Of a stretch of 38,930 nt of DNA, positions 1-38,930 are shown one piece after another (positions within the stretch are counted from its first letter, which is position 1; every line of letters begins with the position of its first letter). The stretch is from a virus, in the IMG/VR virus record IMGVR_UViG_3300031825_000045, positions 1-38,930 of that record; one strand, 5' to 3'. Made by a program: the position numbers and the translations under genes. Below the pieces are notes generated by a model, which saw only the letters and a list, made by a program, of their open reading frames with translations, was not told the origin of the DNA and searched no databases.

Positions 1-110
1 TGCGATTCGACGCGCACGGCGCCGCGAAGCTTCGAGCCCTTCTGCTGCACCTTGAGCAGAACGCCCGACTTGTACTCCTGCACGAAGGCAGTGGTGATCT
101 GAGTGGACAT
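1..110 (-). CDS. 5-prime fragment of the major capsid gene (duplicate of 38804-38913 inside the terminal repeat)
   Basis: Same sequence as the start of the 38032-38913 CDS (MSTQITTAFVQEYKSGVLLKVQQKGSKLRGAVRVES...). The gene is split by the window boundary. Confidence 0.8.
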   Translation of the reverse strand, partial: MSTQITTAFVQEYKSGVLLKVQQKGSKLRGAVRVES

Positions 111-127
111 CCGTCCCTCCATGGTTG
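1..127. repeat. Terminal direct repeat: bases 1-127 are identical to 38804-38930 (closed circle or terminal redundancy; unit length 38,803 bp)
   Basis: Read directly. Both ends carry the same string, tgcgattcgacgcgcacgg...ccgtccctccatggttg. Confidence 0.95.
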
Positions 128-260
128 AGAGTTGCAATCAATCGGAGGGGTTGCCCACATCGCGCCTTAGTGGCCTCGCCCAAGAACGAGGCGGCCTAGC
201 GTGGACCCGCAGCCTGGCCCTCTTCCGAAGCAACGGCGCGTGAGCCGTTGCCCAAGAACG
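111..260 (-). promoter_or_regulatory. Structured leader upstream of the major capsid gene
   Basis: SD GGAGGG lies at plus 115-120, with a complementary CCCCTCC at plus 144-150. There is a hairpin at 173-192 (gcctcg/cgaggc, loop cccaagaa) and a perfect 8-bp hairpin at 230-251 (gcaacggc/gccgttgc). The 11-mer GCCCAAGAACG is repeated at 178-188 and 250-260. Confidence 0.35.
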
Positions 261-319
261 CGGGGCTTGTGCGCGGCCGGTCTTACCGGCGTGCGTCCGG
301 GGGCTTTCGCCTTGTCCGG

Positions 320-592
320 CTAGCGGCGTCCTTTCGACGCCGTGGGGTTTCCGTCGCCGGAGGCCGCGCCGCCTGGTTCGAGGAGGGCGCGGTTGTCGCC
401 GAGGACGTACGACTCGAAAATCCTGGCCCGGGAGATGACGGCATCGGGCAAATCGTTCGCCGCGCGCAACTCGAGCGCCGCCTTGAGGCACTCGCAGCGC
501 GCGGCGATCTCGACGCACTCCAAGTCGCCCGCCGGCGGCAGGGTTGGCGTGGCGGCTGATGCCGGCGGGCGCGAAGGAAAGGCCGTTTTCAC
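320..592 (-). CDS. Hypothetical protein, 90 aa
   Basis: GTG start overlaps the scaffold stop as GTGA. Third codon positions are mostly G/C. No recognisable motif. Confidence 0.5.
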   Translation of the reverse strand: MKTAFPSRPPASAATPTLPPAGDLECVEIAARCECLKAALELRAANDLPDAVISRARIFESYVLGDNRALLEPGGAASGDGNPTASKGRR

Positions 593-1497
593 GCCGCCTG
601 CTCCGGGTAGGCCATGGCGTAGAGGCGCGAGCGCTTCTCGACCATCGCCTGATGCTCGGGGTGGTTCTTGTCCTCGAGGATGGCGACCTGCGCCTTGTCG
701 CCTTCCATCTGGGCGATCTGCGCCTTGGCCTCGGCGGGCGCGAGGGCGCCGGCGGCGCCTTTCTTCTCGCCGGGCAGCGCGCCGTCCTCGGCGATCGCGT
801 CGTAGATGTTGGCCATCATCTCGACCAGCGCCGGGTTGCGGCCGAAGCCCGCCTTGTCGAGCTCAGCGAGGATGCCGTCGCCGCCGTACTGCCTGGCGAG
901 CCGCGACGCGCCGTCGATCTTGGCGTCGTAGGCGCCGCCGAACTTCTGGCGCAGGACGGTCTCGGCGGCCTTGGTGGCGTCGACGTTCCGCTGCTGCGCC
1001 TGTTCGGCCGTCTGCGCGCCGAAGCCGTTGAAGCCCTCGGCGAGGATGTCGACCTGCCACTGGGCGAGGCCCGCCTTGTGCAGCAGCGGCGCCATCGCGC
1101 CGTGGAAGGCCTTGTCTGTGTCCGTCGCCGGCGCGCCCGCGGGCATCTTGAAGGCGTACTTGCCCGGCTCCTCGGGGCGGCCGAGGGCCTTGAACAGATC
1201 GTCGGCCTTGGTCCAGTCGCGGGTGCCGTCGGCGGCCTTGGGCGGCAGCGGCACCTTGTCGAGGTCGACCGTGCGCTCGAGGTTGACGTAGCTGGTGAGC
1301 GCGTCGCCGGGCGTCTTCCAGCCCTTCGCCTCGACGACGGGGCGCAGGTCCGGCGAAAGGGTGGAGATCCAGTCGCCGCCTGCGGCCGCGCCGCCGGCAT
1401 TCGCTCCCGCGTTCGCGGCCGCGCCTGCGGCCGCCGCGGCGGCCGCGCCGTCGTTTCCGGTGGCGCCGGCGGCGCCTGCGTTGGTGGCTTCAGTCAT
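589..1497 (-). CDS. Capsid scaffolding protein (T7 gp9 position)
   Basis: 302 aa between the portal and capsid genes. It has an Ala/Gly/Asn low-complexity N-terminus and a helical, charged, A/Q/K/E-rich body, which is typical scaffold composition. Confidence 0.7.
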   Translation of the reverse strand: MTEATNAGAAGATGNDGAAAAAAAGAAANAGANAGGAAAGGDWISTLSPDLRPVVEAKGWKTPGDALTSYVNLERTVDLDKVPLPPKAADGTRDWTKADDLFKALGRPEEPGKYAFKMPAGAPATDTDKAFHGAMAPLLHKAGLAQWQVDILAEGFNGFGAQTAEQAQQRNVDATKAAETVLRQKFGGAYDAKIDGASRLARQYGGDGILAELDKAGFGRNPALVEMMANIYDAIAEDGALPGEKKGAAGALAPAEAKAQIAQMEGDKAQVAILEDKNHPEHQAMVEKRSRLYAMAYPEQAA

Positions 1498-1768
1498 CGG
1501 TCCTCGCTTCGGCGCGCTCCTCGCGCGCCAGTTTCAGAAGGTCGTCGTCGTTCATGCCGATCAGCGAGCGCACGCGCAGGAGAACCTCGCGCTTGCCGAC
1601 GTTGATCATGGTCTCGTCGGTGGTGCCGGCGTAGAGCCCGGCGTCGGCGTTGCAGAAGATCGCCAGCTCCCTGAGCACGATCTTGCCGTCCTCGCTGGCG
1701 AACACGCGGCGGAAGGCCGCGTTGCGGGCGATGCGGTGACGGATGCGGGCGGGCAGAAGATTGTTCAT
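1490..1768 (-). CDS. Small conserved head-module protein, Bbp19-like (92 aa)
   Basis: ATG overlaps the portal stop as ATGA. The sequence MNNLLPARIRHRIARNAAFRRVFASEDGKIVLRELAIFCN...GKREVLLRV matches my recollection of the small protein between portal and scaffold in BPP-1-type phages. Confidence 0.65.
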   Translation of the reverse strand: MNNLLPARIRHRIARNAAFRRVFASEDGKIVLRELAIFCNADAGLYAGTTDETMINVGKREVLLRVRSLIGMNDDDLLKLAREERAEARTDD

Positions 1769-3453
1769 GCCGCCGCGCCCATCGGTTGCGGCGGCGCGGC
1801 GGCCGGACCGTTCATCGCGGCGCCGCCCATCGCATCGCTGAGTGCCTTGGCGCCCTTGGCGCCGGTGGCGAGCGTCTCGGCCGTCTGCTGCGCGCCGGCG
1901 GCGCGGGCGGCGGCCTCCTGCACGCGCGTGCGCTCGGCGGCCATGGCGGCGATCTTGTCGGCGCTGCGCAGCCAGGTCTTCGAGAGGCCGAGCAGGTCGG
2001 CGGAATCGCGCATCGCCGGCTGCTCGTCGAGCAGGTCCATGATCTCCGGCTTGGCCTGGGCCATCGGCGCCCACAGCTCCATCCACTGGCCGAGGCCGCG
2101 CACGGCGCTGACGCGCTGGGTCTTCGCCACCGGCGAGACGTACTCGACCTTCAAGGGCTGGCCCTCGAGCTCCGGCGGCGGCGCGTCGAAGTCGCCGCGG
2201 CGGAACTTGATCGCGAACACGCGGTCGATGAGCTGGCCCAGATCCTCGACCTGCATGCGGCCGATGATCGGATTGAGCGCCTGCATCACCTGGTCGAGGA
2301 TGCCGAGGTAGACCGTCGCCTTCATGTTCGGGTCGCGGGCGAACTTGAACAGGTCGTTGTAGTTGCCCTCCTGGATCGACTTGCGCGTGCGCTCGATCAG
2401 CTCCAGCCCGAGCTCGGGGCGGCCGCCGGTCTGCAGCGGCCGCACCGGCGCGCCGGCGCCCTGCATCGTGTCCCAGCGGACGTAGGTCTTGCCGGCGGGC
2501 ATGACGCGCACCGGCGACAGCACGCCGTCGTCGGCGACCAGCAGCGACGGGTCGACGATCTTCTCGGCGCCGCGGATGGTGGTCTTCATCATCCGCTGCA
2601 GCATGCGCGCGTCGGCCAAGGTCTTCATGCCGGGGCCGCGGCCGTACACCTCGCCCGCGCGCTTCGACCAACGCGGCACGGTGTAGGGGAACTCGTCGTA
2701 GCCGCCGACCTGCATCACGACCTTCTCGTCGATCGCGACGTAGTAGGACGCGAACGGCTTGCGATCGCGCGCCGCGCCGTGCGGGCCGGGGCGCGGCTCG
2801 GTGCAGTGCAGGAACTTGAACTCGGTGTCCTGCTTCTTCGGATCCGCGGACGCCTTGCCGACCTTCTCCGGCACCGCCTCGCCCCATTGCTGCACCGCCT
2901 GGCGGGCGGTCAGGGTGAAGCGGCGGTAGAGCGTGTCGACCAGGCCCTCGTCGCTTTCGGCGATGGTGCACTCGGCGAGCGGGCGGGACGAGAACAGGAT
3001 GGACTTCGCCGGCCGATCGGCGATGTACATGACGCCGGTGCCGAACGTCACCAGCTCCATGTACTTCTCGTGCTGCTGCGGCGTGAAGTTCGACTTCGGG
3101 CTGTTGAAGTCGGCGAGCATGCCGTCGCGCGCGCTTTCCAGCCAGCGCGCGACGCCCTCGTTCTTCATCAGATCCTTGTCGAGGGTCGACAGGTCGAACC
3201 AGATCGTGCCGGGATTGGTGAGCAGCGACTGCAGCCCGGCGGCGAGGAACTCGCCCGCGTTCTCCGGCGTCGAATCGAACACCTTCTCGTGGACCTTCTC
3301 GCCGGGCGTGCCCTTGCCGGTGAATTTCGGCGCGGTCGGATAGAACAGCTCGCGCACCTGCTCCAGGTTCGAATCGAGCACGGCGCGATCGGCGGCCAGC
3401 TTGTCGGCGCGGGCGATCAGGTCTTGGGCCGAGGGGACGGCGGCGTAGGCCAT
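1765..3453 (-). CDS. Portal (head-to-tail connector) protein, podoviral T7 gp8-like
   Basis: 562 aa, located downstream of terL and upstream of the scaffold and capsid genes. Sequence character matches the podoviral connector family. Strong GC3. Confidence 0.88.
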   Translation of the reverse strand: MAYAAVPSAQDLIARADKLAADRAVLDSNLEQVRELFYPTAPKFTGKGTPGEKVHEKVFDSTPENAGEFLAAGLQSLLTNPGTIWFDLSTLDKDLMKNEGVARWLESARDGMLADFNSPKSNFTPQQHEKYMELVTFGTGVMYIADRPAKSILFSSRPLAECTIAESDEGLVDTLYRRFTLTARQAVQQWGEAVPEKVGKASADPKKQDTEFKFLHCTEPRPGPHGAARDRKPFASYYVAIDEKVVMQVGGYDEFPYTVPRWSKRAGEVYGRGPGMKTLADARMLQRMMKTTIRGAEKIVDPSLLVADDGVLSPVRVMPAGKTYVRWDTMQGAGAPVRPLQTGGRPELGLELIERTRKSIQEGNYNDLFKFARDPNMKATVYLGILDQVMQALNPIIGRMQVEDLGQLIDRVFAIKFRRGDFDAPPPELEGQPLKVEYVSPVAKTQRVSAVRGLGQWMELWAPMAQAKPEIMDLLDEQPAMRDSADLLGLSKTWLRSADKIAAMAAERTRVQEAAARAAGAQQTAETLATGAKGAKALSDAMGGAAMNGPAAAPPQPMGAAA

Positions 3454-3456
3454 GCT

Positions 3457-3777
3457 TCAAGGGCCCCCGAGCAGAGTGGTGCGGCCGATATTCGGCGTCG
3501 AAACGTCGCCCGAGCCCGAGGTCAGCAGCGTCGCGGCGCGGCCCCGCGCCTTGGCGGCGGCGGTGAGCTCGGCGCGGCGCGCGGCTTCGACGGCGGTGTC
3601 GTTGGCCGCGGGCGGCGGGGCGGCCGCGGGCGGCGGCGGCGAAGGCGCGGTTTTGTTGCCGCCGGTGAATATCCCTATGGGATCGAGCACACCAGTCAGG
3701 ATCTTGGCTGGGGAGGGAAAGCTCACGGCATTGTCCTCGTTCGGCGCGGCACCGCGCGCAATGTCGATGGGGATCAA
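3457..3777 (-). CDS. Hypothetical protein, 106 aa, first gene of the structural operon
   Basis: TTG start 8 nt after promoter-like motif A. It has a Pro/Ala linker and a C-terminal TLLTSGSGD...GRTTLLGG motif. High GC3. Confidence 0.6.
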   Translation of the reverse strand: MIPIDIARGAAPNEDNAVSFPSPAKILTGVLDPIGIFTGGNKTAPSPPPPAAAPPPAANDTAVEAARRAELTAAAKARGRAATLLTSGSGDVSTPNIGRTTLLGGP

Positions 3778-3783
3778 TGCCGG

Positions 3784-3815
3784 CCGAGTGGCAACTCGAT
3801 TTTTTCCGATGTCAA
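3784..3815 (-). promoter_or_regulatory. Promoter-like motif copy A: TTGACA-N11-CGAGTTGCCACTCGG
   Basis: On the minus strand, TTGACA is at 3815-3810 and CGAGTTGCC at 3798-3790. Copies at 7391-7422 (minus) and 7736-7767 (plus) have the same spacing and core. Confidence 0.5.
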
Positions 3816-3847
3816 AACTTTTTTGGCAGCGCGGCCCAGGACTCCAA

Positions 3848-3892
3848 CGACCGCGAGCCGGTGGGTTGGCCGGCGGCGCCGGCGAGCGGTCG
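3848..3892 (-). terminator. Long imperfect GC hairpin immediately after terL
   Basis: The arms cgaccgcgagccgg (3848-3861) and ccggcgagcggtcg (3879-3892) pair 7+5 bp around a 2-nt mismatch. There is no clear U tract. Confidence 0.35.
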
Positions 3893-3903
3893 CCGGAAAG
3901 AAA

Positions 3904-5448
3904 TCATTCCATCTCCGCCACGGCGGTGCGCGGCACGCGGCCGCGCGCCTCCTTGCGGCCCATCACCGAGTCGTACTCGCCGCCGCCGAGGATCAGGTAC
4001 TGCAGCGCGTCATGCACGTGGCTGTAATCGTTCTTCTCGGGCTCATCGGTGTAGCGCTCGGTCCCGGCAATGTGTTCGCGCCGGTAGCGGTAGCCGGAGT
4101 TGAAGCCCTTGCGCAGCGTCTTGCAGCGAGGGCTGAGCACGAACCGCGGCGTGTCGCCGTCGATCGATTCCGTGAACAGGTCGCGCACGGCGCTGAGCCG
4201 TGGTGTCAGGTTGTTCGACGGCGCGGGCTCGATGCGGATGCCGATGCGATTTTCGACCATCGTCCGCCAGGCGCGGTCGCCGGTGCTGTGGCTGCCGTTG
4301 AGCCGGTCCTCGCCGAACACAGCGGCCGGATCACACCACGCGCGGATCGGGCTGTCGGAACGATTGCGCCAGCCGTCGCGGCGCAGCGGCTCGTCGTCGG
4401 CTTCCTTGATGACGACGATGGCGCCGTGCGCGGCGTGCGCCGGGAAACGCTCGATCAGAGTTTGCGACACCAGCCGCGAAAAGCGCTTCGGCCCGACGCC
4501 GGCGCCGCGTTCGCTCACCAGCTCCTCGAGGATGCGCCATTGGCCGTTCGGCAGCCGCTGGGCGAACACGGCGGCCGGCGTCTGCCCCGCGTCCATGCCG
4601 ATCAGGATCGGCAGCTCGGGAACCGCCTCGAGCGGCACCTGCGCCACGTGCGTCTTGTCGGAGTACTCGCCGTACACCGGCTTGCCGTCGCGCGAATAGC
4701 CGAACTCGTTGCGGACGAAGCGGCGCACCCACCAGTCCGGCTTGCCGATCGAGATGTTCCTGTAATAGTCGGGCGGCAGGTTCTTGACGTTCTCCGCCTG
4801 GGGCGAGAGGCCCGACGGCTGGCGGAAGAACGCCCAGTTCTCCGGCAGGTCGTCGACGAAGCGCTTGTAGGTCCAGTTCTCGTCGTCCGGAGCGTTCATG
4901 TCGGAGACGACGAACGGATCGGTGCAGCCGCCGTGCTCGACCGACGGATAGCGGCCGACGCGGCCGTCGACGTTCATCAGCAGCTCGGGCGGCAAGGTGT
5001 CGATCTCGTTGAGGAACGCCGCCGACGCCTCGAAGCCGCGTAGCGCCGATTCGATCGACTGGTCGCCCAGCGCGCGGAACTCCATCTGCAGGTCGAGGGT
5101 GGTGCCGTCCTCAAGCAGGAACGGCACGTGGTGGAAGGTCGGCGCGTTGGTGCCGCCGTCCTTGAAGTCGCCGTAGTAGCGCGGGATCACGTTGACCCAG
5201 GTGGCGATCGCCGTCGCCTGCAGGGTGCGGTAGTTGTCGCGCATGACGATGCACTTGAAGCGGCGCACGTTGTCGATCGGCGACGGCGGCTGCATCAGCG
5301 CGCCGCGGGTGATGATCTTGGCGTAGGCGCCGCGCGTTTTGCCCGAGCCGAACGGCCCCATGATCAGCGACACCCGCGAGCGATCCTCGTAGAACCGCGC
5401 CAGCACCGGCCCCGACGGCACGTACTCGAGGCGGATCGGGGCGGTCAT
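3904..5448 (-). CDS. terL: Terminase large subunit
   Basis: Walker A GPFGSGKT near the N-terminus, then an ATPase followed by a nuclease-type C-terminal half. The start MTAPIRLEYVP overlaps the upstream stop as ATGA. The longer track ORF (to 5565) runs into the upstream gene. Confidence 0.9.
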   Translation of the reverse strand: MTAPIRLEYVPSGPVLARFYEDRSRVSLIMGPFGSGKTRGAYAKIITRGALMQPPSPIDNVRRFKCIVMRDNYRTLQATAIATWVNVIPRYYGDFKDGGTNAPTFHHVPFLLEDGTTLDLQMEFRALGDQSIESALRGFEASAAFLNEIDTLPPELLMNVDGRVGRYPSVEHGGCTDPFVVSDMNAPDDENWTYKRFVDDLPENWAFFRQPSGLSPQAENVKNLPPDYYRNISIGKPDWWVRRFVRNEFGYSRDGKPVYGEYSDKTHVAQVPLEAVPELPILIGMDAGQTPAAVFAQRLPNGQWRILEELVSERGAGVGPKRFSRLVSQTLIERFPAHAAHGAIVVIKEADDEPLRRDGWRNRSDSPIRAWCDPAAVFGEDRLNGSHSTGDRAWRTMVENRIGIRIEPAPSNNLTPRLSAVRDLFTESIDGDTPRFVLSPRCKTLRKGFNSGYRYRREHIAGTERYTDEPEKNDYSHVHDALQYLILGGGEYDSVMGRKEARGRVPRTAVAEME

Positions 5449-5702
5449 GGGCGCACGGCCTCGCGCGCCAGATATTGGTCGAGGGCCTTGAAGTAGGATT
5501 CGTGCGTGATCGCCGGATCTTCGGAGAACGTGTAGTGGTAGCCCGCGTTCGGTGCTCCTGAGCAACCATTGGGTCCGTTGATCTCGCGGCGCTCGATCTC
5601 GGCCGCCATGAAGCGCAGCGCGCGCGCCAGCTCGCGGCGACTGTCGGCGCCGATCGTGATCACCATCTCCACCGAGCGGCGGGGTTTTGCGTCATCCATC
5701 AT
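5445..5702 (-). CDS. Hypothetical protein, 85 aa
   Basis: MMDDAKPRRSVEMVITIGADSRRELARALRFMAAEIERRE... There are ATGA overlaps at both ends, with HNH upstream and terL downstream. Confidence 0.6.
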   Translation of the reverse strand: MMDDAKPRRSVEMVITIGADSRRELARALRFMAAEIERREINGPNGCSGAPNAGYHYTFSEDPAITHESYFKALDQYLAREAVRP

Positions 5703-6133
5703 GCGTTCCTCTCGAAAAGATCGGCGACGGCCGCAGCCTCGCGCGCGCGATGGGCGATGCCGGCGCGCCGCGTCGCGGCGTCGTATCGGTTGTGACAGCG
5801 CTGGCACCACGCGCGCAGATTCGCGGGCGCGCAGTTCTCGGGGCGATGGTCCAGGTGGGCGACCGTCAGCACGATGCGAATGATTCGCAACATTTCCACG
5901 CGCTCGCCCGCGCCGCACCACCACCACTCGCCCGGCGCCGGCCACTCGATGCGGAGCAGCTTCTCGCCCTTCGGGCGCACCGGCAGGAACGTGCCGTCGG
6001 CGCTCCGTCCGCCGATCGCATAATTCGCGACGCCGCACCCTTCGCATTTGTTGCCGGCACGTTCACGAACGCCGCGCGAGATCTCCGGCCAGTTCAGCGG
6101 GTAGCGCTCGCGATTCTCGGGGCGGATCGGCAT
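5699..6133 (-). CDS. HNH endonuclease
   Basis: CEGCG ... VAHLDHRPENCAPANLRAWCQRCHNRYD, i.e. Cys pairs plus the H-N-H signature. It is adjacent to the terminase genes. Confidence 0.85.
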   Translation of the reverse strand: MPIRPENRERYPLNWPEISRGVRERAGNKCEGCGVANYAIGGRSADGTFLPVRPKGEKLLRIEWPAPGEWWWCGAGERVEMLRIIRIVLTVAHLDHRPENCAPANLRAWCQRCHNRYDAATRRAGIAHRAREAAAVADLFERNA

Positions 6134-6321
6134 CAGCGCACCTTCCGCCGGGATTGTAGCGCCCGGCGCTCATGCCGATTCGGTGCGCGGACCTCGCGGC
6201 CCGCGTAATTGCGGTGGGTCTCGCGCCTGGCGTGGGCGTCGTCGCTTTTGCGCTTCGCGCACTCGCCCGTCGGGCAGTTGCACGTGCCGCAGCATGTGAT
6301 GAGGCCGTCGGCGGGGATCAT
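6133..6321 (-). CDS. Cys-rich small basic protein, 62 aa
   Basis: CCGTCNCPTGEC cluster followed by an Arg/Lys-rich tail. Very strong GC3. Its stop overlaps the HNH start as TGATG. Confidence 0.6.
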   Translation of the reverse strand: MIPADGLITCCGTCNCPTGECAKRKSDDAHARRETHRNYAGREVRAPNRHERRALQSRRKVR

Positions 6322-6633
6322 CGCCGCACCCCCTGCCCCCGGGCCGTGCGGCGGTTAGGGTCGCGGACGATCGTTCGACCGGCGGGCGGCCCCCCTGCCC
6401 CCGGTCGGGGCGGACAACAGGTTCGCGTCGATCGAAGGTCAGGCCAGGCCGAGGCCAAGGGCAAAAACGATGCCAACGCCGCCAACCCTCCCGGGCGACG
6501 GCCAGCGTGGGCGGCGTGGCGGGCGAAAACTCCCCCCCCGGCCCTCGGGCCGAAATCGTGGCGCGCGCGCGCGCGGCGGGCGGCGGCGCGGGGCCCGCGC
6601 GTCTGATGCGAAATCTGTGGGGTCGGGAGGCTG
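6322..6633. other. 312-nt non-coding, repeat-rich island between putative terS and the Cys-rich/HNH/terL genes (candidate cos/pac region)
   Basis: No convincing ORF in any frame. CCCCCTGCCCCCGG occurs at 6329-6342 and 6391-6404. There are AGGCC-type triplets near 6440-6465 and an alternating (GC) tract at 6561-6575. Confidence 0.45.
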
Positions 6634-7347
6634 TCAGCCAGCATTTGCGGGCCTTTCCGCGTCGTCTTCCAACTTCGCGTCTTCCAACTCGACCGAATCG
6701 GCGGGAGAAGAATGGCGGCTTTCCGCCGTTTTTTGCGGCGTGATGTCCTTGGGCGCGAGCAGCACGGATCCGCCGTGGCCGATGCGGTCGGCCATCATCC
6801 GTCCGAGCTCGGGCGAGACGCCGAAGAACAGCGGGATCAGGCCGCCCTCGGCCTCGATCGCGAGCGGCTGCTTCGAGTGGAGATACGGGGCCAGGTTGGC
6901 CTTGGCCGCCTCCTGCACCCGCAGCAGCTCGAGGATCTCGCTCACGGTGAGATTGGGCACGCCGGCGATGGCCGCGATCTCGCGCGCGAGCTCGACCAGC
7001 GGCCGGGCGTAGGTCTCGGCCAGGGCGATCAGCGGCGACGGGTAGCGCCGCAGCAGGTAATCGGTCCATTCCTCGGTGCGCTTGTTGGTGGCGCCCTTGG
7101 GCCGCCCAGGCGCGCCGGTGCGCTGGACGCCGGGATCGGGCTCGGCCGTCGCCGCGGTCGGGATCAGCGCGAGCTGCTGCGCGCGGCTGGCGCCGGGCGG
7201 CGCGCCGACCGCCTTGGCGACCTTCGCCAGCGCCGCCTCGATCCCACCCTCGGTCAGCGGCACCGTCGCCGCCATCATCGGCCGCAGCGCGCGCTCCGTC
7301 GCCTTGCGGTCCCGGCTCTTCGCCTTCGCGGGCTTCCGACGCGGCAA
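6634..7347 (-). CDS. Putative terminase small subunit / DNA-recognition protein
   Basis: 237 aa and the first gene of the packaging operon. It has a basic N-terminus, a GRPKGATNKRT motif and APYLHSKQP, which are reminiscent of small terminases. TTG start with high GC3 from the first codon. Confidence 0.45.
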   Translation of the reverse strand: MPRRKPAKAKSRDRKATERALRPMMAATVPLTEGGIEAALAKVAKAVGAPPGASRAQQLALIPTAATAEPDPGVQRTGAPGRPKGATNKRTEEWTDYLLRRYPSPLIALAETYARPLVELAREIAAIAGVPNLTVSEILELLRVQEAAKANLAPYLHSKQPLAIEAEGGLIPLFFGVSPELGRMMADRIGHGGSVLLAPKDITPQKTAESRHSSPADSVELEDAKLEDDAERPANAG

Positions 7348-7390
7348 TTTCCACCCGGTTTTTTATTCGCCGCCGTGCGGCAGGTGGCGA

Positions 7391-7422
7391 CCGAGCGGCA
7401 ACTCGATTTTCGGCGCTGTCAA
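7391..7422 (-). promoter_or_regulatory. Promoter-like motif copy B: TTGACA-N11-CGAGTTGCCGCTCGG
   Basis: On the minus strand, TTGACA is at 7422-7417 and CGAGTTGCC at 7405-7397. It lies about 45 nt upstream of the terS start. Confidence 0.5.
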
Positions 7423-7424
7423 CG

Positions 7425-7628
7425 CCTTACCCGACCTTACCAACGGGTTAGGACTAAGTATCTGTAATCATTGACACCTTACCACCTTACCAACCTTACC
7501 CATGTTTCCCGTGACGCGCGCGCGGGCGCGCGCATCGAAGTACCGCAAACGGCGGTAAGGCGGTAAGGCGGTAAGGTCGCAGCAAAAACAATCACTTAGA
7601 CCTTACCTTGGCCTTACCTCCCCTTACC
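7425..7628. repeat. Array of 11 CCTTACC/GGTAAGG heptamers in four clusters around a (CG)n palindrome
   Basis: Forward copies start at 7425, 7435, 7477, 7485, 7494, 7601, 7612 and 7622. Inverted copies start at 7554, 7562 and 7570. The tract cgcgcgcgcgggcgcgcgc lies at 7515-7533. Confidence 0.9.
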
Positions 7629-7735
7629 CCGCTTCCGACGGACACCAGCCCGCGCGGCTCCTTTGCTTGATATCCTGGGGTCGGGGGCGAGGGGCGCGGG
7701 GCGCCGCGCCCGCTGCACCGGGTGCATCTTCGCCC

Positions 7736-7767
7736 TCGACAACCGGCGGCGGCGAGTTGCCGATCGG
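7736..7767 (+). promoter_or_regulatory. Promoter-like motif copy C: TCGACA-N11-CGAGTTGCCGATCGG
   Basis: On the plus strand, TCGACA is at 7736-7741 and CGAGTTGCC at 7753-7761. It lies 26 nt upstream of the HTH gene start. Confidence 0.45.
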
Positions 7768-7792
7768 CATCCGAACGAGCGACGGAGGGCCC

Positions 7793-8071
7793 ATGGGCGA
7801 ACGCAGAAACGACGGAACGGACGAGATGATGACGCGGGGCCGGGGGCCCCGCGTGCTCGTGGAAGGGGCGCGCGCGTGGCGCGCGCGCAACCGCCTATCG
7901 GTAAGCGCGGCGGCCGCCCGGCTCGGCATCAGCCGGCGGCAGTGGAGCTACATGGAGGCGGGGGTGCGCGGGGGCCGGGCGGTGACGGTGCCGCTCACGG
8001 TGCGCCTGGCGATGTGCGCGATCGAGCGTGGGATCCTCGACTACGACGGCTTCGAGACGGAGCTGGCTTAA
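7793..8071 (+). CDS. Small HTH (XRE-like) DNA-binding protein, 92 aa
   Basis: RBS GGAGGG lies 3 nt before the ATG. The segment ARNRLSVSAAAARLGISRRQWSYMEAG reads as a helix-turn-helix. This is the only plus-strand gene in the region. Confidence 0.65.
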   Translation: MGERRNDGTDEMMTRGRGPRVLVEGARAWRARNRLSVSAAAARLGISRRQWSYMEAGVRGGRAVTVPLTVRLAMCAIERGILDYDGFETELA

Positions 8072-8095
8072 CCCAGCGCCTTCTCGTCCATCGGC

Positions 8096-8587
8096 TCAGT
8101 CATGGGTGGTGTCCTTGGGTTGGGTGGCGCTCCCCTGGGGGAGAGCGGCTTTCTGCTTAAGAAAGGCATTCAGCGCATCGTTCCAGTCATAGGCGGTCTT
8201 GCGATCCACGGTCTTGCTCTTGGTGACGCAGTCGCCGCGAAACTCATCCGGCCCGGTGAAGTAGCCTATCGTGAGCGCCGCCTCAGCCACCCTCCGCAAC
8301 CGCTCGCACTCCCTCCGGACCTCGTCGCGCTCCCGTTCGGCGGATTCGGCCTTTAGGCGCTGTGCCTCGGCGTCCCGCCAGTAGTTTTCACGCGCGTTCG
8401 TTAGCCGTTCGTTGTCCGATTCCAGTTCTTCCACCCGTGCCGTGAGGGCGTCGATACGGGCGGCCTGTTCCATAATTTCTCCATCGCGTTTCACGCACAT
8501 ATCGAACGTCGTTTTGAGCAGACTGTCGGTCACCTTATATTTTCGCTGTAGCGCGGCCAGCTCGTCGGTGTTGTCGGTCACGGTCAT
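8096..8587 (-). CDS. Hypothetical coiled-coil protein, 163 aa
   Basis: Heptad-like E/R/L-rich centre (ARIDALTARVEELESDNERLTNARENYWRDAEAQRLKAESAERERDEVRRECERLRR). ATGA overlap with the upstream gene. GC is visibly lower than in the flanks. Confidence 0.7.
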   Translation of the reverse strand: MTVTDNTDELAALQRKYKVTDSLLKTTFDMCVKRDGEIMEQAARIDALTARVEELESDNERLTNARENYWRDAEAQRLKAESAERERDEVRRECERLRRVAEAALTIGYFTGPDEFRGDCVTKSKTVDRKTAYDWNDALNAFLKQKAALPQGSATQPKDTTHD

Positions 8588-8991
8588 GCAGCGTTCCCCA
8601 AAAGCTCGATGTTCATGGGATGGACGTTCACCGCAAAGTCCCGGCCGTCGATCACCACATGGACGTGAGCGGTGCTTTTGCCTGGATAGACCACCTCGCC
8701 CTCAAGTCCCGTCGATGGGCCTTCGTTCTTGAGGCGGCACCGCTGGCCGATTCGCGGATCGACGCCGTAGGTGCGGCGCACGTACCCATAACCATCATCC
8801 GCTGGCATGGTCGTGGCGCGGCATTTCGTCTTCGCCAAAAACTCACGGAAGGAGCAGGGCCACGGCTCACTGAACCGGAGGTAGCACTGATAAAGCGCCT
8901 TGCTGCGCGAGAGTGCGCTATACGTCGCGGGCGGGAAACCGGCGACCTCCACCTCAAACAGACGATATCGCGGGCTCATAGTGTCCGTCAC
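8584..8991 (-). CDS. Hypothetical protein, 135 aa
   Basis: GTG start preceded by GGAG. No recognisable motif. Belongs to the lower-GC block. Confidence 0.65.
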   Translation of the reverse strand: MTDTMSPRYRLFEVEVAGFPPATYSALSRSKALYQCYLRFSEPWPCSFREFLAKTKCRATTMPADDGYGYVRRTYGVDPRIGQRCRLKNEGPSTGLEGEVVYPGKSTAHVHVVIDGRDFAVNVHPMNIELLGNAA

Positions 8992-9087
8992 GACTTCGCT
9001 CCATCGGTGGAGAGGGCCGTCGGGACTGCGCTGTCACGAACAACCGCCCCCATCTTCATCGGCTTCACGGCTGGCTTGCGCTTCCGC

Positions 9088-10095
9088 TCAACCATTGGTC
9101 CGCTCCTTGGCCGCGAGGGCCTTGTATTCCGCTCGCCAATCCTTCACGCGAAACTCACAATCCCGCCCGCATCCGACCTCATAGCCGTAGCAAGCGCACT
9201 TGGGGCACTGGAGCTTGCGAATCCACGTTTCCATGTCGGACAGCCCCTCTCCCGCCTCGGCCGGAGGCGTGGGTGCGCGGGCCTTCAGCGCCGCGAGGAG
9301 GTCGCGGATCAGGCGATGATCAGCACTTGGCGGCGCGATCGTCTCGTATTTCTCGTATTCTGCGATCCGCTTCTCCGCCCTCTCCCGCAGCGCCGCCGCG
9401 TCGGGCGAGGGGGTGAGGGCGGCCAGATGAGTGCGGATTGATTCCGCTGCGCTCTCCATGACCACGCGGCCAAAGTCTTTCTGCCCCTGTTCGTTGACTT
9501 CGGGGAAAATCTGCGGCGCGTAAGTTTCGAGCATTACTGCCGTTTGCTCCAACTCGCTCGGCTCTCCCTCTCGCGTGGGTGCCGGGCTGGCGGGGGCTAC
9601 AGCGCACTTCGGGCAGATGATGGTCCGCTCCAATTTCGTGCCGCACTCAAAGCACTCCCCCGCCTGCGTCGGCGCTTGCGCGGGGGCGGTGGACGGCATT
9701 CCCTCGATCATGTGTCTGACCATCGCCTCCGCCTGAATGGCGTCGAACAGATTGGTCCCTACTGGCCAGTCGTGATCCGCAGGAGGATGCATGTAGTTCG
9801 GGCGCTGGTAGCTGATCCCACCGTCAGGATTCCAGGGCTTAGGCAGCTTCCAGCACAGGAAGCGATCGACCATGTGCTTGACTTGGGCGTCGGTCAGCAT
9901 TGCAAGTTCCTTCTCGTTTGGCGGCGCGGGGGCGGCGAGAGCGGCGCAGATCGCTTCGGCTTGGGGTTGTACGATGGCGAAGCCGCCGCCTTCACATTCT
10001 GGAATCGCTTTGATCTTGAGGCCGATGATCCTGCACCAGCCCGGCATGGCCGAGTGGTAGCGCAACTCCAGCGCCTCTATGCTCTGCTCGGTCAT
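9088..10095 (-). CDS. Hypothetical multi-module protein, 335 aa, with Cys-pair (zinc-ribbon-like) motifs
   Basis: CFECG...CPKC and CPKCACYGYEVGCGRDC motifs are separated by Pro/Ala linkers. An AGGA-type RBS is present. Confidence 0.7.
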   Translation of the reverse strand: MTEQSIEALELRYHSAMPGWCRIIGLKIKAIPECEGGGFAIVQPQAEAICAALAAPAPPNEKELAMLTDAQVKHMVDRFLCWKLPKPWNPDGGISYQRPNYMHPPADHDWPVGTNLFDAIQAEAMVRHMIEGMPSTAPAQAPTQAGECFECGTKLERTIICPKCAVAPASPAPTREGEPSELEQTAVMLETYAPQIFPEVNEQGQKDFGRVVMESAAESIRTHLAALTPSPDAAALRERAEKRIAEYEKYETIAPPSADHRLIRDLLAALKARAPTPPAEAGEGLSDMETWIRKLQCPKCACYGYEVGCGRDCEFRVKDWRAEYKALAAKERTNG

Positions 10096-10187
10096 CGTTC
10101 CTGTTCCTTCTCGGTGAGTCGGGCCTTAAGGGCGGCGATGCAGAGAGCGAGAGGAAGCGTGGAATTGGGCGCGCATCTACGGTCCGT

Positions 10188-12095
10188 TCACACCATGCCC
10201 CGGTTGAGCGCGTCGAAGTCGAGGCCCGGGGCGCGGTCGCGCTCGTCGTCGGGGATCGGCGCGAACAGCGTGTCGTAGGGCAGCCAGGTGCCCTTGTAGT
10301 TCTGGCCGTCCATCCACTCCGGCCGGTTGTAGTCGCGGAGGCGCCCGTGCTCGTCGGCCATCTTGCCGAAGCGGGCGCCAGGGATGCGGCGCAGGTGGCG
10401 CACCCAGGCGCCGGTCTTGCCGGCGCGGCCGCCCCAGTCGCTGCCCTCGAACAGCTCGTGGAGCGCGCGATGGTTATTGGCGACGATGAGCCACGGCCGA
10501 TCGACGCCGACGCGATCGCGCGCCGGCAGCTTGAGCTTGATGCCGATCTTGGTCAGGGCCCGCAGCGCCCACTCCTGGCCTTCGCCGCGGTCGACCTGCC
10601 CGGCGGCCATGCGCAGGATCTCGCCGACCGACTTCTGCTCGCCGCGGCGATACGGGTCGACCTTCGACGAGGTGAGCCACGCCATCAGGTTCTCCTGGGC
10701 GCTGCCGGCGTCGGACAGCTCCATGAGATCGCCGGCGGCGAGCTTGCCCGCCCACGCCTCGCACTCGTCGACGTCGGGCACGTCGTCGGACAGCAGGATG
10801 AACGCGCACGCCAGCAGCGTGCCGAACGTCGCGCGGCCGCGCGCGGTGTGGCCGTGGGCGGCGAGCGCGGTCTTGAAGTTCTCCAGCACGTGCTCGAAGC
10901 GCATCCAGCCGTCGACCATGCGGCGGCGGAGCTGGTGCCCGGCGAGGCGGAGGGTCTGCGGGTCGAGCTTGGGCTCCTTGGCGCCGGCGGCGAGCGGCTT
11001 GAGCTCGAGGATCGCCATGCGCTGGTAATCCTGCGGCTGCAGCGGGGGCGGGTCGACGGCGGAGAACAGGAACGACGAGCGGACGCGGAAGTGGACCGCC
11101 TTGTGGTCGTTCGAACCGCGCATGACGAGGCCGCCGGACGCCGCCTGGCGCGCGAGCTTGATGACGTTGATCTGCTGGCGGTTGTCGCCGTCGCCCTCGA
11201 ACTCGTCGATGCGGATCGGCAGCGTCGCGTAGCCGACGGTCTGCCAGATCGACGCGGCCGACGGGTCGCTGGTCGACAGCATGCCGTCGCCCATGAGATG
11301 GCCGGTGAGCTCGAGCAGCGTCGACTTGCCGGTGCCGGGGCCGCCGGTGAGGAACTCGATCGAGCGCCAGTCGAGGGCGCCGGAGATGATCGCCGAGCCG
11401 ATCCAGCCCAAATGCAGGATGGCGTCGATCTCGCCGCGCTGGAAGTTCCAGCTCTTGATCGCCTCCAGCAGCGCCGCGGCCGGGCCGTCGGCATCGGCCG
11501 CCACGCGCACGGGCGCGAAGCGCGGCATCGGCGGCGCGGCCGGGTAGACATAGCCGTCGACGACGCCGGGGCGGTCCCACTTGCCGTCGGAAGCCTCGCG
11601 GCCCGAGGACGGCGCCGGGCTGATGTAGACCGAATCGCCGCAATGGAGGATCAGCTCGCCGCGCTCGCCGCGCCAGGCGCCGGCGCCGCGGATCTTCGAC
11701 AGCGGGTTCCACGGCCCGGCGGCGGCGCACGCGCCCATCAGCGCGTTGGCGGCGCGATCGACCTCGAAGCCGTTGTCCTCGCCCTTCTTGTTGGTGCGGC
11801 CCCAGTAGTCGTAGGGCATGTTCGTGAACGGGCCGAACAGCGAGATGATGCCGTTGCGCGAATGCTCGCGGAAGTGGAGCTCGCGGTATTGGCCGGTGGC
11901 GTCCAAATAAAAGTTGATGTCGCCGGCGACGCCGAGCGGCACCACGGGGCAGTCCGCGGGCAGCTCCTCCATGCCGCCGCCGGAGCCTTTCTTCTTCGGC
12001 GGCGCATCCTCGGGCGCGGCCTTCGTCTCCGGCGCGGGCGTGAACGGCTTGGCGCCGACGACGGTGAGACGCACGGGCGCGAGGGGGTCGGTCAA
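10188..12095 (-). CDS. P-loop replicative helicase / primase-associated NTPase (P4/D5-type SF3-like)
   Basis: Walker A GGPGTGKST and Walker B-like IRIDEFEGD. The N-terminal segment PVVPLGVAGDINFYLDATGQYREL is typical of this family. The start is uncertain. A TTG at 12095 overlaps the upstream stop as TTGA, and an ATG at 11972 is the alternative. Confidence 0.75.
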   Translation of the reverse strand: MTDPLAPVRLTVVGAKPFTPAPETKAAPEDAPPKKKGSGGGMEELPADCPVVPLGVAGDINFYLDATGQYRELHFREHSRNGIISLFGPFTNMPYDYWGRTNKKGEDNGFEVDRAANALMGACAAAGPWNPLSKIRGAGAWRGERGELILHCGDSVYISPAPSSGREASDGKWDRPGVVDGYVYPAAPPMPRFAPVRVAADADGPAAALLEAIKSWNFQRGEIDAILHLGWIGSAIISGALDWRSIEFLTGGPGTGKSTLLELTGHLMGDGMLSTSDPSAASIWQTVGYATLPIRIDEFEGDGDNRQQINVIKLARQAASGGLVMRGSNDHKAVHFRVRSSFLFSAVDPPPLQPQDYQRMAILELKPLAAGAKEPKLDPQTLRLAGHQLRRRMVDGWMRFEHVLENFKTALAAHGHTARGRATFGTLLACAFILLSDDVPDVDECEAWAGKLAAGDLMELSDAGSAQENLMAWLTSSKVDPYRRGEQKSVGEILRMAAGQVDRGEGQEWALRALTKIGIKLKLPARDRVGVDRPWLIVANNHRALHELFEGSDWGGRAGKTGAWVRHLRRIPGARFGKMADEHGRLRDYNRPEWMDGQNYKGTWLPYDTLFAPIPDDERDRAPGLDFDALNRGMV

Positions 12096-13132
12096 CGCGG
12101 GAACTCCCGATGCTCTTTGCCGTCGAGGAGCGCGCCGGCGGCCTTCTTGCCGACGCGCAGCATTGCCATCATGGAGGTGTCGATCAGGCGAGATTCCGGG
12201 AAATCCGGCTGCCATTCACGCACGCGGCCATCGCGCAGAACCGTCGCGACATGGTGGCCACCCCGATCGGCGGGATCGACGTTCGCGCTCGGCGCCCACT
12301 CACCCCACTGCTTGAAGAAGAAAGACACCCCCGCGGCGGCGCATTGGTCGCGCAGTGAGCGCACCCAGTCCGGGTGCATCGGCCGCGCGTTGGGGCCGCT
12401 CTCGCCGCCGGCGATGACCCAGTCGATCTGCTCACCCACAAGGAGACCGTTCAGATTGAACTTGGCCCCTGCGAAGAGATCGAGCGGCCCGAGCAGCGGC
12501 TCGGCCGAGATGAAGCGCACGGCCGCCGGCGTGGCGAGCAGGTGCGGGATGCGCTCGACGGCGCGGGCCTGGTCCTCGACCGAGACGCCAAGCCAGACGT
12601 TGGGTAAGAACTGGTGATGGGCGAGCCAATCGAAGCCGTCGTTGTGGCGCCCGCGCGGCTCATAGCCCATCCGCAAGGCGATCTCTTCCATCGCAAGCCA
12701 TCGCCCATGCTTCTGGATGTTGGAGCAGTAGGCCCGCATCCGCTCGGCGCGTTTCGTCAACACCTGGAACGTGTGCCGCGACGCCAGTGCCATGACGGCG
12801 AAGACCTTGTCGATCCACTCGTCAGGCACCGAGTCGTGGAACAGGTCGCTCATGCTGTTCACGAAGATGCGTCGCGGACGACTCCACCGAAGCGGCCGAT
12901 CGAGCACGCCCTCATTGAATTTCACCGTTCCCGACCAGACCGGCCGATGGTCCTTTCCCGCCAGCATGGTCGTGCCGAGATATGGGCTGCCGCCTCTACC
13001 GACCATCTGCAATTGATGGCGCCACGCTGCTTTCATCGCGTAGCAGTTCGTGCAGCCGGGGCTCACGATGGAACACCCAACGACGGGATTCCACGTCGCG
13101 TCGGTCCATTCGATCTTGGTCTTATCGCTCAC
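12092..13132 (-). CDS. Phage Gp37/Gp68 (DUF5131-type) protein
   Basis: The start SDKTKIEWTDATWNPVVGCSIVSPGCTNCYA is the characteristic N-terminal Cys motif of this family. The GTG start overlaps the primase stop as GTGA. Confidence 0.75.
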   Translation of the reverse strand: MSDKTKIEWTDATWNPVVGCSIVSPGCTNCYAMKAAWRHQLQMVGRGGSPYLGTTMLAGKDHRPVWSGTVKFNEGVLDRPLRWSRPRRIFVNSMSDLFHDSVPDEWIDKVFAVMALASRHTFQVLTKRAERMRAYCSNIQKHGRWLAMEEIALRMGYEPRGRHNDGFDWLAHHQFLPNVWLGVSVEDQARAVERIPHLLATPAAVRFISAEPLLGPLDLFAGAKFNLNGLLVGEQIDWVIAGGESGPNARPMHPDWVRSLRDQCAAAGVSFFFKQWGEWAPSANVDPADRGGHHVATVLRDGRVREWQPDFPESRLIDTSMMAMLRVGKKAAGALLDGKEHREFPR

Positions 13133-14244
13133 GCCACGTTCCCCCGTGTCAGCAGTTCGTTGACGTCCTTGACGCCCGCGGCGGGGCGGGCGATGCGCAC
13201 GCGGCGGCCGGCATGGTGGTGCGCGAGCGCCGCCATCTGCAGCGCCTTGGCGGCGACCTCGTTGGCGCCGTCGTTGTCGGCGACGAGGATGACCTCGGCG
13301 ACGTTCGGCGGCAGCCAGACGTTGCGCATGTTGGCGAGCGACACCGCGGCGACGACGCGGAGCTCGGGTGCGGCGAGCGCCACCGTCAGCGCGTCCTCGA
13401 TCCCCTCGGTGATGGCGACGACGTCGCCCGCGGGCGCGGCGTTGAAGCCCTTCCCCGACGCGCCGCGCGCGAGGCGGATGCTGCCGCCCTTCATGCGGCC
13501 GTAGACCATCTTCGGCTTCGGCACGTCGGCCTTGGTCACGCGCCCGTCGTCGCGAACGGCGAGGTAGGTCTTGTGCAGCGCCACGAAGTGTCCGGCGCGG
13601 GCCGAGGGCTCGCCCGCGACCAGCGCCACCATCGCCGGATAGTGGCCGCGCAGGATCGGCCGCGCGCCGTCGCGGTCGGGCGGGTCCCAGTACGGCAGGC
13701 GCGGATGGAAGCGCAGCGCCGAGGGCGGCCGCGCCAGCGCCGACAGCGCGATGCCGCGCCCGCCGAGGTAGCGTTCGACCGGCGTGCCGGCGAGCCCCTC
13801 GCGGGCCTCGAGCCAGAGCTTGAAGCCGACGTCGCGACGATGATCGGCGGCGTCGTCGGTGCGCGCGGGCGCGGGCGACGGCACGGGACGCTGTGCCTGG
13901 GGCACCGGCCGCGACGTGTCGAGGCCGAGCCAGTTCATCGCCCACCGCCAGGCCGCTTTCTTGTCGCCGCCGAAATTCACGTAGGCGATCAGGTCGAGCG
14001 CGTCGCCGCCCTTGCCCGCGGCGAAGTGGCCCCAGGTTCCGGCGCCCGCGCCGCGGATCTTGACCTTCATGCTGTCGCCGAGGCCGCCCTGGGCGCGGCG
14101 CGCGTCGACCCATTCGTCACCCTCGCGGCGGCCGGCCGGCAGCAGCTCCTGCGCCAGGGCCTCGATGCGGGCCCGCAAGCCGCCGACGACTTCGGATATC
14201 TCGACCAACCGGGTCACCGCCCGCTCGTTTTTCGGTAGAGGCAT
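13129..14244 (-). CDS. Toprim-domain DNA primase-like protein
   Basis: C-terminal VAITEGIEDALTV ... ILVADNDGANE ... VKDVNELL reads as a Toprim E...DxD pattern. The N-terminal half resembles prophage and plasmid primase N-domains. Confidence 0.7.
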   Translation of the reverse strand: MPLPKNERAVTRLVEISEVVGGLRARIEALAQELLPAGRREGDEWVDARRAQGGLGDSMKVKIRGAGAGTWGHFAAGKGGDALDLIAYVNFGGDKKAAWRWAMNWLGLDTSRPVPQAQRPVPSPAPARTDDAADHRRDVGFKLWLEAREGLAGTPVERYLGGRGIALSALARPPSALRFHPRLPYWDPPDRDGARPILRGHYPAMVALVAGEPSARAGHFVALHKTYLAVRDDGRVTKADVPKPKMVYGRMKGGSIRLARGASGKGFNAAPAGDVVAITEGIEDALTVALAAPELRVVAAVSLANMRNVWLPPNVAEVILVADNDGANEVAAKALQMAALAHHHAGRRVRIARPAAGVKDVNELLTRGNVA

Positions 14245-14438
14245 GATGCCATGAAGCGCTCGCAGGCGCGCTCGGCGAGGCGCTCGGGGTCGGTCGGCGC
14301 GCCGCGCGTCTCCGGCTCGGCGAGCGGCACGCGGCCGTCGAAGCCGCGCGACACCGGGCCGCCGCGGGCGAGCTGGCCCTGCACGGTGCGGACGGCGTGG
14401 CGCGGGCCGCGGCCGTGGGTGAACTCGGTCGCCATCAC
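14214..14438 (-). CDS. Hypothetical protein, 74 aa
   Basis: Strong GC3. The start overlaps the upstream stop, and the 3-prime end overlaps the primase start by 31 nt. Confidence 0.45.
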   Translation of the reverse strand: MMATEFTHGRGPRHAVRTVQGQLARGGPVSRGFDGRVPLAEPETRGAPTDPERLAERACERFMASCLYRKTSGR

Positions 14439-14629
14439 GCGCCCCCGAGCATGGCGACGATGTCGGGAAGCGCGAACACGAAGCGCGCGAGGATCGTCCC
14501 GCCGATCAGGACGATCGGCACCAGCATCAGCAGGCCGAGCGCGACGATGATGCCGGCGACGAGGATCTGCGCCGGCGTCAGCGGCTCGTAGGGCGACCCG
14601 AACGGATCGTCGTCGTAATGCCTACGCAT
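14435..14629 (-). CDS. Small membrane protein, 64 aa
   Basis: RBS AAGGAG lies 8 nt before the ATG. There is a hydrophobic stretch, ILVAGIIVALGLLMLVPIVLIGGTILARFVFAL. Confidence 0.6.
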   Translation of the reverse strand: MRRHYDDDPFGSPYEPLTPAQILVAGIIVALGLLMLVPIVLIGGTILARFVFALPDIVAMLGGA

Positions 14630-15017
14630 GGGCGGCACTCCTTTCGCTGCGCGCCGGAGCGCCCGCGCCCGCGCGCTTAAGCCGAAGCAGGTGCGCGGCG
14701 CGGCGCACCGCAACCAGCGGCCGCGCGAGCAGCGCGGCGATGATGGAAGCGGGCAGCGTCGACGGCCACGCCATGTCGAGGAACTTGATCTCGGCGTGGG
14801 TCCAGCGTTCGTTCGCGCGCGGCGGGCGTTCCACGTGAAACCGGGGCGATTCGGCTCCGTTCCGCGAAAATTCGGTCTCAGCGGCGAAGCGATAGCCTTC
14901 CAGCCACTGGATCATCGGCGCGCCGATCAAATGGCAGTCGCCGGGGCGCGCCTTGTTGACGAACGCGGCGAGCCCCGCGAGCGCGGTCGGCGTGGCGGAC
15001 GGCTCGGCGGGATTCAT
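14622..15017 (-). CDS. Hypothetical protein, 131 aa, possible SANT/Myb- or GcrA-like HTH at the C-terminus
   Basis: RWTHAEIKFLDMAWPSTLPASIIAALLARPLVAVRRAAHLLRLKR. ATGA overlap upstream. Confidence 0.55.
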   Translation of the reverse strand: MNPAEPSATPTALAGLAAFVNKARPGDCHLIGAPMIQWLEGYRFAAETEFSRNGAESPRFHVERPPRANERWTHAEIKFLDMAWPSTLPASIIAALLARPLVAVRRAAHLLRLKRAGAGAPARSERSAAHA

Positions 15018-15451
15018 GGCGCGGCCTCCGGTTGGGGATGGAGCAGCGGCAGACCGAGCGACGCGCGCCAGGCATCGACCAGCTCGTCCTGGATGACGAT
15101 CAGCTCGTCGACCACGGCGGCGATCAGCGACTTGGCGCGGCCGTCGCTGTCGGCGGCGCCAAGGTGGTTGCGGATGCCGCGCGGCGTGAGGCCGTACTGC
15201 AGCGACGTCGACAGCAGCACGGCGATGTCGTCGTAGAGGAAGTCGGACTCGGTGCCGACCTTCGACTTGCCGCGCAGGAAGACCTCGAGCACGCGCGGCG
15301 CGGCGGCGTCGGTCGGATCGTAGTTGGCGGTGATGTACAACCGGCGCGGCTGGGCGTGATCGTCGTGGGCGAACGCGATGACGCGCACTTCGCCGACGCG
15401 CCGATTCGGCAGGCGATGACGGATCGGCGGCGTGTCGAGCGCGGCGGTCAT
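15014..15451 (-). CDS. Hypothetical protein, 145 aa (weak TSCPD/RNR C-terminal-like resemblance)
   Basis: EVFLRGKSKVGTESDFLYDDIAVLLSTSLQYGLTP. ATGA overlaps at both ends. Confidence 0.6.
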   Translation of the reverse strand: MTAALDTPPIRHRLPNRRVGEVRVIAFAHDDHAQPRRLYITANYDPTDAAAPRVLEVFLRGKSKVGTESDFLYDDIAVLLSTSLQYGLTPRGIRNHLGAADSDGRAKSLIAAVVDELIVIQDELVDAWRASLGLPLLHPQPEAAP

Positions 15452-15927
15452 GCGAGATCTCCACAGCCTCGGCCGACCGTTGCGCCGCGATCGCACGGGT
15501 TGGTGAACTTTTCCCAGTGCACCCAGCCGCGCGGACAATGAAAGCCCCAGGCGCGAATCTTCGGCCCGGTGATGAACAGCGTCGAGCACGGCTTGCCGTC
15601 GATCAATGCGATGCGGTGCGCAGCCCATGGTGACCGAAATTTGAATGTACCCGCGCGGCGCAACGTCTCGACGTGAACGCCGCCTGCGCGAATGGTGTGT
15701 TCGATGTAGGAGCCCTGCAGCAGCAGGCTCATGTTGAACCACGGGTGATCGTGGAGCGCGCGGTCGTCGTCATCGCGCAGGAAAAAATGGAAATAGATGT
15801 TGAAGACCGGATTGCGGGGAATGATGAACCAGCGCATGAGATAGGGATTGTCATGGCCGCCGACGACGAAATCGGGGCGCCGCCGCGTGAGGCGCTGCAG
15901 AACGGCGAGAACGATCCGCGTCATCAC
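15448..15927 (-). CDS. Conserved hypothetical phage protein, 159 aa (HDHPW motif)
   Basis: YLMRWFIIPRN..NIYFHFFLRDDDDRALHDHPW. Start and stop both overlap neighbouring genes. Confidence 0.65.
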   Translation of the reverse strand: MMTRIVLAVLQRLTRRRPDFVVGGHDNPYLMRWFIIPRNPVFNIYFHFFLRDDDDRALHDHPWFNMSLLLQGSYIEHTIRAGGVHVETLRRAGTFKFRSPWAAHRIALIDGKPCSTLFITGPKIRAWGFHCPRGWVHWEKFTNPCDRGATVGRGCGDLA

Positions 15928-16160
15928 GCCGCCCTCTTGAGCTTGCGCGGGCGCGGCGCGCGGAGCTTCATCCAGGTGATGCCCCGCCGCTCCCAGGTCT
16001 CGAACGTGGCCTCGTTCTTGACCAGGACGTTGCCGAAGTAGCGCGGCTTGAAGTGCTCGTCGGCGTGGCGCAGGGCGGTGATGCGGCGGTCGTGGGGCAG
16101 GGCGGCCACCTCGCCGGTGCGGCAGAAGATCACGATCCAGTGTTTCGGCTTGGCCCCCAC
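15924..16160 (-). CDS. Hypothetical protein, 78 aa
   Basis: GTG start 6 nt after AGGAGG. High GC3. Confidence 0.6.
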   Translation of the reverse strand: MGAKPKHWIVIFCRTGEVAALPHDRRITALRHADEHFKPRYFGNVLVKNEATFETWERRGITWMKLRAPRPRKLKRAA

Positions 16161-16170
16161 CCTGCGCCTC

Positions 16171-16500
16171 CTATCCGCGCCGGGCGGCCGCTCGCCGCGC
16201 CGCCGAAGAGCCGCCGCCCTTCGCGATCCGGGAGGCGGAGCGCGAGGGGCGGCGAGTTTGGCGCGCGTTCGTTGCAGACGACGCGCCGGCCTTCGCGACG
16301 CGACCCACGGTCAGCGGCGGAAGATCGTAGAAATCGTTGGGCTGCACGCGACCGCCGGACCACGCGTAGATGCGCTCGACGATCTTCTTGCGCGGCACCC
16401 GGGAGCCGTAGCGGCCGAACACCTGCGGCTTGAGGCCAAGCTCGGAGGCGGCCTCGCTCTTGGTCTTGTTCTGCGCTTTGGTGAAGGCGAAGAGTTTCAC
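16171..16500 (-). CDS. Cro-like (YdaS-type HTH) early regulator with a long basic tail, 109 aa
   Basis: KSEAASELGLKPQVFGRYGSRVPRKKIVERIYAWSGGRVQPNDFY. It is divergent from the CI-like gene and is the first gene of the early operon. Confidence 0.65.
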   Translation of the reverse strand: MKLFAFTKAQNKTKSEAASELGLKPQVFGRYGSRVPRKKIVERIYAWSGGRVQPNDFYDLPPLTVGRVAKAGASSATNARQTRRPSRSASRIAKGGGSSAARRAAARRG

Positions 16501-16554
16501 GAAATCCCCTCATCTTGTGGCGTCGGCGAGGCGAGCCGCTACCGGTAGGGCTAT

Positions 16555-16583
16555 TTCATATAACCAATCTGGTTAAAGATCAA
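16555..16583 (-). promoter_or_regulatory. Leftward early promoter with embedded operator
   Basis: The minus strand reads TTGATC (16583-16578), then 17 nt, then TATGAA (16560-16555). The spacer contains the palindrome TAACCAATCTGGTTA (16561-16575). Confidence 0.5.
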
Positions 16584-16644
16584 CCCCGTGATTTATCCAG
16601 AACAGAAATTGGGCGAGATCACCTTTCCGGTGAGTGTGCGGGCT

Positions 16645-17418
16645 ATGACCCGCCCGCCGAAAAAGCCTTCGCCGCCCGCGCCGCCGCGCCCTCCGGCCGC
16701 GCCGACGCCGCTGCTGCGCCTGCGGAAGCGGCGCGGCCTGTCGCTCGCCCAGGTGGCGCAGGGGGCGGAGACGAGCGCGATCCAGGTCCAGCGACTGGAG
16801 ACGCGCCAGCGCAAGATGACGCCGGAATGGGCCGAGCGACTCGCACGCGCGCTCGAATGCGATCCGATCGAGCTGATGGGCGGCGGCCCGACCCTCGAGC
16901 TGGTTCATTACGTGCGCGCGGCCGGCGCGGACGCCGGAGGCGCCGTCGCGCTCGGCGAACGCATCGCCGCGCCGCCGATCCTGACCGACGCCGGATCGTG
17001 CGAAGCGGCGCAGGTCGTCGACGACAGCGCCGACCGGCTTTATCCCGTCCATTCGCTGCTTTTCGTGCGTCCGCTCGACGCTCTGGCGCGGCCGCTGCGC
17101 GCGGGCGACAAGGTGCTGGTGCGCGCGGTCGACACCACCTTGGGCGAGCACGCGCGGGGCGAGGGCCGCGTCACCGACGTGCTGGTCGGCATCCTCGACC
17201 GCTCGATCGCCGGCGACGTCACCGTGGCGACGCGCTCCAACAACCGCCGCGTGCCGGCGGTGGTGGTGGTCAAGCGCGAGGCCGGGCGCGGCGTCAGCGA
17301 GCGCACGGCGCAGTACCGCGCCGCGTTGGACGCGCTGGCCGAGGTGCCCTACCGCGCCGGCGCCGACGACACCGCAGAGATCGTCGGCGTCGTCGTGATG
17401 GCGATCACGCCGGAATGA
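16645..17418 (+). CDS. CI/LexA-type repressor (XRE HTH plus S24-like C-terminal domain)
   Basis: HTH LRKRRGLSLAQVAQGAETSAIQVQRLETRQRKMTPEWAERLARAL. The C-terminal DDSADRLYP...VVVVKRE resembles a Ser/Lys dyad. An alternative upstream start lies at 16588. Confidence 0.75.
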   Translation: MTRPPKKPSPPAPPRPPAAPTPLLRLRKRRGLSLAQVAQGAETSAIQVQRLETRQRKMTPEWAERLARALECDPIELMGGGPTLELVHYVRAAGADAGGAVALGERIAAPPILTDAGSCEAAQVVDDSADRLYPVHSLLFVRPLDALARPLRAGDKVLVRAVDTTLGEHARGEGRVTDVLVGILDRSIAGDVTVATRSNNRRVPAVVVVKREAGRGVSERTAQYRAALDALAEVPYRAGADDTAEIVGVVVMAITPE

Positions 17419-17493
17419 GCCGAGCGCTCCGGGAGCGCGTGACCGGAACGGGTAAGGCTCCGCTCCGGCCGTAGCCACAACGGCTACACAGAT

Positions 17494-17522
17494 TTGACAC
17501 GGCATAACCAATTCGGTTACAG
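17494..17522 (+). promoter_or_regulatory. Rightward promoter with second operator copy
   Basis: TTGACA (17494-17499), then 17 nt, then TTACAG (17517-17522). The operator TAACCAATTCGGTTA (17505-17519) overlaps the spacer and the -10 element. Confidence 0.45.
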
Positions 17523-17562
17523 TCGCGCCTCGTTGGCCCCTTCCGGGCCGAGGGAGGCGAGA

Positions 17563-17784
17563 GTGAGCCGTAACCATTACTTCGTGCCGATGTACACGAT
17601 GACGGTGCGCGCCGACGGCACGCGCCGCGAGGACTACGTGGCGGTCGACACCTTCGACAACCGCGACGTGGCGCATTTCCCGACCCGCGAGGCGGCGCGC
17701 GCGAAGGCCGACGAGCTTAACGGCGACGCGTTCATCGAGGCGCAGAAGTCCGGTGTCGCCACCGGCTTCGCGGCGCACCGATGA
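17563..17784 (+). CDS. Hypothetical protein, 73 aa
   Basis: GTG start 5 nt after GGGAGG. First gene of the overlap-coupled rightward operon. Confidence 0.55.
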   Translation: MSRNHYFVPMYTMTVRADGTRREDYVAVDTFDNRDVAHFPTREAARAKADELNGDAFIEAQKSGVATGFAAHR

Positions 17785-17924
17785 TCCCCGCGCGCAAGAC
17801 CGGCCGCTTCCGCCGCTGGCTGACGTGGCTCGCCAACGCCTGGGGCCGCGACGCCCGCATCGCCGGTTACTCGCGGCTCGGCGTCCATATGGCGGCGAGC
17901 ACGCCGTCGCGGAGGCTAGCGTGA
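17781..17924 (+). CDS. Small ORF, 47 aa (not in the supplied ORF track)
   Basis: MIPARKTGRFRRWLTWLANAWGRDARIAGYSRLGVHMAASTPSRRLA. ATGA overlap upstream and TGATG overlap downstream. High GC3. Confidence 0.55.
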   Translation: MIPARKTGRFRRWLTWLANAWGRDARIAGYSRLGVHMAASTPSRRLA

Positions 17925-18304
17925 TGACGGCGCGGGCGCGCGCGGCGGCGCCGTTCCTCGCCGGGCTGGCGGCCGTCGCGCTGCTGGCGGCGTGCGCCGC
18001 CCCCGAGCGGCCGCGCCCGCTCGCCGGGCTGACCGTCACCGTCAGGGTGATGCCGCCGGAGTGGATCGCCGCCGCGGCGGCGAAGCCCGGCAGCCGCGTC
18101 GGCAGCCGCAACGCGGCCGCGTTCTTCGACTACGACACCTGCACCGCCTATCTTCCGGCGGGCACGACCCAGGCGGCGTTCGTCGCCTATCTCGCCCACG
18201 AGATCGGCCGCCACGCCCTCGGCGAGCAGCACGACGGCGACGGGCGCTGGCTCGACGCGCCGCCCGCGCTCGCCGACGCGATGCAGCGGCTGTGCGTGCG
18301 ATGA
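17924..18304 (+). CDS. Putative lipoprotein, 126 aa
   Basis: Signal peptide with lipobox, MTARARAAAPFLAGLAAVALLAAC. RBS GGAGG lies upstream. It also contains AHEIGRHALGEQH. Confidence 0.7.
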   Translation: MTARARAAAPFLAGLAAVALLAACAAPERPRPLAGLTVTVRVMPPEWIAAAAAKPGSRVGSRNAAAFFDYDTCTAYLPAGTTQAAFVAYLAHEIGRHALGEQHDGDGRWLDAPPALADAMQRLCVR

Positions 18305-18585
18305 CGGACTACCAGCCCGCGCGACCGGCGCTGACCGCCGCCCAGGTGGCGATCGAGCTCGGCCACGACGTCGAATGGTTCTACGCCAACCGCGCCGCGC
18401 TCGAGGCCGAGCACGGCTTCCCCAAGCCGCTCGCCGGCTGCGGCAACCGGTGGGACATCCGCGCGATCGACGCGTGGAAGGACGCGCAGCTCCCGGCGTC
18501 GGCGCGGATGACGACGGACCCGGCGGTGCTCGACTTCGGCGCCGGGCTCAAGGCGCGGGCGAAGAAACTGGCGGGGAAGGCATGA
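18301..18585 (+). CDS. AlpA/excisionase-like small DNA-binding protein, 94 aa
   Basis: LTAAQVAIELGHDVEWFYANRAALEAEHGFPKPL...RWDIRAIDAWK resembles a winged-helix Xis/AlpA pattern. It lies upstream of int. Confidence 0.55.
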   Translation: MTDYQPARPALTAAQVAIELGHDVEWFYANRAALEAEHGFPKPLAGCGNRWDIRAIDAWKDAQLPASARMTTDPAVLDFGAGLKARAKKLAGKA

Positions 18586-19007
18586 GCGTCGCGCACGTGA
18601 GGATCTCGATCAACGCCGCCGCGAAGTCGATCGCGCGGATCGAGGCGCGGGCGCGCCAATGGGACCCGGCGTCGCGACGCACGGCGCTGCTCAAGGCCCA
18701 CGCCGCGCGCGAGCGGGCGCGGCTCGAGGAGCTCCTGCGGCTGCTGCCGGAATCCGAGCGCCAGCAGCGCGAGCGGCTGCAGCCGCTCGCCGACCGGGCC
18801 TACATGACCAAGATGGTCGCCGGACGGATCGAGGTCTACGACGCCCGCCACGCTTTCCTCGCCGCCGTCGCCGCCGCCGATCAGGCCGCGTTCCGCGCGC
18901 TGCTCGCCGAGCGGGGAAAGGTCGTTGAGGGCCGCCACCCGGCGTACACCGGCGGCATGAGCCGCGCGCCGGGGCTTGCGCTGTGGTGGCGGACGGGAGA
19001 GGATTGA
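18582..19007 (+). CDS. Hypothetical protein, 141 aa
   Basis: ATGA overlap upstream and TGATG overlap downstream. Helical, with Arg/Ala/Glu-rich composition. Confidence 0.6.
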   Translation: MSVAHVRISINAAAKSIARIEARARQWDPASRRTALLKAHAARERARLEELLRLLPESERQQRERLQPLADRAYMTKMVAGRIEVYDARHAFLAAVAAADQAAFRALLAERGKVVEGRHPAYTGGMSRAPGLALWWRTGED

Positions 19008-19252
19008 TGGAACGGCGAACCGCTAAGGGTATCGAGTCCGTCGAGATGCGGGACATCCGAAAGGGTGACGTCTTTCGATGCGTAGAAGGTGGCCCGGGTC
19101 CGTGGCTCGTCGCCAAGGAAAACGCGCACAAACGCTGGCGCACGAACCGCACCACAGGAAAGAAGATGGAAGTCTGGGGCTGCGATGTCGATGTCGCGCT
19201 CACCAAGCGGGAACGGGCGCGCCTTGCGGAGCTACCGGAGATTCCATTCTGA
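19007..19252 (+). CDS. Hypothetical protein, 81 aa
   Basis: RBS GGGAGAGG upstream. Locally lower GC. Its stop overlaps the int start. Confidence 0.55.
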   Translation: MERRTAKGIESVEMRDIRKGDVFRCVEGGPGPWLVAKENAHKRWRTNRTTGKKMEVWGCDVDVALTKRERARLAELPEIPF

Positions 19253-20475
19253 TGCCGCGAAATAAAATCCGTTACTTCGTCGTCAAACAGGGCGCGGGCG
19301 GCACCGAGCTCTTCTACTGGCAGCCCAACAAGGAGCTGCGCGACAAGGGCTGGCCGCCGGTGCGGCTGCCGTCCGAACGCGCCGCCGCCGAGGCCAAGGC
19401 CGAGGCGCTCAACGCCGAACTCGACGCCTGGCGCGCGGGCGAGATGGCGAAGGCGCCACAGGTCAAGGCCGGCACCGTCACCGCGATGATCCACGCCTAT
19501 CTCGCCGGCCACGAGTTCCGCGACCTGCGCGACTCCACCCGCCGCGTCTACCGCCAGGCGCTCAAGCTGATCGAGACCTGGGCCGAGGACACGCCGGTCG
19601 GCCGCGTCGCCACCAACGACTTGCGGCAGTTCTACGAGGAGCTCTACTGGAAGGACCCCGAGGCGGATCCGCGCGTGCTCAACACGCCGGCGCAGGCGAA
19701 CACTATGGTGCGCACCGCGCGGCTCTTGTGGAAGTGGGGCATCGCCCACGGCTACGCCCACGCCAATCCGGGCCGCGACATCACCATCCGCGACGCGCGC
19801 GAGCCCGCCGTCGTCTGGCCGGCGGCGGCGGTGAAGCATTTCGTGCGCACGGCCGACGAGCTGGGCTGGTTCTCGGTCGGCACCGCGGTGATGCTCAACG
19901 AGTGGGCCGGGCAACGCCAGGCCGACATCCTGATGCTGCCGAAGGCGCGGTTCCGCAACGGCGCGCTGGCGGTGACGCAGCGCAAGACCGGCGCGCGGGT
20001 GCTGCTGCCGATCCACCTCGTGCCGGAGCTGATGACGCGCCTCGAGCAGGAGGCGGCGCGCAACAGCACGCGCGCCGACGGCGACAACCTCGCGGCGACC
20101 ACGCTGCTCGTCTGCGAGGCGACCGGCAAGCCGTGGAACCAGCACTACTTCCGTCAGGTGTTCGGCGCGATCCGCGCGGCCGCGGCCAAGGGCGACGCCG
20201 CGCGCGGCGTCGGCGGCGTGCCGTTCTTCAAGCACGACGAGGGCCTCGACATCGACGACGAGGGTGTGCGCATGATGGACCTCGACTTCATGCATCTGCG
20301 CCACACCGCGGTGTCGCGCAACGCGATCGCCGGCAGCACCACCGAGCAGATCGCCTCGATCACCGGCCACAGCCTCGCCCAGATCGAGCACATCCTCGAG
20401 CGCTACTTCGTGCGCTCGACGAAGCTGGCCGAGGGCGCGTTCAAGAAGCGCATCAAGGCGGAGCGCGGAGAGTGA
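19252..20475 (+). CDS. int: Tyrosine recombinase / phage integrase
   Basis: 407 aa. The C-terminal HLRHTAVS...ITGHS...ILERY pattern fits the R..H-x-x-R..H..Y catalytic signature. An attP-like tRNA fragment lies 360 nt downstream. Confidence 0.88.
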   Translation: MPRNKIRYFVVKQGAGGTELFYWQPNKELRDKGWPPVRLPSERAAAEAKAEALNAELDAWRAGEMAKAPQVKAGTVTAMIHAYLAGHEFRDLRDSTRRVYRQALKLIETWAEDTPVGRVATNDLRQFYEELYWKDPEADPRVLNTPAQANTMVRTARLLWKWGIAHGYAHANPGRDITIRDAREPAVVWPAAAVKHFVRTADELGWFSVGTAVMLNEWAGQRQADILMLPKARFRNGALAVTQRKTGARVLLPIHLVPELMTRLEQEAARNSTRADGDNLAATTLLVCEATGKPWNQHYFRQVFGAIRAAAAKGDAARGVGGVPFFKHDEGLDIDDEGVRMMDLDFMHLRHTAVSRNAIAGSTTEQIASITGHSLAQIEHILERYFVRSTKLAEGAFKKRIKAERGE

Positions 20476-20756
20476 GGGCGCGCATCGAAGACCTGCCGCG
20501 CTGGGAATGGACGGTGACCTACGTGTCGCGCCGCGGGCGCACCTGTGTCGGCGTTGGCGGCTGCCACGCACCGGATATCGCGACCGCGCGCGAGCTCGCC
20601 GAGGCAACCGCCCGCCGGGACTACGACCTTGCGCGGCTGCTGACCGTCAGCGTCGCACCGTTTCAGGCGCGGAGCATCGGGCACACGTTCGTGTCGGCTG
20701 ACGAATTCGACGATATGATGGCCGGGAGCGCGAAACTCGGGCCACGCATCGTCTAG
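20472..20756 (+). CDS. Hypothetical protein, 94 aa, between int and attP
   Basis: GTG start overlaps the int stop as GTGA. GC3 is compatible with coding. Confidence 0.5.
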   Translation: MRARIEDLPRWEWTVTYVSRRGRTCVGVGGCHAPDIATARELAEATARRDYDLARLLTVSVAPFQARSIGHTFVSADEFDDMMAGSAKLGPRIV

Positions 20757-20765
20757 TCGGAAGAA

Positions 20766-20960
20766 AGTTGGAACGGAGTTGGAATTCCCGCTTTGTTCCG
20801 TCGCTCCGCATCCGGTCTAACTCGTTGATGCGTAAGCTGGTGCCCCTGGCCGGAATCGAACCAGCACGCCCTTGCGGGCAACAGATTTTGAGTTCGCGCC
20901 CAAGTGGGCCGGATCAACGGCCGTTCCAACTCCCCCGCCGCCTTCTCCCGCCTTCTCCCG
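20766..20960. other. attP region: tRNA-derived core flanked by short repeats
   Basis: AGTTGGAA occurs at 20766-20773 and 20777-20784, with an inverted copy at 20924-20931. An exact tandem CCTTCTCCCG x2 lies at 20941-20960. Confidence 0.6.
20838..20892 (-). other. 3-prime half of tRNA-Leu(CAA), not a complete tRNA gene (putative attP core)
   Basis: The minus strand reads CTCAAAA (anticodon loop, CAA), TCTGT, the long variable arm TGCCCGCAAGGGCGT, the T arm GCTGG-TTCGATT-CCGGC, then CAGGGGC-A-CCA. No matching 5-prime acceptor or D arm lies upstream. Confidence 0.75.
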
Positions 20961-21135
20961 GAATCCGCCGATGGTTTCCGCGGCGAAAGTCATCCGCCGC
21001 ATTTGAGGGAAACACCGCTCACGCGCCCGTGATCCGCGCGGCGCGCGGTGCTAGGCTGTGCGTTTATCGCGGCAAAAAAACGACCGTTCGAGCCGTCCGT
21101 CAGAGGCGGGAAGCGGCACCAGCACAGGGTGCCCC

Positions 21136-21321
21136 ATGTCGACGTCCGATCCACCGCAACCTCCGCCCGACGGCCTCGACGAGGCCGTCGACCGGATCCC
21201 CGCCGCCGAGCTGATCGACGCCGCGGCGGCGTGCCTCGCCCTCGCCCGCCGCGCCGACGGCGGCAAGCGCGCCAAGGCGATCGCCGCCGCGCGGCGCTGC
21301 CTGGAGCGGCTCCTGGCGTGA
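21136..21321 (+). CDS. Small hypothetical protein, 61 aa
   Basis: High GC3. It is convergent with the holin gene, with stops 4 nt apart. It is an isolated plus-strand gene next to attP. Confidence 0.45.
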   Translation: MSTSDPPQPPPDGLDEAVDRIPAAELIDAAAACLALARRADGGKRAKAIAAARRCLERLLA

Positions 21322-21325
21322 GCGC

Positions 21326-21748
21326 CTAGCGGCCGGGATCGTCCGCGCCGCGCCACTTGTCGAACGAGCGCGCGCCGGTGTAGCCGAGGTAGCCGGCGCC
21401 GAACAGCCACCACAGGCTGTCGGGGATCGCGGCGAGCAGCTTGGCGATGTTGTCGGCCGCCTGCGCCACCTGGGCCGGGAACCAGATGCCGATGATGCCG
21501 CCGGAGAACGCCAGCAGGATGACGCCGTACATGATGTAGAGGAAGGTCGGCCGGGCGCGGCTGGTCCACGGGTCGGCCGACGCGCCCTCGGTGATGATGG
21601 CCGACAGCGACGTCTTCATCTCGTCGAGCGCGCCGGCCTGCTGCTGCTTCATCAGCTCGAGCTTGGCCGCGTCGCGCTGCGCCGGGTCGGGGATGACCTT
21701 GTCGATGATCTTGAGCCCCACGCCGACGATGTCGTCGATCCCGAACAT
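21326..21748 (-). CDS. Holin, three-TM type (GTA-release holin-like)
   Basis: The N-terminal DPAQRDAAKLELMKQQQ segment is followed by hydrophobic segments (PTFLYIMYGVILLAFSGGIIGIWF, LWWLFGAGYLGY). It lies directly after the endolysin gene. Confidence 0.7.
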   Translation of the reverse strand: MFGIDDIVGVGLKIIDKVIPDPAQRDAAKLELMKQQQAGALDEMKTSLSAIITEGASADPWTSRARPTFLYIMYGVILLAFSGGIIGIWFPAQVAQAADNIAKLLAAIPDSLWWLFGAGYLGYTGARSFDKWRGADDPGR

Positions 21749-22162
21749 CTAACCCTCCTCGATCAGGGCCGCGACGCGGTGCGCGCGCGAGCCGACCTGC
21801 TGCGCCCATCGGCTGTCGAGCGCCTGGCGCGCGGCCTCGGCCCAGTCGCCCGCCTGCAGCGCCGCCAGCATGCGGCGGAACTCCAGCAGCTTCGGCACGC
21901 CCATGAAGCCCATGTTGACCAGCGCCCGCTGGCGCGCCTCCGACAGCCCGGCCCACCACGGCAGCGCGCGGCCGAGCTGGGCCGCGACCGCGTCGATGTC
22001 GTTGCCGAGCAGGATCCGCGCCTCCGATTCCGAGACGCCGACGTCGGTCAGGTTGCGGCCGACGCCGATGGTCAGCCTGCCGACGGTGTCGACGTAGGGC
22101 TTGAGCCGCAGCCCTTCGTCGCGGATCAGATCGGCCTCGAGCAGGCGGCGGTCGAACGCCAT
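21749..22162 (-). CDS. Endolysin, T4-lysozyme-like (GH24)
   Basis: LIRDEGLRLKPYVDTVGRLTIGVGRNL fits the catalytic-region pattern E-x8-D-x5-T. Confidence 0.85.
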   Translation of the reverse strand: MAFDRRLLEADLIRDEGLRLKPYVDTVGRLTIGVGRNLTDVGVSESEARILLGNDIDAVAAQLGRALPWWAGLSEARQRALVNMGFMGVPKLLEFRRMLAALQAGDWAEAARQALDSRWAQQVGSRAHRVAALIEEG

Positions 22163-22377
22163 CACACCCACCCTATGGCGCGGCAGAACAGGTAGGCGGT
22201 CACCGCCAGCAAGGTGGTCAGGAGCAGCAGCACCGCCGCGGCGAGCAGCTTCTTGATGTCCTTGTGGAAGTCGCGGATCTCCCCCATGCGCTCCTCGCAG
22301 CGCTTCTCGTGGGTCGTCTGGCGGATGAGCGCTTCCTTTGCCATGCTCCGGGCCTCGTGGTCGATTGTCTCCATCAC
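22162..22377 (-). CDS. Small C-terminally anchored membrane protein, 71 aa (lysis cassette; possible holin partner or antiholin)
   Basis: A charged N-terminal half is followed by LLAAAVLLLLTTLLAVTAYLF. Its stop overlaps the endolysin start. Confidence 0.6.
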   Translation of the reverse strand: MMETIDHEARSMAKEALIRQTTHEKRCEERMGEIRDFHKDIKKLLAAAVLLLLTTLLAVTAYLFCRAIGWV

Positions 22378-22453
22378 GCCCCCACCCCGTTAACCTTTGC
22401 GGGATATCCTTTTGTCGCCATGCTCACCTCTAGCCAGGTGGGTTGTGGAAGTG

Positions 22454-22483
22454 CCCCGGGCGTCGTTTGCGCGGCGCCCGGGG
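22454..22483. other. 9-bp GC hairpin in the intergenic region upstream of the lysis cassette
   Basis: ccccgggcg (22454-22462) pairs with cgcccgggg (22475-22483) around a 12-nt loop. There is no U tract on either strand. Confidence 0.3.
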
Positions 22484-22540
22484 TGCGCCGGTCACGGAAA
22501 TCCTGCTATCGTCCCGCACGGCCACCCACGAGAGGATGCC

Positions 22541-22663
22541 ATGCTGATCGCGAACGACCATGACGAGCCCGACAACCCGGACGGCTGGAAGTCGCCGGGC
22601 CTCGCGATCCTGATCGCCTGCGTTCTCGTCTGGTGCGGGCTCGCGTTCCTCATCTTCCGCTGA
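22541..22663 (+). CDS. Small membrane ORF, 40 aa
   Basis: MLIANDHDEPDNPDGWKSPGLAILIACVLVWCGLAFLIFR. RBS GAGAGGA upstream and high GC3. It is convergent with the fibre gene, with stops 4 nt apart. Confidence 0.45.
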   Translation: MLIANDHDEPDNPDGWKSPGLAILIACVLVWCGLAFLIFR

Positions 22664-22667
22664 TCCA

Positions 22668-25412
22668 CTAGCGCACCGCCTGCACGTCGAGGAAATCGAC
22701 GTCGACGACGCGGCTCGCCGTCGAACGCGAGAAGGCGGCAACGACGGGCGTGAGGTCGACGCTGTTGCGCACCGCGGCCGCCATCGCCGTGCCGACCACG
22801 GCGTTGTTGCGCCAGAAGGTCGCCGCGCCCGCGGTCGAGATCTCGATCCGCCAGGTCTCGTAGGTCGCCGCCGTCGGCGCGGTGCCCGCGTTCTGCTTGG
22901 TGGCGTCGACGTCGTTGGCGACGCCGACCAGCCACCAGTTGTCGGTGGCGGCGTTGGTGTCGAACAGGACGCCGACCGCGTCGGTCGCGTTCGAGGTCAG
23001 CGCGTCGGCCGCCGCCAGCGTGAACGGCATTTCCAGCGTGCCGACCTGGTCGGTGAAGCCGACGAACACCGCCACGTTGGTGATGGCGTCCATCTTGACG
23101 CGCGCCTCCAGCACCAGCTTGCCGTTGGCGCAGCGCCACACCAGCGCCTGCTCGAGCTGCACGCCGTTGGTCGCCATATCGCCGGCGGCGTCGTCGCCGG
23201 TGGTCATGCGCATGGCGCCACCCGTCTGGGCGTTGAACGCCGGCGCGACCACCTGCGGGTCGGTGCCGGATTGGCTGCCCCATTTGGCGTCGAGGGTGTC
23301 GCCGAGGAAGTCGTCGAACAGGCGGATACGGGCGGAATGGGCCAGCTCCAGCGGCCGCCATCCGGTGTTGGTGCCGCCGGCGAGGATGGTGCCGCCGCTT
23401 TCCTTGATGTAGAGCTGCCGGCCCTGGCCGCCGCCCTTTTTGATGTAGAGCGAGCCGGGACCGGCGTAGATATCGCCCTCGGGGTCGACGGTGCCGACCT
23501 GCACGGTGAGGAAATTCAGGTAATCGTAGAAGTCGCAGGAATAGGCGTTGCCGCTGCCGACGCGGTTGCCGACGGCGCGGATATTGGCGCCGAGGGTCGC
23601 GCCGCCGCTGACCGTGACGCCGATGTTGAGGAGATCGCAGCCCGAGATGGCGATCTCGTCGATCGTCACCGCCGAAGCCGCATAGAGCAGGATCGAATGC
23701 TGCGTCCAGTCGCGAGCGTAGACGCCGGCGATCGTGCCCTTGTAGCTGGTGTCGAGGAAGATGCCCTTGTTGCCGACGCTGTTGCCGTCGAGATACATAT
23801 TGGCGAGGGAGAAGCCGAGCGTGCTCGCCAGGGTGACGTAGTAGTAATCGGCCGAGCCGCTGCTCGAATAGGCCTTGCCGTCGAGCCCGTCGACGACGAG
23901 GCCGTTGGCGGACACGGCGTAGAGCGCACGGCCGACGTCCTTGCACGACACGCCGGTGACGACGTTGTTGGTCGGATTAACGCCGCTGGCGGCGCTGATC
24001 GAGATGCCGATGTTGGCGCCGATCTGCGCGCCGTCGCAGAACACGCCGTTGACGACGTTGCGCTGCGAGCCCGCCAGCTCCAGGCCGATGAAGCTCTGGC
24101 CCTGGCAGACGCTGTTGGTGATGACGCTGTCGTGGACCTGGGCGTGGCTGATGCCGTAGGTGCCGCCGATCGCCACGTTGCCGGAGACGGAGGCGTTCTT
24201 CGAGAACCAGATCTCGATGCACAGCGTGCCGGTGGTCGTCGAGGCCGGGTAGCGCACCCGGTTGCCGCGGATGACGGGGCCGATCAGGACGTTGCTGCTG
24301 GTGCCGCCCCAGATCTTCAGGCCCTCGCCGGCGATGGTCGCGGCGGCCTCGGCCGAGCGGTCGACGACGTTGTCCTCGACGCGCACGCCATGCACGCTTT
24401 GATTCGTGGCAAGCTGCAGGAAGGCGCCGTCGCTGGAGACGTCGGTGATATAATTGCGCCGCACGATCAGGCGCGGGCAGTTGTCGGACGCATAGATGCC
24501 GCGGCCCTTGCAGCTCGTGATCGTCAGGTCCTCGATCGTCACGTCCGACGAGCCGGTGCTGACGCCGATGCCGGTGCTGGCGGTGACATTGGCGCGGTTG
24601 CCGTCGATCGTGCCGGGGCCGGAGATCCGCACGTTCGATCCGGCGACGGCGATCAGGTTGCCGTTGAGGGTGCTTTTGGCCTTGAGCGTCGCGCCTTTGA
24701 GCAGCTCGAGGTGCATCGCCCCGTCGACGGTCAGCGCGCCGGTCGGATAGGTGCCCTTGGGCACGATCAGGCGCAGGCCGTTGGCGTCACAATAGTCGAT
24801 CGCCGCCTGCAGGGCGGCGGTGTCGTCGGTGGCGCCGTCGCCGAGGGCGCCGAAGTCCTTGACCGAGAGAATGTCGCCGAAGTGCTGCGTCAGCGCGCGC
24901 GCGGCGCTGCCGCCCTCGGCGGTGACCGAGGTGAGATCGATGACGGAGGAGAACAGCGTCGGCGCGCCGGTCACCGAATCGAAGCCGAGATACTTGCCGA
25001 AGCGCGTGGCGAAGGACGGCAGATCGTCGATCGGCGCGGTGTCGGTGACCGGGAAGCGGAGGGTGCGCGAAAGCGCGGCGTCGAGCTGCTGCGTCAGGAT
25101 CGCGACGCGGTCGATGGCGGCCATGGTGTTGGCGGCCGGGAACTTGCCGGTATCCTCGAGCAGCGTCGGCTGGGTGTAGGGCACGTCGCGGTCGATGACG
25201 ATGGCCGCATCGGCCGCCGGGGCCGTGGTGAAGACGACGTTGCCGCCGGCGGCGACGTCGATGCCGCTGACGCTGTAGCCCGACGTCTGCAGGACGGCGT
25301 TGACGTAGACCTTGAGATCGGTCGAGGCGTAGATCCGGTTGGTGTAGGCGAACGTATCGGTGACGCCGTCGCCGGTGTAGGCCCAGCGGTTGGTCGAGGA
25401 CGAGACGGTCAT
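22668..25412 (-). CDS. Tail fibre/tailspike: T7 gp17-like N-terminal adaptor, pectate-lyase-type beta-helix and lectin-like C-terminal domain
   Basis: The N-terminal NRWAYTGDGVTDTFAYTNRIY...VFTTAP matches the podoviral fibre N-domain. SVKDFGALGDGATDDTAALQAAIDY is the pectate-lyase-3 type start of a beta-helix. The C-terminal LFDDFLGDTLDAKW... resembles a jelly-roll domain. Confidence 0.85.
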   Translation of the reverse strand: MTVSSSTNRWAYTGDGVTDTFAYTNRIYASTDLKVYVNAVLQTSGYSVSGIDVAAGGNVVFTTAPAADAAIVIDRDVPYTQPTLLEDTGKFPAANTMAAIDRVAILTQQLDAALSRTLRFPVTDTAPIDDLPSFATRFGKYLGFDSVTGAPTLFSSVIDLTSVTAEGGSAARALTQHFGDILSVKDFGALGDGATDDTAALQAAIDYCDANGLRLIVPKGTYPTGALTVDGAMHLELLKGATLKAKSTLNGNLIAVAGSNVRISGPGTIDGNRANVTASTGIGVSTGSSDVTIEDLTITSCKGRGIYASDNCPRLIVRRNYITDVSSDGAFLQLATNQSVHGVRVEDNVVDRSAEAAATIAGEGLKIWGGTSSNVLIGPVIRGNRVRYPASTTTGTLCIEIWFSKNASVSGNVAIGGTYGISHAQVHDSVITNSVCQGQSFIGLELAGSQRNVVNGVFCDGAQIGANIGISISAASGVNPTNNVVTGVSCKDVGRALYAVSANGLVVDGLDGKAYSSSGSADYYYVTLASTLGFSLANMYLDGNSVGNKGIFLDTSYKGTIAGVYARDWTQHSILLYAASAVTIDEIAISGCDLLNIGVTVSGGATLGANIRAVGNRVGSGNAYSCDFYDYLNFLTVQVGTVDPEGDIYAGPGSLYIKKGGGQGRQLYIKESGGTILAGGTNTGWRPLELAHSARIRLFDDFLGDTLDAKWGSQSGTDPQVVAPAFNAQTGGAMRMTTGDDAAGDMATNGVQLEQALVWRCANGKLVLEARVKMDAITNVAVFVGFTDQVGTLEMPFTLAAADALTSNATDAVGVLFDTNAATDNWWLVGVANDVDATKQNAGTAPTAATYETWRIEISTAGAATFWRNNAVVGTAMAAAVRNSVDLTPVVAAFSRSTASRVVDVDFLDVQAVR

Positions 25413-25576
25413 TGCTTGTCTCCGCCGGTGGTGATTTCCTTGATGCCGTTCACCGTCTGATCGGTCAGCTCGGCGATCGGCTTGGTGACCGAGCGAGTGA
25501 CGTCGAGGGCGATCTCCACCGGGGCGGTGACGACCCTGGCGATGTCTGCGGCAATTCCGAACAGCGACTTGAACAT
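25409..25576 (-). CDS. Small ORF, 55 aa (not in the supplied ORF track)
   Basis: MFKSLFGIAADIARVVTAPVEIALDVTRSVTKPIAELTDQTVNGIKEITTGGDKQ. RBS AGGAGG lies 4 nt before the ATG. Its stop overlaps the fibre start as ATGA. Confidence 0.65.
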   Translation of the reverse strand: MFKSLFGIAADIARVVTAPVEIALDVTRSVTKPIAELTDQTVNGIKEITTGGDKQ

Positions 25577-25584
25577 GGGGCCTC

Positions 25585-28500
25585 CTATTGCAGCGTCGGC
25601 GCGTTACCGGAGCCGCCGCCGGCCGGGGCGGCGGCGGGGCGCGGGGCGCGGAGCTGCTGCGCCTTCGATTGCAGCGACGAGGTGATCAGGGCGCGCAGGT
25701 CGGGATCGCCGGCGATCAGCTTCTCCTTGGCGTCCATGCGGAACCTCGAGATGACGTCCTTGACGATCTGGCCGCGGAGGTCGTCGCCGGCGGCGGCGTA
25801 GCGTTGCGAGATCGCTCCGGCGCGGCCCTCGATCACGGCGTCGAGGTAATCGTGGGCGCCGATCGGCTGGGCGACGCCCGGGACCGACAGCTTGAGTTCG
25901 TTGCCGGCGAGCGCGATCAAACGGTTCTGCTGCTCGGGCGACAGCTTGATCTGGAGCGACACGCCGCCGCGGGAGAAGTCCTGCACCTGCTTCGGCGGCA
26001 TCGCCTCCAGCTTCATGCGGGCGATCTCGCGGTCGGCGGCGGTGCCCTTGTCGCTGGAGAAGCGCGCCGGCACGAAGATGCCGTAGAGGCCGTTCTCGTC
26101 CTTGATCGGCTGCCCCCACAGGTCGAGACGCGGCGGCAACGACGACGACAGGCCGGGGATGCGCGCCTGGATGGCTTCGAGCCAATTGCTGGCGCGGCGG
26201 ATCTCGGGGTCGACCGCGCGCTCGATCGCGGCGATGCCCGACGGCACCACCGACGACACCGTGCGCTGGATCCAGCTCTCGCCGTAGCGGGTCGGGTCCG
26301 ACAGGGCGTCGACCAGGCCGGCCAAGCCCGACATCCACGTCTTCGACAGGATCGCGCCGGCGAACGGCATCGTCACCGAGGCGGCGACCGAATCGTCGAC
26401 CGGCGTGCCGTCGATGTTGAGGGTGTCCTTCTGGCGCGTGTAGACGCCGGTCAGCAGCTCGGTGGCGTCGGCGGCGAGGCCGATCAGCATGCCGAAGGTG
26501 CCGGAGCGGTTGTAGCCGATCCACCTGTCGCCGACGTGGATCGAGTAGGGCTGCCAGCCGGTGCGGGCGAGGTCGGCGCGCAAGGCCGGGTCCTTCGGGC
26601 CGACGCCGCTGACGCGGCCGGACAGCGTCAGGTCGGCGAACGCGGCCATGATGGCGGAGCCCGAGGCGATGCGGGCGAGGGCCGCGTCGCGCGCGGCGCC
26701 GCCGGCGGCGATGTCGGACATGACCGACGGCGACAGGAACGCGAGCGGCGTGCGGGCGAAGCTCCAGCGCATCAGGTTGACCGGCGTGCGCAGGAACGGA
26801 ACGATGACGCGGCCGACCGGCAACTTCACGTCGGTGCCGGGGATCGGGATGTTGGCGGCATCGACCATCTGCGCGAAGAACTTGGCCGAGCCCTCCAGCG
26901 GCTGGTTGTAGGTGCCCTTGATCGCCTGGGCCTGGGCCGCCTCCGACAGCCAGTCGGGCATGTCGTTGAGGAGCTGCGTCGCATAGGCCTGGGCCTCGGG
27001 GCCGGCGAGGCCCTGGTCGATCGCCGCCTTGCGCCAGGCGAGCGCCGCCGCCTCGCCGCGGAAGTTCATGGTCTTGGTCAGCTCGTCGCCGGCGGCCATC
27101 AGCCGGGTCGGCATCAGCATCTTGAGCCAGTCGGCGAACTGCCGCGTGGGACCGGAGGTCAGGAGATCCTCCGATGACGGCAGGGGCGCGTTGGCGTTGA
27201 CCGGCAGCTCCGTCCGCTGCGGCATGCGGTATCGGCTTTCGCCGGTCTGCATCGTCCGCCAGGCGAGGCGCAGGCCGTCCTTGAAGCCCTTGGCGATGCC
27301 GTAGAGCCGCGCCGTCGCCTCGCCCTCGGCCACGTTGCCGCCGAACTTGGAGGCGAACCAGGTCTCGGGCACCTGGTAGAGCGTCGTCACCGACGTGTCG
27401 CCGACGTTGGCGACGTGGGTGGCGGGATTCGACAGCAGGATGTTCGACCACGCGAAGGTGAGCTTGTCGCGGGTCGTGGCCTTCGGCAGCTCCTCGAGGA
27501 ACCTTTGCACCTCGGCCGGATCCTTGAGCGAGGCGATCTTGGCGGCGAAGTCGAGCGAGACGGCGTTGCCGCCGGTCTCGTCGATCATCTTCTGCAGCGC
27601 CTTGACCATGTCGGGCTCGGACTTGCGCAGCGCGTTGTGGATCTGCAGCGCGCGGGCGATGTCCGACGATTGGCCCTTCGCCTCGCGCAGGATGCCGTAG
27701 GCCATCTGCGTCGCGGCGTTGAGCCGGGCGATGTCCTCGGGCGCCCCGGTCGCGGCCGCCCGGGCGCCGAGCTCGGGGAGCTGCGCGGCGGACGAATGGA
27801 CCAGCATCCACTTGGCGGCGATCTGGCGCGCGTCGAGGGATGCTGGGTCGCCGACGTCGAGGCCGAGGGCCCGGGCGCGGGCGAGCGTCTCCTCCATCGG
27901 GATCGACTTCGCCGGCGGCAGCAGCTTGGAGAGGTCGCCGATCGCCTGCTTGATCCGGTCGGGCCCGTCGAAGCGGTCGAGGTTGACCTGGATCGGCGCG
28001 TCGGGAACAGTGCCGGCGAGGAACTTCGCCGCCTTGTCGGCGAACTGGCTGTTGTCCTGGGCAGCGAGCACGATCGGCGGAGTCGAACGGGCGGCCAGAG
28101 CGCGCGTGTTCAGCACCGCGATCTCATCAGGCACATTGAACAGCTTATTGGCGTCGCGCATGCGAAACACGACCGCGTCGGCACCCTCCTTTGTTGCCGC
28201 GGCTATCTCTCGGGCCTTGATGTCGGCGAGGGTCCCGGAACTCAGATCTTTTGACGTGTATTCGACCGACCTGATTTTTTTGGCATCGAGCGAGAACTCT
28301 TTGACGACGTCACCGTCCGCCATCTTGGCGAACTTGCCCGCCGATTCTCGCGACGTTGTCACCCAAAACGCGGGCTCATTAGTGATGCCTGATACAGCCC
28401 CCGCGCGGGCGAGGTCAGGAGGGCCTGAGAAATCCACATTCGTGCCGTGGTAAACGGCGGTCCCCGACGGAAGGTCGCCCTCGAGCATGATCGATTTCGG

Positions 28501-29694
28501 AATGACCTTCGGGACCGAGCCGACGGAGGGAACCGCCTCGGCGCCGCCGGCCGTTGGGGCGGGTGTCCCAGCGCCGGGTTGCACCCCGGCGCCGTTATGA
28601 AGCGCGGCGCGCAGCACCTGGAACGCCTTGAGGACGCCGTCGGTGGCCGCCTGGAGGCCGGCGGTCTCGAGGCCGGCCTTGAGGCGGGCGAGCAGCTCGG
28701 GGTCGTCGGCGTTCGCCTTGAGGAAGTCGGTGAGCGGGTTCGGCGCGACGCCGTCGATGACGTTCGACAGCCGCGGCGCGCGCGGATCGAAGCCGGTGGC
28801 GCCGGCGCCGAAGGCGTCGAGGATCTTCTTGTAGGTGCCGGCCGGCACGCCGAGCGCCTTGCTGACCTTGCCGACCAGCGCCTGCGAGGTCAGCCACTGG
28901 GCGGTGAACTCGACCGTCTTGCCGGTGCCCGAGGCGCGCTCGGCGAACAGCTGCGGCAGCTGCGCGGCGGCGTCGCCGGGCTGGAATGCGGGATCGGTCT
29001 TGCGGATCTCGGCGATCAGGTCGAGCGGGCCGCCCTTGATGGCGTCCGGGGCGTTGTCGTAGAGCCAGCCGGCGAACGCGCCGACGGTGTTGGCGGTTTC
29101 GTTGACCGCCGTCGTCGCCCCGCGCACCACCGAGCCCGGCGTCTCGATGGCGCCGCGGGCGAGGTCGCCCGAGACCGCGTCGGCCACCGGCCCGTAGCGC
29201 ACGACGCCGGCTGCGATGGGCCCGAGCCAGCGGCCCCAGGCGGTGTTGGGATCGAATAGCCGCCCCTGGTTGTTCTGGCCGGCGTCCTGCGGCGGCGTTT
29301 CGCCGGACGGCGCGCCGGACCCAGCCGGGGACGACGGGTTGGTGGGCGGCGCCGTCCCCGGCTGAGAGATGAGGCTGTCGAACCAGGCGTCGGGGCTGGC
29401 CGCCTGGGCCTGGGCCTGGCCGCGCTCGGCGGTGTAGCGGGCGCCGAGGTCCTGATCGGGCACGTCGAGCGAGGCCTTCATCAGGCGCGGCGCGTTGCCG
29501 CCGGCGCCGGCGTCCGTCGCCAGGCTCTGCAGCGTCGACGGCGGCCCCCCCTTGGCGACGTCGATCGTCACCGCCGAGGGCTCCGGCGGGCCGCCGAGCG
29601 CGACGCGCGGATCGTTGAGGATGCTTTCTCCACCCGGCGAAGAAAGGGTTGGTGCGGCGGCTTCCTGAGCCGGGCGCTTATTGTCGGCGGCCAT
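25585..29694 (-). CDS. Large internal virion (ejection/core) protein, T7 gp16 position, 1369 aa
   Basis: It is the third and largest of three consecutive genes between tubular protein B and the fibre. It has a low-complexity Pro/Ala/Gly N-terminus. No transglycosylase motif was seen. Confidence 0.75.
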   Translation of the reverse strand: MAADNKRPAQEAAAPTLSSPGGESILNDPRVALGGPPEPSAVTIDVAKGGPPSTLQSLATDAGAGGNAPRLMKASLDVPDQDLGARYTAERGQAQAQAASPDAWFDSLISQPGTAPPTNPSSPAGSGAPSGETPPQDAGQNNQGRLFDPNTAWGRWLGPIAAGVVRYGPVADAVSGDLARGAIETPGSVVRGATTAVNETANTVGAFAGWLYDNAPDAIKGGPLDLIAEIRKTDPAFQPGDAAAQLPQLFAERASGTGKTVEFTAQWLTSQALVGKVSKALGVPAGTYKKILDAFGAGATGFDPRAPRLSNVIDGVAPNPLTDFLKANADDPELLARLKAGLETAGLQAATDGVLKAFQVLRAALHNGAGVQPGAGTPAPTAGGAEAVPSVGSVPKVIPKSIMLEGDLPSGTAVYHGTNVDFSGPPDLARAGAVSGITNEPAFWVTTSRESAGKFAKMADGDVVKEFSLDAKKIRSVEYTSKDLSSGTLADIKAREIAAATKEGADAVVFRMRDANKLFNVPDEIAVLNTRALAARSTPPIVLAAQDNSQFADKAAKFLAGTVPDAPIQVNLDRFDGPDRIKQAIGDLSKLLPPAKSIPMEETLARARALGLDVGDPASLDARQIAAKWMLVHSSAAQLPELGARAAATGAPEDIARLNAATQMAYGILREAKGQSSDIARALQIHNALRKSEPDMVKALQKMIDETGGNAVSLDFAAKIASLKDPAEVQRFLEELPKATTRDKLTFAWSNILLSNPATHVANVGDTSVTTLYQVPETWFASKFGGNVAEGEATARLYGIAKGFKDGLRLAWRTMQTGESRYRMPQRTELPVNANAPLPSSEDLLTSGPTRQFADWLKMLMPTRLMAAGDELTKTMNFRGEAAALAWRKAAIDQGLAGPEAQAYATQLLNDMPDWLSEAAQAQAIKGTYNQPLEGSAKFFAQMVDAANIPIPGTDVKLPVGRVIVPFLRTPVNLMRWSFARTPLAFLSPSVMSDIAAGGAARDAALARIASGSAIMAAFADLTLSGRVSGVGPKDPALRADLARTGWQPYSIHVGDRWIGYNRSGTFGMLIGLAADATELLTGVYTRQKDTLNIDGTPVDDSVAASVTMPFAGAILSKTWMSGLAGLVDALSDPTRYGESWIQRTVSSVVPSGIAAIERAVDPEIRRASNWLEAIQARIPGLSSSLPPRLDLWGQPIKDENGLYGIFVPARFSSDKGTAADREIARMKLEAMPPKQVQDFSRGGVSLQIKLSPEQQNRLIALAGNELKLSVPGVAQPIGAHDYLDAVIEGRAGAISQRYAAAGDDLRGQIVKDVISRFRMDAKEKLIAGDPDLRALITSSLQSKAQQLRAPRPAAAPAGGGSGNAPTLQ
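28090..28497 (-). other. Lower-GC insert domain (aa about 400-535 of the 1369-aa protein) with ADP-ribosyltransferase-like H-(Y/F)-E motif order
   Basis: VYHGTNVDF ... AFWVTTSRESAGKFA ... VPDEIAVLN. The surrounding nucleotides are visibly more AT-rich than the rest of the gene. Confidence 0.4.
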
Positions 29695-29697
29695 CGC

Positions 29698-31293
29698 TTA
29701 ACGGCCCCCCTGGCCGGACTTGGGTTTCACCGGCGGCTGCGCGGCGATGATGTCGCTCCAGCGCTTGAGCACGCCCATCTCGCGGTCGTAGTCGGGCTGG
29801 GCGATGGTGCCGCCGTCGCGCAGCGCGCGCAGGCGGGTGCCCATCGCCTTGACGTCGTCGGCGGTCGCGGGCGCGCCGAGGCCGTAGCCGAGGGCCGGCG
29901 GCGCGGTGGCCGTGCGGCCGTACTTGGCGACGATGTCGTCGGCGACCGTCCACGGGTCCTCCTTGCGGTCCTTGACCCGGGCGATGAACTCGCGCTGGGC
30001 GCCGGCGAGGCGCTGGGCTGTGTCCTCGTCGAACGAGAACGCCAGCTTGTCCTTGCCGAGATAGGTGCCGATGTACTGGTAGGCGTTCTTCTCGTTGTCG
30101 GTGTGCCAGTCCTCCTTGCCGGCGGCGTCGCGGCGGCGCTGGTTCTCGGCCAGCATGGACGCGGCGGTCGGGCCCGACAGGCTGTTGCCGGTGGCGGCGA
30201 GCACGGCATCGTGGACGTCCTCGCCCTTGAGCATGCGGTCCTGCAGATCGACCACGGTGCGCGGATCGTCGACGCCCGAGAGGGCGCGGCCGCGCACGGC
30301 GCGGATCGCGTTCAAGCCCTCGGGCGAGATCTCCTGGCGGCCGACCTTGTCGGCGAGGTCGACCTCGCTCACCGCGTTGGGATCGCTCTGCGCCTGGGCG
30401 ATCAGCGCCGCCTCGTTCTTCGCCTGCGTCGTTCTGAGGGCAAGGGCGGCCTGGCGCTCGGCGCGGTCGCCCGAGGCGATGCGCTCGCGGGCGAGCGCGT
30501 CGGCGCGGGTCTGGCCGGTGCGGATCAGGCGCTCCTGCTGCACCGCGTCGAGGTTGGGATACGCGCCGGACTGCAGCTCGGCCACCGCGCCGTTGACCGC
30601 GCTCTCGTCGCCGTTGAAGCGGCCGAGCACCTGGGCCTCGTCGATCTGGCCGAGGAATTTCTTCTGGCGCTTCTGCGCCTCGACCGGGTCGATGACGCCG
30701 AGCGCCTGCATGCGGTCGATCGCCATCGTCCCCTGGTCGATCGCCGCCTGGCGCGCCACCGGGTTGCCGGCGTGCACGGCGAGCGGCACCAGCGTGTCGA
30801 GGGTGTCGAGGTTCTGCGCGTCGGCCGACTTGACCAGGTTCTCGCGCGCCTTGGTGCGGACGTCGAACTCGGCGGTGGTCGACAGCGTGTCGAAGTGCCT
30901 CTTGAAGGCGAGGCCGACGTGGCCGGCGCCGAGCTGGCCGGCGTAGCGGTCGCGGATCGCGGCGGCGTCCTTGACGAAGGCGTCGGGGGCGGCGCTCCAG
31001 TCGACCGGCTGGGCGACCGTGTTGCCGTTCTCGTCGGTCGTCGTCTTCGGCTGCAGCGCGCCGAACTTGAGCGTCAGCAGGTCGCGCTGGGCGGACGACA
31101 GCGTCTCCTGCAGCTTCTGCTCGTCGGCGGCCATCTGCAGCTTGCCGGCCACCGCCGTGGTGACATCGGCAACCTGGCCGAAGCCGCGGGCGATGGTCGC
31201 GCCGACGACGCCGGCGGCGGCGACGTCGCCGCGTGCCTGGCCGCCCTGGGTCGGGATTCCCGCTTGCCTGTTGTAGATAGGAACTACCGGCAT
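29698..31293 (-). CDS. Internal virion protein, T7 gp15 position, 531 aa
   Basis: Assigned by synteny (second core gene). Composition is helical and A/Q/D/R-rich. Confidence 0.65.
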   Translation of the reverse strand: MPVVPIYNRQAGIPTQGGQARGDVAAAGVVGATIARGFGQVADVTTAVAGKLQMAADEQKLQETLSSAQRDLLTLKFGALQPKTTTDENGNTVAQPVDWSAAPDAFVKDAAAIRDRYAGQLGAGHVGLAFKRHFDTLSTTAEFDVRTKARENLVKSADAQNLDTLDTLVPLAVHAGNPVARQAAIDQGTMAIDRMQALGVIDPVEAQKRQKKFLGQIDEAQVLGRFNGDESAVNGAVAELQSGAYPNLDAVQQERLIRTGQTRADALARERIASGDRAERQAALALRTTQAKNEAALIAQAQSDPNAVSEVDLADKVGRQEISPEGLNAIRAVRGRALSGVDDPRTVVDLQDRMLKGEDVHDAVLAATGNSLSGPTAASMLAENQRRRDAAGKEDWHTDNEKNAYQYIGTYLGKDKLAFSFDEDTAQRLAGAQREFIARVKDRKEDPWTVADDIVAKYGRTATAPPALGYGLGAPATADDVKAMGTRLRALRDGGTIAQPDYDREMGVLKRWSDIIAAQPPVKPKSGQGGR

Positions 31294-31302
31294 ATGGATT
31301 TC

Positions 31303-31764
31303 TTAAGCGCTCATGTAGTAGGCGCCCTTGGAGGCGCCAGAGAGAAGCGAGGTCGCCGCCTGGTAGCGGCTGGCCGTCTGCAGCAGCGAGCCCTGCATGC
31401 GGTCGAGCGCCGCCTGCGAGCGGGCGCGCGCCTCGGCGACCGAGCCCGAGTAACGCGTCGCCAGCGCGTCGAGCTCGTTCAACCCGGCGGTGTTCGCCTC
31501 CACCAGCAGAGGCGAGCCGGTGGGCTGCACGCCAGCGGCGGCATAGCCGGCGCGCTGTTTCGACAGCAGGGCGGTGCCCGCCTCGCGCAGGCGCGTCTCC
31601 TCGAACGCGGCGGAATTGCGCGCGGCCATGGCGTCGGCCTCGGCCGCCTGGGCGTTGGCCTCGGCCATCTTCTTCTGGGCGTTGCCCTGCTGGATCGAGC
31701 CATAGGCCGAGATCGCCGTGGCGGCGGCGGTGGCGATCCAGAAGGCGGCGGGGAGCGCGGCCAT
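31303..31764 (-). CDS. Internal virion protein, T7 gp14 position, 153 aa
   Basis: N-terminal hydrophobic segment AALPAAFWIATAAATAISAY followed by an Ala/Gln/Glu-rich helix. Assigned by synteny. Confidence 0.6.
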   Translation of the reverse strand: MAALPAAFWIATAAATAISAYGSIQQGNAQKKMAEANAQAAEADAMAARNSAAFEETRLREAGTALLSKQRAGYAAAGVQPTGSPLLVEANTAGLNELDALATRYSGSVAEARARSQAALDRMQGSLLQTASRYQAATSLLSGASKGAYYMSA

Positions 31765-32270
31765 CAGGCGGCCTCCCCGGCATGTTCGGATGCCGCCGTC
31801 TCACACGTCGGCTCGCGCCGAACGGGCAGGGCTGGCGCAGCGGCCGCCCGCGAGGGCGGCGAAAAATGGGAATATATAATCGCGTCGCCGCCGTTCTGGA
31901 GCCAGCCGCGGGCGATGCCGTCGGGCTCGAAGCCGAGCCTGCGCGCCCAGACCATCCCCGGATAAAAGTCGATCGAGACGTCGATGGCGATGCGGTGCAG
32001 GCCGCGGGCGTGGGCGCGATTGAGGATCGTCGCCGCCTGGGCGGTGATGGCCGGCCAGGCGCGCCATGGCACGTCGGGGGCGAAAATCGCCCAGGCGGTG
32101 CCGCGCCAGGCCGTTTCGGCGACGATGCCGGCGCAGCCGATCACGCGCAGGCCGGCCAAGCCGGTCCAGGTCAGGCCCGGGTTGTCGAGCGCCAGGGCAT
32201 AGCGCGGATCCATGTCCGGCGGCACCAGGCCGCGCAGGTGCTCGGGACGGTAGGGCACGAACTCAACCAT
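31764..32270 (-). CDS. GNAT-like acetyltransferase-fold protein, 168 aa, at the T7 gp13 position
   Basis: VIGCAGIVAETAWRGTAWAIF...HRIAIDVSIDFYPGMVWARRLGFEPDG reads as a GNAT core pattern. RBS GGAG upstream. It overlaps the stop of tubular protein B by 8 nt. Confidence 0.5.
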   Translation of the reverse strand: MVEFVPYRPEHLRGLVPPDMDPRYALALDNPGLTWTGLAGLRVIGCAGIVAETAWRGTAWAIFAPDVPWRAWPAITAQAATILNRAHARGLHRIAIDVSIDFYPGMVWARRLGFEPDGIARGWLQNGGDAIIYSHFSPPSRAAAAPALPVRREPTCETAASEHAGEAA

Positions 32271-34716
32271 CGTTGGCTCCAAGCTGCGGCATCAGCGCCA
32301 CCACGGTGACCGGCGTCGGGTCGGTGCCGAACAGCACCAGCGGCGAGTCGGTGTCCCACGCGCCCTCGAAGGTCAGGTCCTTGTCGCCGGTGAACAGCGG
32401 CGGCGCGGCGCCGGTATCGTCGTCGGCGTCGCGGAAGGCGATCGCGTCGTATTCACCCTCGGTCTCGCTGCGGCCGACGTTGCAGCCGAGCGAGCGGTAG
32501 AAGCGCACGGCGATCTGATTGATGCGCTTCGGCAGCGCCTGGGAGGTGCCGGTCGGGGCGGCGATCTCGTAGCGCATCGGCTCGATCAGCCAGCGGTAGC
32601 CGAGGCCGACCTGGGCGACCGACACGGCGGGCGACACGGCGATGCTGCCGTCGGCGACGACGGCGTCGGGGTAGACGGCGCCGTCGCCGTAGACCTTCAC
32701 CGTCTGGCCCTCGAGGTGCCACAGCCCCGTCAGTGTGGTGGTGGGCGAGCCGTCGTAGGTCAGCCCGCAATCGACGTAGAAGGCGTCTTCCTGGGCGACG
32801 GCATGGCCGAGCGGCGCCTCCATGAACTCGACGGTGCGGACGGTGCGGCCGTCGATCGTGCGCTTGACGATCAGCCACAGCTCGTCGCCGGCGGCGCCGG
32901 GGATGGTCGACACCGCCTCGACTACGGCGTCGCCGCCGCCGAACGCGCCGCCGAGGATGTGGCGGTGCCACGGCACCACGTTCTGCTCGCGCAGATAGGT
33001 CATGCCGAGGAGCTGGCCGTCGGCGCGCTCCGACCACAGCACGCTCCACGGCTCCTGCTGGTAGGCGAGGTCGAGGAAGCCGTCGCCGGCGATGTGGTCG
33101 GCGAGCTCGGTCATGTCCGGCGCCTTGTAGCCGTCGGATTCCAGCGTGTAGGCGAGCTCGCGGATCTTCTTGCCGGCGCGCTGCGGGAACAGCACGGCGT
33201 TCGACACCGTCTCCGGCATCATGTCGGCGCAGCCGTGCCGGGTCTGCGAGCGCACGGCGACGTTGGTCGGCGTCAGCGGCTCGTTGTTGGGCGACATCAC
33301 GCGGAATTCGCCGCCCGAGGTCAGGATCAGCAGGTCCTTGGCCGAGGCGAAGGCGCGGATGGCGTTGACCTGGTCGGAGGCGATCGCGAACGACAGCGGG
33401 TCGTCGTCCTGGGCGCCGGGAGCGAAGTTCTCGAAGTCGTTGGTCTTGGAGCCGTCGAAGCGCTGCGGGTTGAAGCCCGCGCCGCCGAACAGCAATCGCT
33501 CCTCGTGGAAGCCGACGGCGGACGGCCAGCCGTCGGTGTCGGACCAGGCGCCGAGCCGCCACGACGCGACCGCGCCGGTCGCGGCGAAGGCGTTGACGAT
33601 GTCGATCTTGACGTGGGTGGTGTCGGTGAACGTGACGATCTTGCCGTAGCCCCAGGCGAGGCCGCCGGCGTTCTGGAAGTCCCACTGGCAGGTGCCGTCG
33701 ACGATGCCCTGGCCGGTGCCGGAGGGGCCGCCCGAGCCCGCCGAGGTGCCGGCGGTGACGCAGCGATAGACATTGCCCTGGTTGTAGCGGAGATCGCCGA
33801 CGGCGTAGGCCGTGGTGGCGGCCCAGGCGGTCGCGGCGTGGCCGATGCGCAGGAGGCGGCCGACGTCGGTCGCCTTGAACCCGGCGCCGGCGTTGACGCC
33901 GGTAATGGCGGTGGTGATGGTCACGGTGACGTCCGAGCCGGTGGTCGCGGCGAGTACCAAGGTGGTCGGCGTCGTGTTCTCGTCGAGGTAGGGCCCGTCG
34001 TGAAAATCGACGGTCTCGATGGTCCAGCTCGTATGGCCGGTGCGCGACAGCTTGCGCGGGGCGTAGGACGGATGGACGAGATACATGACGTCGGCCGATT
34101 GGGCGAACTTGAGGCGCAGCCGGTTGTCGGAATCGAACAGATCGGCCTGGATCCAGGGCGCGGCAATCTTGTAGACGCGCGCCGCCGTGCCACCGGAGGC
34201 GTAGGCCGTGAAGGCGGAGCTGTCGATCGGGTTGCCAAACACATCGTTGAGCTCGAAGGTGTTGGCGGTCGGATTGGCGACGCGGAAGCGGCGGCCATTC
34301 ACCTGCGTCATGCCGACGACGCCGGAAATGTCGATGTCATCGGTGGCGACGTACCCATGACCGGCGATGGTGACCACCGCCGGATTGGCGCGGGTGATGC
34401 CGGTGATGGCTTTGGCCGCCTCCAGCACCGAGCCCTGATTCATGTAGAAGCGCAGATTGCCGTCGCCGACGGCGATCTGGTAGGCCTGCACGATCGAGAA
34501 CTCGAACGGTATGAGCGCGCCGCGCACGGCTGAATTCTGCAAGTAAGAGACGAAGCGGGTGCCCGGCCGCCGGGTCGCCGGACCCTGGGCGAGCGGGATC
34601 ATGTTCTCCATGATCCGGCACATCGACGGGTACTTGTCGAAGCCGATGAAGCCGTCGAGGTGCGGCGACGCCTCGCCGCCGTTGAACTTCTGCGTCAGGG
34701 CGTTGATGCGCGTCAT
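32263..34716 (-). CDS. Tail tubular protein B (nozzle), T7 gp12-like, 817 aa
   Basis: The N-terminal FNGGEASPHLDGFIGFDKY...MENMIPLAQGPATRRPGTRF is characteristic of this family. Synteny places it after tubular protein A. Confidence 0.85.
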   Translation of the reverse strand: MTRINALTQKFNGGEASPHLDGFIGFDKYPSMCRIMENMIPLAQGPATRRPGTRFVSYLQNSAVRGALIPFEFSIVQAYQIAVGDGNLRFYMNQGSVLEAAKAITGITRANPAVVTIAGHGYVATDDIDISGVVGMTQVNGRRFRVANPTANTFELNDVFGNPIDSSAFTAYASGGTAARVYKIAAPWIQADLFDSDNRLRLKFAQSADVMYLVHPSYAPRKLSRTGHTSWTIETVDFHDGPYLDENTTPTTLVLAATTGSDVTVTITTAITGVNAGAGFKATDVGRLLRIGHAATAWAATTAYAVGDLRYNQGNVYRCVTAGTSAGSGGPSGTGQGIVDGTCQWDFQNAGGLAWGYGKIVTFTDTTHVKIDIVNAFAATGAVASWRLGAWSDTDGWPSAVGFHEERLLFGGAGFNPQRFDGSKTNDFENFAPGAQDDDPLSFAIASDQVNAIRAFASAKDLLILTSGGEFRVMSPNNEPLTPTNVAVRSQTRHGCADMMPETVSNAVLFPQRAGKKIRELAYTLESDGYKAPDMTELADHIAGDGFLDLAYQQEPWSVLWSERADGQLLGMTYLREQNVVPWHRHILGGAFGGGDAVVEAVSTIPGAAGDELWLIVKRTIDGRTVRTVEFMEAPLGHAVAQEDAFYVDCGLTYDGSPTTTLTGLWHLEGQTVKVYGDGAVYPDAVVADGSIAVSPAVSVAQVGLGYRWLIEPMRYEIAAPTGTSQALPKRINQIAVRFYRSLGCNVGRSETEGEYDAIAFRDADDDTGAAPPLFTGDKDLTFEGAWDTDSPLVLFGTDPTPVTVVALMPQLGANDG

Positions 34717-34807
34717 GGTTCACCGGCCTCACGCGCGCGAGCCGAAGGATTGGCGTGGCGGCTTCGGCGAGCGCGCTGAAGGAGGGCGGCCATGAGCGCG
34801 GGCGAAG

Positions 34808-35383
34808 TCATCTACGCGCGGCCTCCCAGTCGCCCTCTTCCTCCTCGTCGGGGGTGCCCTCCTGGGCGTCGGCCGAGCGCGCCTTGCGCAGCGCGGCGCC
34901 CGCGCGCTGCTCGCACGCGTCCTCGCGCGCGCTCGAGTTGGTGAGGCGGAAGGCGATGCGCGCGGCGATCTCCTCGGCGATCGCGGTCACCAGCAGCGGC
35001 GGCAGCTCCTCGGGATCGGTGATGCGGCGGCCGTACTCGATGTAGAGCGGCGCCGCCTCGTCGGTGTGGATCTTGCGGCCCTTCACCTTCCACGGCGCGT
35101 CGCCGTGGTGATCCCTGTCGAGCTTGTGCACGACGAGGCAATAGGGATCGGGCGGCAGGGTGTACTGATAGGCGAAGCCGGAATCCGGCGCGTCGGCATC
35201 GACGGCGAGATGGGTGTCCTCGGTGTTGCAGTTCCACGGGTGCTGCGACAGCACGAAGTCGGCGGCGTCCAGGTAGACGTCCTTGACCGCGCGCGCCGCC
35301 GAGGTGGCCTCGTCGATCGAGGCGATGCGCTGCGACCCGCAGCGGCGCAGCGCCATGTTGGCGATCTGGACCCAGCTAGACAT
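34808..35383 (-). CDS. Tail tubular protein A (adaptor), T7 gp11-like, 191 aa
   Basis: SWVQIANMALRRCGSQRIASIDEATSAARAVKDVYLDAADFVLSQHPWN matches the family N-terminus. The start is placed at the internal ATG that overlaps the upstream gene by 8 nt. Confidence 0.8.
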   Translation of the reverse strand: MSSWVQIANMALRRCGSQRIASIDEATSAARAVKDVYLDAADFVLSQHPWNCNTEDTHLAVDADAPDSGFAYQYTLPPDPYCLVVHKLDRDHHGDAPWKVKGRKIHTDEAAPLYIEYGRRITDPEELPPLLVTAIAEEIAARIAFRLTNSSAREDACEQRAGAALRKARSADAQEGTPDEEEEGDWEAARR

Positions 35384-36074
35384 GCACGCCCTCCATGGCA
35401 AGCCGCACCTTTTCGACCAGACGGTCGAGCTCGCCGGAATCGCGCATGCGCTCGAAGGCGCGGCGATCGTCGTCGGCGAAATAGCGGCCATTGAAGATGC
35501 GGCGGCGATTCTCGTCGCGAGGCAGGCCGGTGGTCTCGGGGCGGTCGAGTGCCACGCGCACGTCGGGCCGGTAGCGCATCAGGCCGAGCGCGGCGCCGAT
35601 GTATTCCAGAACATCGTCGCCATAGAGATGGATCAGCGATGGCGGGAAGACCCACCCGAGGGCGCGCACGAGGGCGCCGCCCATGCAGAGGCAGCCCGAC
35701 ATATGATCCCGGGTCGGATCGTCGGCGCGCTTGCCGTTCAGCCAGCCGTCAGAACAGTAGGAGAAGTTCCATGCGCCGGCGGCCTCGGCGAGCGTGTCGG
35801 TCCAGCCCATCGTCCGCGGCCGCAGGTAATCGCCGAACAGGCCATAGAATGGCTCGTCGGGATAGAGCGCGACGGCGTGGTTGATGGCGCCGATCAGCTC
35901 GACGTGCGCGCCGGTCGCGTGGACGCGCCAATGGGCGGGCCACGGCACCGAATCGTAGTCGCCGAGATCGCCGTCGATGACGACGGTGACGGCGGGCGGA
36001 TGCTCGACGGCGCGCCAGGCGGCGATCAGCTTCGCGCAGGCGGCCGGTCGGCGGCGGGTGACGAGCGTCCACAT
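35376..36074 (-). CDS. GT-A-fold glycosyltransferase-like protein, 232 aa
   Basis: VTVVIDGDLGDY ... GLFGDY ... HLYGDDVLEY ... RYRPDV. This pattern is seen in phage GT2-like enzymes. Assigned by recall only. Confidence 0.5.
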   Translation of the reverse strand: MWTLVTRRRPAACAKLIAAWRAVEHPPAVTVVIDGDLGDYDSVPWPAHWRVHATGAHVELIGAINHAVALYPDEPFYGLFGDYLRPRTMGWTDTLAEAAGAWNFSYCSDGWLNGKRADDPTRDHMSGCLCMGGALVRALGWVFPPSLIHLYGDDVLEYIGAALGLMRYRPDVRVALDRPETTGLPRDENRRRIFNGRYFADDDRRAFERMRDSGELDRLVEKVRLAMEGVHV

Positions 36075-36836
36075 TTAAGAGGCGCTCCCATGCTCCGCAT
36101 CGCCTTGCACGGCGATGCGCGTGTAAGAATCGGCATCCTGTTGGGCGCCGAGGGCCGCCCCGCCAACCCCATGCGCGGGAGCGCTTTGGAGTGTGGGATC
36201 GTCGCCGGTCTCGTAAATCTCCTGCCAGACGCCGCCGCAGTCCCACGGCTTGGGGCGGCCGTGGAAGCACAGCAGGCGCGCGCCGTCGGGCAGGCCGTCG
36301 CGGGCGACGGCCGCCGCCTTGTAGCTGACGGCGAGGCCGGGCCAGATCTCCTGGATGCGGCCCGCATCCGGCACGCAGCGCCCGATCCAGCCGCCGTCGC
36401 CGTGCGGCTCCGACCGCATGATCCCGGCGGGATCGGCGAGGAAGCGCTCGTAGATCGCGGCGCTGATCGGCGACGGCCGGAACAGCATGACGCCGGAGGC
36501 GAGCCGCGCGGGCTCGTAGAAGTCCGCCAGCATGGCGAAGTCGCCGGGGTATCGCGCGAGCGGCGCGAGGTCGCCGGTGACGATGGTGTCGAGGTCGAGG
36601 TAGAGCACCAGCTCGTCGGCGAAGACGCCGGGCCGGAACAGCTCGATCTTCGACCACCAGCCGGGGAAGCCGTGGCCGAGCGGGACCGCGACGACGCCCG
36701 CCACCGGCTGGTCCGACAGCACGCGGATGTGGTGCGGCACGCCCTTGAGGCGCTCGCGCACCTGATGGCCGAGGGCGCGCACGTGCGCGGGCGCGTACTG
36801 GCCGCCGGAGCGCAGGACCATGGCGACGGTGATCAT
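36075..36836 (-). CDS. GT8-like nucleotide-sugar glycosyltransferase, 253 aa
   Basis: WWSKIELFRPGVFADELVLYLDLDTIVTGDL contains a DxD motif in a GT-A context. CFHGRPKPWD lies near the C-terminus. Confidence 0.6.
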   Translation of the reverse strand: MITVAMVLRSGGQYAPAHVRALGHQVRERLKGVPHHIRVLSDQPVAGVVAVPLGHGFPGWWSKIELFRPGVFADELVLYLDLDTIVTGDLAPLARYPGDFAMLADFYEPARLASGVMLFRPSPISAAIYERFLADPAGIMRSEPHGDGGWIGRCVPDAGRIQEIWPGLAVSYKAAAVARDGLPDGARLLCFHGRPKPWDCGGVWQEIYETGDDPTLQSAPAHGVGGAALGAQQDADSYTRIAVQGDAEHGSAS

Positions 36837-37429
36837 CTTTCAGCGCCCCCGCCCAGAAGCTCCCGCGTGAAGCCGGACAGGCTGGTGACGCGGCCCTGGA
36901 ACACGTGATCGCGCGCCCAGCGCCAGACGAGCTCGTCGGCGCGGCCGAAGCGGCCGTCGTCGAGGCCGGGCGGATCGAAGTAATGGCCCTGGCCGTCGAG
37001 CGGCAGGCCGGCGCAGACGATCGGCGCGTGGCCGAGCAGCAGCATGACGAAGACGGCGTAGAGGCCGGAGGCGCCGCCGGGCGACGGCATCGGCCACACC
37101 ACCTCAACGCCGGGCGCGGCCCTGGCGGAATGGGTGTGGACGTGCGACCGGTCGCCGTAGTTGTGGCCGAGCCGGTACTTGACGAAGCCGGGGAAGAAAT
37201 GCTCGGGGTGCAGCGACACCCAATGGTGGATGCGGCCGCGATAGTGGGCGCCGATGTCGTTGACGGCGCAGCGGACGCCGGGCCAGGCAGCGTCGCCGAG
37301 CGCGGCGAGGTCGTCCCAGACGCAACGGGCGCCGCCGACGATCAGCGCAGGCCCCGACGATTGGCCGGCGACGCCGGGCATGGGCCCGGTCCAGCCGACC
37401 TTCTCGGTGTCGATGCCGTTGACGATCAT
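36833..37429 (-). CDS. Sialyltransferase/DUF115-like (GT42-type) transferase-like protein, 198 aa
   Basis: ALIVGGARCVWDDL...VRCAVNDIG and GGASGLYAVFVMLLLGHAPIVCAGLPLDGQGHYFD parallel the two conserved blocks of CstII/MAF-type enzymes. Confidence 0.45.
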   Translation of the reverse strand: MIVNGIDTEKVGWTGPMPGVAGQSSGPALIVGGARCVWDDLAALGDAAWPGVRCAVNDIGAHYRGRIHHWVSLHPEHFFPGFVKYRLGHNYGDRSHVHTHSARAAPGVEVVWPMPSPGGASGLYAVFVMLLLGHAPIVCAGLPLDGQGHYFDPPGLDDGRFGRADELVWRWARDHVFQGRVTSLSGFTRELLGGGAER

Positions 37430-37453
37430 GCGGCGGCGCCCGTCGATGCCGGA

Positions 37454-37879
37454 TTACTCGACGGTGTAGAGCGCGACGATCTTGATCGTGCCCGACATCG
37501 TCGCGACGGCGGTGGTGAGCAGGATCTCGGTCTCGGCCGTGAACTGGTAGCCGACGGCGTCGATCTTTCCGTCCTTGAGCATCGACTTGAACGTCGCCGC
37601 GCCGGTCGCGTAGGCGGCGATGAAGCGGGCGGCGTCGCCGGAATCGCCGACCGAGATGGTGCCGGTCGACGTGCCGAGATCGTCGGCGAGGACGTGGATG
37701 TCGATCAGCCGCGCGCCCTTGGGGATCACGGGACCGGCGATGGTCGATCCGGCGGCGAGGGCGGAGGCCTCGTACTCGTCGTAGCCGACGCGGAGCTTCC
37801 CGCCCCAGCGGGACGAATCCGGCAGGTCACGGGGAGTGCTGTTGTAGAGCGTGTTGTACACGCCACGAACGGCGGACAT
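37454..37879 (-). CDS. Putative head decoration/cement protein, 141 aa
   Basis: It lies immediately downstream of the major capsid gene, as does the cement protein of BPP-1. The sequence is rich in beta-strand-forming residues. Assigned by position only. Confidence 0.45.
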   Translation of the reverse strand: MSAVRGVYNTLYNSTPRDLPDSSRWGGKLRVGYDEYEASALAAGSTIAGPVIPKGARLIDIHVLADDLGTSTGTISVGDSGDAARFIAAYATGAATFKSMLKDGKIDAVGYQFTAETEILLTTAVATMSGTIKIVALYTVE

Positions 37880-37977
37880 GGGCAGTCTCCTGCTTGAGCG
37901 GCGGGCGGCAGCGCCGATGAAGCGGCTGCCGGCCGGCGCGATTGAAAAGAACGAACGCGGTTAACGCGGTGCTGGGA

Positions 37978-38019
37978 GCGCCGGTCGGTAGGGTTGGTGT
38001 GGCGGCTACCGACCGGCGC
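37978..38019 (-). terminator. Perfect 14-bp hairpin directly after the major capsid gene
   Basis: gcgccggtcggtag (37978-37991) pairs with ctaccgaccggcgc (38006-38019) around a 14-nt loop. It starts 12 nt after the capsid stop. A weak second hairpin with a T-rich run follows on the minus strand. Confidence 0.5.
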
Positions 38020-38031
38020 AATCGGAAAAAA

Positions 38032-38913
38032 TCACTCGACGCAGACGATCTCGACGACCTTCTCCTCCTCCATGCGGGTCGCGCCGATGGTCATGGAGAA
38101 GAACACCTGCGTGGCGTAGTTCTTGTCGGCGCGCTCGGTGATGCGCGAGGTGATGTCGGCGCCGACCGCGAGCAGCAGGCCCGACTGCTGCCAGGCGATG
38201 CAGCGGCGCGCCGACGCGCCGTTGACCGGCAGGATCTTCGTGCCGTCGGCGCGCAGGCCGTTCACCGGCACGAAGGTGAAGCCCATGAAGGTGTTGATCT
38301 GGCCGGCGGCCAGCGCCTTCACGGTGTTGTAGTCGGCGTTCTTGACCTCGGTGGTGTTGAGGAGGTCGGTGACCTGCCCGGCGGTGAGGGCGATGTAGCG
38401 GCCGTCGGTATCGACGTCGTTGCCGTCGAGGATCTCCTTGGTGTTGAGGAGCTTGGCCAGGGTGAAGCCGGTCGACGCGGCGACGACGACCTGCGTCGAC
38501 GGCAGGGCGACCGTCGTCGAGCCGGTCTCGCCGGTGTAGGCGGTGCCGAGCGCCGCGTCGACGATCTCCTGGTCCATGCTCCGGCCCATCGCGTTCGCCG
38601 CGTTCATCTGGTACGGCGACGTGAAGTCGTTGAGCGTGCGGACCTTGTCTTCCTGGTCGATCAGGTCGGCCCAGTCGTAGTCGACGATGGAGACGCGCCG
38701 ACGGGAGTGCGGCGTGTCGACGCGCGGCGTGTCGGAATGCCGCGACGTGCGGCGCTGCGCCGCGGTGGCGCCGAGCTGGTCGTAGAAGGCGTTCGTGCCG
38801 GTCTGCGATTCGACGCGCACGGCGCCGCGAAGCTTCGAGCCCTTCTGCTGCACCTTGAGCAGAACGCCCGACTTGTACTCCTGCACGAAGGCAGTGGTGA
38901 TCTGAGTGGACAT
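38032..38913 (-). CDS. Major capsid protein (HK97-fold, T7 gp10/BPP-1-like)
   Basis: 293 aa. The block VSIVDYDWADLIDQEDKVRTLNDFTSPYQMNAANAMGRSMDQEIVDAALG parallels the T7 gp10 core. The start is the second ATG, 5 nt after GGAGG. The gene runs into the terminal repeat. Confidence 0.88.
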   Translation of the reverse strand: MSTQITTAFVQEYKSGVLLKVQQKGSKLRGAVRVESQTGTNAFYDQLGATAAQRRTSRHSDTPRVDTPHSRRRVSIVDYDWADLIDQEDKVRTLNDFTSPYQMNAANAMGRSMDQEIVDAALGTAYTGETGSTTVALPSTQVVVAASTGFTLAKLLNTKEILDGNDVDTDGRYIALTAGQVTDLLNTTEVKNADYNTVKALAAGQINTFMGFTFVPVNGLRADGTKILPVNGASARRCIAWQQSGLLLAVGADITSRITERADKNYATQVFFSMTIGATRMEEEKVVEIVCVE

Positions 38914-38930
38914 CCGTCCCTCCATGGTTG
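38804..38930. repeat. Second copy of the 127-nt terminal repeat
   Basis: Identical to bases 1-127. Confidence 0.95.

Follow-up and report, generated by a model that had tools for sequence, protein, structure and literature searches.

A predicted ART-PolyVal-like domain inserted in an ejection protein at the gp16 position of a T7-like temperate podovirus

Gene order and the carrier protein

The 38,930 nucleotides of the IMG/VR virus record IMGVR_UViG_3300031825_000045 (henceforth the window) come from a temperate T7-like podovirus. On the minus strand the genes run in the order capsid, three small genes, tail tubular protein A, tail tubular protein B, two small genes, a gp15-like gene, a large gene at the position of gp16 and a tail fibre gene (Table 1). 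The product of the large gene is henceforth referred to as the carrier. Gene order is identical from capsid to fibre at another phage locus (L012), whose gp16-position homologue has no ADP-ribosyltransferase (ART) segment. The protein of locus L006 that is matched by the gp15-position gene product lies between a Pfam T7_gp14 gene and a gp16-like gene. No Pfam match to T7_gp14 was found in the window itself, a small upstream ORF was likewise without a Pfam match, and the two small upstream ORFs had no significant BLASTP match among the gp14-region proteins of L006. The N-terminal adaptor of the tail fibre/spike gene has a PHROG match at E 8e-28. The ATG of the carrier gene is 3 nt past the stop of the upstream gene and has a G-run 5' of it.

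The carrier matches PHROG 6651 ('internal virion protein') over aa 862-1206 (E 6.6e-31). A tblastn search retrieved 40 phage records, many annotated 'internal virion protein D'; those of marine T7-like phages match aa ~650-1350. Together with the gene order, these matches bear out the sequence-only reading, which had placed the gene at the gp16 position of a T7-type structural module. Two blocks are conserved among homologues, the N-terminal one defined by the homologue alignment and by phmmer of aa 1-387 against P0028-P0036, and the C-terminal one by the same alignment and by phmmer against P0028-P0040 (E = 0 to 2e-20). Pfam searches of the N-terminal, middle and C-terminal blocks gave no match. 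Residues 1-387 had no SLT or lysozyme match at E <= 0.5, that is, no N-terminal lytic transglycosylase, and a search of the carrier for a peptidase or release site found none. The HExxH motif is absent. The carrier thus has a single recognisable enzymatic domain, the ART-like segment. A hydropathy scan found no strong transmembrane segment; the most hydrophobic stretches are at aa 983-1121, downstream of the ART segment.

We assessed homology to T7 gp16 with a profile of 8 homologues, which matched nothing among PDB sequences at E <= 1, and with a low-confidence AF2 model of aa 545-1369 (pLDDT 61), which had no meaningful Foldseek match (7k5c ranked 17th, E 3.1). Because no similarity in sequence or fold to T7 gp16 itself was shown, the T7 topology cannot be transferred to the carrier. 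When the right half of the window was searched against GenBank phages by Megablast, no match was returned, and a pattern scan of GTDB genomes and IMG/VR for close relatives of the whole carrier confirmed none.

Table 1. Coordinates of the carrier, its parts and the neighbouring genes in the window
Feature	Positions	Strand	Basis
Tail fibre/spike gene, directly downstream of the carrier	22668..25412	-	PHROG 1640 and other tail-fibre families
Carrier, gp16-position internal virion (ejection) protein, 1369 aa	25585..29694	-	ORF
Carrier C-terminal conserved block, aa 545-1369	25588..28062	-	common to all gp16-position homologues
Low-GC3 segment, aa 365-544, linker and inserted domain	28063..28602	-	maximum-likelihood segmentation
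Predicted ART-PolyVal-like folded core, aa 412-535	28090..28461	-	PF18760 E 5.7e-4; AF2 model; Foldseek
Motif VPDEIAVLN, aa 521-529	28108-28134	-
Asp523-Glu524 codons, candidate catalytic acid(s), motif DEIAV	28123..28128	-	both invariant
Motif AFWVTTSRESAGKFA, aa 442-456	28327-28371	-
Trp444 codon, at canonical strand-2 Tyr position, motif AFWVT	28363..28365	-	invariant
Motif VYHGTNVDF, aa 414-422	28429-28455	-
His416 codon, putative strand-1 His of NAD-binding triad, VYHG motif	28447..28449	-	18/18 invariant
Carrier N-terminal conserved block, aa ~53-363	28606..29538	-	common to ART-less homologues
Upstream gp15-position gene, 531 aa	29698..31293	-	BLASTP E 5e-14 to L006 554-aa protein
Tail tubular protein B (nozzle), synteny anchor	32263..34716	-	PHROG 376 E 5.7e-197; Pfam Phage_nozzle and E1_FCCH

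Insertion and codon composition of the segment

The seven closest gp16-position homologues (40-56% identity, 1127-1222 aa) show a gap over aa 388-~535 and carry a short Pro/Ala linker at the ART site; one of them belongs to a fully syntenic phage. By this alignment the ART segment is a true insertion in the Pro/Ala linker between the conserved blocks of the carrier, as had been suggested from the sequence. We looked for direct or inverted repeats flanking the insert as a trace of insertion and obtained only short matches at chance level.

The composition of the segment sets it apart. Carrier residues 400-535 map exactly to 28090-28497, a stretch with a GC content of 0.598 (0.718 in the rest of the gene) that falls among the lowest 0.7% of all 408-nt windows by GC. 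At third codon positions the GC content (GC3) of aa 400-535 is 0.72 (98/136 codons) vs 0.95 (1170/1233) elsewhere in the gene (Fisher p = 3.2e-15). Amino-acid bias was rejected as the source of the dip because the effect sits at third codon positions. Maximum-likelihood segmentation delimited aa 365-544 with a GC3 of 0.73 inside and 0.956 outside (LLR 41.5), and the 120-nt GC minimum is 0.525, at 28240-28359. The other structural genes contain no 136-codon window with GC3 below 0.86. Two homologous genes that were checked have no GC3 dip at the corresponding site, and the dip in the window coincides with the alignment gap in the ART-less homologues. The foreign composition noted by the sequence-only reading is thus upheld by the GC3 statistics, and its count of 32 G+C in 60 nt at 28261-28320 is exact. 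Contigs that carry stand-alone relatives of the domain have 32-55% GC.

Alternative payloads are found at this site in relatives; P0035, for example, which has a Pfam T7_gp14 gene upstream, carries a Zeta-toxin kinase in the same linker. P0039, also at the gp16 position, carries a canonical ART-PolyVal (37.3 bits); the HExxH motif is present in the more distant carriers P0037 and P0039. Small stand-alone relatives of the domain are located two genes after a portal gene, and the subfamily also occurs in polyvalent-type fusions, for example with a ParB C-terminal domain. Among GenBank phages, unannotated ART-PolyVal(-like) segments lie in other gp16-position proteins, so that such domains escape annotation in T7-like phages. 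The GenBank labels of the T7-like carriers read 'hypothetical protein', 'methyltransferase' or 'internal virion protein with endolysin domain'.

Profile, fold and active-site motifs of the domain

We annotated the inserted segment by profile, homologue and structure searches. PF18760 (ART-PolyVal) is its top Pfam match, with 21.1 bits (E 5.7e-4), below the gathering threshold of 31.2 bits; the full-length carrier scores 15.3 bits. An exhaustive phmmer search with the domain over 1.84e9 cluster representatives gave 18 matches at E <= 1e-3, 17 of which were counted as relatives. PF18760 is matched by 17 of the 18 aligned sequences (the window and its 17 relatives), and two relatives exceed the threshold, P0003 (33.1 bits; E 3.5e-17 to the window segment) and P0010 (31.7 bits; E 5.4e-13 to the window segment). 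Five members also match the ART family DUF3990. A word-indexed homologue search with the domain alone and a phmmer search with it against PDB sequences each gave 0 matches, and the family profile matched just NusA among PDB sequences, by chance (E 0.63). No Alt/VIP2 or other R-S-E family is among the Pfam matches.

The AF2 model of the domain (pLDDT 74, pTM 0.70; structured part residues 24-147 of the 157-aa query) places the His in strand 1, the Phe-Trp pair in strand 2 and the Asp-Glu pair at the entrance to a late strand. In a Foldseek search of the PDB with this model, all 50 of the matches listed are of the ART superfamily (MbcT with probability 0.98, tankyrases, PARP2 and RES-Xre), with weak E-values (best 9e-3, TM ~0.47); PARP domains appear as structural neighbours only at E >= 0.014. 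The search of BFVD yielded 51 matches at E <= 1e-3 (best 5e-8), many of them named ART-PolyVal and with a related N4-like virion RNA polymerase (vRNAP) and a MuF fusion among the top ones. Profile and predicted fold thus support the ART-like module proposed from the sequence, and identify it as a divergent ART-PolyVal domain of a very rare branch.

All three motifs that the sequence-only reading had picked out are present. Its H-Y-E triad did not hold: the second motif lacks a Tyr and has Phe443-Trp444 as its invariant aromatic pair, the candidate acid is an invariant Asp-Glu pair, and the parent family is described as H-Y-D, with a strand-1 His, a strand-2 Tyr and a strand-5 Asp (PMC5512222). 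His416 aligns to the His of canonical ART-PolyVal and lies in model strand E24-30. The FWVT sequence, whose Phe443 and Trp444 are both invariant in all 18 aligned sequences, aligns to LYFT of canonical ART-PolyVal in HMM and hhalign alignments and forms model strand E55-58. Model strand E136-139, the putative strand-5 equivalent, begins at Glu524, one residue after Asp523. The hhalign comparison with a small set of canonical ART-PolyVal segments aligned only the first ~50 residues, at 20% probability, and was used solely for the register of the His and Tyr/Trp positions, which the HMM alignment to P0039 reproduced. We propose on these alignments that the triad is His416 / Trp444 / Asp523-Glu524, with Trp for the canonical Tyr in every member, a change that could alter or abolish the NAD+ chemistry. 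Twelve positions do not vary among relatives that share only 29-49% identity with the window domain.

Proposed delivery and action, and comparison with known systems

The explanation that we favour, and hold to be probable, is that an NAD+-using enzyme of the ART-PolyVal branch was inserted horizontally into an ejected gp16-position protein and acts on the host at DNA entry. Of its parts, we have shown to which fold and family the domain belongs, that it is an insertion of foreign codon composition, and that the gene lies at the gp16 position. Residues ~395-540 would form an ART-fold enzyme that came by horizontal transfer from a lower-GC phage lineage and landed in the hypervariable Pro/Ala-rich linker between the N- and C-terminal blocks of the carrier. 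A few carrier copies would be packaged in the capsid core and expelled via the tail, forming a DNA-ejection conduit, and the enzyme would therefore enter the new host together with the DNA or before it, prior to phage gene expression. Since no peptidase domain is detectable, it probably remains attached to the ejectosome at the point where the DNA enters, and there it would catalytically ADP-ribosylate a host macromolecule, so that a host function is taken over or a defence disarmed. We infer its catalytic activity, its exposure to the cytoplasm, its target and its benefit to the phage. In T7, gp16-C projects into the cytoplasm and is present in 4-6 copies per virion (PMC8954989), a number so low that a catalytic payload is favoured. 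Among the protein-modifying domains of virion-delivered polyvalent proteins, ART-PolyVal is the most frequent (PMC5512222); the ejected N4-type virion RNA polymerase and MuF head proteins were the first proteins on which it was described (PMC5512222, PMC9503650). These precedents, and the other gp16-position proteins with ART-PolyVal(-like) segments, make the delivery route less unusual than the sequence-only reading had supposed. A literature search for ARTs in 'internal virion proteins' returned nothing relevant. We know of no ART-PolyVal domain, of this subfamily or otherwise, with a demonstrated activity or target.

Other activities of the domain were weighed against this explanation. It could destroy NAD+, as an NADase or an NAD+ phosphorylase comparable to the RES/MbcT toxins, and so, on arrival, lower local NAD+ or eliminate NAD+-derived defence signals; the best PDB structural match is indeed the NAD+ phosphorylase MbcT, RES-Xre toxins rank high, and the Tyr-to-Trp change makes for a non-canonical active site. 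We consider this unlikely because the profile and the much stronger BFVD structural matches identify ART-PolyVal, not RES, because the domain lacks the R-E-S signature of RES domains but retains the His/aromatic/acid arrangement, and because a few tethered molecules are ill-suited to draining the cellular NAD+ pool. The substrate of an ADP-ribosylating domain might instead be nucleic acid, either host DNA or RNA or the entering phage DNA end, with the effect of blocking host transactions or shielding the genome from nucleases. The superfamily members DarT and KptA modify nucleic acids (PMC9503650), and the cytoplasmic part of T7 gp16 binds DNA and surrounds the entering genome (PMC8954989), which would keep a tethered enzyme near DNA. 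Neither the profile matches nor the fold matches, however, include anything specifically similar to DarT or KptA, and Iyer et al. grouped ART-PolyVal with protein-modifying domains (PMC5512222); a nucleic-acid target is improbable in our judgement.

The missing canonical Tyr would also suit a catalytically inert domain whose role lies in binding or structure, such as that of an NAD+/ADP-ribose sensor or of a conduit spacer. Many homologues function with nothing at the ART position, which implies that the insert is dispensable for ejection. The invariant positions include His416, Trp444 and Asp523-Glu524 at the expected active-site places, and the twelve invariant positions, kept despite 29-49% identity, fit a maintained active site better than a spacer; moreover, the cargo that replaces it in the linker of a relative is likewise an enzyme, the Zeta kinase. 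An inert domain is thus quite unlikely. An action of the enzyme in the cell that produces the virions, or on virion components as they are assembled, rather than in the newly infected host, we regard as very unlikely: the carrier is synthesized late, with the structural proteins, in a cytoplasm that contains NAD+, but the close syntenic homologues that were checked evidently assemble without the domain, and stand-alone relatives near portal genes together with polyvalent-type fusions follow the pattern of injected effectors (PMC5512222).

Beyond the preferred explanation of an ejected, host-directed ART, a broader idea is offered tentatively, as possible but far from probable. T7-like phages may use the Pro/Ala linker of their gp16-position ejection proteins as a general 'cargo slot', exchanging in it cytoplasm-acting enzymes (a Trp-variant ART, a Zeta kinase, a canonical ART-PolyVal with a peptidase) that are held at the port of DNA entry and serve as first-minute payloads for takeover or against defence. 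The H-W-D/E subfamily would in that case be a functionally distinct ART with a target new among phage ARTs, for instance a defence nuclease or the DNA as it enters. The ejection proteins of short-tailed phages tend to be regarded as structural parts of the conduit. Here nature provides a comparison of near-identical gene modules with and without an enzyme at one linker, and of a relative with a different enzyme there. This makes the modification targets of ART-PolyVal a directly testable question, and likewise the delivery of catalytic effectors into the cytoplasm by an ejectosome subunit before expression.

Compared with described systems, the locus represents no new kind of system but a clear further instance of the known 'polyvalent protein' strategy. 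ART-PolyVal corresponds to the 'N4-ART' / Tox-ART-HYD2 clade, whose prototype is part of the Roseovarius Plymouth podovirus 1 virion RNA polymerase (PMC5512222). The window domain shares with the prototype the predicted fold, the strand-1 His, a putative late-strand acid and the location within a large ejected podovirus virion protein. It differs in its sub-threshold score, in the Trp for Tyr and in an Asp-Glu pair instead of a single Asp, and its carrier is a T7-type gp16-position protein without an MPTase domain, not a vRNAP. T4 Alt is an ART that is packaged in the virion, enters with the DNA and modifies host proteins ahead of phage gene expression (PMC5512222, PMC9503650), as the window domain is predicted to do; Alt, however, belongs to the R-S-E (Alt/VIP2) clade and is a myovirus head protein in its own right, whereas the window domain has His/Trp/Asp-Glu motifs and is internal to an ejectosome subunit. 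The RES-domain toxins MbcT and RES-Xre, the best PDB structural matches, have the ART-superfamily core in common with it, but the window domain lacks the Arg-Glu-Ser signature and an antitoxin partner, and the profiles favour ART-PolyVal.

With T7 gp16 the carrier shares the equivalent gene position (tubular proteins A and B, small protein(s), gp15-like protein, carrier, fibre) and the possession of an enzymatic add-on domain. The profile search and the low-confidence model revealed no similarity to gp16 in sequence or fold, and the carrier lacks the N-terminal lytic transglycosylase, a domain described as phage-specific (PMC8954989); its own add-on is internal and would depend on the cytoplasm for NAD+ rather than act in the periplasm. 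Like MuF-fused toxins and polyvalent proteins, the carrier is a conserved virion protein with a modular, swappable enzyme payload that is replaced by others in relatives, although the MuF payload is C-terminal and the one in the window is an internal linker insertion. In polyvalent proteins a single polypeptide delivered by the virion bears several effector domains that are unrelated to one another, as a rule along with a zincin-like MPTase (PMC5512222), whereas the carrier, with one enzymatic domain and no HExxH, is barely 'polyvalent'.

Gene context and composition of the carrier

The carrier gene belongs to a minus-strand structural module with the order major capsid, three small genes, tail tubular A, tail tubular B, two small genes, a 531-aa gene, the carrier and the tail fibre. 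The C-terminal ~700 aa of the carrier match PHROG 6651 "internal virion protein" (E 6.6e-31), and tblastn retrieved 40 phage records with this region, mostly from Pelagibacter, Roseobacter and cyanobacterial T7-like phages and many labelled "internal virion protein D". The 531-aa gene 5' of the carrier is homologous (E 5e-14) to a relative's gene located between Pfam T7_gp14 and gp16-like genes. Gene order, these matches and this homology justify the "gp16-position" label, in agreement with the sequence-only reading. Direct similarity of the carrier to T7 gp16 itself was not detected by profile search, and a low-confidence model (pLDDT 61) gave no meaningful matches by fold. We found neither an N-terminal transglycosylase nor a strong transmembrane segment in the carrier; its most hydrophobic stretches (aa 983-1121) lie downstream of the ART domain.

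The AT-rich segment described in the sequence-only reading was recovered: 28261-28320 contains exactly 32 G+C, and the segment encoding aa 400-535 has 59.8% GC, compared with 71.8% in the remainder of the gene and 69.5% in the window overall. Amino-acid content was considered as the source of this dip and is ruled out by third-position GC (GC3), which falls to 0.72 (98/136) within aa 400-535 versus 0.95 (1170/1233) outside (Fisher p = 3e-15). No 136-codon stretch in the other structural genes of the window has GC3 < 0.86.

The window's gene map resembles a circularly permuted complete genome. The integrase-like gene on the opposite strand indicates that the element is a temperate T7-like podovirus. 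The DUF5131 gene, whose lowest 136-codon window has a GC3 of 0.47, looks like a second island of foreign composition; its listed 673-aa ORF is probably a false extension at the upstream end, given the overlap with a high-GC3 gene (13129-14244) in another frame. Among 408-nt windows, only those at 8135-8912 and 15447-15855 are otherwise as poor in GC as the ART segment. ORF calling in the surrounding ~7400-10100 and 14713-15900 yielded none with high GC3, so these GC-poor stretches may be recently acquired or non-coding. The position of the glycosyltransferase-like gene is unusual for such an enzyme.

Features of the window and of related loci
Feature	Position	Strand	Remarks
Carrier ORF, 1369 aa	25585-29694	minus	
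Carrier aa 400-535	28090-28497	minus	exact correspondence
Low-GC3 block, aa 365-544	28063-28602	minus	unbiased segmentation, LLR 41.5
Major capsid protein gene	38032-38925	minus	
Glycosyltransferase-like gene	36075-36836	minus	PHROG 1962, E 4e-47; between major capsid and tail tubular A
Tyrosine-integrase-like gene	19078-20475	plus	PHROG 1; opposite most other genes
DUF5131 / PHROG 2045 gene	12092-13129	minus	GC3 0.68 (listed ORF)
P0035 gp16-position gene	L006 2782-7329		
RS-PII-1 (NC_047804) gp12, 1689 aa	L007 4847-9916		labelled "internal virion protein with endolysin domain"
vir555 (BK063671) giant gp16-position podovirus protein	L010 4561-10485		labelled "hypothetical protein"; ART-PolyVal E 7e-3
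LS06-2018-MD07 (OP947163) giant gp16-position podovirus protein	L009		labelled "methyltransferase"; ART-PolyVal E 1.6e-5

Family, active site and insertion of the ART domain

The best Pfam match of the segment is PF18760 ART-PolyVal (E 5.7e-4), with a sub-threshold score of 21.1 vs 31.2 bits. A word-indexed homologue search with the segment returned nothing. Exhaustive phmmer against 1.84 billion cluster representatives gave 18 matches at E ≤ 1e-3, 17 of which we count as relatives (E 8e-33 to 3e-9). PF18760 was matched by 17 of the 18 aligned subfamily sequences, two exceeding the curated threshold, and five also matched the ART family DUF3990. An AlphaFold model of the segment, built on 14 relatives, had pLDDT 74 and pTM 0.70. 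In Foldseek against the PDB, all 50 listed matches belong to the ART superfamily (MbcT, tankyrases, PARP2, RES-Xre), with weak scores (best E 9e-3, prob 0.98); against BFVD there were 51 matches at E ≤ 1e-3 (best 5e-8), many named ART-PolyVal and others including an N4-like virion RNA polymerase and a MuF fusion. Profile and predicted fold are thus concordant in identifying the segment as a divergent ART-PolyVal domain, and the ART-like module proposed earlier is upheld on both counts.

The H-Y-E triad of the sequence-only reading is only approximately right. All three quoted motifs are present (aa 414-422, 442-456 and 521-529), and the second contains no tyrosine. The twelve invariant alignment positions are His416, Gly417, Ser435, Glu440, Phe443, Trp444, Ala452, Lys493, Asp506, Asp523, Glu524 and Ala526. 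In the model, strand 1 contains His416, strand 2 contains Phe-Trp, and the Asp-Glu pair sits where a late strand begins. For ART-PolyVal, Iyer et al. give His, Tyr and Asp in strands 1, 2 and 5, respectively (PMC5512222). FWVT lies opposite LYFT both in the HMM alignment to the canonical domain of P0039, a distant carrier, and in an hhalign run, so Trp444 holds the Tyr position in every member. The histidine stands, the tyrosine is replaced, and the invariant Asp-Glu pair is the candidate for the acidic residue.

Searching with the whole carrier retrieved an identical protein and 13 homologues. The seven nearest of these (40-56% identity, 1127-1222 aa) can be aligned to either side of the segment and have a gap opposite aa 388-~535, with a 25-45-residue Pro/Ala/Gly linker instead. 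The locus of one ART-less homologue, P0028, has an identical gene order from capsid through fibre, and in the two homologue genes checked (P0028 and P0029) the GC3 minimum is not at the insert site. No flanking repeats were found at the insert junctions. The ART segment is an insertion, as had been proposed. Stand-alone relatives of the domain are found on contigs of 32-55% GC, in genes with GC below that of the surrounding contig, consistent with acquisition from a lineage of lower GC and partial amelioration since. The evidence for a recent insertion is unusually clear.

Cargo in related proteins

The homologue P0035 (1515 aa), whose gene lies downstream of a T7_gp14 gene, carries at the same place, between the N and C blocks, a ~390-aa insert containing a Zeta-toxin kinase (E 1e-11). 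The GC3 of this insert is 0.82, slightly below the 0.88 of its flanks. Among distant carriers, P0039, in a podovirus structural module, has a canonical ART-PolyVal domain and an HExxH motif, and P0038 has a staphylococcal-type nuclease. Sub-threshold ART-PolyVal-like segments that carry no annotation occur in three gp16-position proteins from GenBank: those of Ralstonia phage RS-PII-1 (cultured, Autographiviridae), Caudoviricetes sp. vir555 and Rhodobacteraceae phage LS06-2018-MD07. RS-PII-1 gp12 has an SLT domain (aa 51-128), a metallopeptidase-like HEVGVH motif and an ART-like segment near aa 719-850 (PF18760 E 0.002 for the excised segment) that is 54% identical to the P0039 ART over 43 aa. 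In the LS06-2018-MD07 protein the segment adjoins a methyltransferase domain.

Small stand-alone members of the window's ART subfamily are encoded two genes after a portal gene. On contigs L002 and L003 these members (P0016; ~215 aa, ~90-aa N-terminal extension) lie two genes downstream of a portal gene of the SU10 type. The genes for these members are poorer in GC than the contig (0.326 vs 0.419), suggesting that they are mobile cargo as well. In one relative there is a fusion to a ParB C-terminal domain (PHROG 2579), and we take this to be the ParB type of polyvalent protein. The ART-less P0029 lies on a freshwater metagenome contig (L011, 79.5 kb) in what is apparently a truncated prophage, with integrase, small terminase, gp15-like and gp16-like genes followed directly by bacterial two-component-system genes.

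Proposed delivery and known systems

Virion-delivered ART-PolyVal domains are established in comparative genomics, including in the ejected podovirus N4-type vRNAP. Internal virion proteins and gp16 go unmentioned in both Iyer et al. 2017 and the 2022 NAD+-ADPr survey, and our literature search for the combination of ART and internal virion protein returned nothing relevant. The ART domain described here belongs to a rare subfamily with the Trp variant and sits on a T7-type carrier; its main value is as a well-controlled natural system to learn what ART-PolyVal domains do.

ART domains use NAD+, Zeta kinases ATP and methyltransferases SAM; from these needs we infer that the cargo-bearing region of the carrier should gain access to the cytoplasm. 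About four copies of T7 gp16 reside in the capsid core; at infection they are expelled and extend from the periplasm through the inner membrane into the cytoplasm, where the C-terminal part surrounds the entering DNA as a hub (PMC8954989). A tethered ART would then be present at the entry port in few copies before any phage transcription. Its candidate substrates would be protein, nucleic acid or, given the resemblance to MbcT, merely NAD+. A recent precedent for counter-defence by an ejectosome subunit is gp15, which acts against the CBASS effector CapV (bioRxiv 10.1101/2025.07.23.666291). Low copy number and presence before transcription would favour catalytic modification of a host target by the ART domain, on the model of T4 Alt (PMC5512222, PMC9503650).

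Follow-up and report, generated by a model that had tools for sequence, protein, structure and literature searches.

A capsid-adjacent, glycosyltransferase-like gene trio in a BPP-1-like temperate phage and its possible role in virion glycosylation

Introduction

Why would a phage keep three glycosyltransferase-like genes among the genes of its virion? The question is raised by IMG/VR record IMGVR_UViG_3300031825_000045, analyzed here over positions 1 to 38,930 (this whole stretch of 38,930 nucleotides is the window), which holds the complete, 38.8-kb genome of a temperate, BPP-1-like phage. A first, sequence-only reading had picked out three consecutive genes, here called gpA, gpB, and gpC, and had proposed that their products glycosylate the virion or, alternatively, modify host surface glycans. 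We examined the anatomy of the locus, the family and fold of each protein, and the occurrence of the island in other phages.

Results

An overlapping gene trio at the head-to-tail junction

The locus is encoded on the minus strand. It begins with the gene of a 297-aa major capsid protein of the BPP-1/Bbp17 type (38032..38925; PF19821 Phage_capsid_2, 2.6e-82; phrog_3437, 3.8e-83), followed by that of a structural protein of the virion (141 aa) at the place of a head-decoration gene (37454..37879; phrog_486 'virion structural protein', 3.8e-08), which lies directly upstream of gpA with a gap of 24 nt. Beyond the trio come a tail tubular protein A/adaptor-like protein (191 aa, 34808..35383; phrog_394, 1.1e-42; phrog_9239, tail tubular protein, 7.9e-07) and, closing the head-to-tail junction on its downstream side, a nozzle/tail tubular B-like protein (817 aa, 32263..34716; phrog_376, 5.7e-197; PF25675 Phage_nozzle, 2.3e-05). 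The placement first given to the three genes was borne out: ORFs 37429-36833, 36836-36075, and 36074-35376 are wedged between the capsid/decoration and tail tubular A/nozzle genes, and these flanks are matched by profiles.

The junctions described earlier can be read directly in the sequence. gpA and gpB share an ATGA overlap, gpB and gpC meet at TAAATG, and the stop of gpC and the start of tail tubular A overlap by 8 nt (ATGTCTAG). The GC content at third codon positions is 0.86-0.92 in the three genes, similar to that of the adjacent phage genes, which argues that they are coding; each also has its own family of homologues, and as real genes they stand far beyond chance. No promoter-like site (in a sigma-70-only scan) and no same-strand terminator was found between capsid and nozzle. 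Together with the overlapping codons, this supports the proposed co-expression of the trio with virion genes.

No membrane-like segment was found in gpA, gpB, or gpC, so the three proteins are predicted to be soluble; the most hydrophobic stretch of gpA forms a buried helix and strand in a confident structure model. As the first reading had also noted, no sugar-nucleotide synthesis gene was detected, either among the ORFs scanned (some small ORFs fell outside the profile scan) or by tblastn with the island genes of relatives. This is no obstacle to glycosyltransferase activity, since Gram-negative hosts make UDP-hexoses and CMP-Kdo as part of their standard metabolism. No tRNA gene was found in the genome.

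The surroundings of the trio bear on whether its enzymes act on host envelope glycans (LPS core, O-antigen, or capsule), leading to lysogenic conversion, superinfection exclusion, or progeny kept from sticking to debris. Such a role would suit a temperate phage, as indicated here by integrase (19078-20475) and repressor (16588-17418) genes, and one whose receptor is probably a polysaccharide, since the tailspike has a pectate-lyase-type beta-helix. Seroconverting Gtr-type cassettes (P22, SfV, epsilon15, D3) are likewise accessory glycosyltransferases of temperate phages in Gram-negative hosts that supply the donor sugars, but they encode membrane proteins, are located close to the attachment site, and are expressed during lysogeny. 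The present trio, by contrast, is soluble, lies about 15 kb from the integrase gene, and sits inside the late operon with codons overlapping structural genes; no GtrA/GtrB-type or flippase partner and, within the scan described above, no promoter or terminator of its own was found. Expression so late would also leave little time for a new glycan to reach the surface.

gpB is predicted to be a GT8-type, glycogenin-like enzyme

All motifs first quoted for the three proteins are present in their translations. In gpB (253 aa, 36075..36836) they include YLDLDTIV, accompanied by FHGRPKPW (HGxPKPW). gpB belongs to a family of 240 representative clusters and matches phrog_1962 at 4e-47, while its score against PF01501 Glyco_transf_8 (12.3 bits) stays below the gathering cut-off of 24.3, which would make it a member of a divergent GT8 subfamily; only 4 of 44 homologues match PF01501 at E<=0.01. 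A profile of the family searched against the PDB matched the Skp1 alpha-GalT (6mw5, 1.3e-7), glycogenin-1 (5.8e-6), and the GT8 entry 5gvv (2e-4). Both aspartates of the DxD motif (YLDLDT; D81 and D83) are invariant across the 44 sequences, as are K173 and G193, and H192 is nearly so. The GT8-like assignment of the first reading is thus upheld, and gpB is, by its sequence, a GT8, glycogenin-like enzyme, predicted to be retaining. Its nearest solved relatives, glycogenin and the Skp1 alpha-GalT, use proteins or protein-linked glycans as acceptors. GT8 enzymes also build LPS cores, and PHROGs places the families of both gpB and gpC under 'moron, auxiliary metabolic gene and host takeover'; these two points would fit a role on the host envelope.

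The closest named phage relatives of gpB are PmgQ of P1 and HdmD of P7 (phrog_1962), with 36-37% identity over ~200 aa (tblastn, E 1e-27) and the DxD and HGxPKPW motifs in common. gpB differs from them in an additional, unique C-terminal tail of ~45 aa, and its homologues span only ~77-81% of the query. The P1 gene also differs in its setting, as it adjoins ppp outside the head module; pmgQ is dispensable, and neither a substrate nor a role is known for it, an observation that counts against a function on the virion.

gpC is predicted to adopt a GT-A fold

gpC (232 aa, 35376..36074) carries VVIDGD and LYGDD and matches phrog_14945 at 4.4e-13. An exhaustive search collected 905 representative clusters of homologues, where a word-indexed search recovered gpC alone. 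gpC itself had no match in Pfam, PF00535 Glycos_transf_2 included, and its profile found nothing significant among PDB sequences; the N-terminus of a homologous protein (P0203) does match PF00535 (2.1e-09). The assignment therefore comes from the fold: with a structure model of pLDDT 96.4, Foldseek returned 309 PDB matches at E<=1e-3, and the 50 listed were all glycosyltransferases. Top matches among those listed were GT2/GT27 enzymes (AvpGT at 8.5e-8, ppGalNAc-T2, and WrtF), and polypeptide GalNAc-transferases stand near the top. At the site of the acidic, DxD-type motif typical of this fold, after beta-4, D82 (at the end of strand 76-81) is invariant; the family consensus is DD where gpC itself has D82-Y83, and D153 (LYGDD) and D187 are nearly invariant. 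As modeled, gpC is thus a GT-A fold, GT2-like enzyme, in agreement with its first assignment. Four proteins (P0178, P0179, P0181, and P0183) fuse gpC-homologous domains to PF01973 domains.

gpC also matches, weakly, a family annotated as 'DNA methyltransferase' (phrog_2675, 6.4e-06), which could be taken to mean that the trio glycosylates phage DNA at hypermodified bases and so evades restriction. The glycosyltransferases with which phages decorate DNA are both common and varied (10.1101/2023.12.21.572611; PMC13326640), and methyltransferases are frequent beside gpA homologues. However, no hydroxymethylase, TET/5mYOX, DNA cytosine methyltransferase, or other base-modification gene was found among the ORFs scanned, and the trio lies in the head-tail module, apart from the replication genes. 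The locus also differs from T4-like DNA glucosylation in that the scanned ORFs of the 38.8-kb genome include no companion gene for a hydroxymethylated base. The methyltransferases beside gpA homologues are of class I small-molecule/protein families (Methyltransf_11/12/23/25) or of the sugar C-methyltransferase type, and none is of a DNA methyltransferase family. Taken with these points, DNA glycosylation is very improbable.

gpA is a probable distant relative of Maf and CstII

gpA (198 aa, 36833..37429) was the most difficult of the three to place. Its motifs are LIVGG, CAVND, SGLY, LLLG, and GLPLD, and the protein itself has no match in Pfam (E<=1, including PF01973 and PF06002), PHROGs, NCBIfam, or the PDB by phmmer. 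Since direct family scans had given nothing, the assignment needed a profile of 48 sequences, from a family of 56 clusters, and a structure model. Against the PDB, the profile matched the GT42 sialyltransferase CstII (E 0.006) over the SSG...LGY...G.P.D core, at CstII residues 126-170. N57, S121, and G141 are invariant in the family, G122 and P143 nearly so, and Asp154 of CstII aligns to the proline (Pro143). The conserved residues of a putative CMP-sugar-binding core may correspond to N31 and the catalytic His188 of CstII. Five of the 48 homologues match PF01973 (best 7.3e-06), and three match CST-I.

The structure model (pLDDT 92.9) is a single domain of 198 aa. Sialyltransferases are the best-ranked type among its PDB fold matches (ST8SiaIII, E 4e-3, probability 0.97, TM ~0.46), and BFVD folds add phage MptE-like proteins (1e-4), one DUF115 protein, and viral sialyltransferases. 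We make no claim that gpA is orthologous to the DUF115 domains fused to gpC-like domains, as hhalign against the C-terminal halves of these fusions gave no match; hmmsearch gave faint, non-significant matches, collinear and in the correct domain. We conclude from these weak scores that gpA is probably a minimal, distantly related Maf/CstII (DUF115, sialyltransferase-like) domain and a putative CMP-sugar glycosyltransferase. The CstII/DUF115 likeness first seen in its motifs therefore holds as a distant one, seen in the family profile and in the sialyltransferase/MptE-like folds, and does not extend to a Pfam match of gpA itself.

The same data could be read to mean that gpA is not a glycosyltransferase but a nucleotide-dependent enzyme of the MptE or thiamine pyrophosphokinase kind, or a non-catalytic assembly factor, leaving gpB and gpC to make a glycan, possibly on a non-virion acceptor. 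The folds of MptE HPPK (8sd5), thiamine pyrophosphokinase, and SteA score close to those of sialyltransferases, the Pfam and hhalign comparisons were blank, and the commonest partner of gpA homologues is a methyltransferase rather than a glycosyltransferase. On the other hand, the sole sequence matches in the significant range are GT42 sialyltransferases, across their CMP-binding motifs, and sialyltransferases rank best by fold. gpA moreover co-occurs with GT8 and GT2-like enzymes and with a CMP-sugar synthetase-type gene, and DUF115 domains occur in fusion with GT-A domains of the gpC-like kind. We therefore think it improbable that gpA has no glycosyltransferase activity. The weak scores of gpA and the fold that it shares with pyrophosphokinases (MptE, thiamine PPK) also count against a virion role for the trio.

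gpA anchors a variable island in head and packaging modules

A survey of related phages for the same insertion, which the sequence-only reading had suggested, was carried out. All 65 of the nearest capsid relatives have the order capsid, decoration, tail A without a glycosyltransferase, which makes the trio an accessory insertion; relatives likewise keep the 141-aa decoration-position gene behind that of the capsid. A gpA homologue occurs in ~90 metagenomic phage loci, either at this position or adjoining other capsid or terminase genes, with swappable partners. In 59 of 85 gpA loci, gpA is preceded at a distance of 455-3413 nt by a capsid gene of the BPP-1 type, and in 40 the tail A gene comes after it. 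The full trio recurs in two loci (L020 and L063), so the set is not unique. In four others (L001, L041, L053, and L071), gpA is the sole island gene and hence cannot depend on a phage-made glycan. gpA is the anchor gene of the island.

Its partners are most often class I methyltransferases (29 loci), then GT8 (26) and GT2-like (8) enzymes. One partner gene is of the sugar C-methyltransferase type (L003), and in a single case (L050), the gene right behind the gpA homologue encodes a CTP_transf_3 cytidylyltransferase (PF02348, 4.4e-24). In the closest relative (L171), the partner is a 280-aa protein with no match in Pfam or the PDB, in which we presume a possible GT-B/GT9-like motif. Sugar-nucleotide pathways were expected in the large islands (3-5 kb) of relatives, and DGR reverse transcriptases and Mtd-like genes were found instead. 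That DGR cassettes occupy the same slot in some relatives, and that module boundaries are the usual landing sites of unrelated accessory genes (morons), both count against a virion role.

Among 50,697 deposited phage genomes, only the Paracoccus siphophage Pkon1 carries a gpA homologue, which overlaps the end of its capsid gene. In podovirus contigs resembling Mx8 and Brucella phages, a gpC-like and a DUF115 domain are fused in one protein, whose gene comes two positions behind that of the capsid and ahead of that of the adaptor. In another set of phages, gpA lies upstream of the terminase gene, away from the capsid gene, an arrangement that also counts against action on the virion. The island was not found in cultured close relatives; the slot of Ralstonia phage RpY1 holds small ORFs only, and Bradyrhizobium phage ppBjS10J-1 is without the fusion gene. 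A scan of genome collections, with a narrow search pattern, gave three prophage/MAG matches only.

The accessory and swappable content of the island would again suit envelope modification, but gpA homologues and related domains keep their place beside the capsid gene in three unrelated phage lineages. With the late, soluble character of the trio, this makes a role on host envelope glycans unlikely in our judgment.

Discussion

The data show the gene anatomy, the three folds or families (for gpA, as a distant likeness), the accessory insertion, and the recurrent position of gpA in head and packaging modules. From them we infer an acceptor, donor sugars, and a sequence of steps as follows. The trio would be an accessory protein-glycosylation island, expressed along with the late genes of head and tail in both transcription and translation. 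Its soluble cytoplasmic enzymes would make a short O-linked glycan on one of the virion proteins, either ahead of assembly or while it proceeds. gpA may recognize the protein, the capsid or its decoration protein being the most likely candidates, and add a host-supplied, CMP-activated ulosonic acid (Kdo or a nonulosonic acid). gpB (GT8, retaining, UDP-hexose) could then extend or diversify the glycan, as could gpC (GT2-like GT-A, inverting). We consider late, cytoplasmic O-glycosylation of head proteins, with gpA starting the glycan from a CMP-ulosonic acid (for instance CMP-Kdo), to be about evenly poised between right and wrong. The Ser/Thr fraction gives no clue to the acceptor, as it is not higher in gpA-positive than in gpA-negative phages (capsid, 0.155 vs 0.168; decoration, 0.164 vs 0.217), and no obvious Ser/Thr-rich tail was found on either protein.

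The closest functional parallel to gpA is offered by Maf enzymes, which, according to PMC11339370, transfer Neu5Ac or Kdo from CMP-sugars directly onto flagellin Ser/Thr, with a PF01973 domain that resembles CstII set between N-terminal Rossmann-like and C-terminal helical domains (central domain, Maf_flag10). gpA has a comparable, putative nucleotide-sugar core (GG..C..DD, AVND, SSG...LGY, G.P.D) and a modeled fold that resembles sialyltransferase and MptE-like proteins, some of its homologues reach PF01973 or CST-I, and one adjoins a cytidylyltransferase. Like Maf, it would act cytoplasmically, on a structural protein destined for self-assembly. It differs in consisting of the central domain alone, in falling below the Pfam threshold, in being phage-encoded in head/packaging modules rather than flagellar loci, and in that its donor and acceptor are putative. 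Rather doubtfully, we propose that gpA is the founding member of an undescribed family of minimal Maf-like enzymes, carried by phages, that O-glycosylate proteins by putting a Kdo/sialic-acid-like sugar from host CMP-sugars directly on capsid/decoration proteins.

For phages, the precedent lies in mycobacteriophages, whose capsids are reported to bear glycans (Freeman 2023, as cited in PMC11256854 and PMC12582341), among them the major capsid proteins of the F1 phages Che8 and Rita (PMC11256854). There too, phage glycosyltransferases are proposed to decorate the capsid with host-supplied sugar nucleotides. The hosts are, however, Actinobacteria and the phages siphoviruses; the available text of the two articles mentions no DUF115-type enzyme. 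Of the mycobacteriophage precedent first invoked, the capsid glycans stood and the capsid adjacency did not: in the one F1 genome covered, that of the F1-cluster phage Maravista, the glycosyltransferase genes lie near the genome 3' end according to its genome announcement (PMC11256854), not beside the capsid gene or at a head-tail junction as here, so the precedent is one of function and not of gene position.

In the literature searched, virion glycans made by phage enzymes are documented only for mycobacteriophages, where they form a shield that can change how antibodies are produced and keep them from binding the capsid (PMC11256854). If true, the proposed role would make this the first virion glycosylation system among phages of Gram-negative hosts, and the gpA family a compact, 198-aa candidate for adding Kdo/sialic-acid-like sugars to proteins, of interest for glyco-engineering. 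A gpA homologue directly after a capsid or decoration gene would be the genomic marker for such phages, and the genome by itself would no longer suffice to give the mass of their virion proteins. Through the swappable island between their head and tail genes, some podoviruses and siphoviruses of Gram-negative bacteria would gain an acidic glycan coat that can vary. If BPP-1-like or other Proteobacteria phages do glycosylate their heads, the charge and stability of the particles, their stickiness to mucus and biofilms, and their visibility to the immune system would be affected, properties that are relevant to phage therapy and to environmental phage ecology.

A three-gene island within the late genes

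Between the gene for a 141-aa virion decoration protein (37879–37454, minus strand) and that for a tail tubular protein A or adaptor-like protein (tail A, 34808–35383, minus strand) lie three minus-strand genes, gpA (37429–36833), gpB (36836–36075) and gpC (36074–35376), here called the island. The sequence-only reading had described them as closely linked glycosyltransferase-like genes; reading the ORFs directly, we found them exactly where it had placed them, with every quoted motif present in the proteins and with the junctions it reported, namely ATGA between gpA and gpB, TAAATG between gpB and gpC, and an 8-nt overlap, ATGTCTAG, between gpC and tail A. A 24-nt spacer separates the decoration gene from gpA, and the third-position GC of the three genes (0.86–0.92) resembles that of their neighbors. 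A consensus scan of the interval between the capsid and nozzle genes picked up neither a sigma-70-type promoter nor, on the coding strand, a terminator-like hairpin. The gene arrangement is consistent with expression within the late head-tail gene array.

The first 127 bases of the window recur as its last 127 (38804–38930), so the assembly is circularly closed and the genome, of 38,803 bp, is complete; the capsid gene starts within the repeated stretch. Profile scans identify a temperate BPP-1/T7-like podovirus, with genes for a portal (1765–3453), a large terminase (3904–5565) and its adjoining HNH endonuclease (5699–6133), a CI-like repressor (16588–17418), an integrase (19078–20475), a nozzle (32263–34716, minus strand), tail A and a capsid (38032–38925). 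Two separate primase-like genes lie on the minus strand (10188–12215, phrog_21086/35358; 13129–14244, phrog_510, DUF7146 plus Toprim), and a 1371-codon open frame (25585–29697) probably encodes an internal virion protein. The genome has a G+C content of ~0.69–0.70, and no tRNA gene was found in it. Proteins identical to gpA, gpB and gpC are recorded from one metagenomic contig only, of 38,944 bp.

The nozzle carries two inserted domains, one matching ubiquitin-E1 FCCH (residues 111–181, 4.3e-07, above the Pfam cut-off), a match also seen in the close relative L171, and one matching the carbohydrate-binding module CBM_5_12 (residues 297–327, 7.7e-04, below the cut-off). Just downstream of the nozzle gene, a 172-aa protein kept in many relatives (31764–32282, minus strand) shows a non-significant likeness to the acetyltransferase PDB 2ge3 (E 0.27).

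Three predicted soluble glycosyltransferase-type enzymes

The 253-aa gpB matches phrog_1962 "glycosyltransferase" (4e-47) and, by tblastn, shares 31–37% identity with P1 pmgQ, P7 hdmD and proteins of jumbo Xanthomonas and Stenotrophomonas phages; P1 can do without pmgQ, an uncharacterised gene (PMC10695390). Against solved GT8 enzymes, a 44-sequence gpB profile retrieved Skp1 alpha-galactosyltransferase (1.3e-7) and glycogenin-1 (5.8e-6). D81, D83, K173 and G193 are invariant in the family and H192 nearly so, which corresponds to the GT8 DxD and HxxGxxKPW signatures. As the protein scores below the Pfam GT8 threshold (12.3 bits against 24.3), we place it in a divergent GT8 subfamily. Its C-terminal ~45 residues (36075–36212, minus strand) form a low-complexity tail, DDPTLQSAPAHGVGGAALGAQQDADSYTRIAVQGDAEHGSAS, absent from the ~205–225-aa homologues.

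The 232-aa gpC matches phrog_14945 "glycosyltransferase" (4.4e-13) and shares 25–28% identity with Streptomyces phage glycosyltransferases. A word-indexed homologue search returned gpC alone, and an exhaustive search gave 905 representative clusters. Its model, built from 61 sequences (pLDDT 96.4), matched 309 PDB chains at E ≤ 1e-3; all 50 of the matches listed are glycosyltransferases, headed by AvpGT (GT2), polypeptide GalNAc-transferases and WrtF. The family has an invariant D82 at the end of beta-4. The closest homologues of gpC are N-terminal domains of 650–720-aa proteins (P0178, P0179, P0181 and P0183), the C-terminal half of which is PF01973 MptE-like/DUF115 (up to 77.7 bits, cut-off 34.6).

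The 198-aa gpA sequence by itself matched nothing in Pfam, PHROG, NCBIfam or PDB sequences. Its homologues form 56 clusters, almost all unnamed and metagenomic, and share the motifs GG..CVWDD, AVNDIG, HWVSLHP, GGSSGL, G.P.D, GH.FD and S.SG.T..LLG. The family profile reached the CstII/CstI GT42 sialyltransferases at E 0.006–0.05 over the CMP-binding segment (residues 126–170), and 5 of 48 homologues reached PF01973 (best 7.3e-06) and 3 of 48 CST-I. The best PDB fold matches of the gpA model (pLDDT 92.9) are GT29 sialyltransferases (ST8SiaIII, E 4e-3, probability 0.97, TM 0.46), with MptE pyrophosphokinase and thiamine pyrophosphokinase scoring close to them; that gpA is no glycosyltransferase, a reading that overlaps with others, is in our estimation unlikely. 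Among viral models, it matched phage "MptE-like" proteins of 685–700 aa (1e-4), a mimivirid DUF115 protein, and herpesvirus and poxvirus sialyltransferases. An hhalign comparison with the fused DUF115 domains of the gpC-like proteins gave no match. We assign gpA to the Maf/CstII-like superfamily as a minimal and distant member, not demonstrable as belonging to PF01973. The gpA fold is also matched, in BFVD, by a phage protein of 714 aa that has a methyltransferase domain.

No membrane-like segment was found in gpA, gpB or gpC, the most hydrophobic stretch of gpA being a buried helix and strand of its confident model. The island is thus predicted to encode three soluble enzymes of glycosyltransferase type.

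An accessory island anchored by gpA

Among the best 80 of 556 IMG/VR stretches with a matching capsid (55–65% identity), the tail A gene is present in 65, and gpA, gpB and gpC are absent from all of these; the capsid-to-tail A distance is 491–991 nt in these relatives versus 2648 nt in the window. In Ralstonia phage RpY1, this slot holds just small ORFs. The island is accessory. A BPP-1-type capsid gene lies 455–3413 nt upstream of the gpA homologue in 59 of 85 loci, and in 40 of 85 tail A follows it at a distance of 5 nt to 5.2 kb.

The genes flanking gpA homologues were counted in 93 loci. Most frequent are class I SAM methyltransferases (29 loci), which may precede or follow gpA and often overlap it (for example L022 7549–8097, L036 2513–3649, L033 1169–1735, L005 6812–7441, L009 3735–4298, L017 1995–2528 and L003 6570–7685), followed by gpB-like GT8 (26), other GT2-like enzymes (8), a 280-aa family (7) and gpC-like proteins (4). 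As the N-terminal domain in the published structure of Maf resembles a methyltransferase (PMC11339370), gpA and a neighboring methyltransferase may, by analogy, form a split Maf. These methyltransferases are not of DNA methyltransferase types, and no base-modification partner gene was seen among the ORFs scanned, so that glycosylation of the phage DNA by the trio is very improbable.

The ~280-aa family replaces gpB and gpC after gpA in the closest relative, L171 (6594–7436; gpA 71%, capsid 71% and nozzle 62% identical), and in six further loci, including L021 (2139–3020), L049 (8427–9251), L012 and L070. It had no Pfam or PDB match; its GTGSGPM...G.P motif may be of the GT-B/GT9 kind. A protein of 158 aa with an F5/8 type C (discoidin, galactose-binding) domain comes directly after gpA in one locus (L039 5795–6271) and is a candidate lectin-like accessory protein of the head. 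In a BPP-1-like contig (L050 7552–8241), a PF02348 cytidylyltransferase (CTP_transf_3, 4.4e-24) directly follows the gpA homologue and overlaps its end, and is the sole sugar-activation gene in any island examined; CMP-Kdo and CMP-sialic acid synthetases belong to PF02348.

The full trio recurs in L020 and L063 in the order A-C-B, and gpA is the sole island gene in L001, L041, L053 and L071. In place of sugar genes, the largest islands carry reverse transcriptase and Mtd genes of diversity-generating retroelements (DGRs); parts of this kind (reverse transcriptase, PF00078, and an Mtd-like second domain; L026 8752–9810, L033 4652–5830, L041 4859–6562) occupy the capsid-to-tail A slot in some gpA-positive relatives. 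No reverse transcriptase was seen in the window. gpA is the anchor of the island, and the cargo is swappable.

Recurrence beside capsid genes and a proposed role

Among 50,697 deposited phage genomes, Paracoccus siphophage Pkon1 (vB_PkoS_Pkon1) is the only cultured phage found with a gpA homologue, p38, which overlaps the end of the capsid gene. In Mx8/Brucella-phage-like contigs, in which the capsid was identified by its 58.7% identity to an annotated MCP, the gene two positions past the capsid and ahead of an SU10-type adaptor encodes a gpC-like domain fused to a DUF115 domain. Other contigs have gpA, accompanied by gpB or not, just upstream of the large terminase, beside a head-tail adaptor, or ~1 kb before a capsid gene. 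The island is modular, and its anchor gpA remains in head or packaging modules across several phage lineages.

The 914-aa tailspike of the window (22668–25412, minus strand) has right-handed beta-helix/pectate-lyase-like domains (PF13229, 5e-13), which suggest a polysaccharide receptor and depolymerase activity. Modification of host envelope glycans by the trio would suit a temperate phage with such a tailspike, but the coupling to the late operon, the solubility of the enzymes and the capsid-linked position argue against it, and we consider it improbable.

We give roughly even weight to a role in virion glycosylation, in which the trio would act on a virion protein, the capsid or its decoration protein being the likeliest acceptor. 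gpA, which can be the only island gene, would for that reason act first and directly on the protein, and gpB and gpC would afterwards lengthen the glycan using UDP-sugars. Every typical Gram-negative host makes CMP-Kdo and UDP-hexoses, and the phage would therefore need no donor genes. Maf enzymes, the nearest characterised relatives of gpA, work in the cytoplasm, where they attach Neu5Ac, Kdo, Pse or Leg, supplied in CMP-activated form, by O-linkage to Ser/Thr of a structural protein that self-assembles (PMC11339370). A Ser/Thr comparison of the capsid and decoration proteins gave no pointer to the acceptor.

It is already known that phages carry glycosyltransferase genes and that mycobacteriophage virions are glycosylated (PMC11256854, PMC12582341), and the gpB and gpC families already carry the PHROGs label glycosyltransferase. 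In a literature search of incomplete coverage, no paper described virion glycosylation for a phage with a Gram-negative host. What appears to be new is the unannotated gpA family, the finding that it anchors a variable glycosylation island where the head and tail genes of BPP-1-like phages meet, its reappearance next to the capsid genes of unrelated phage lineages, and its probable link to CMP-sugar chemistry.
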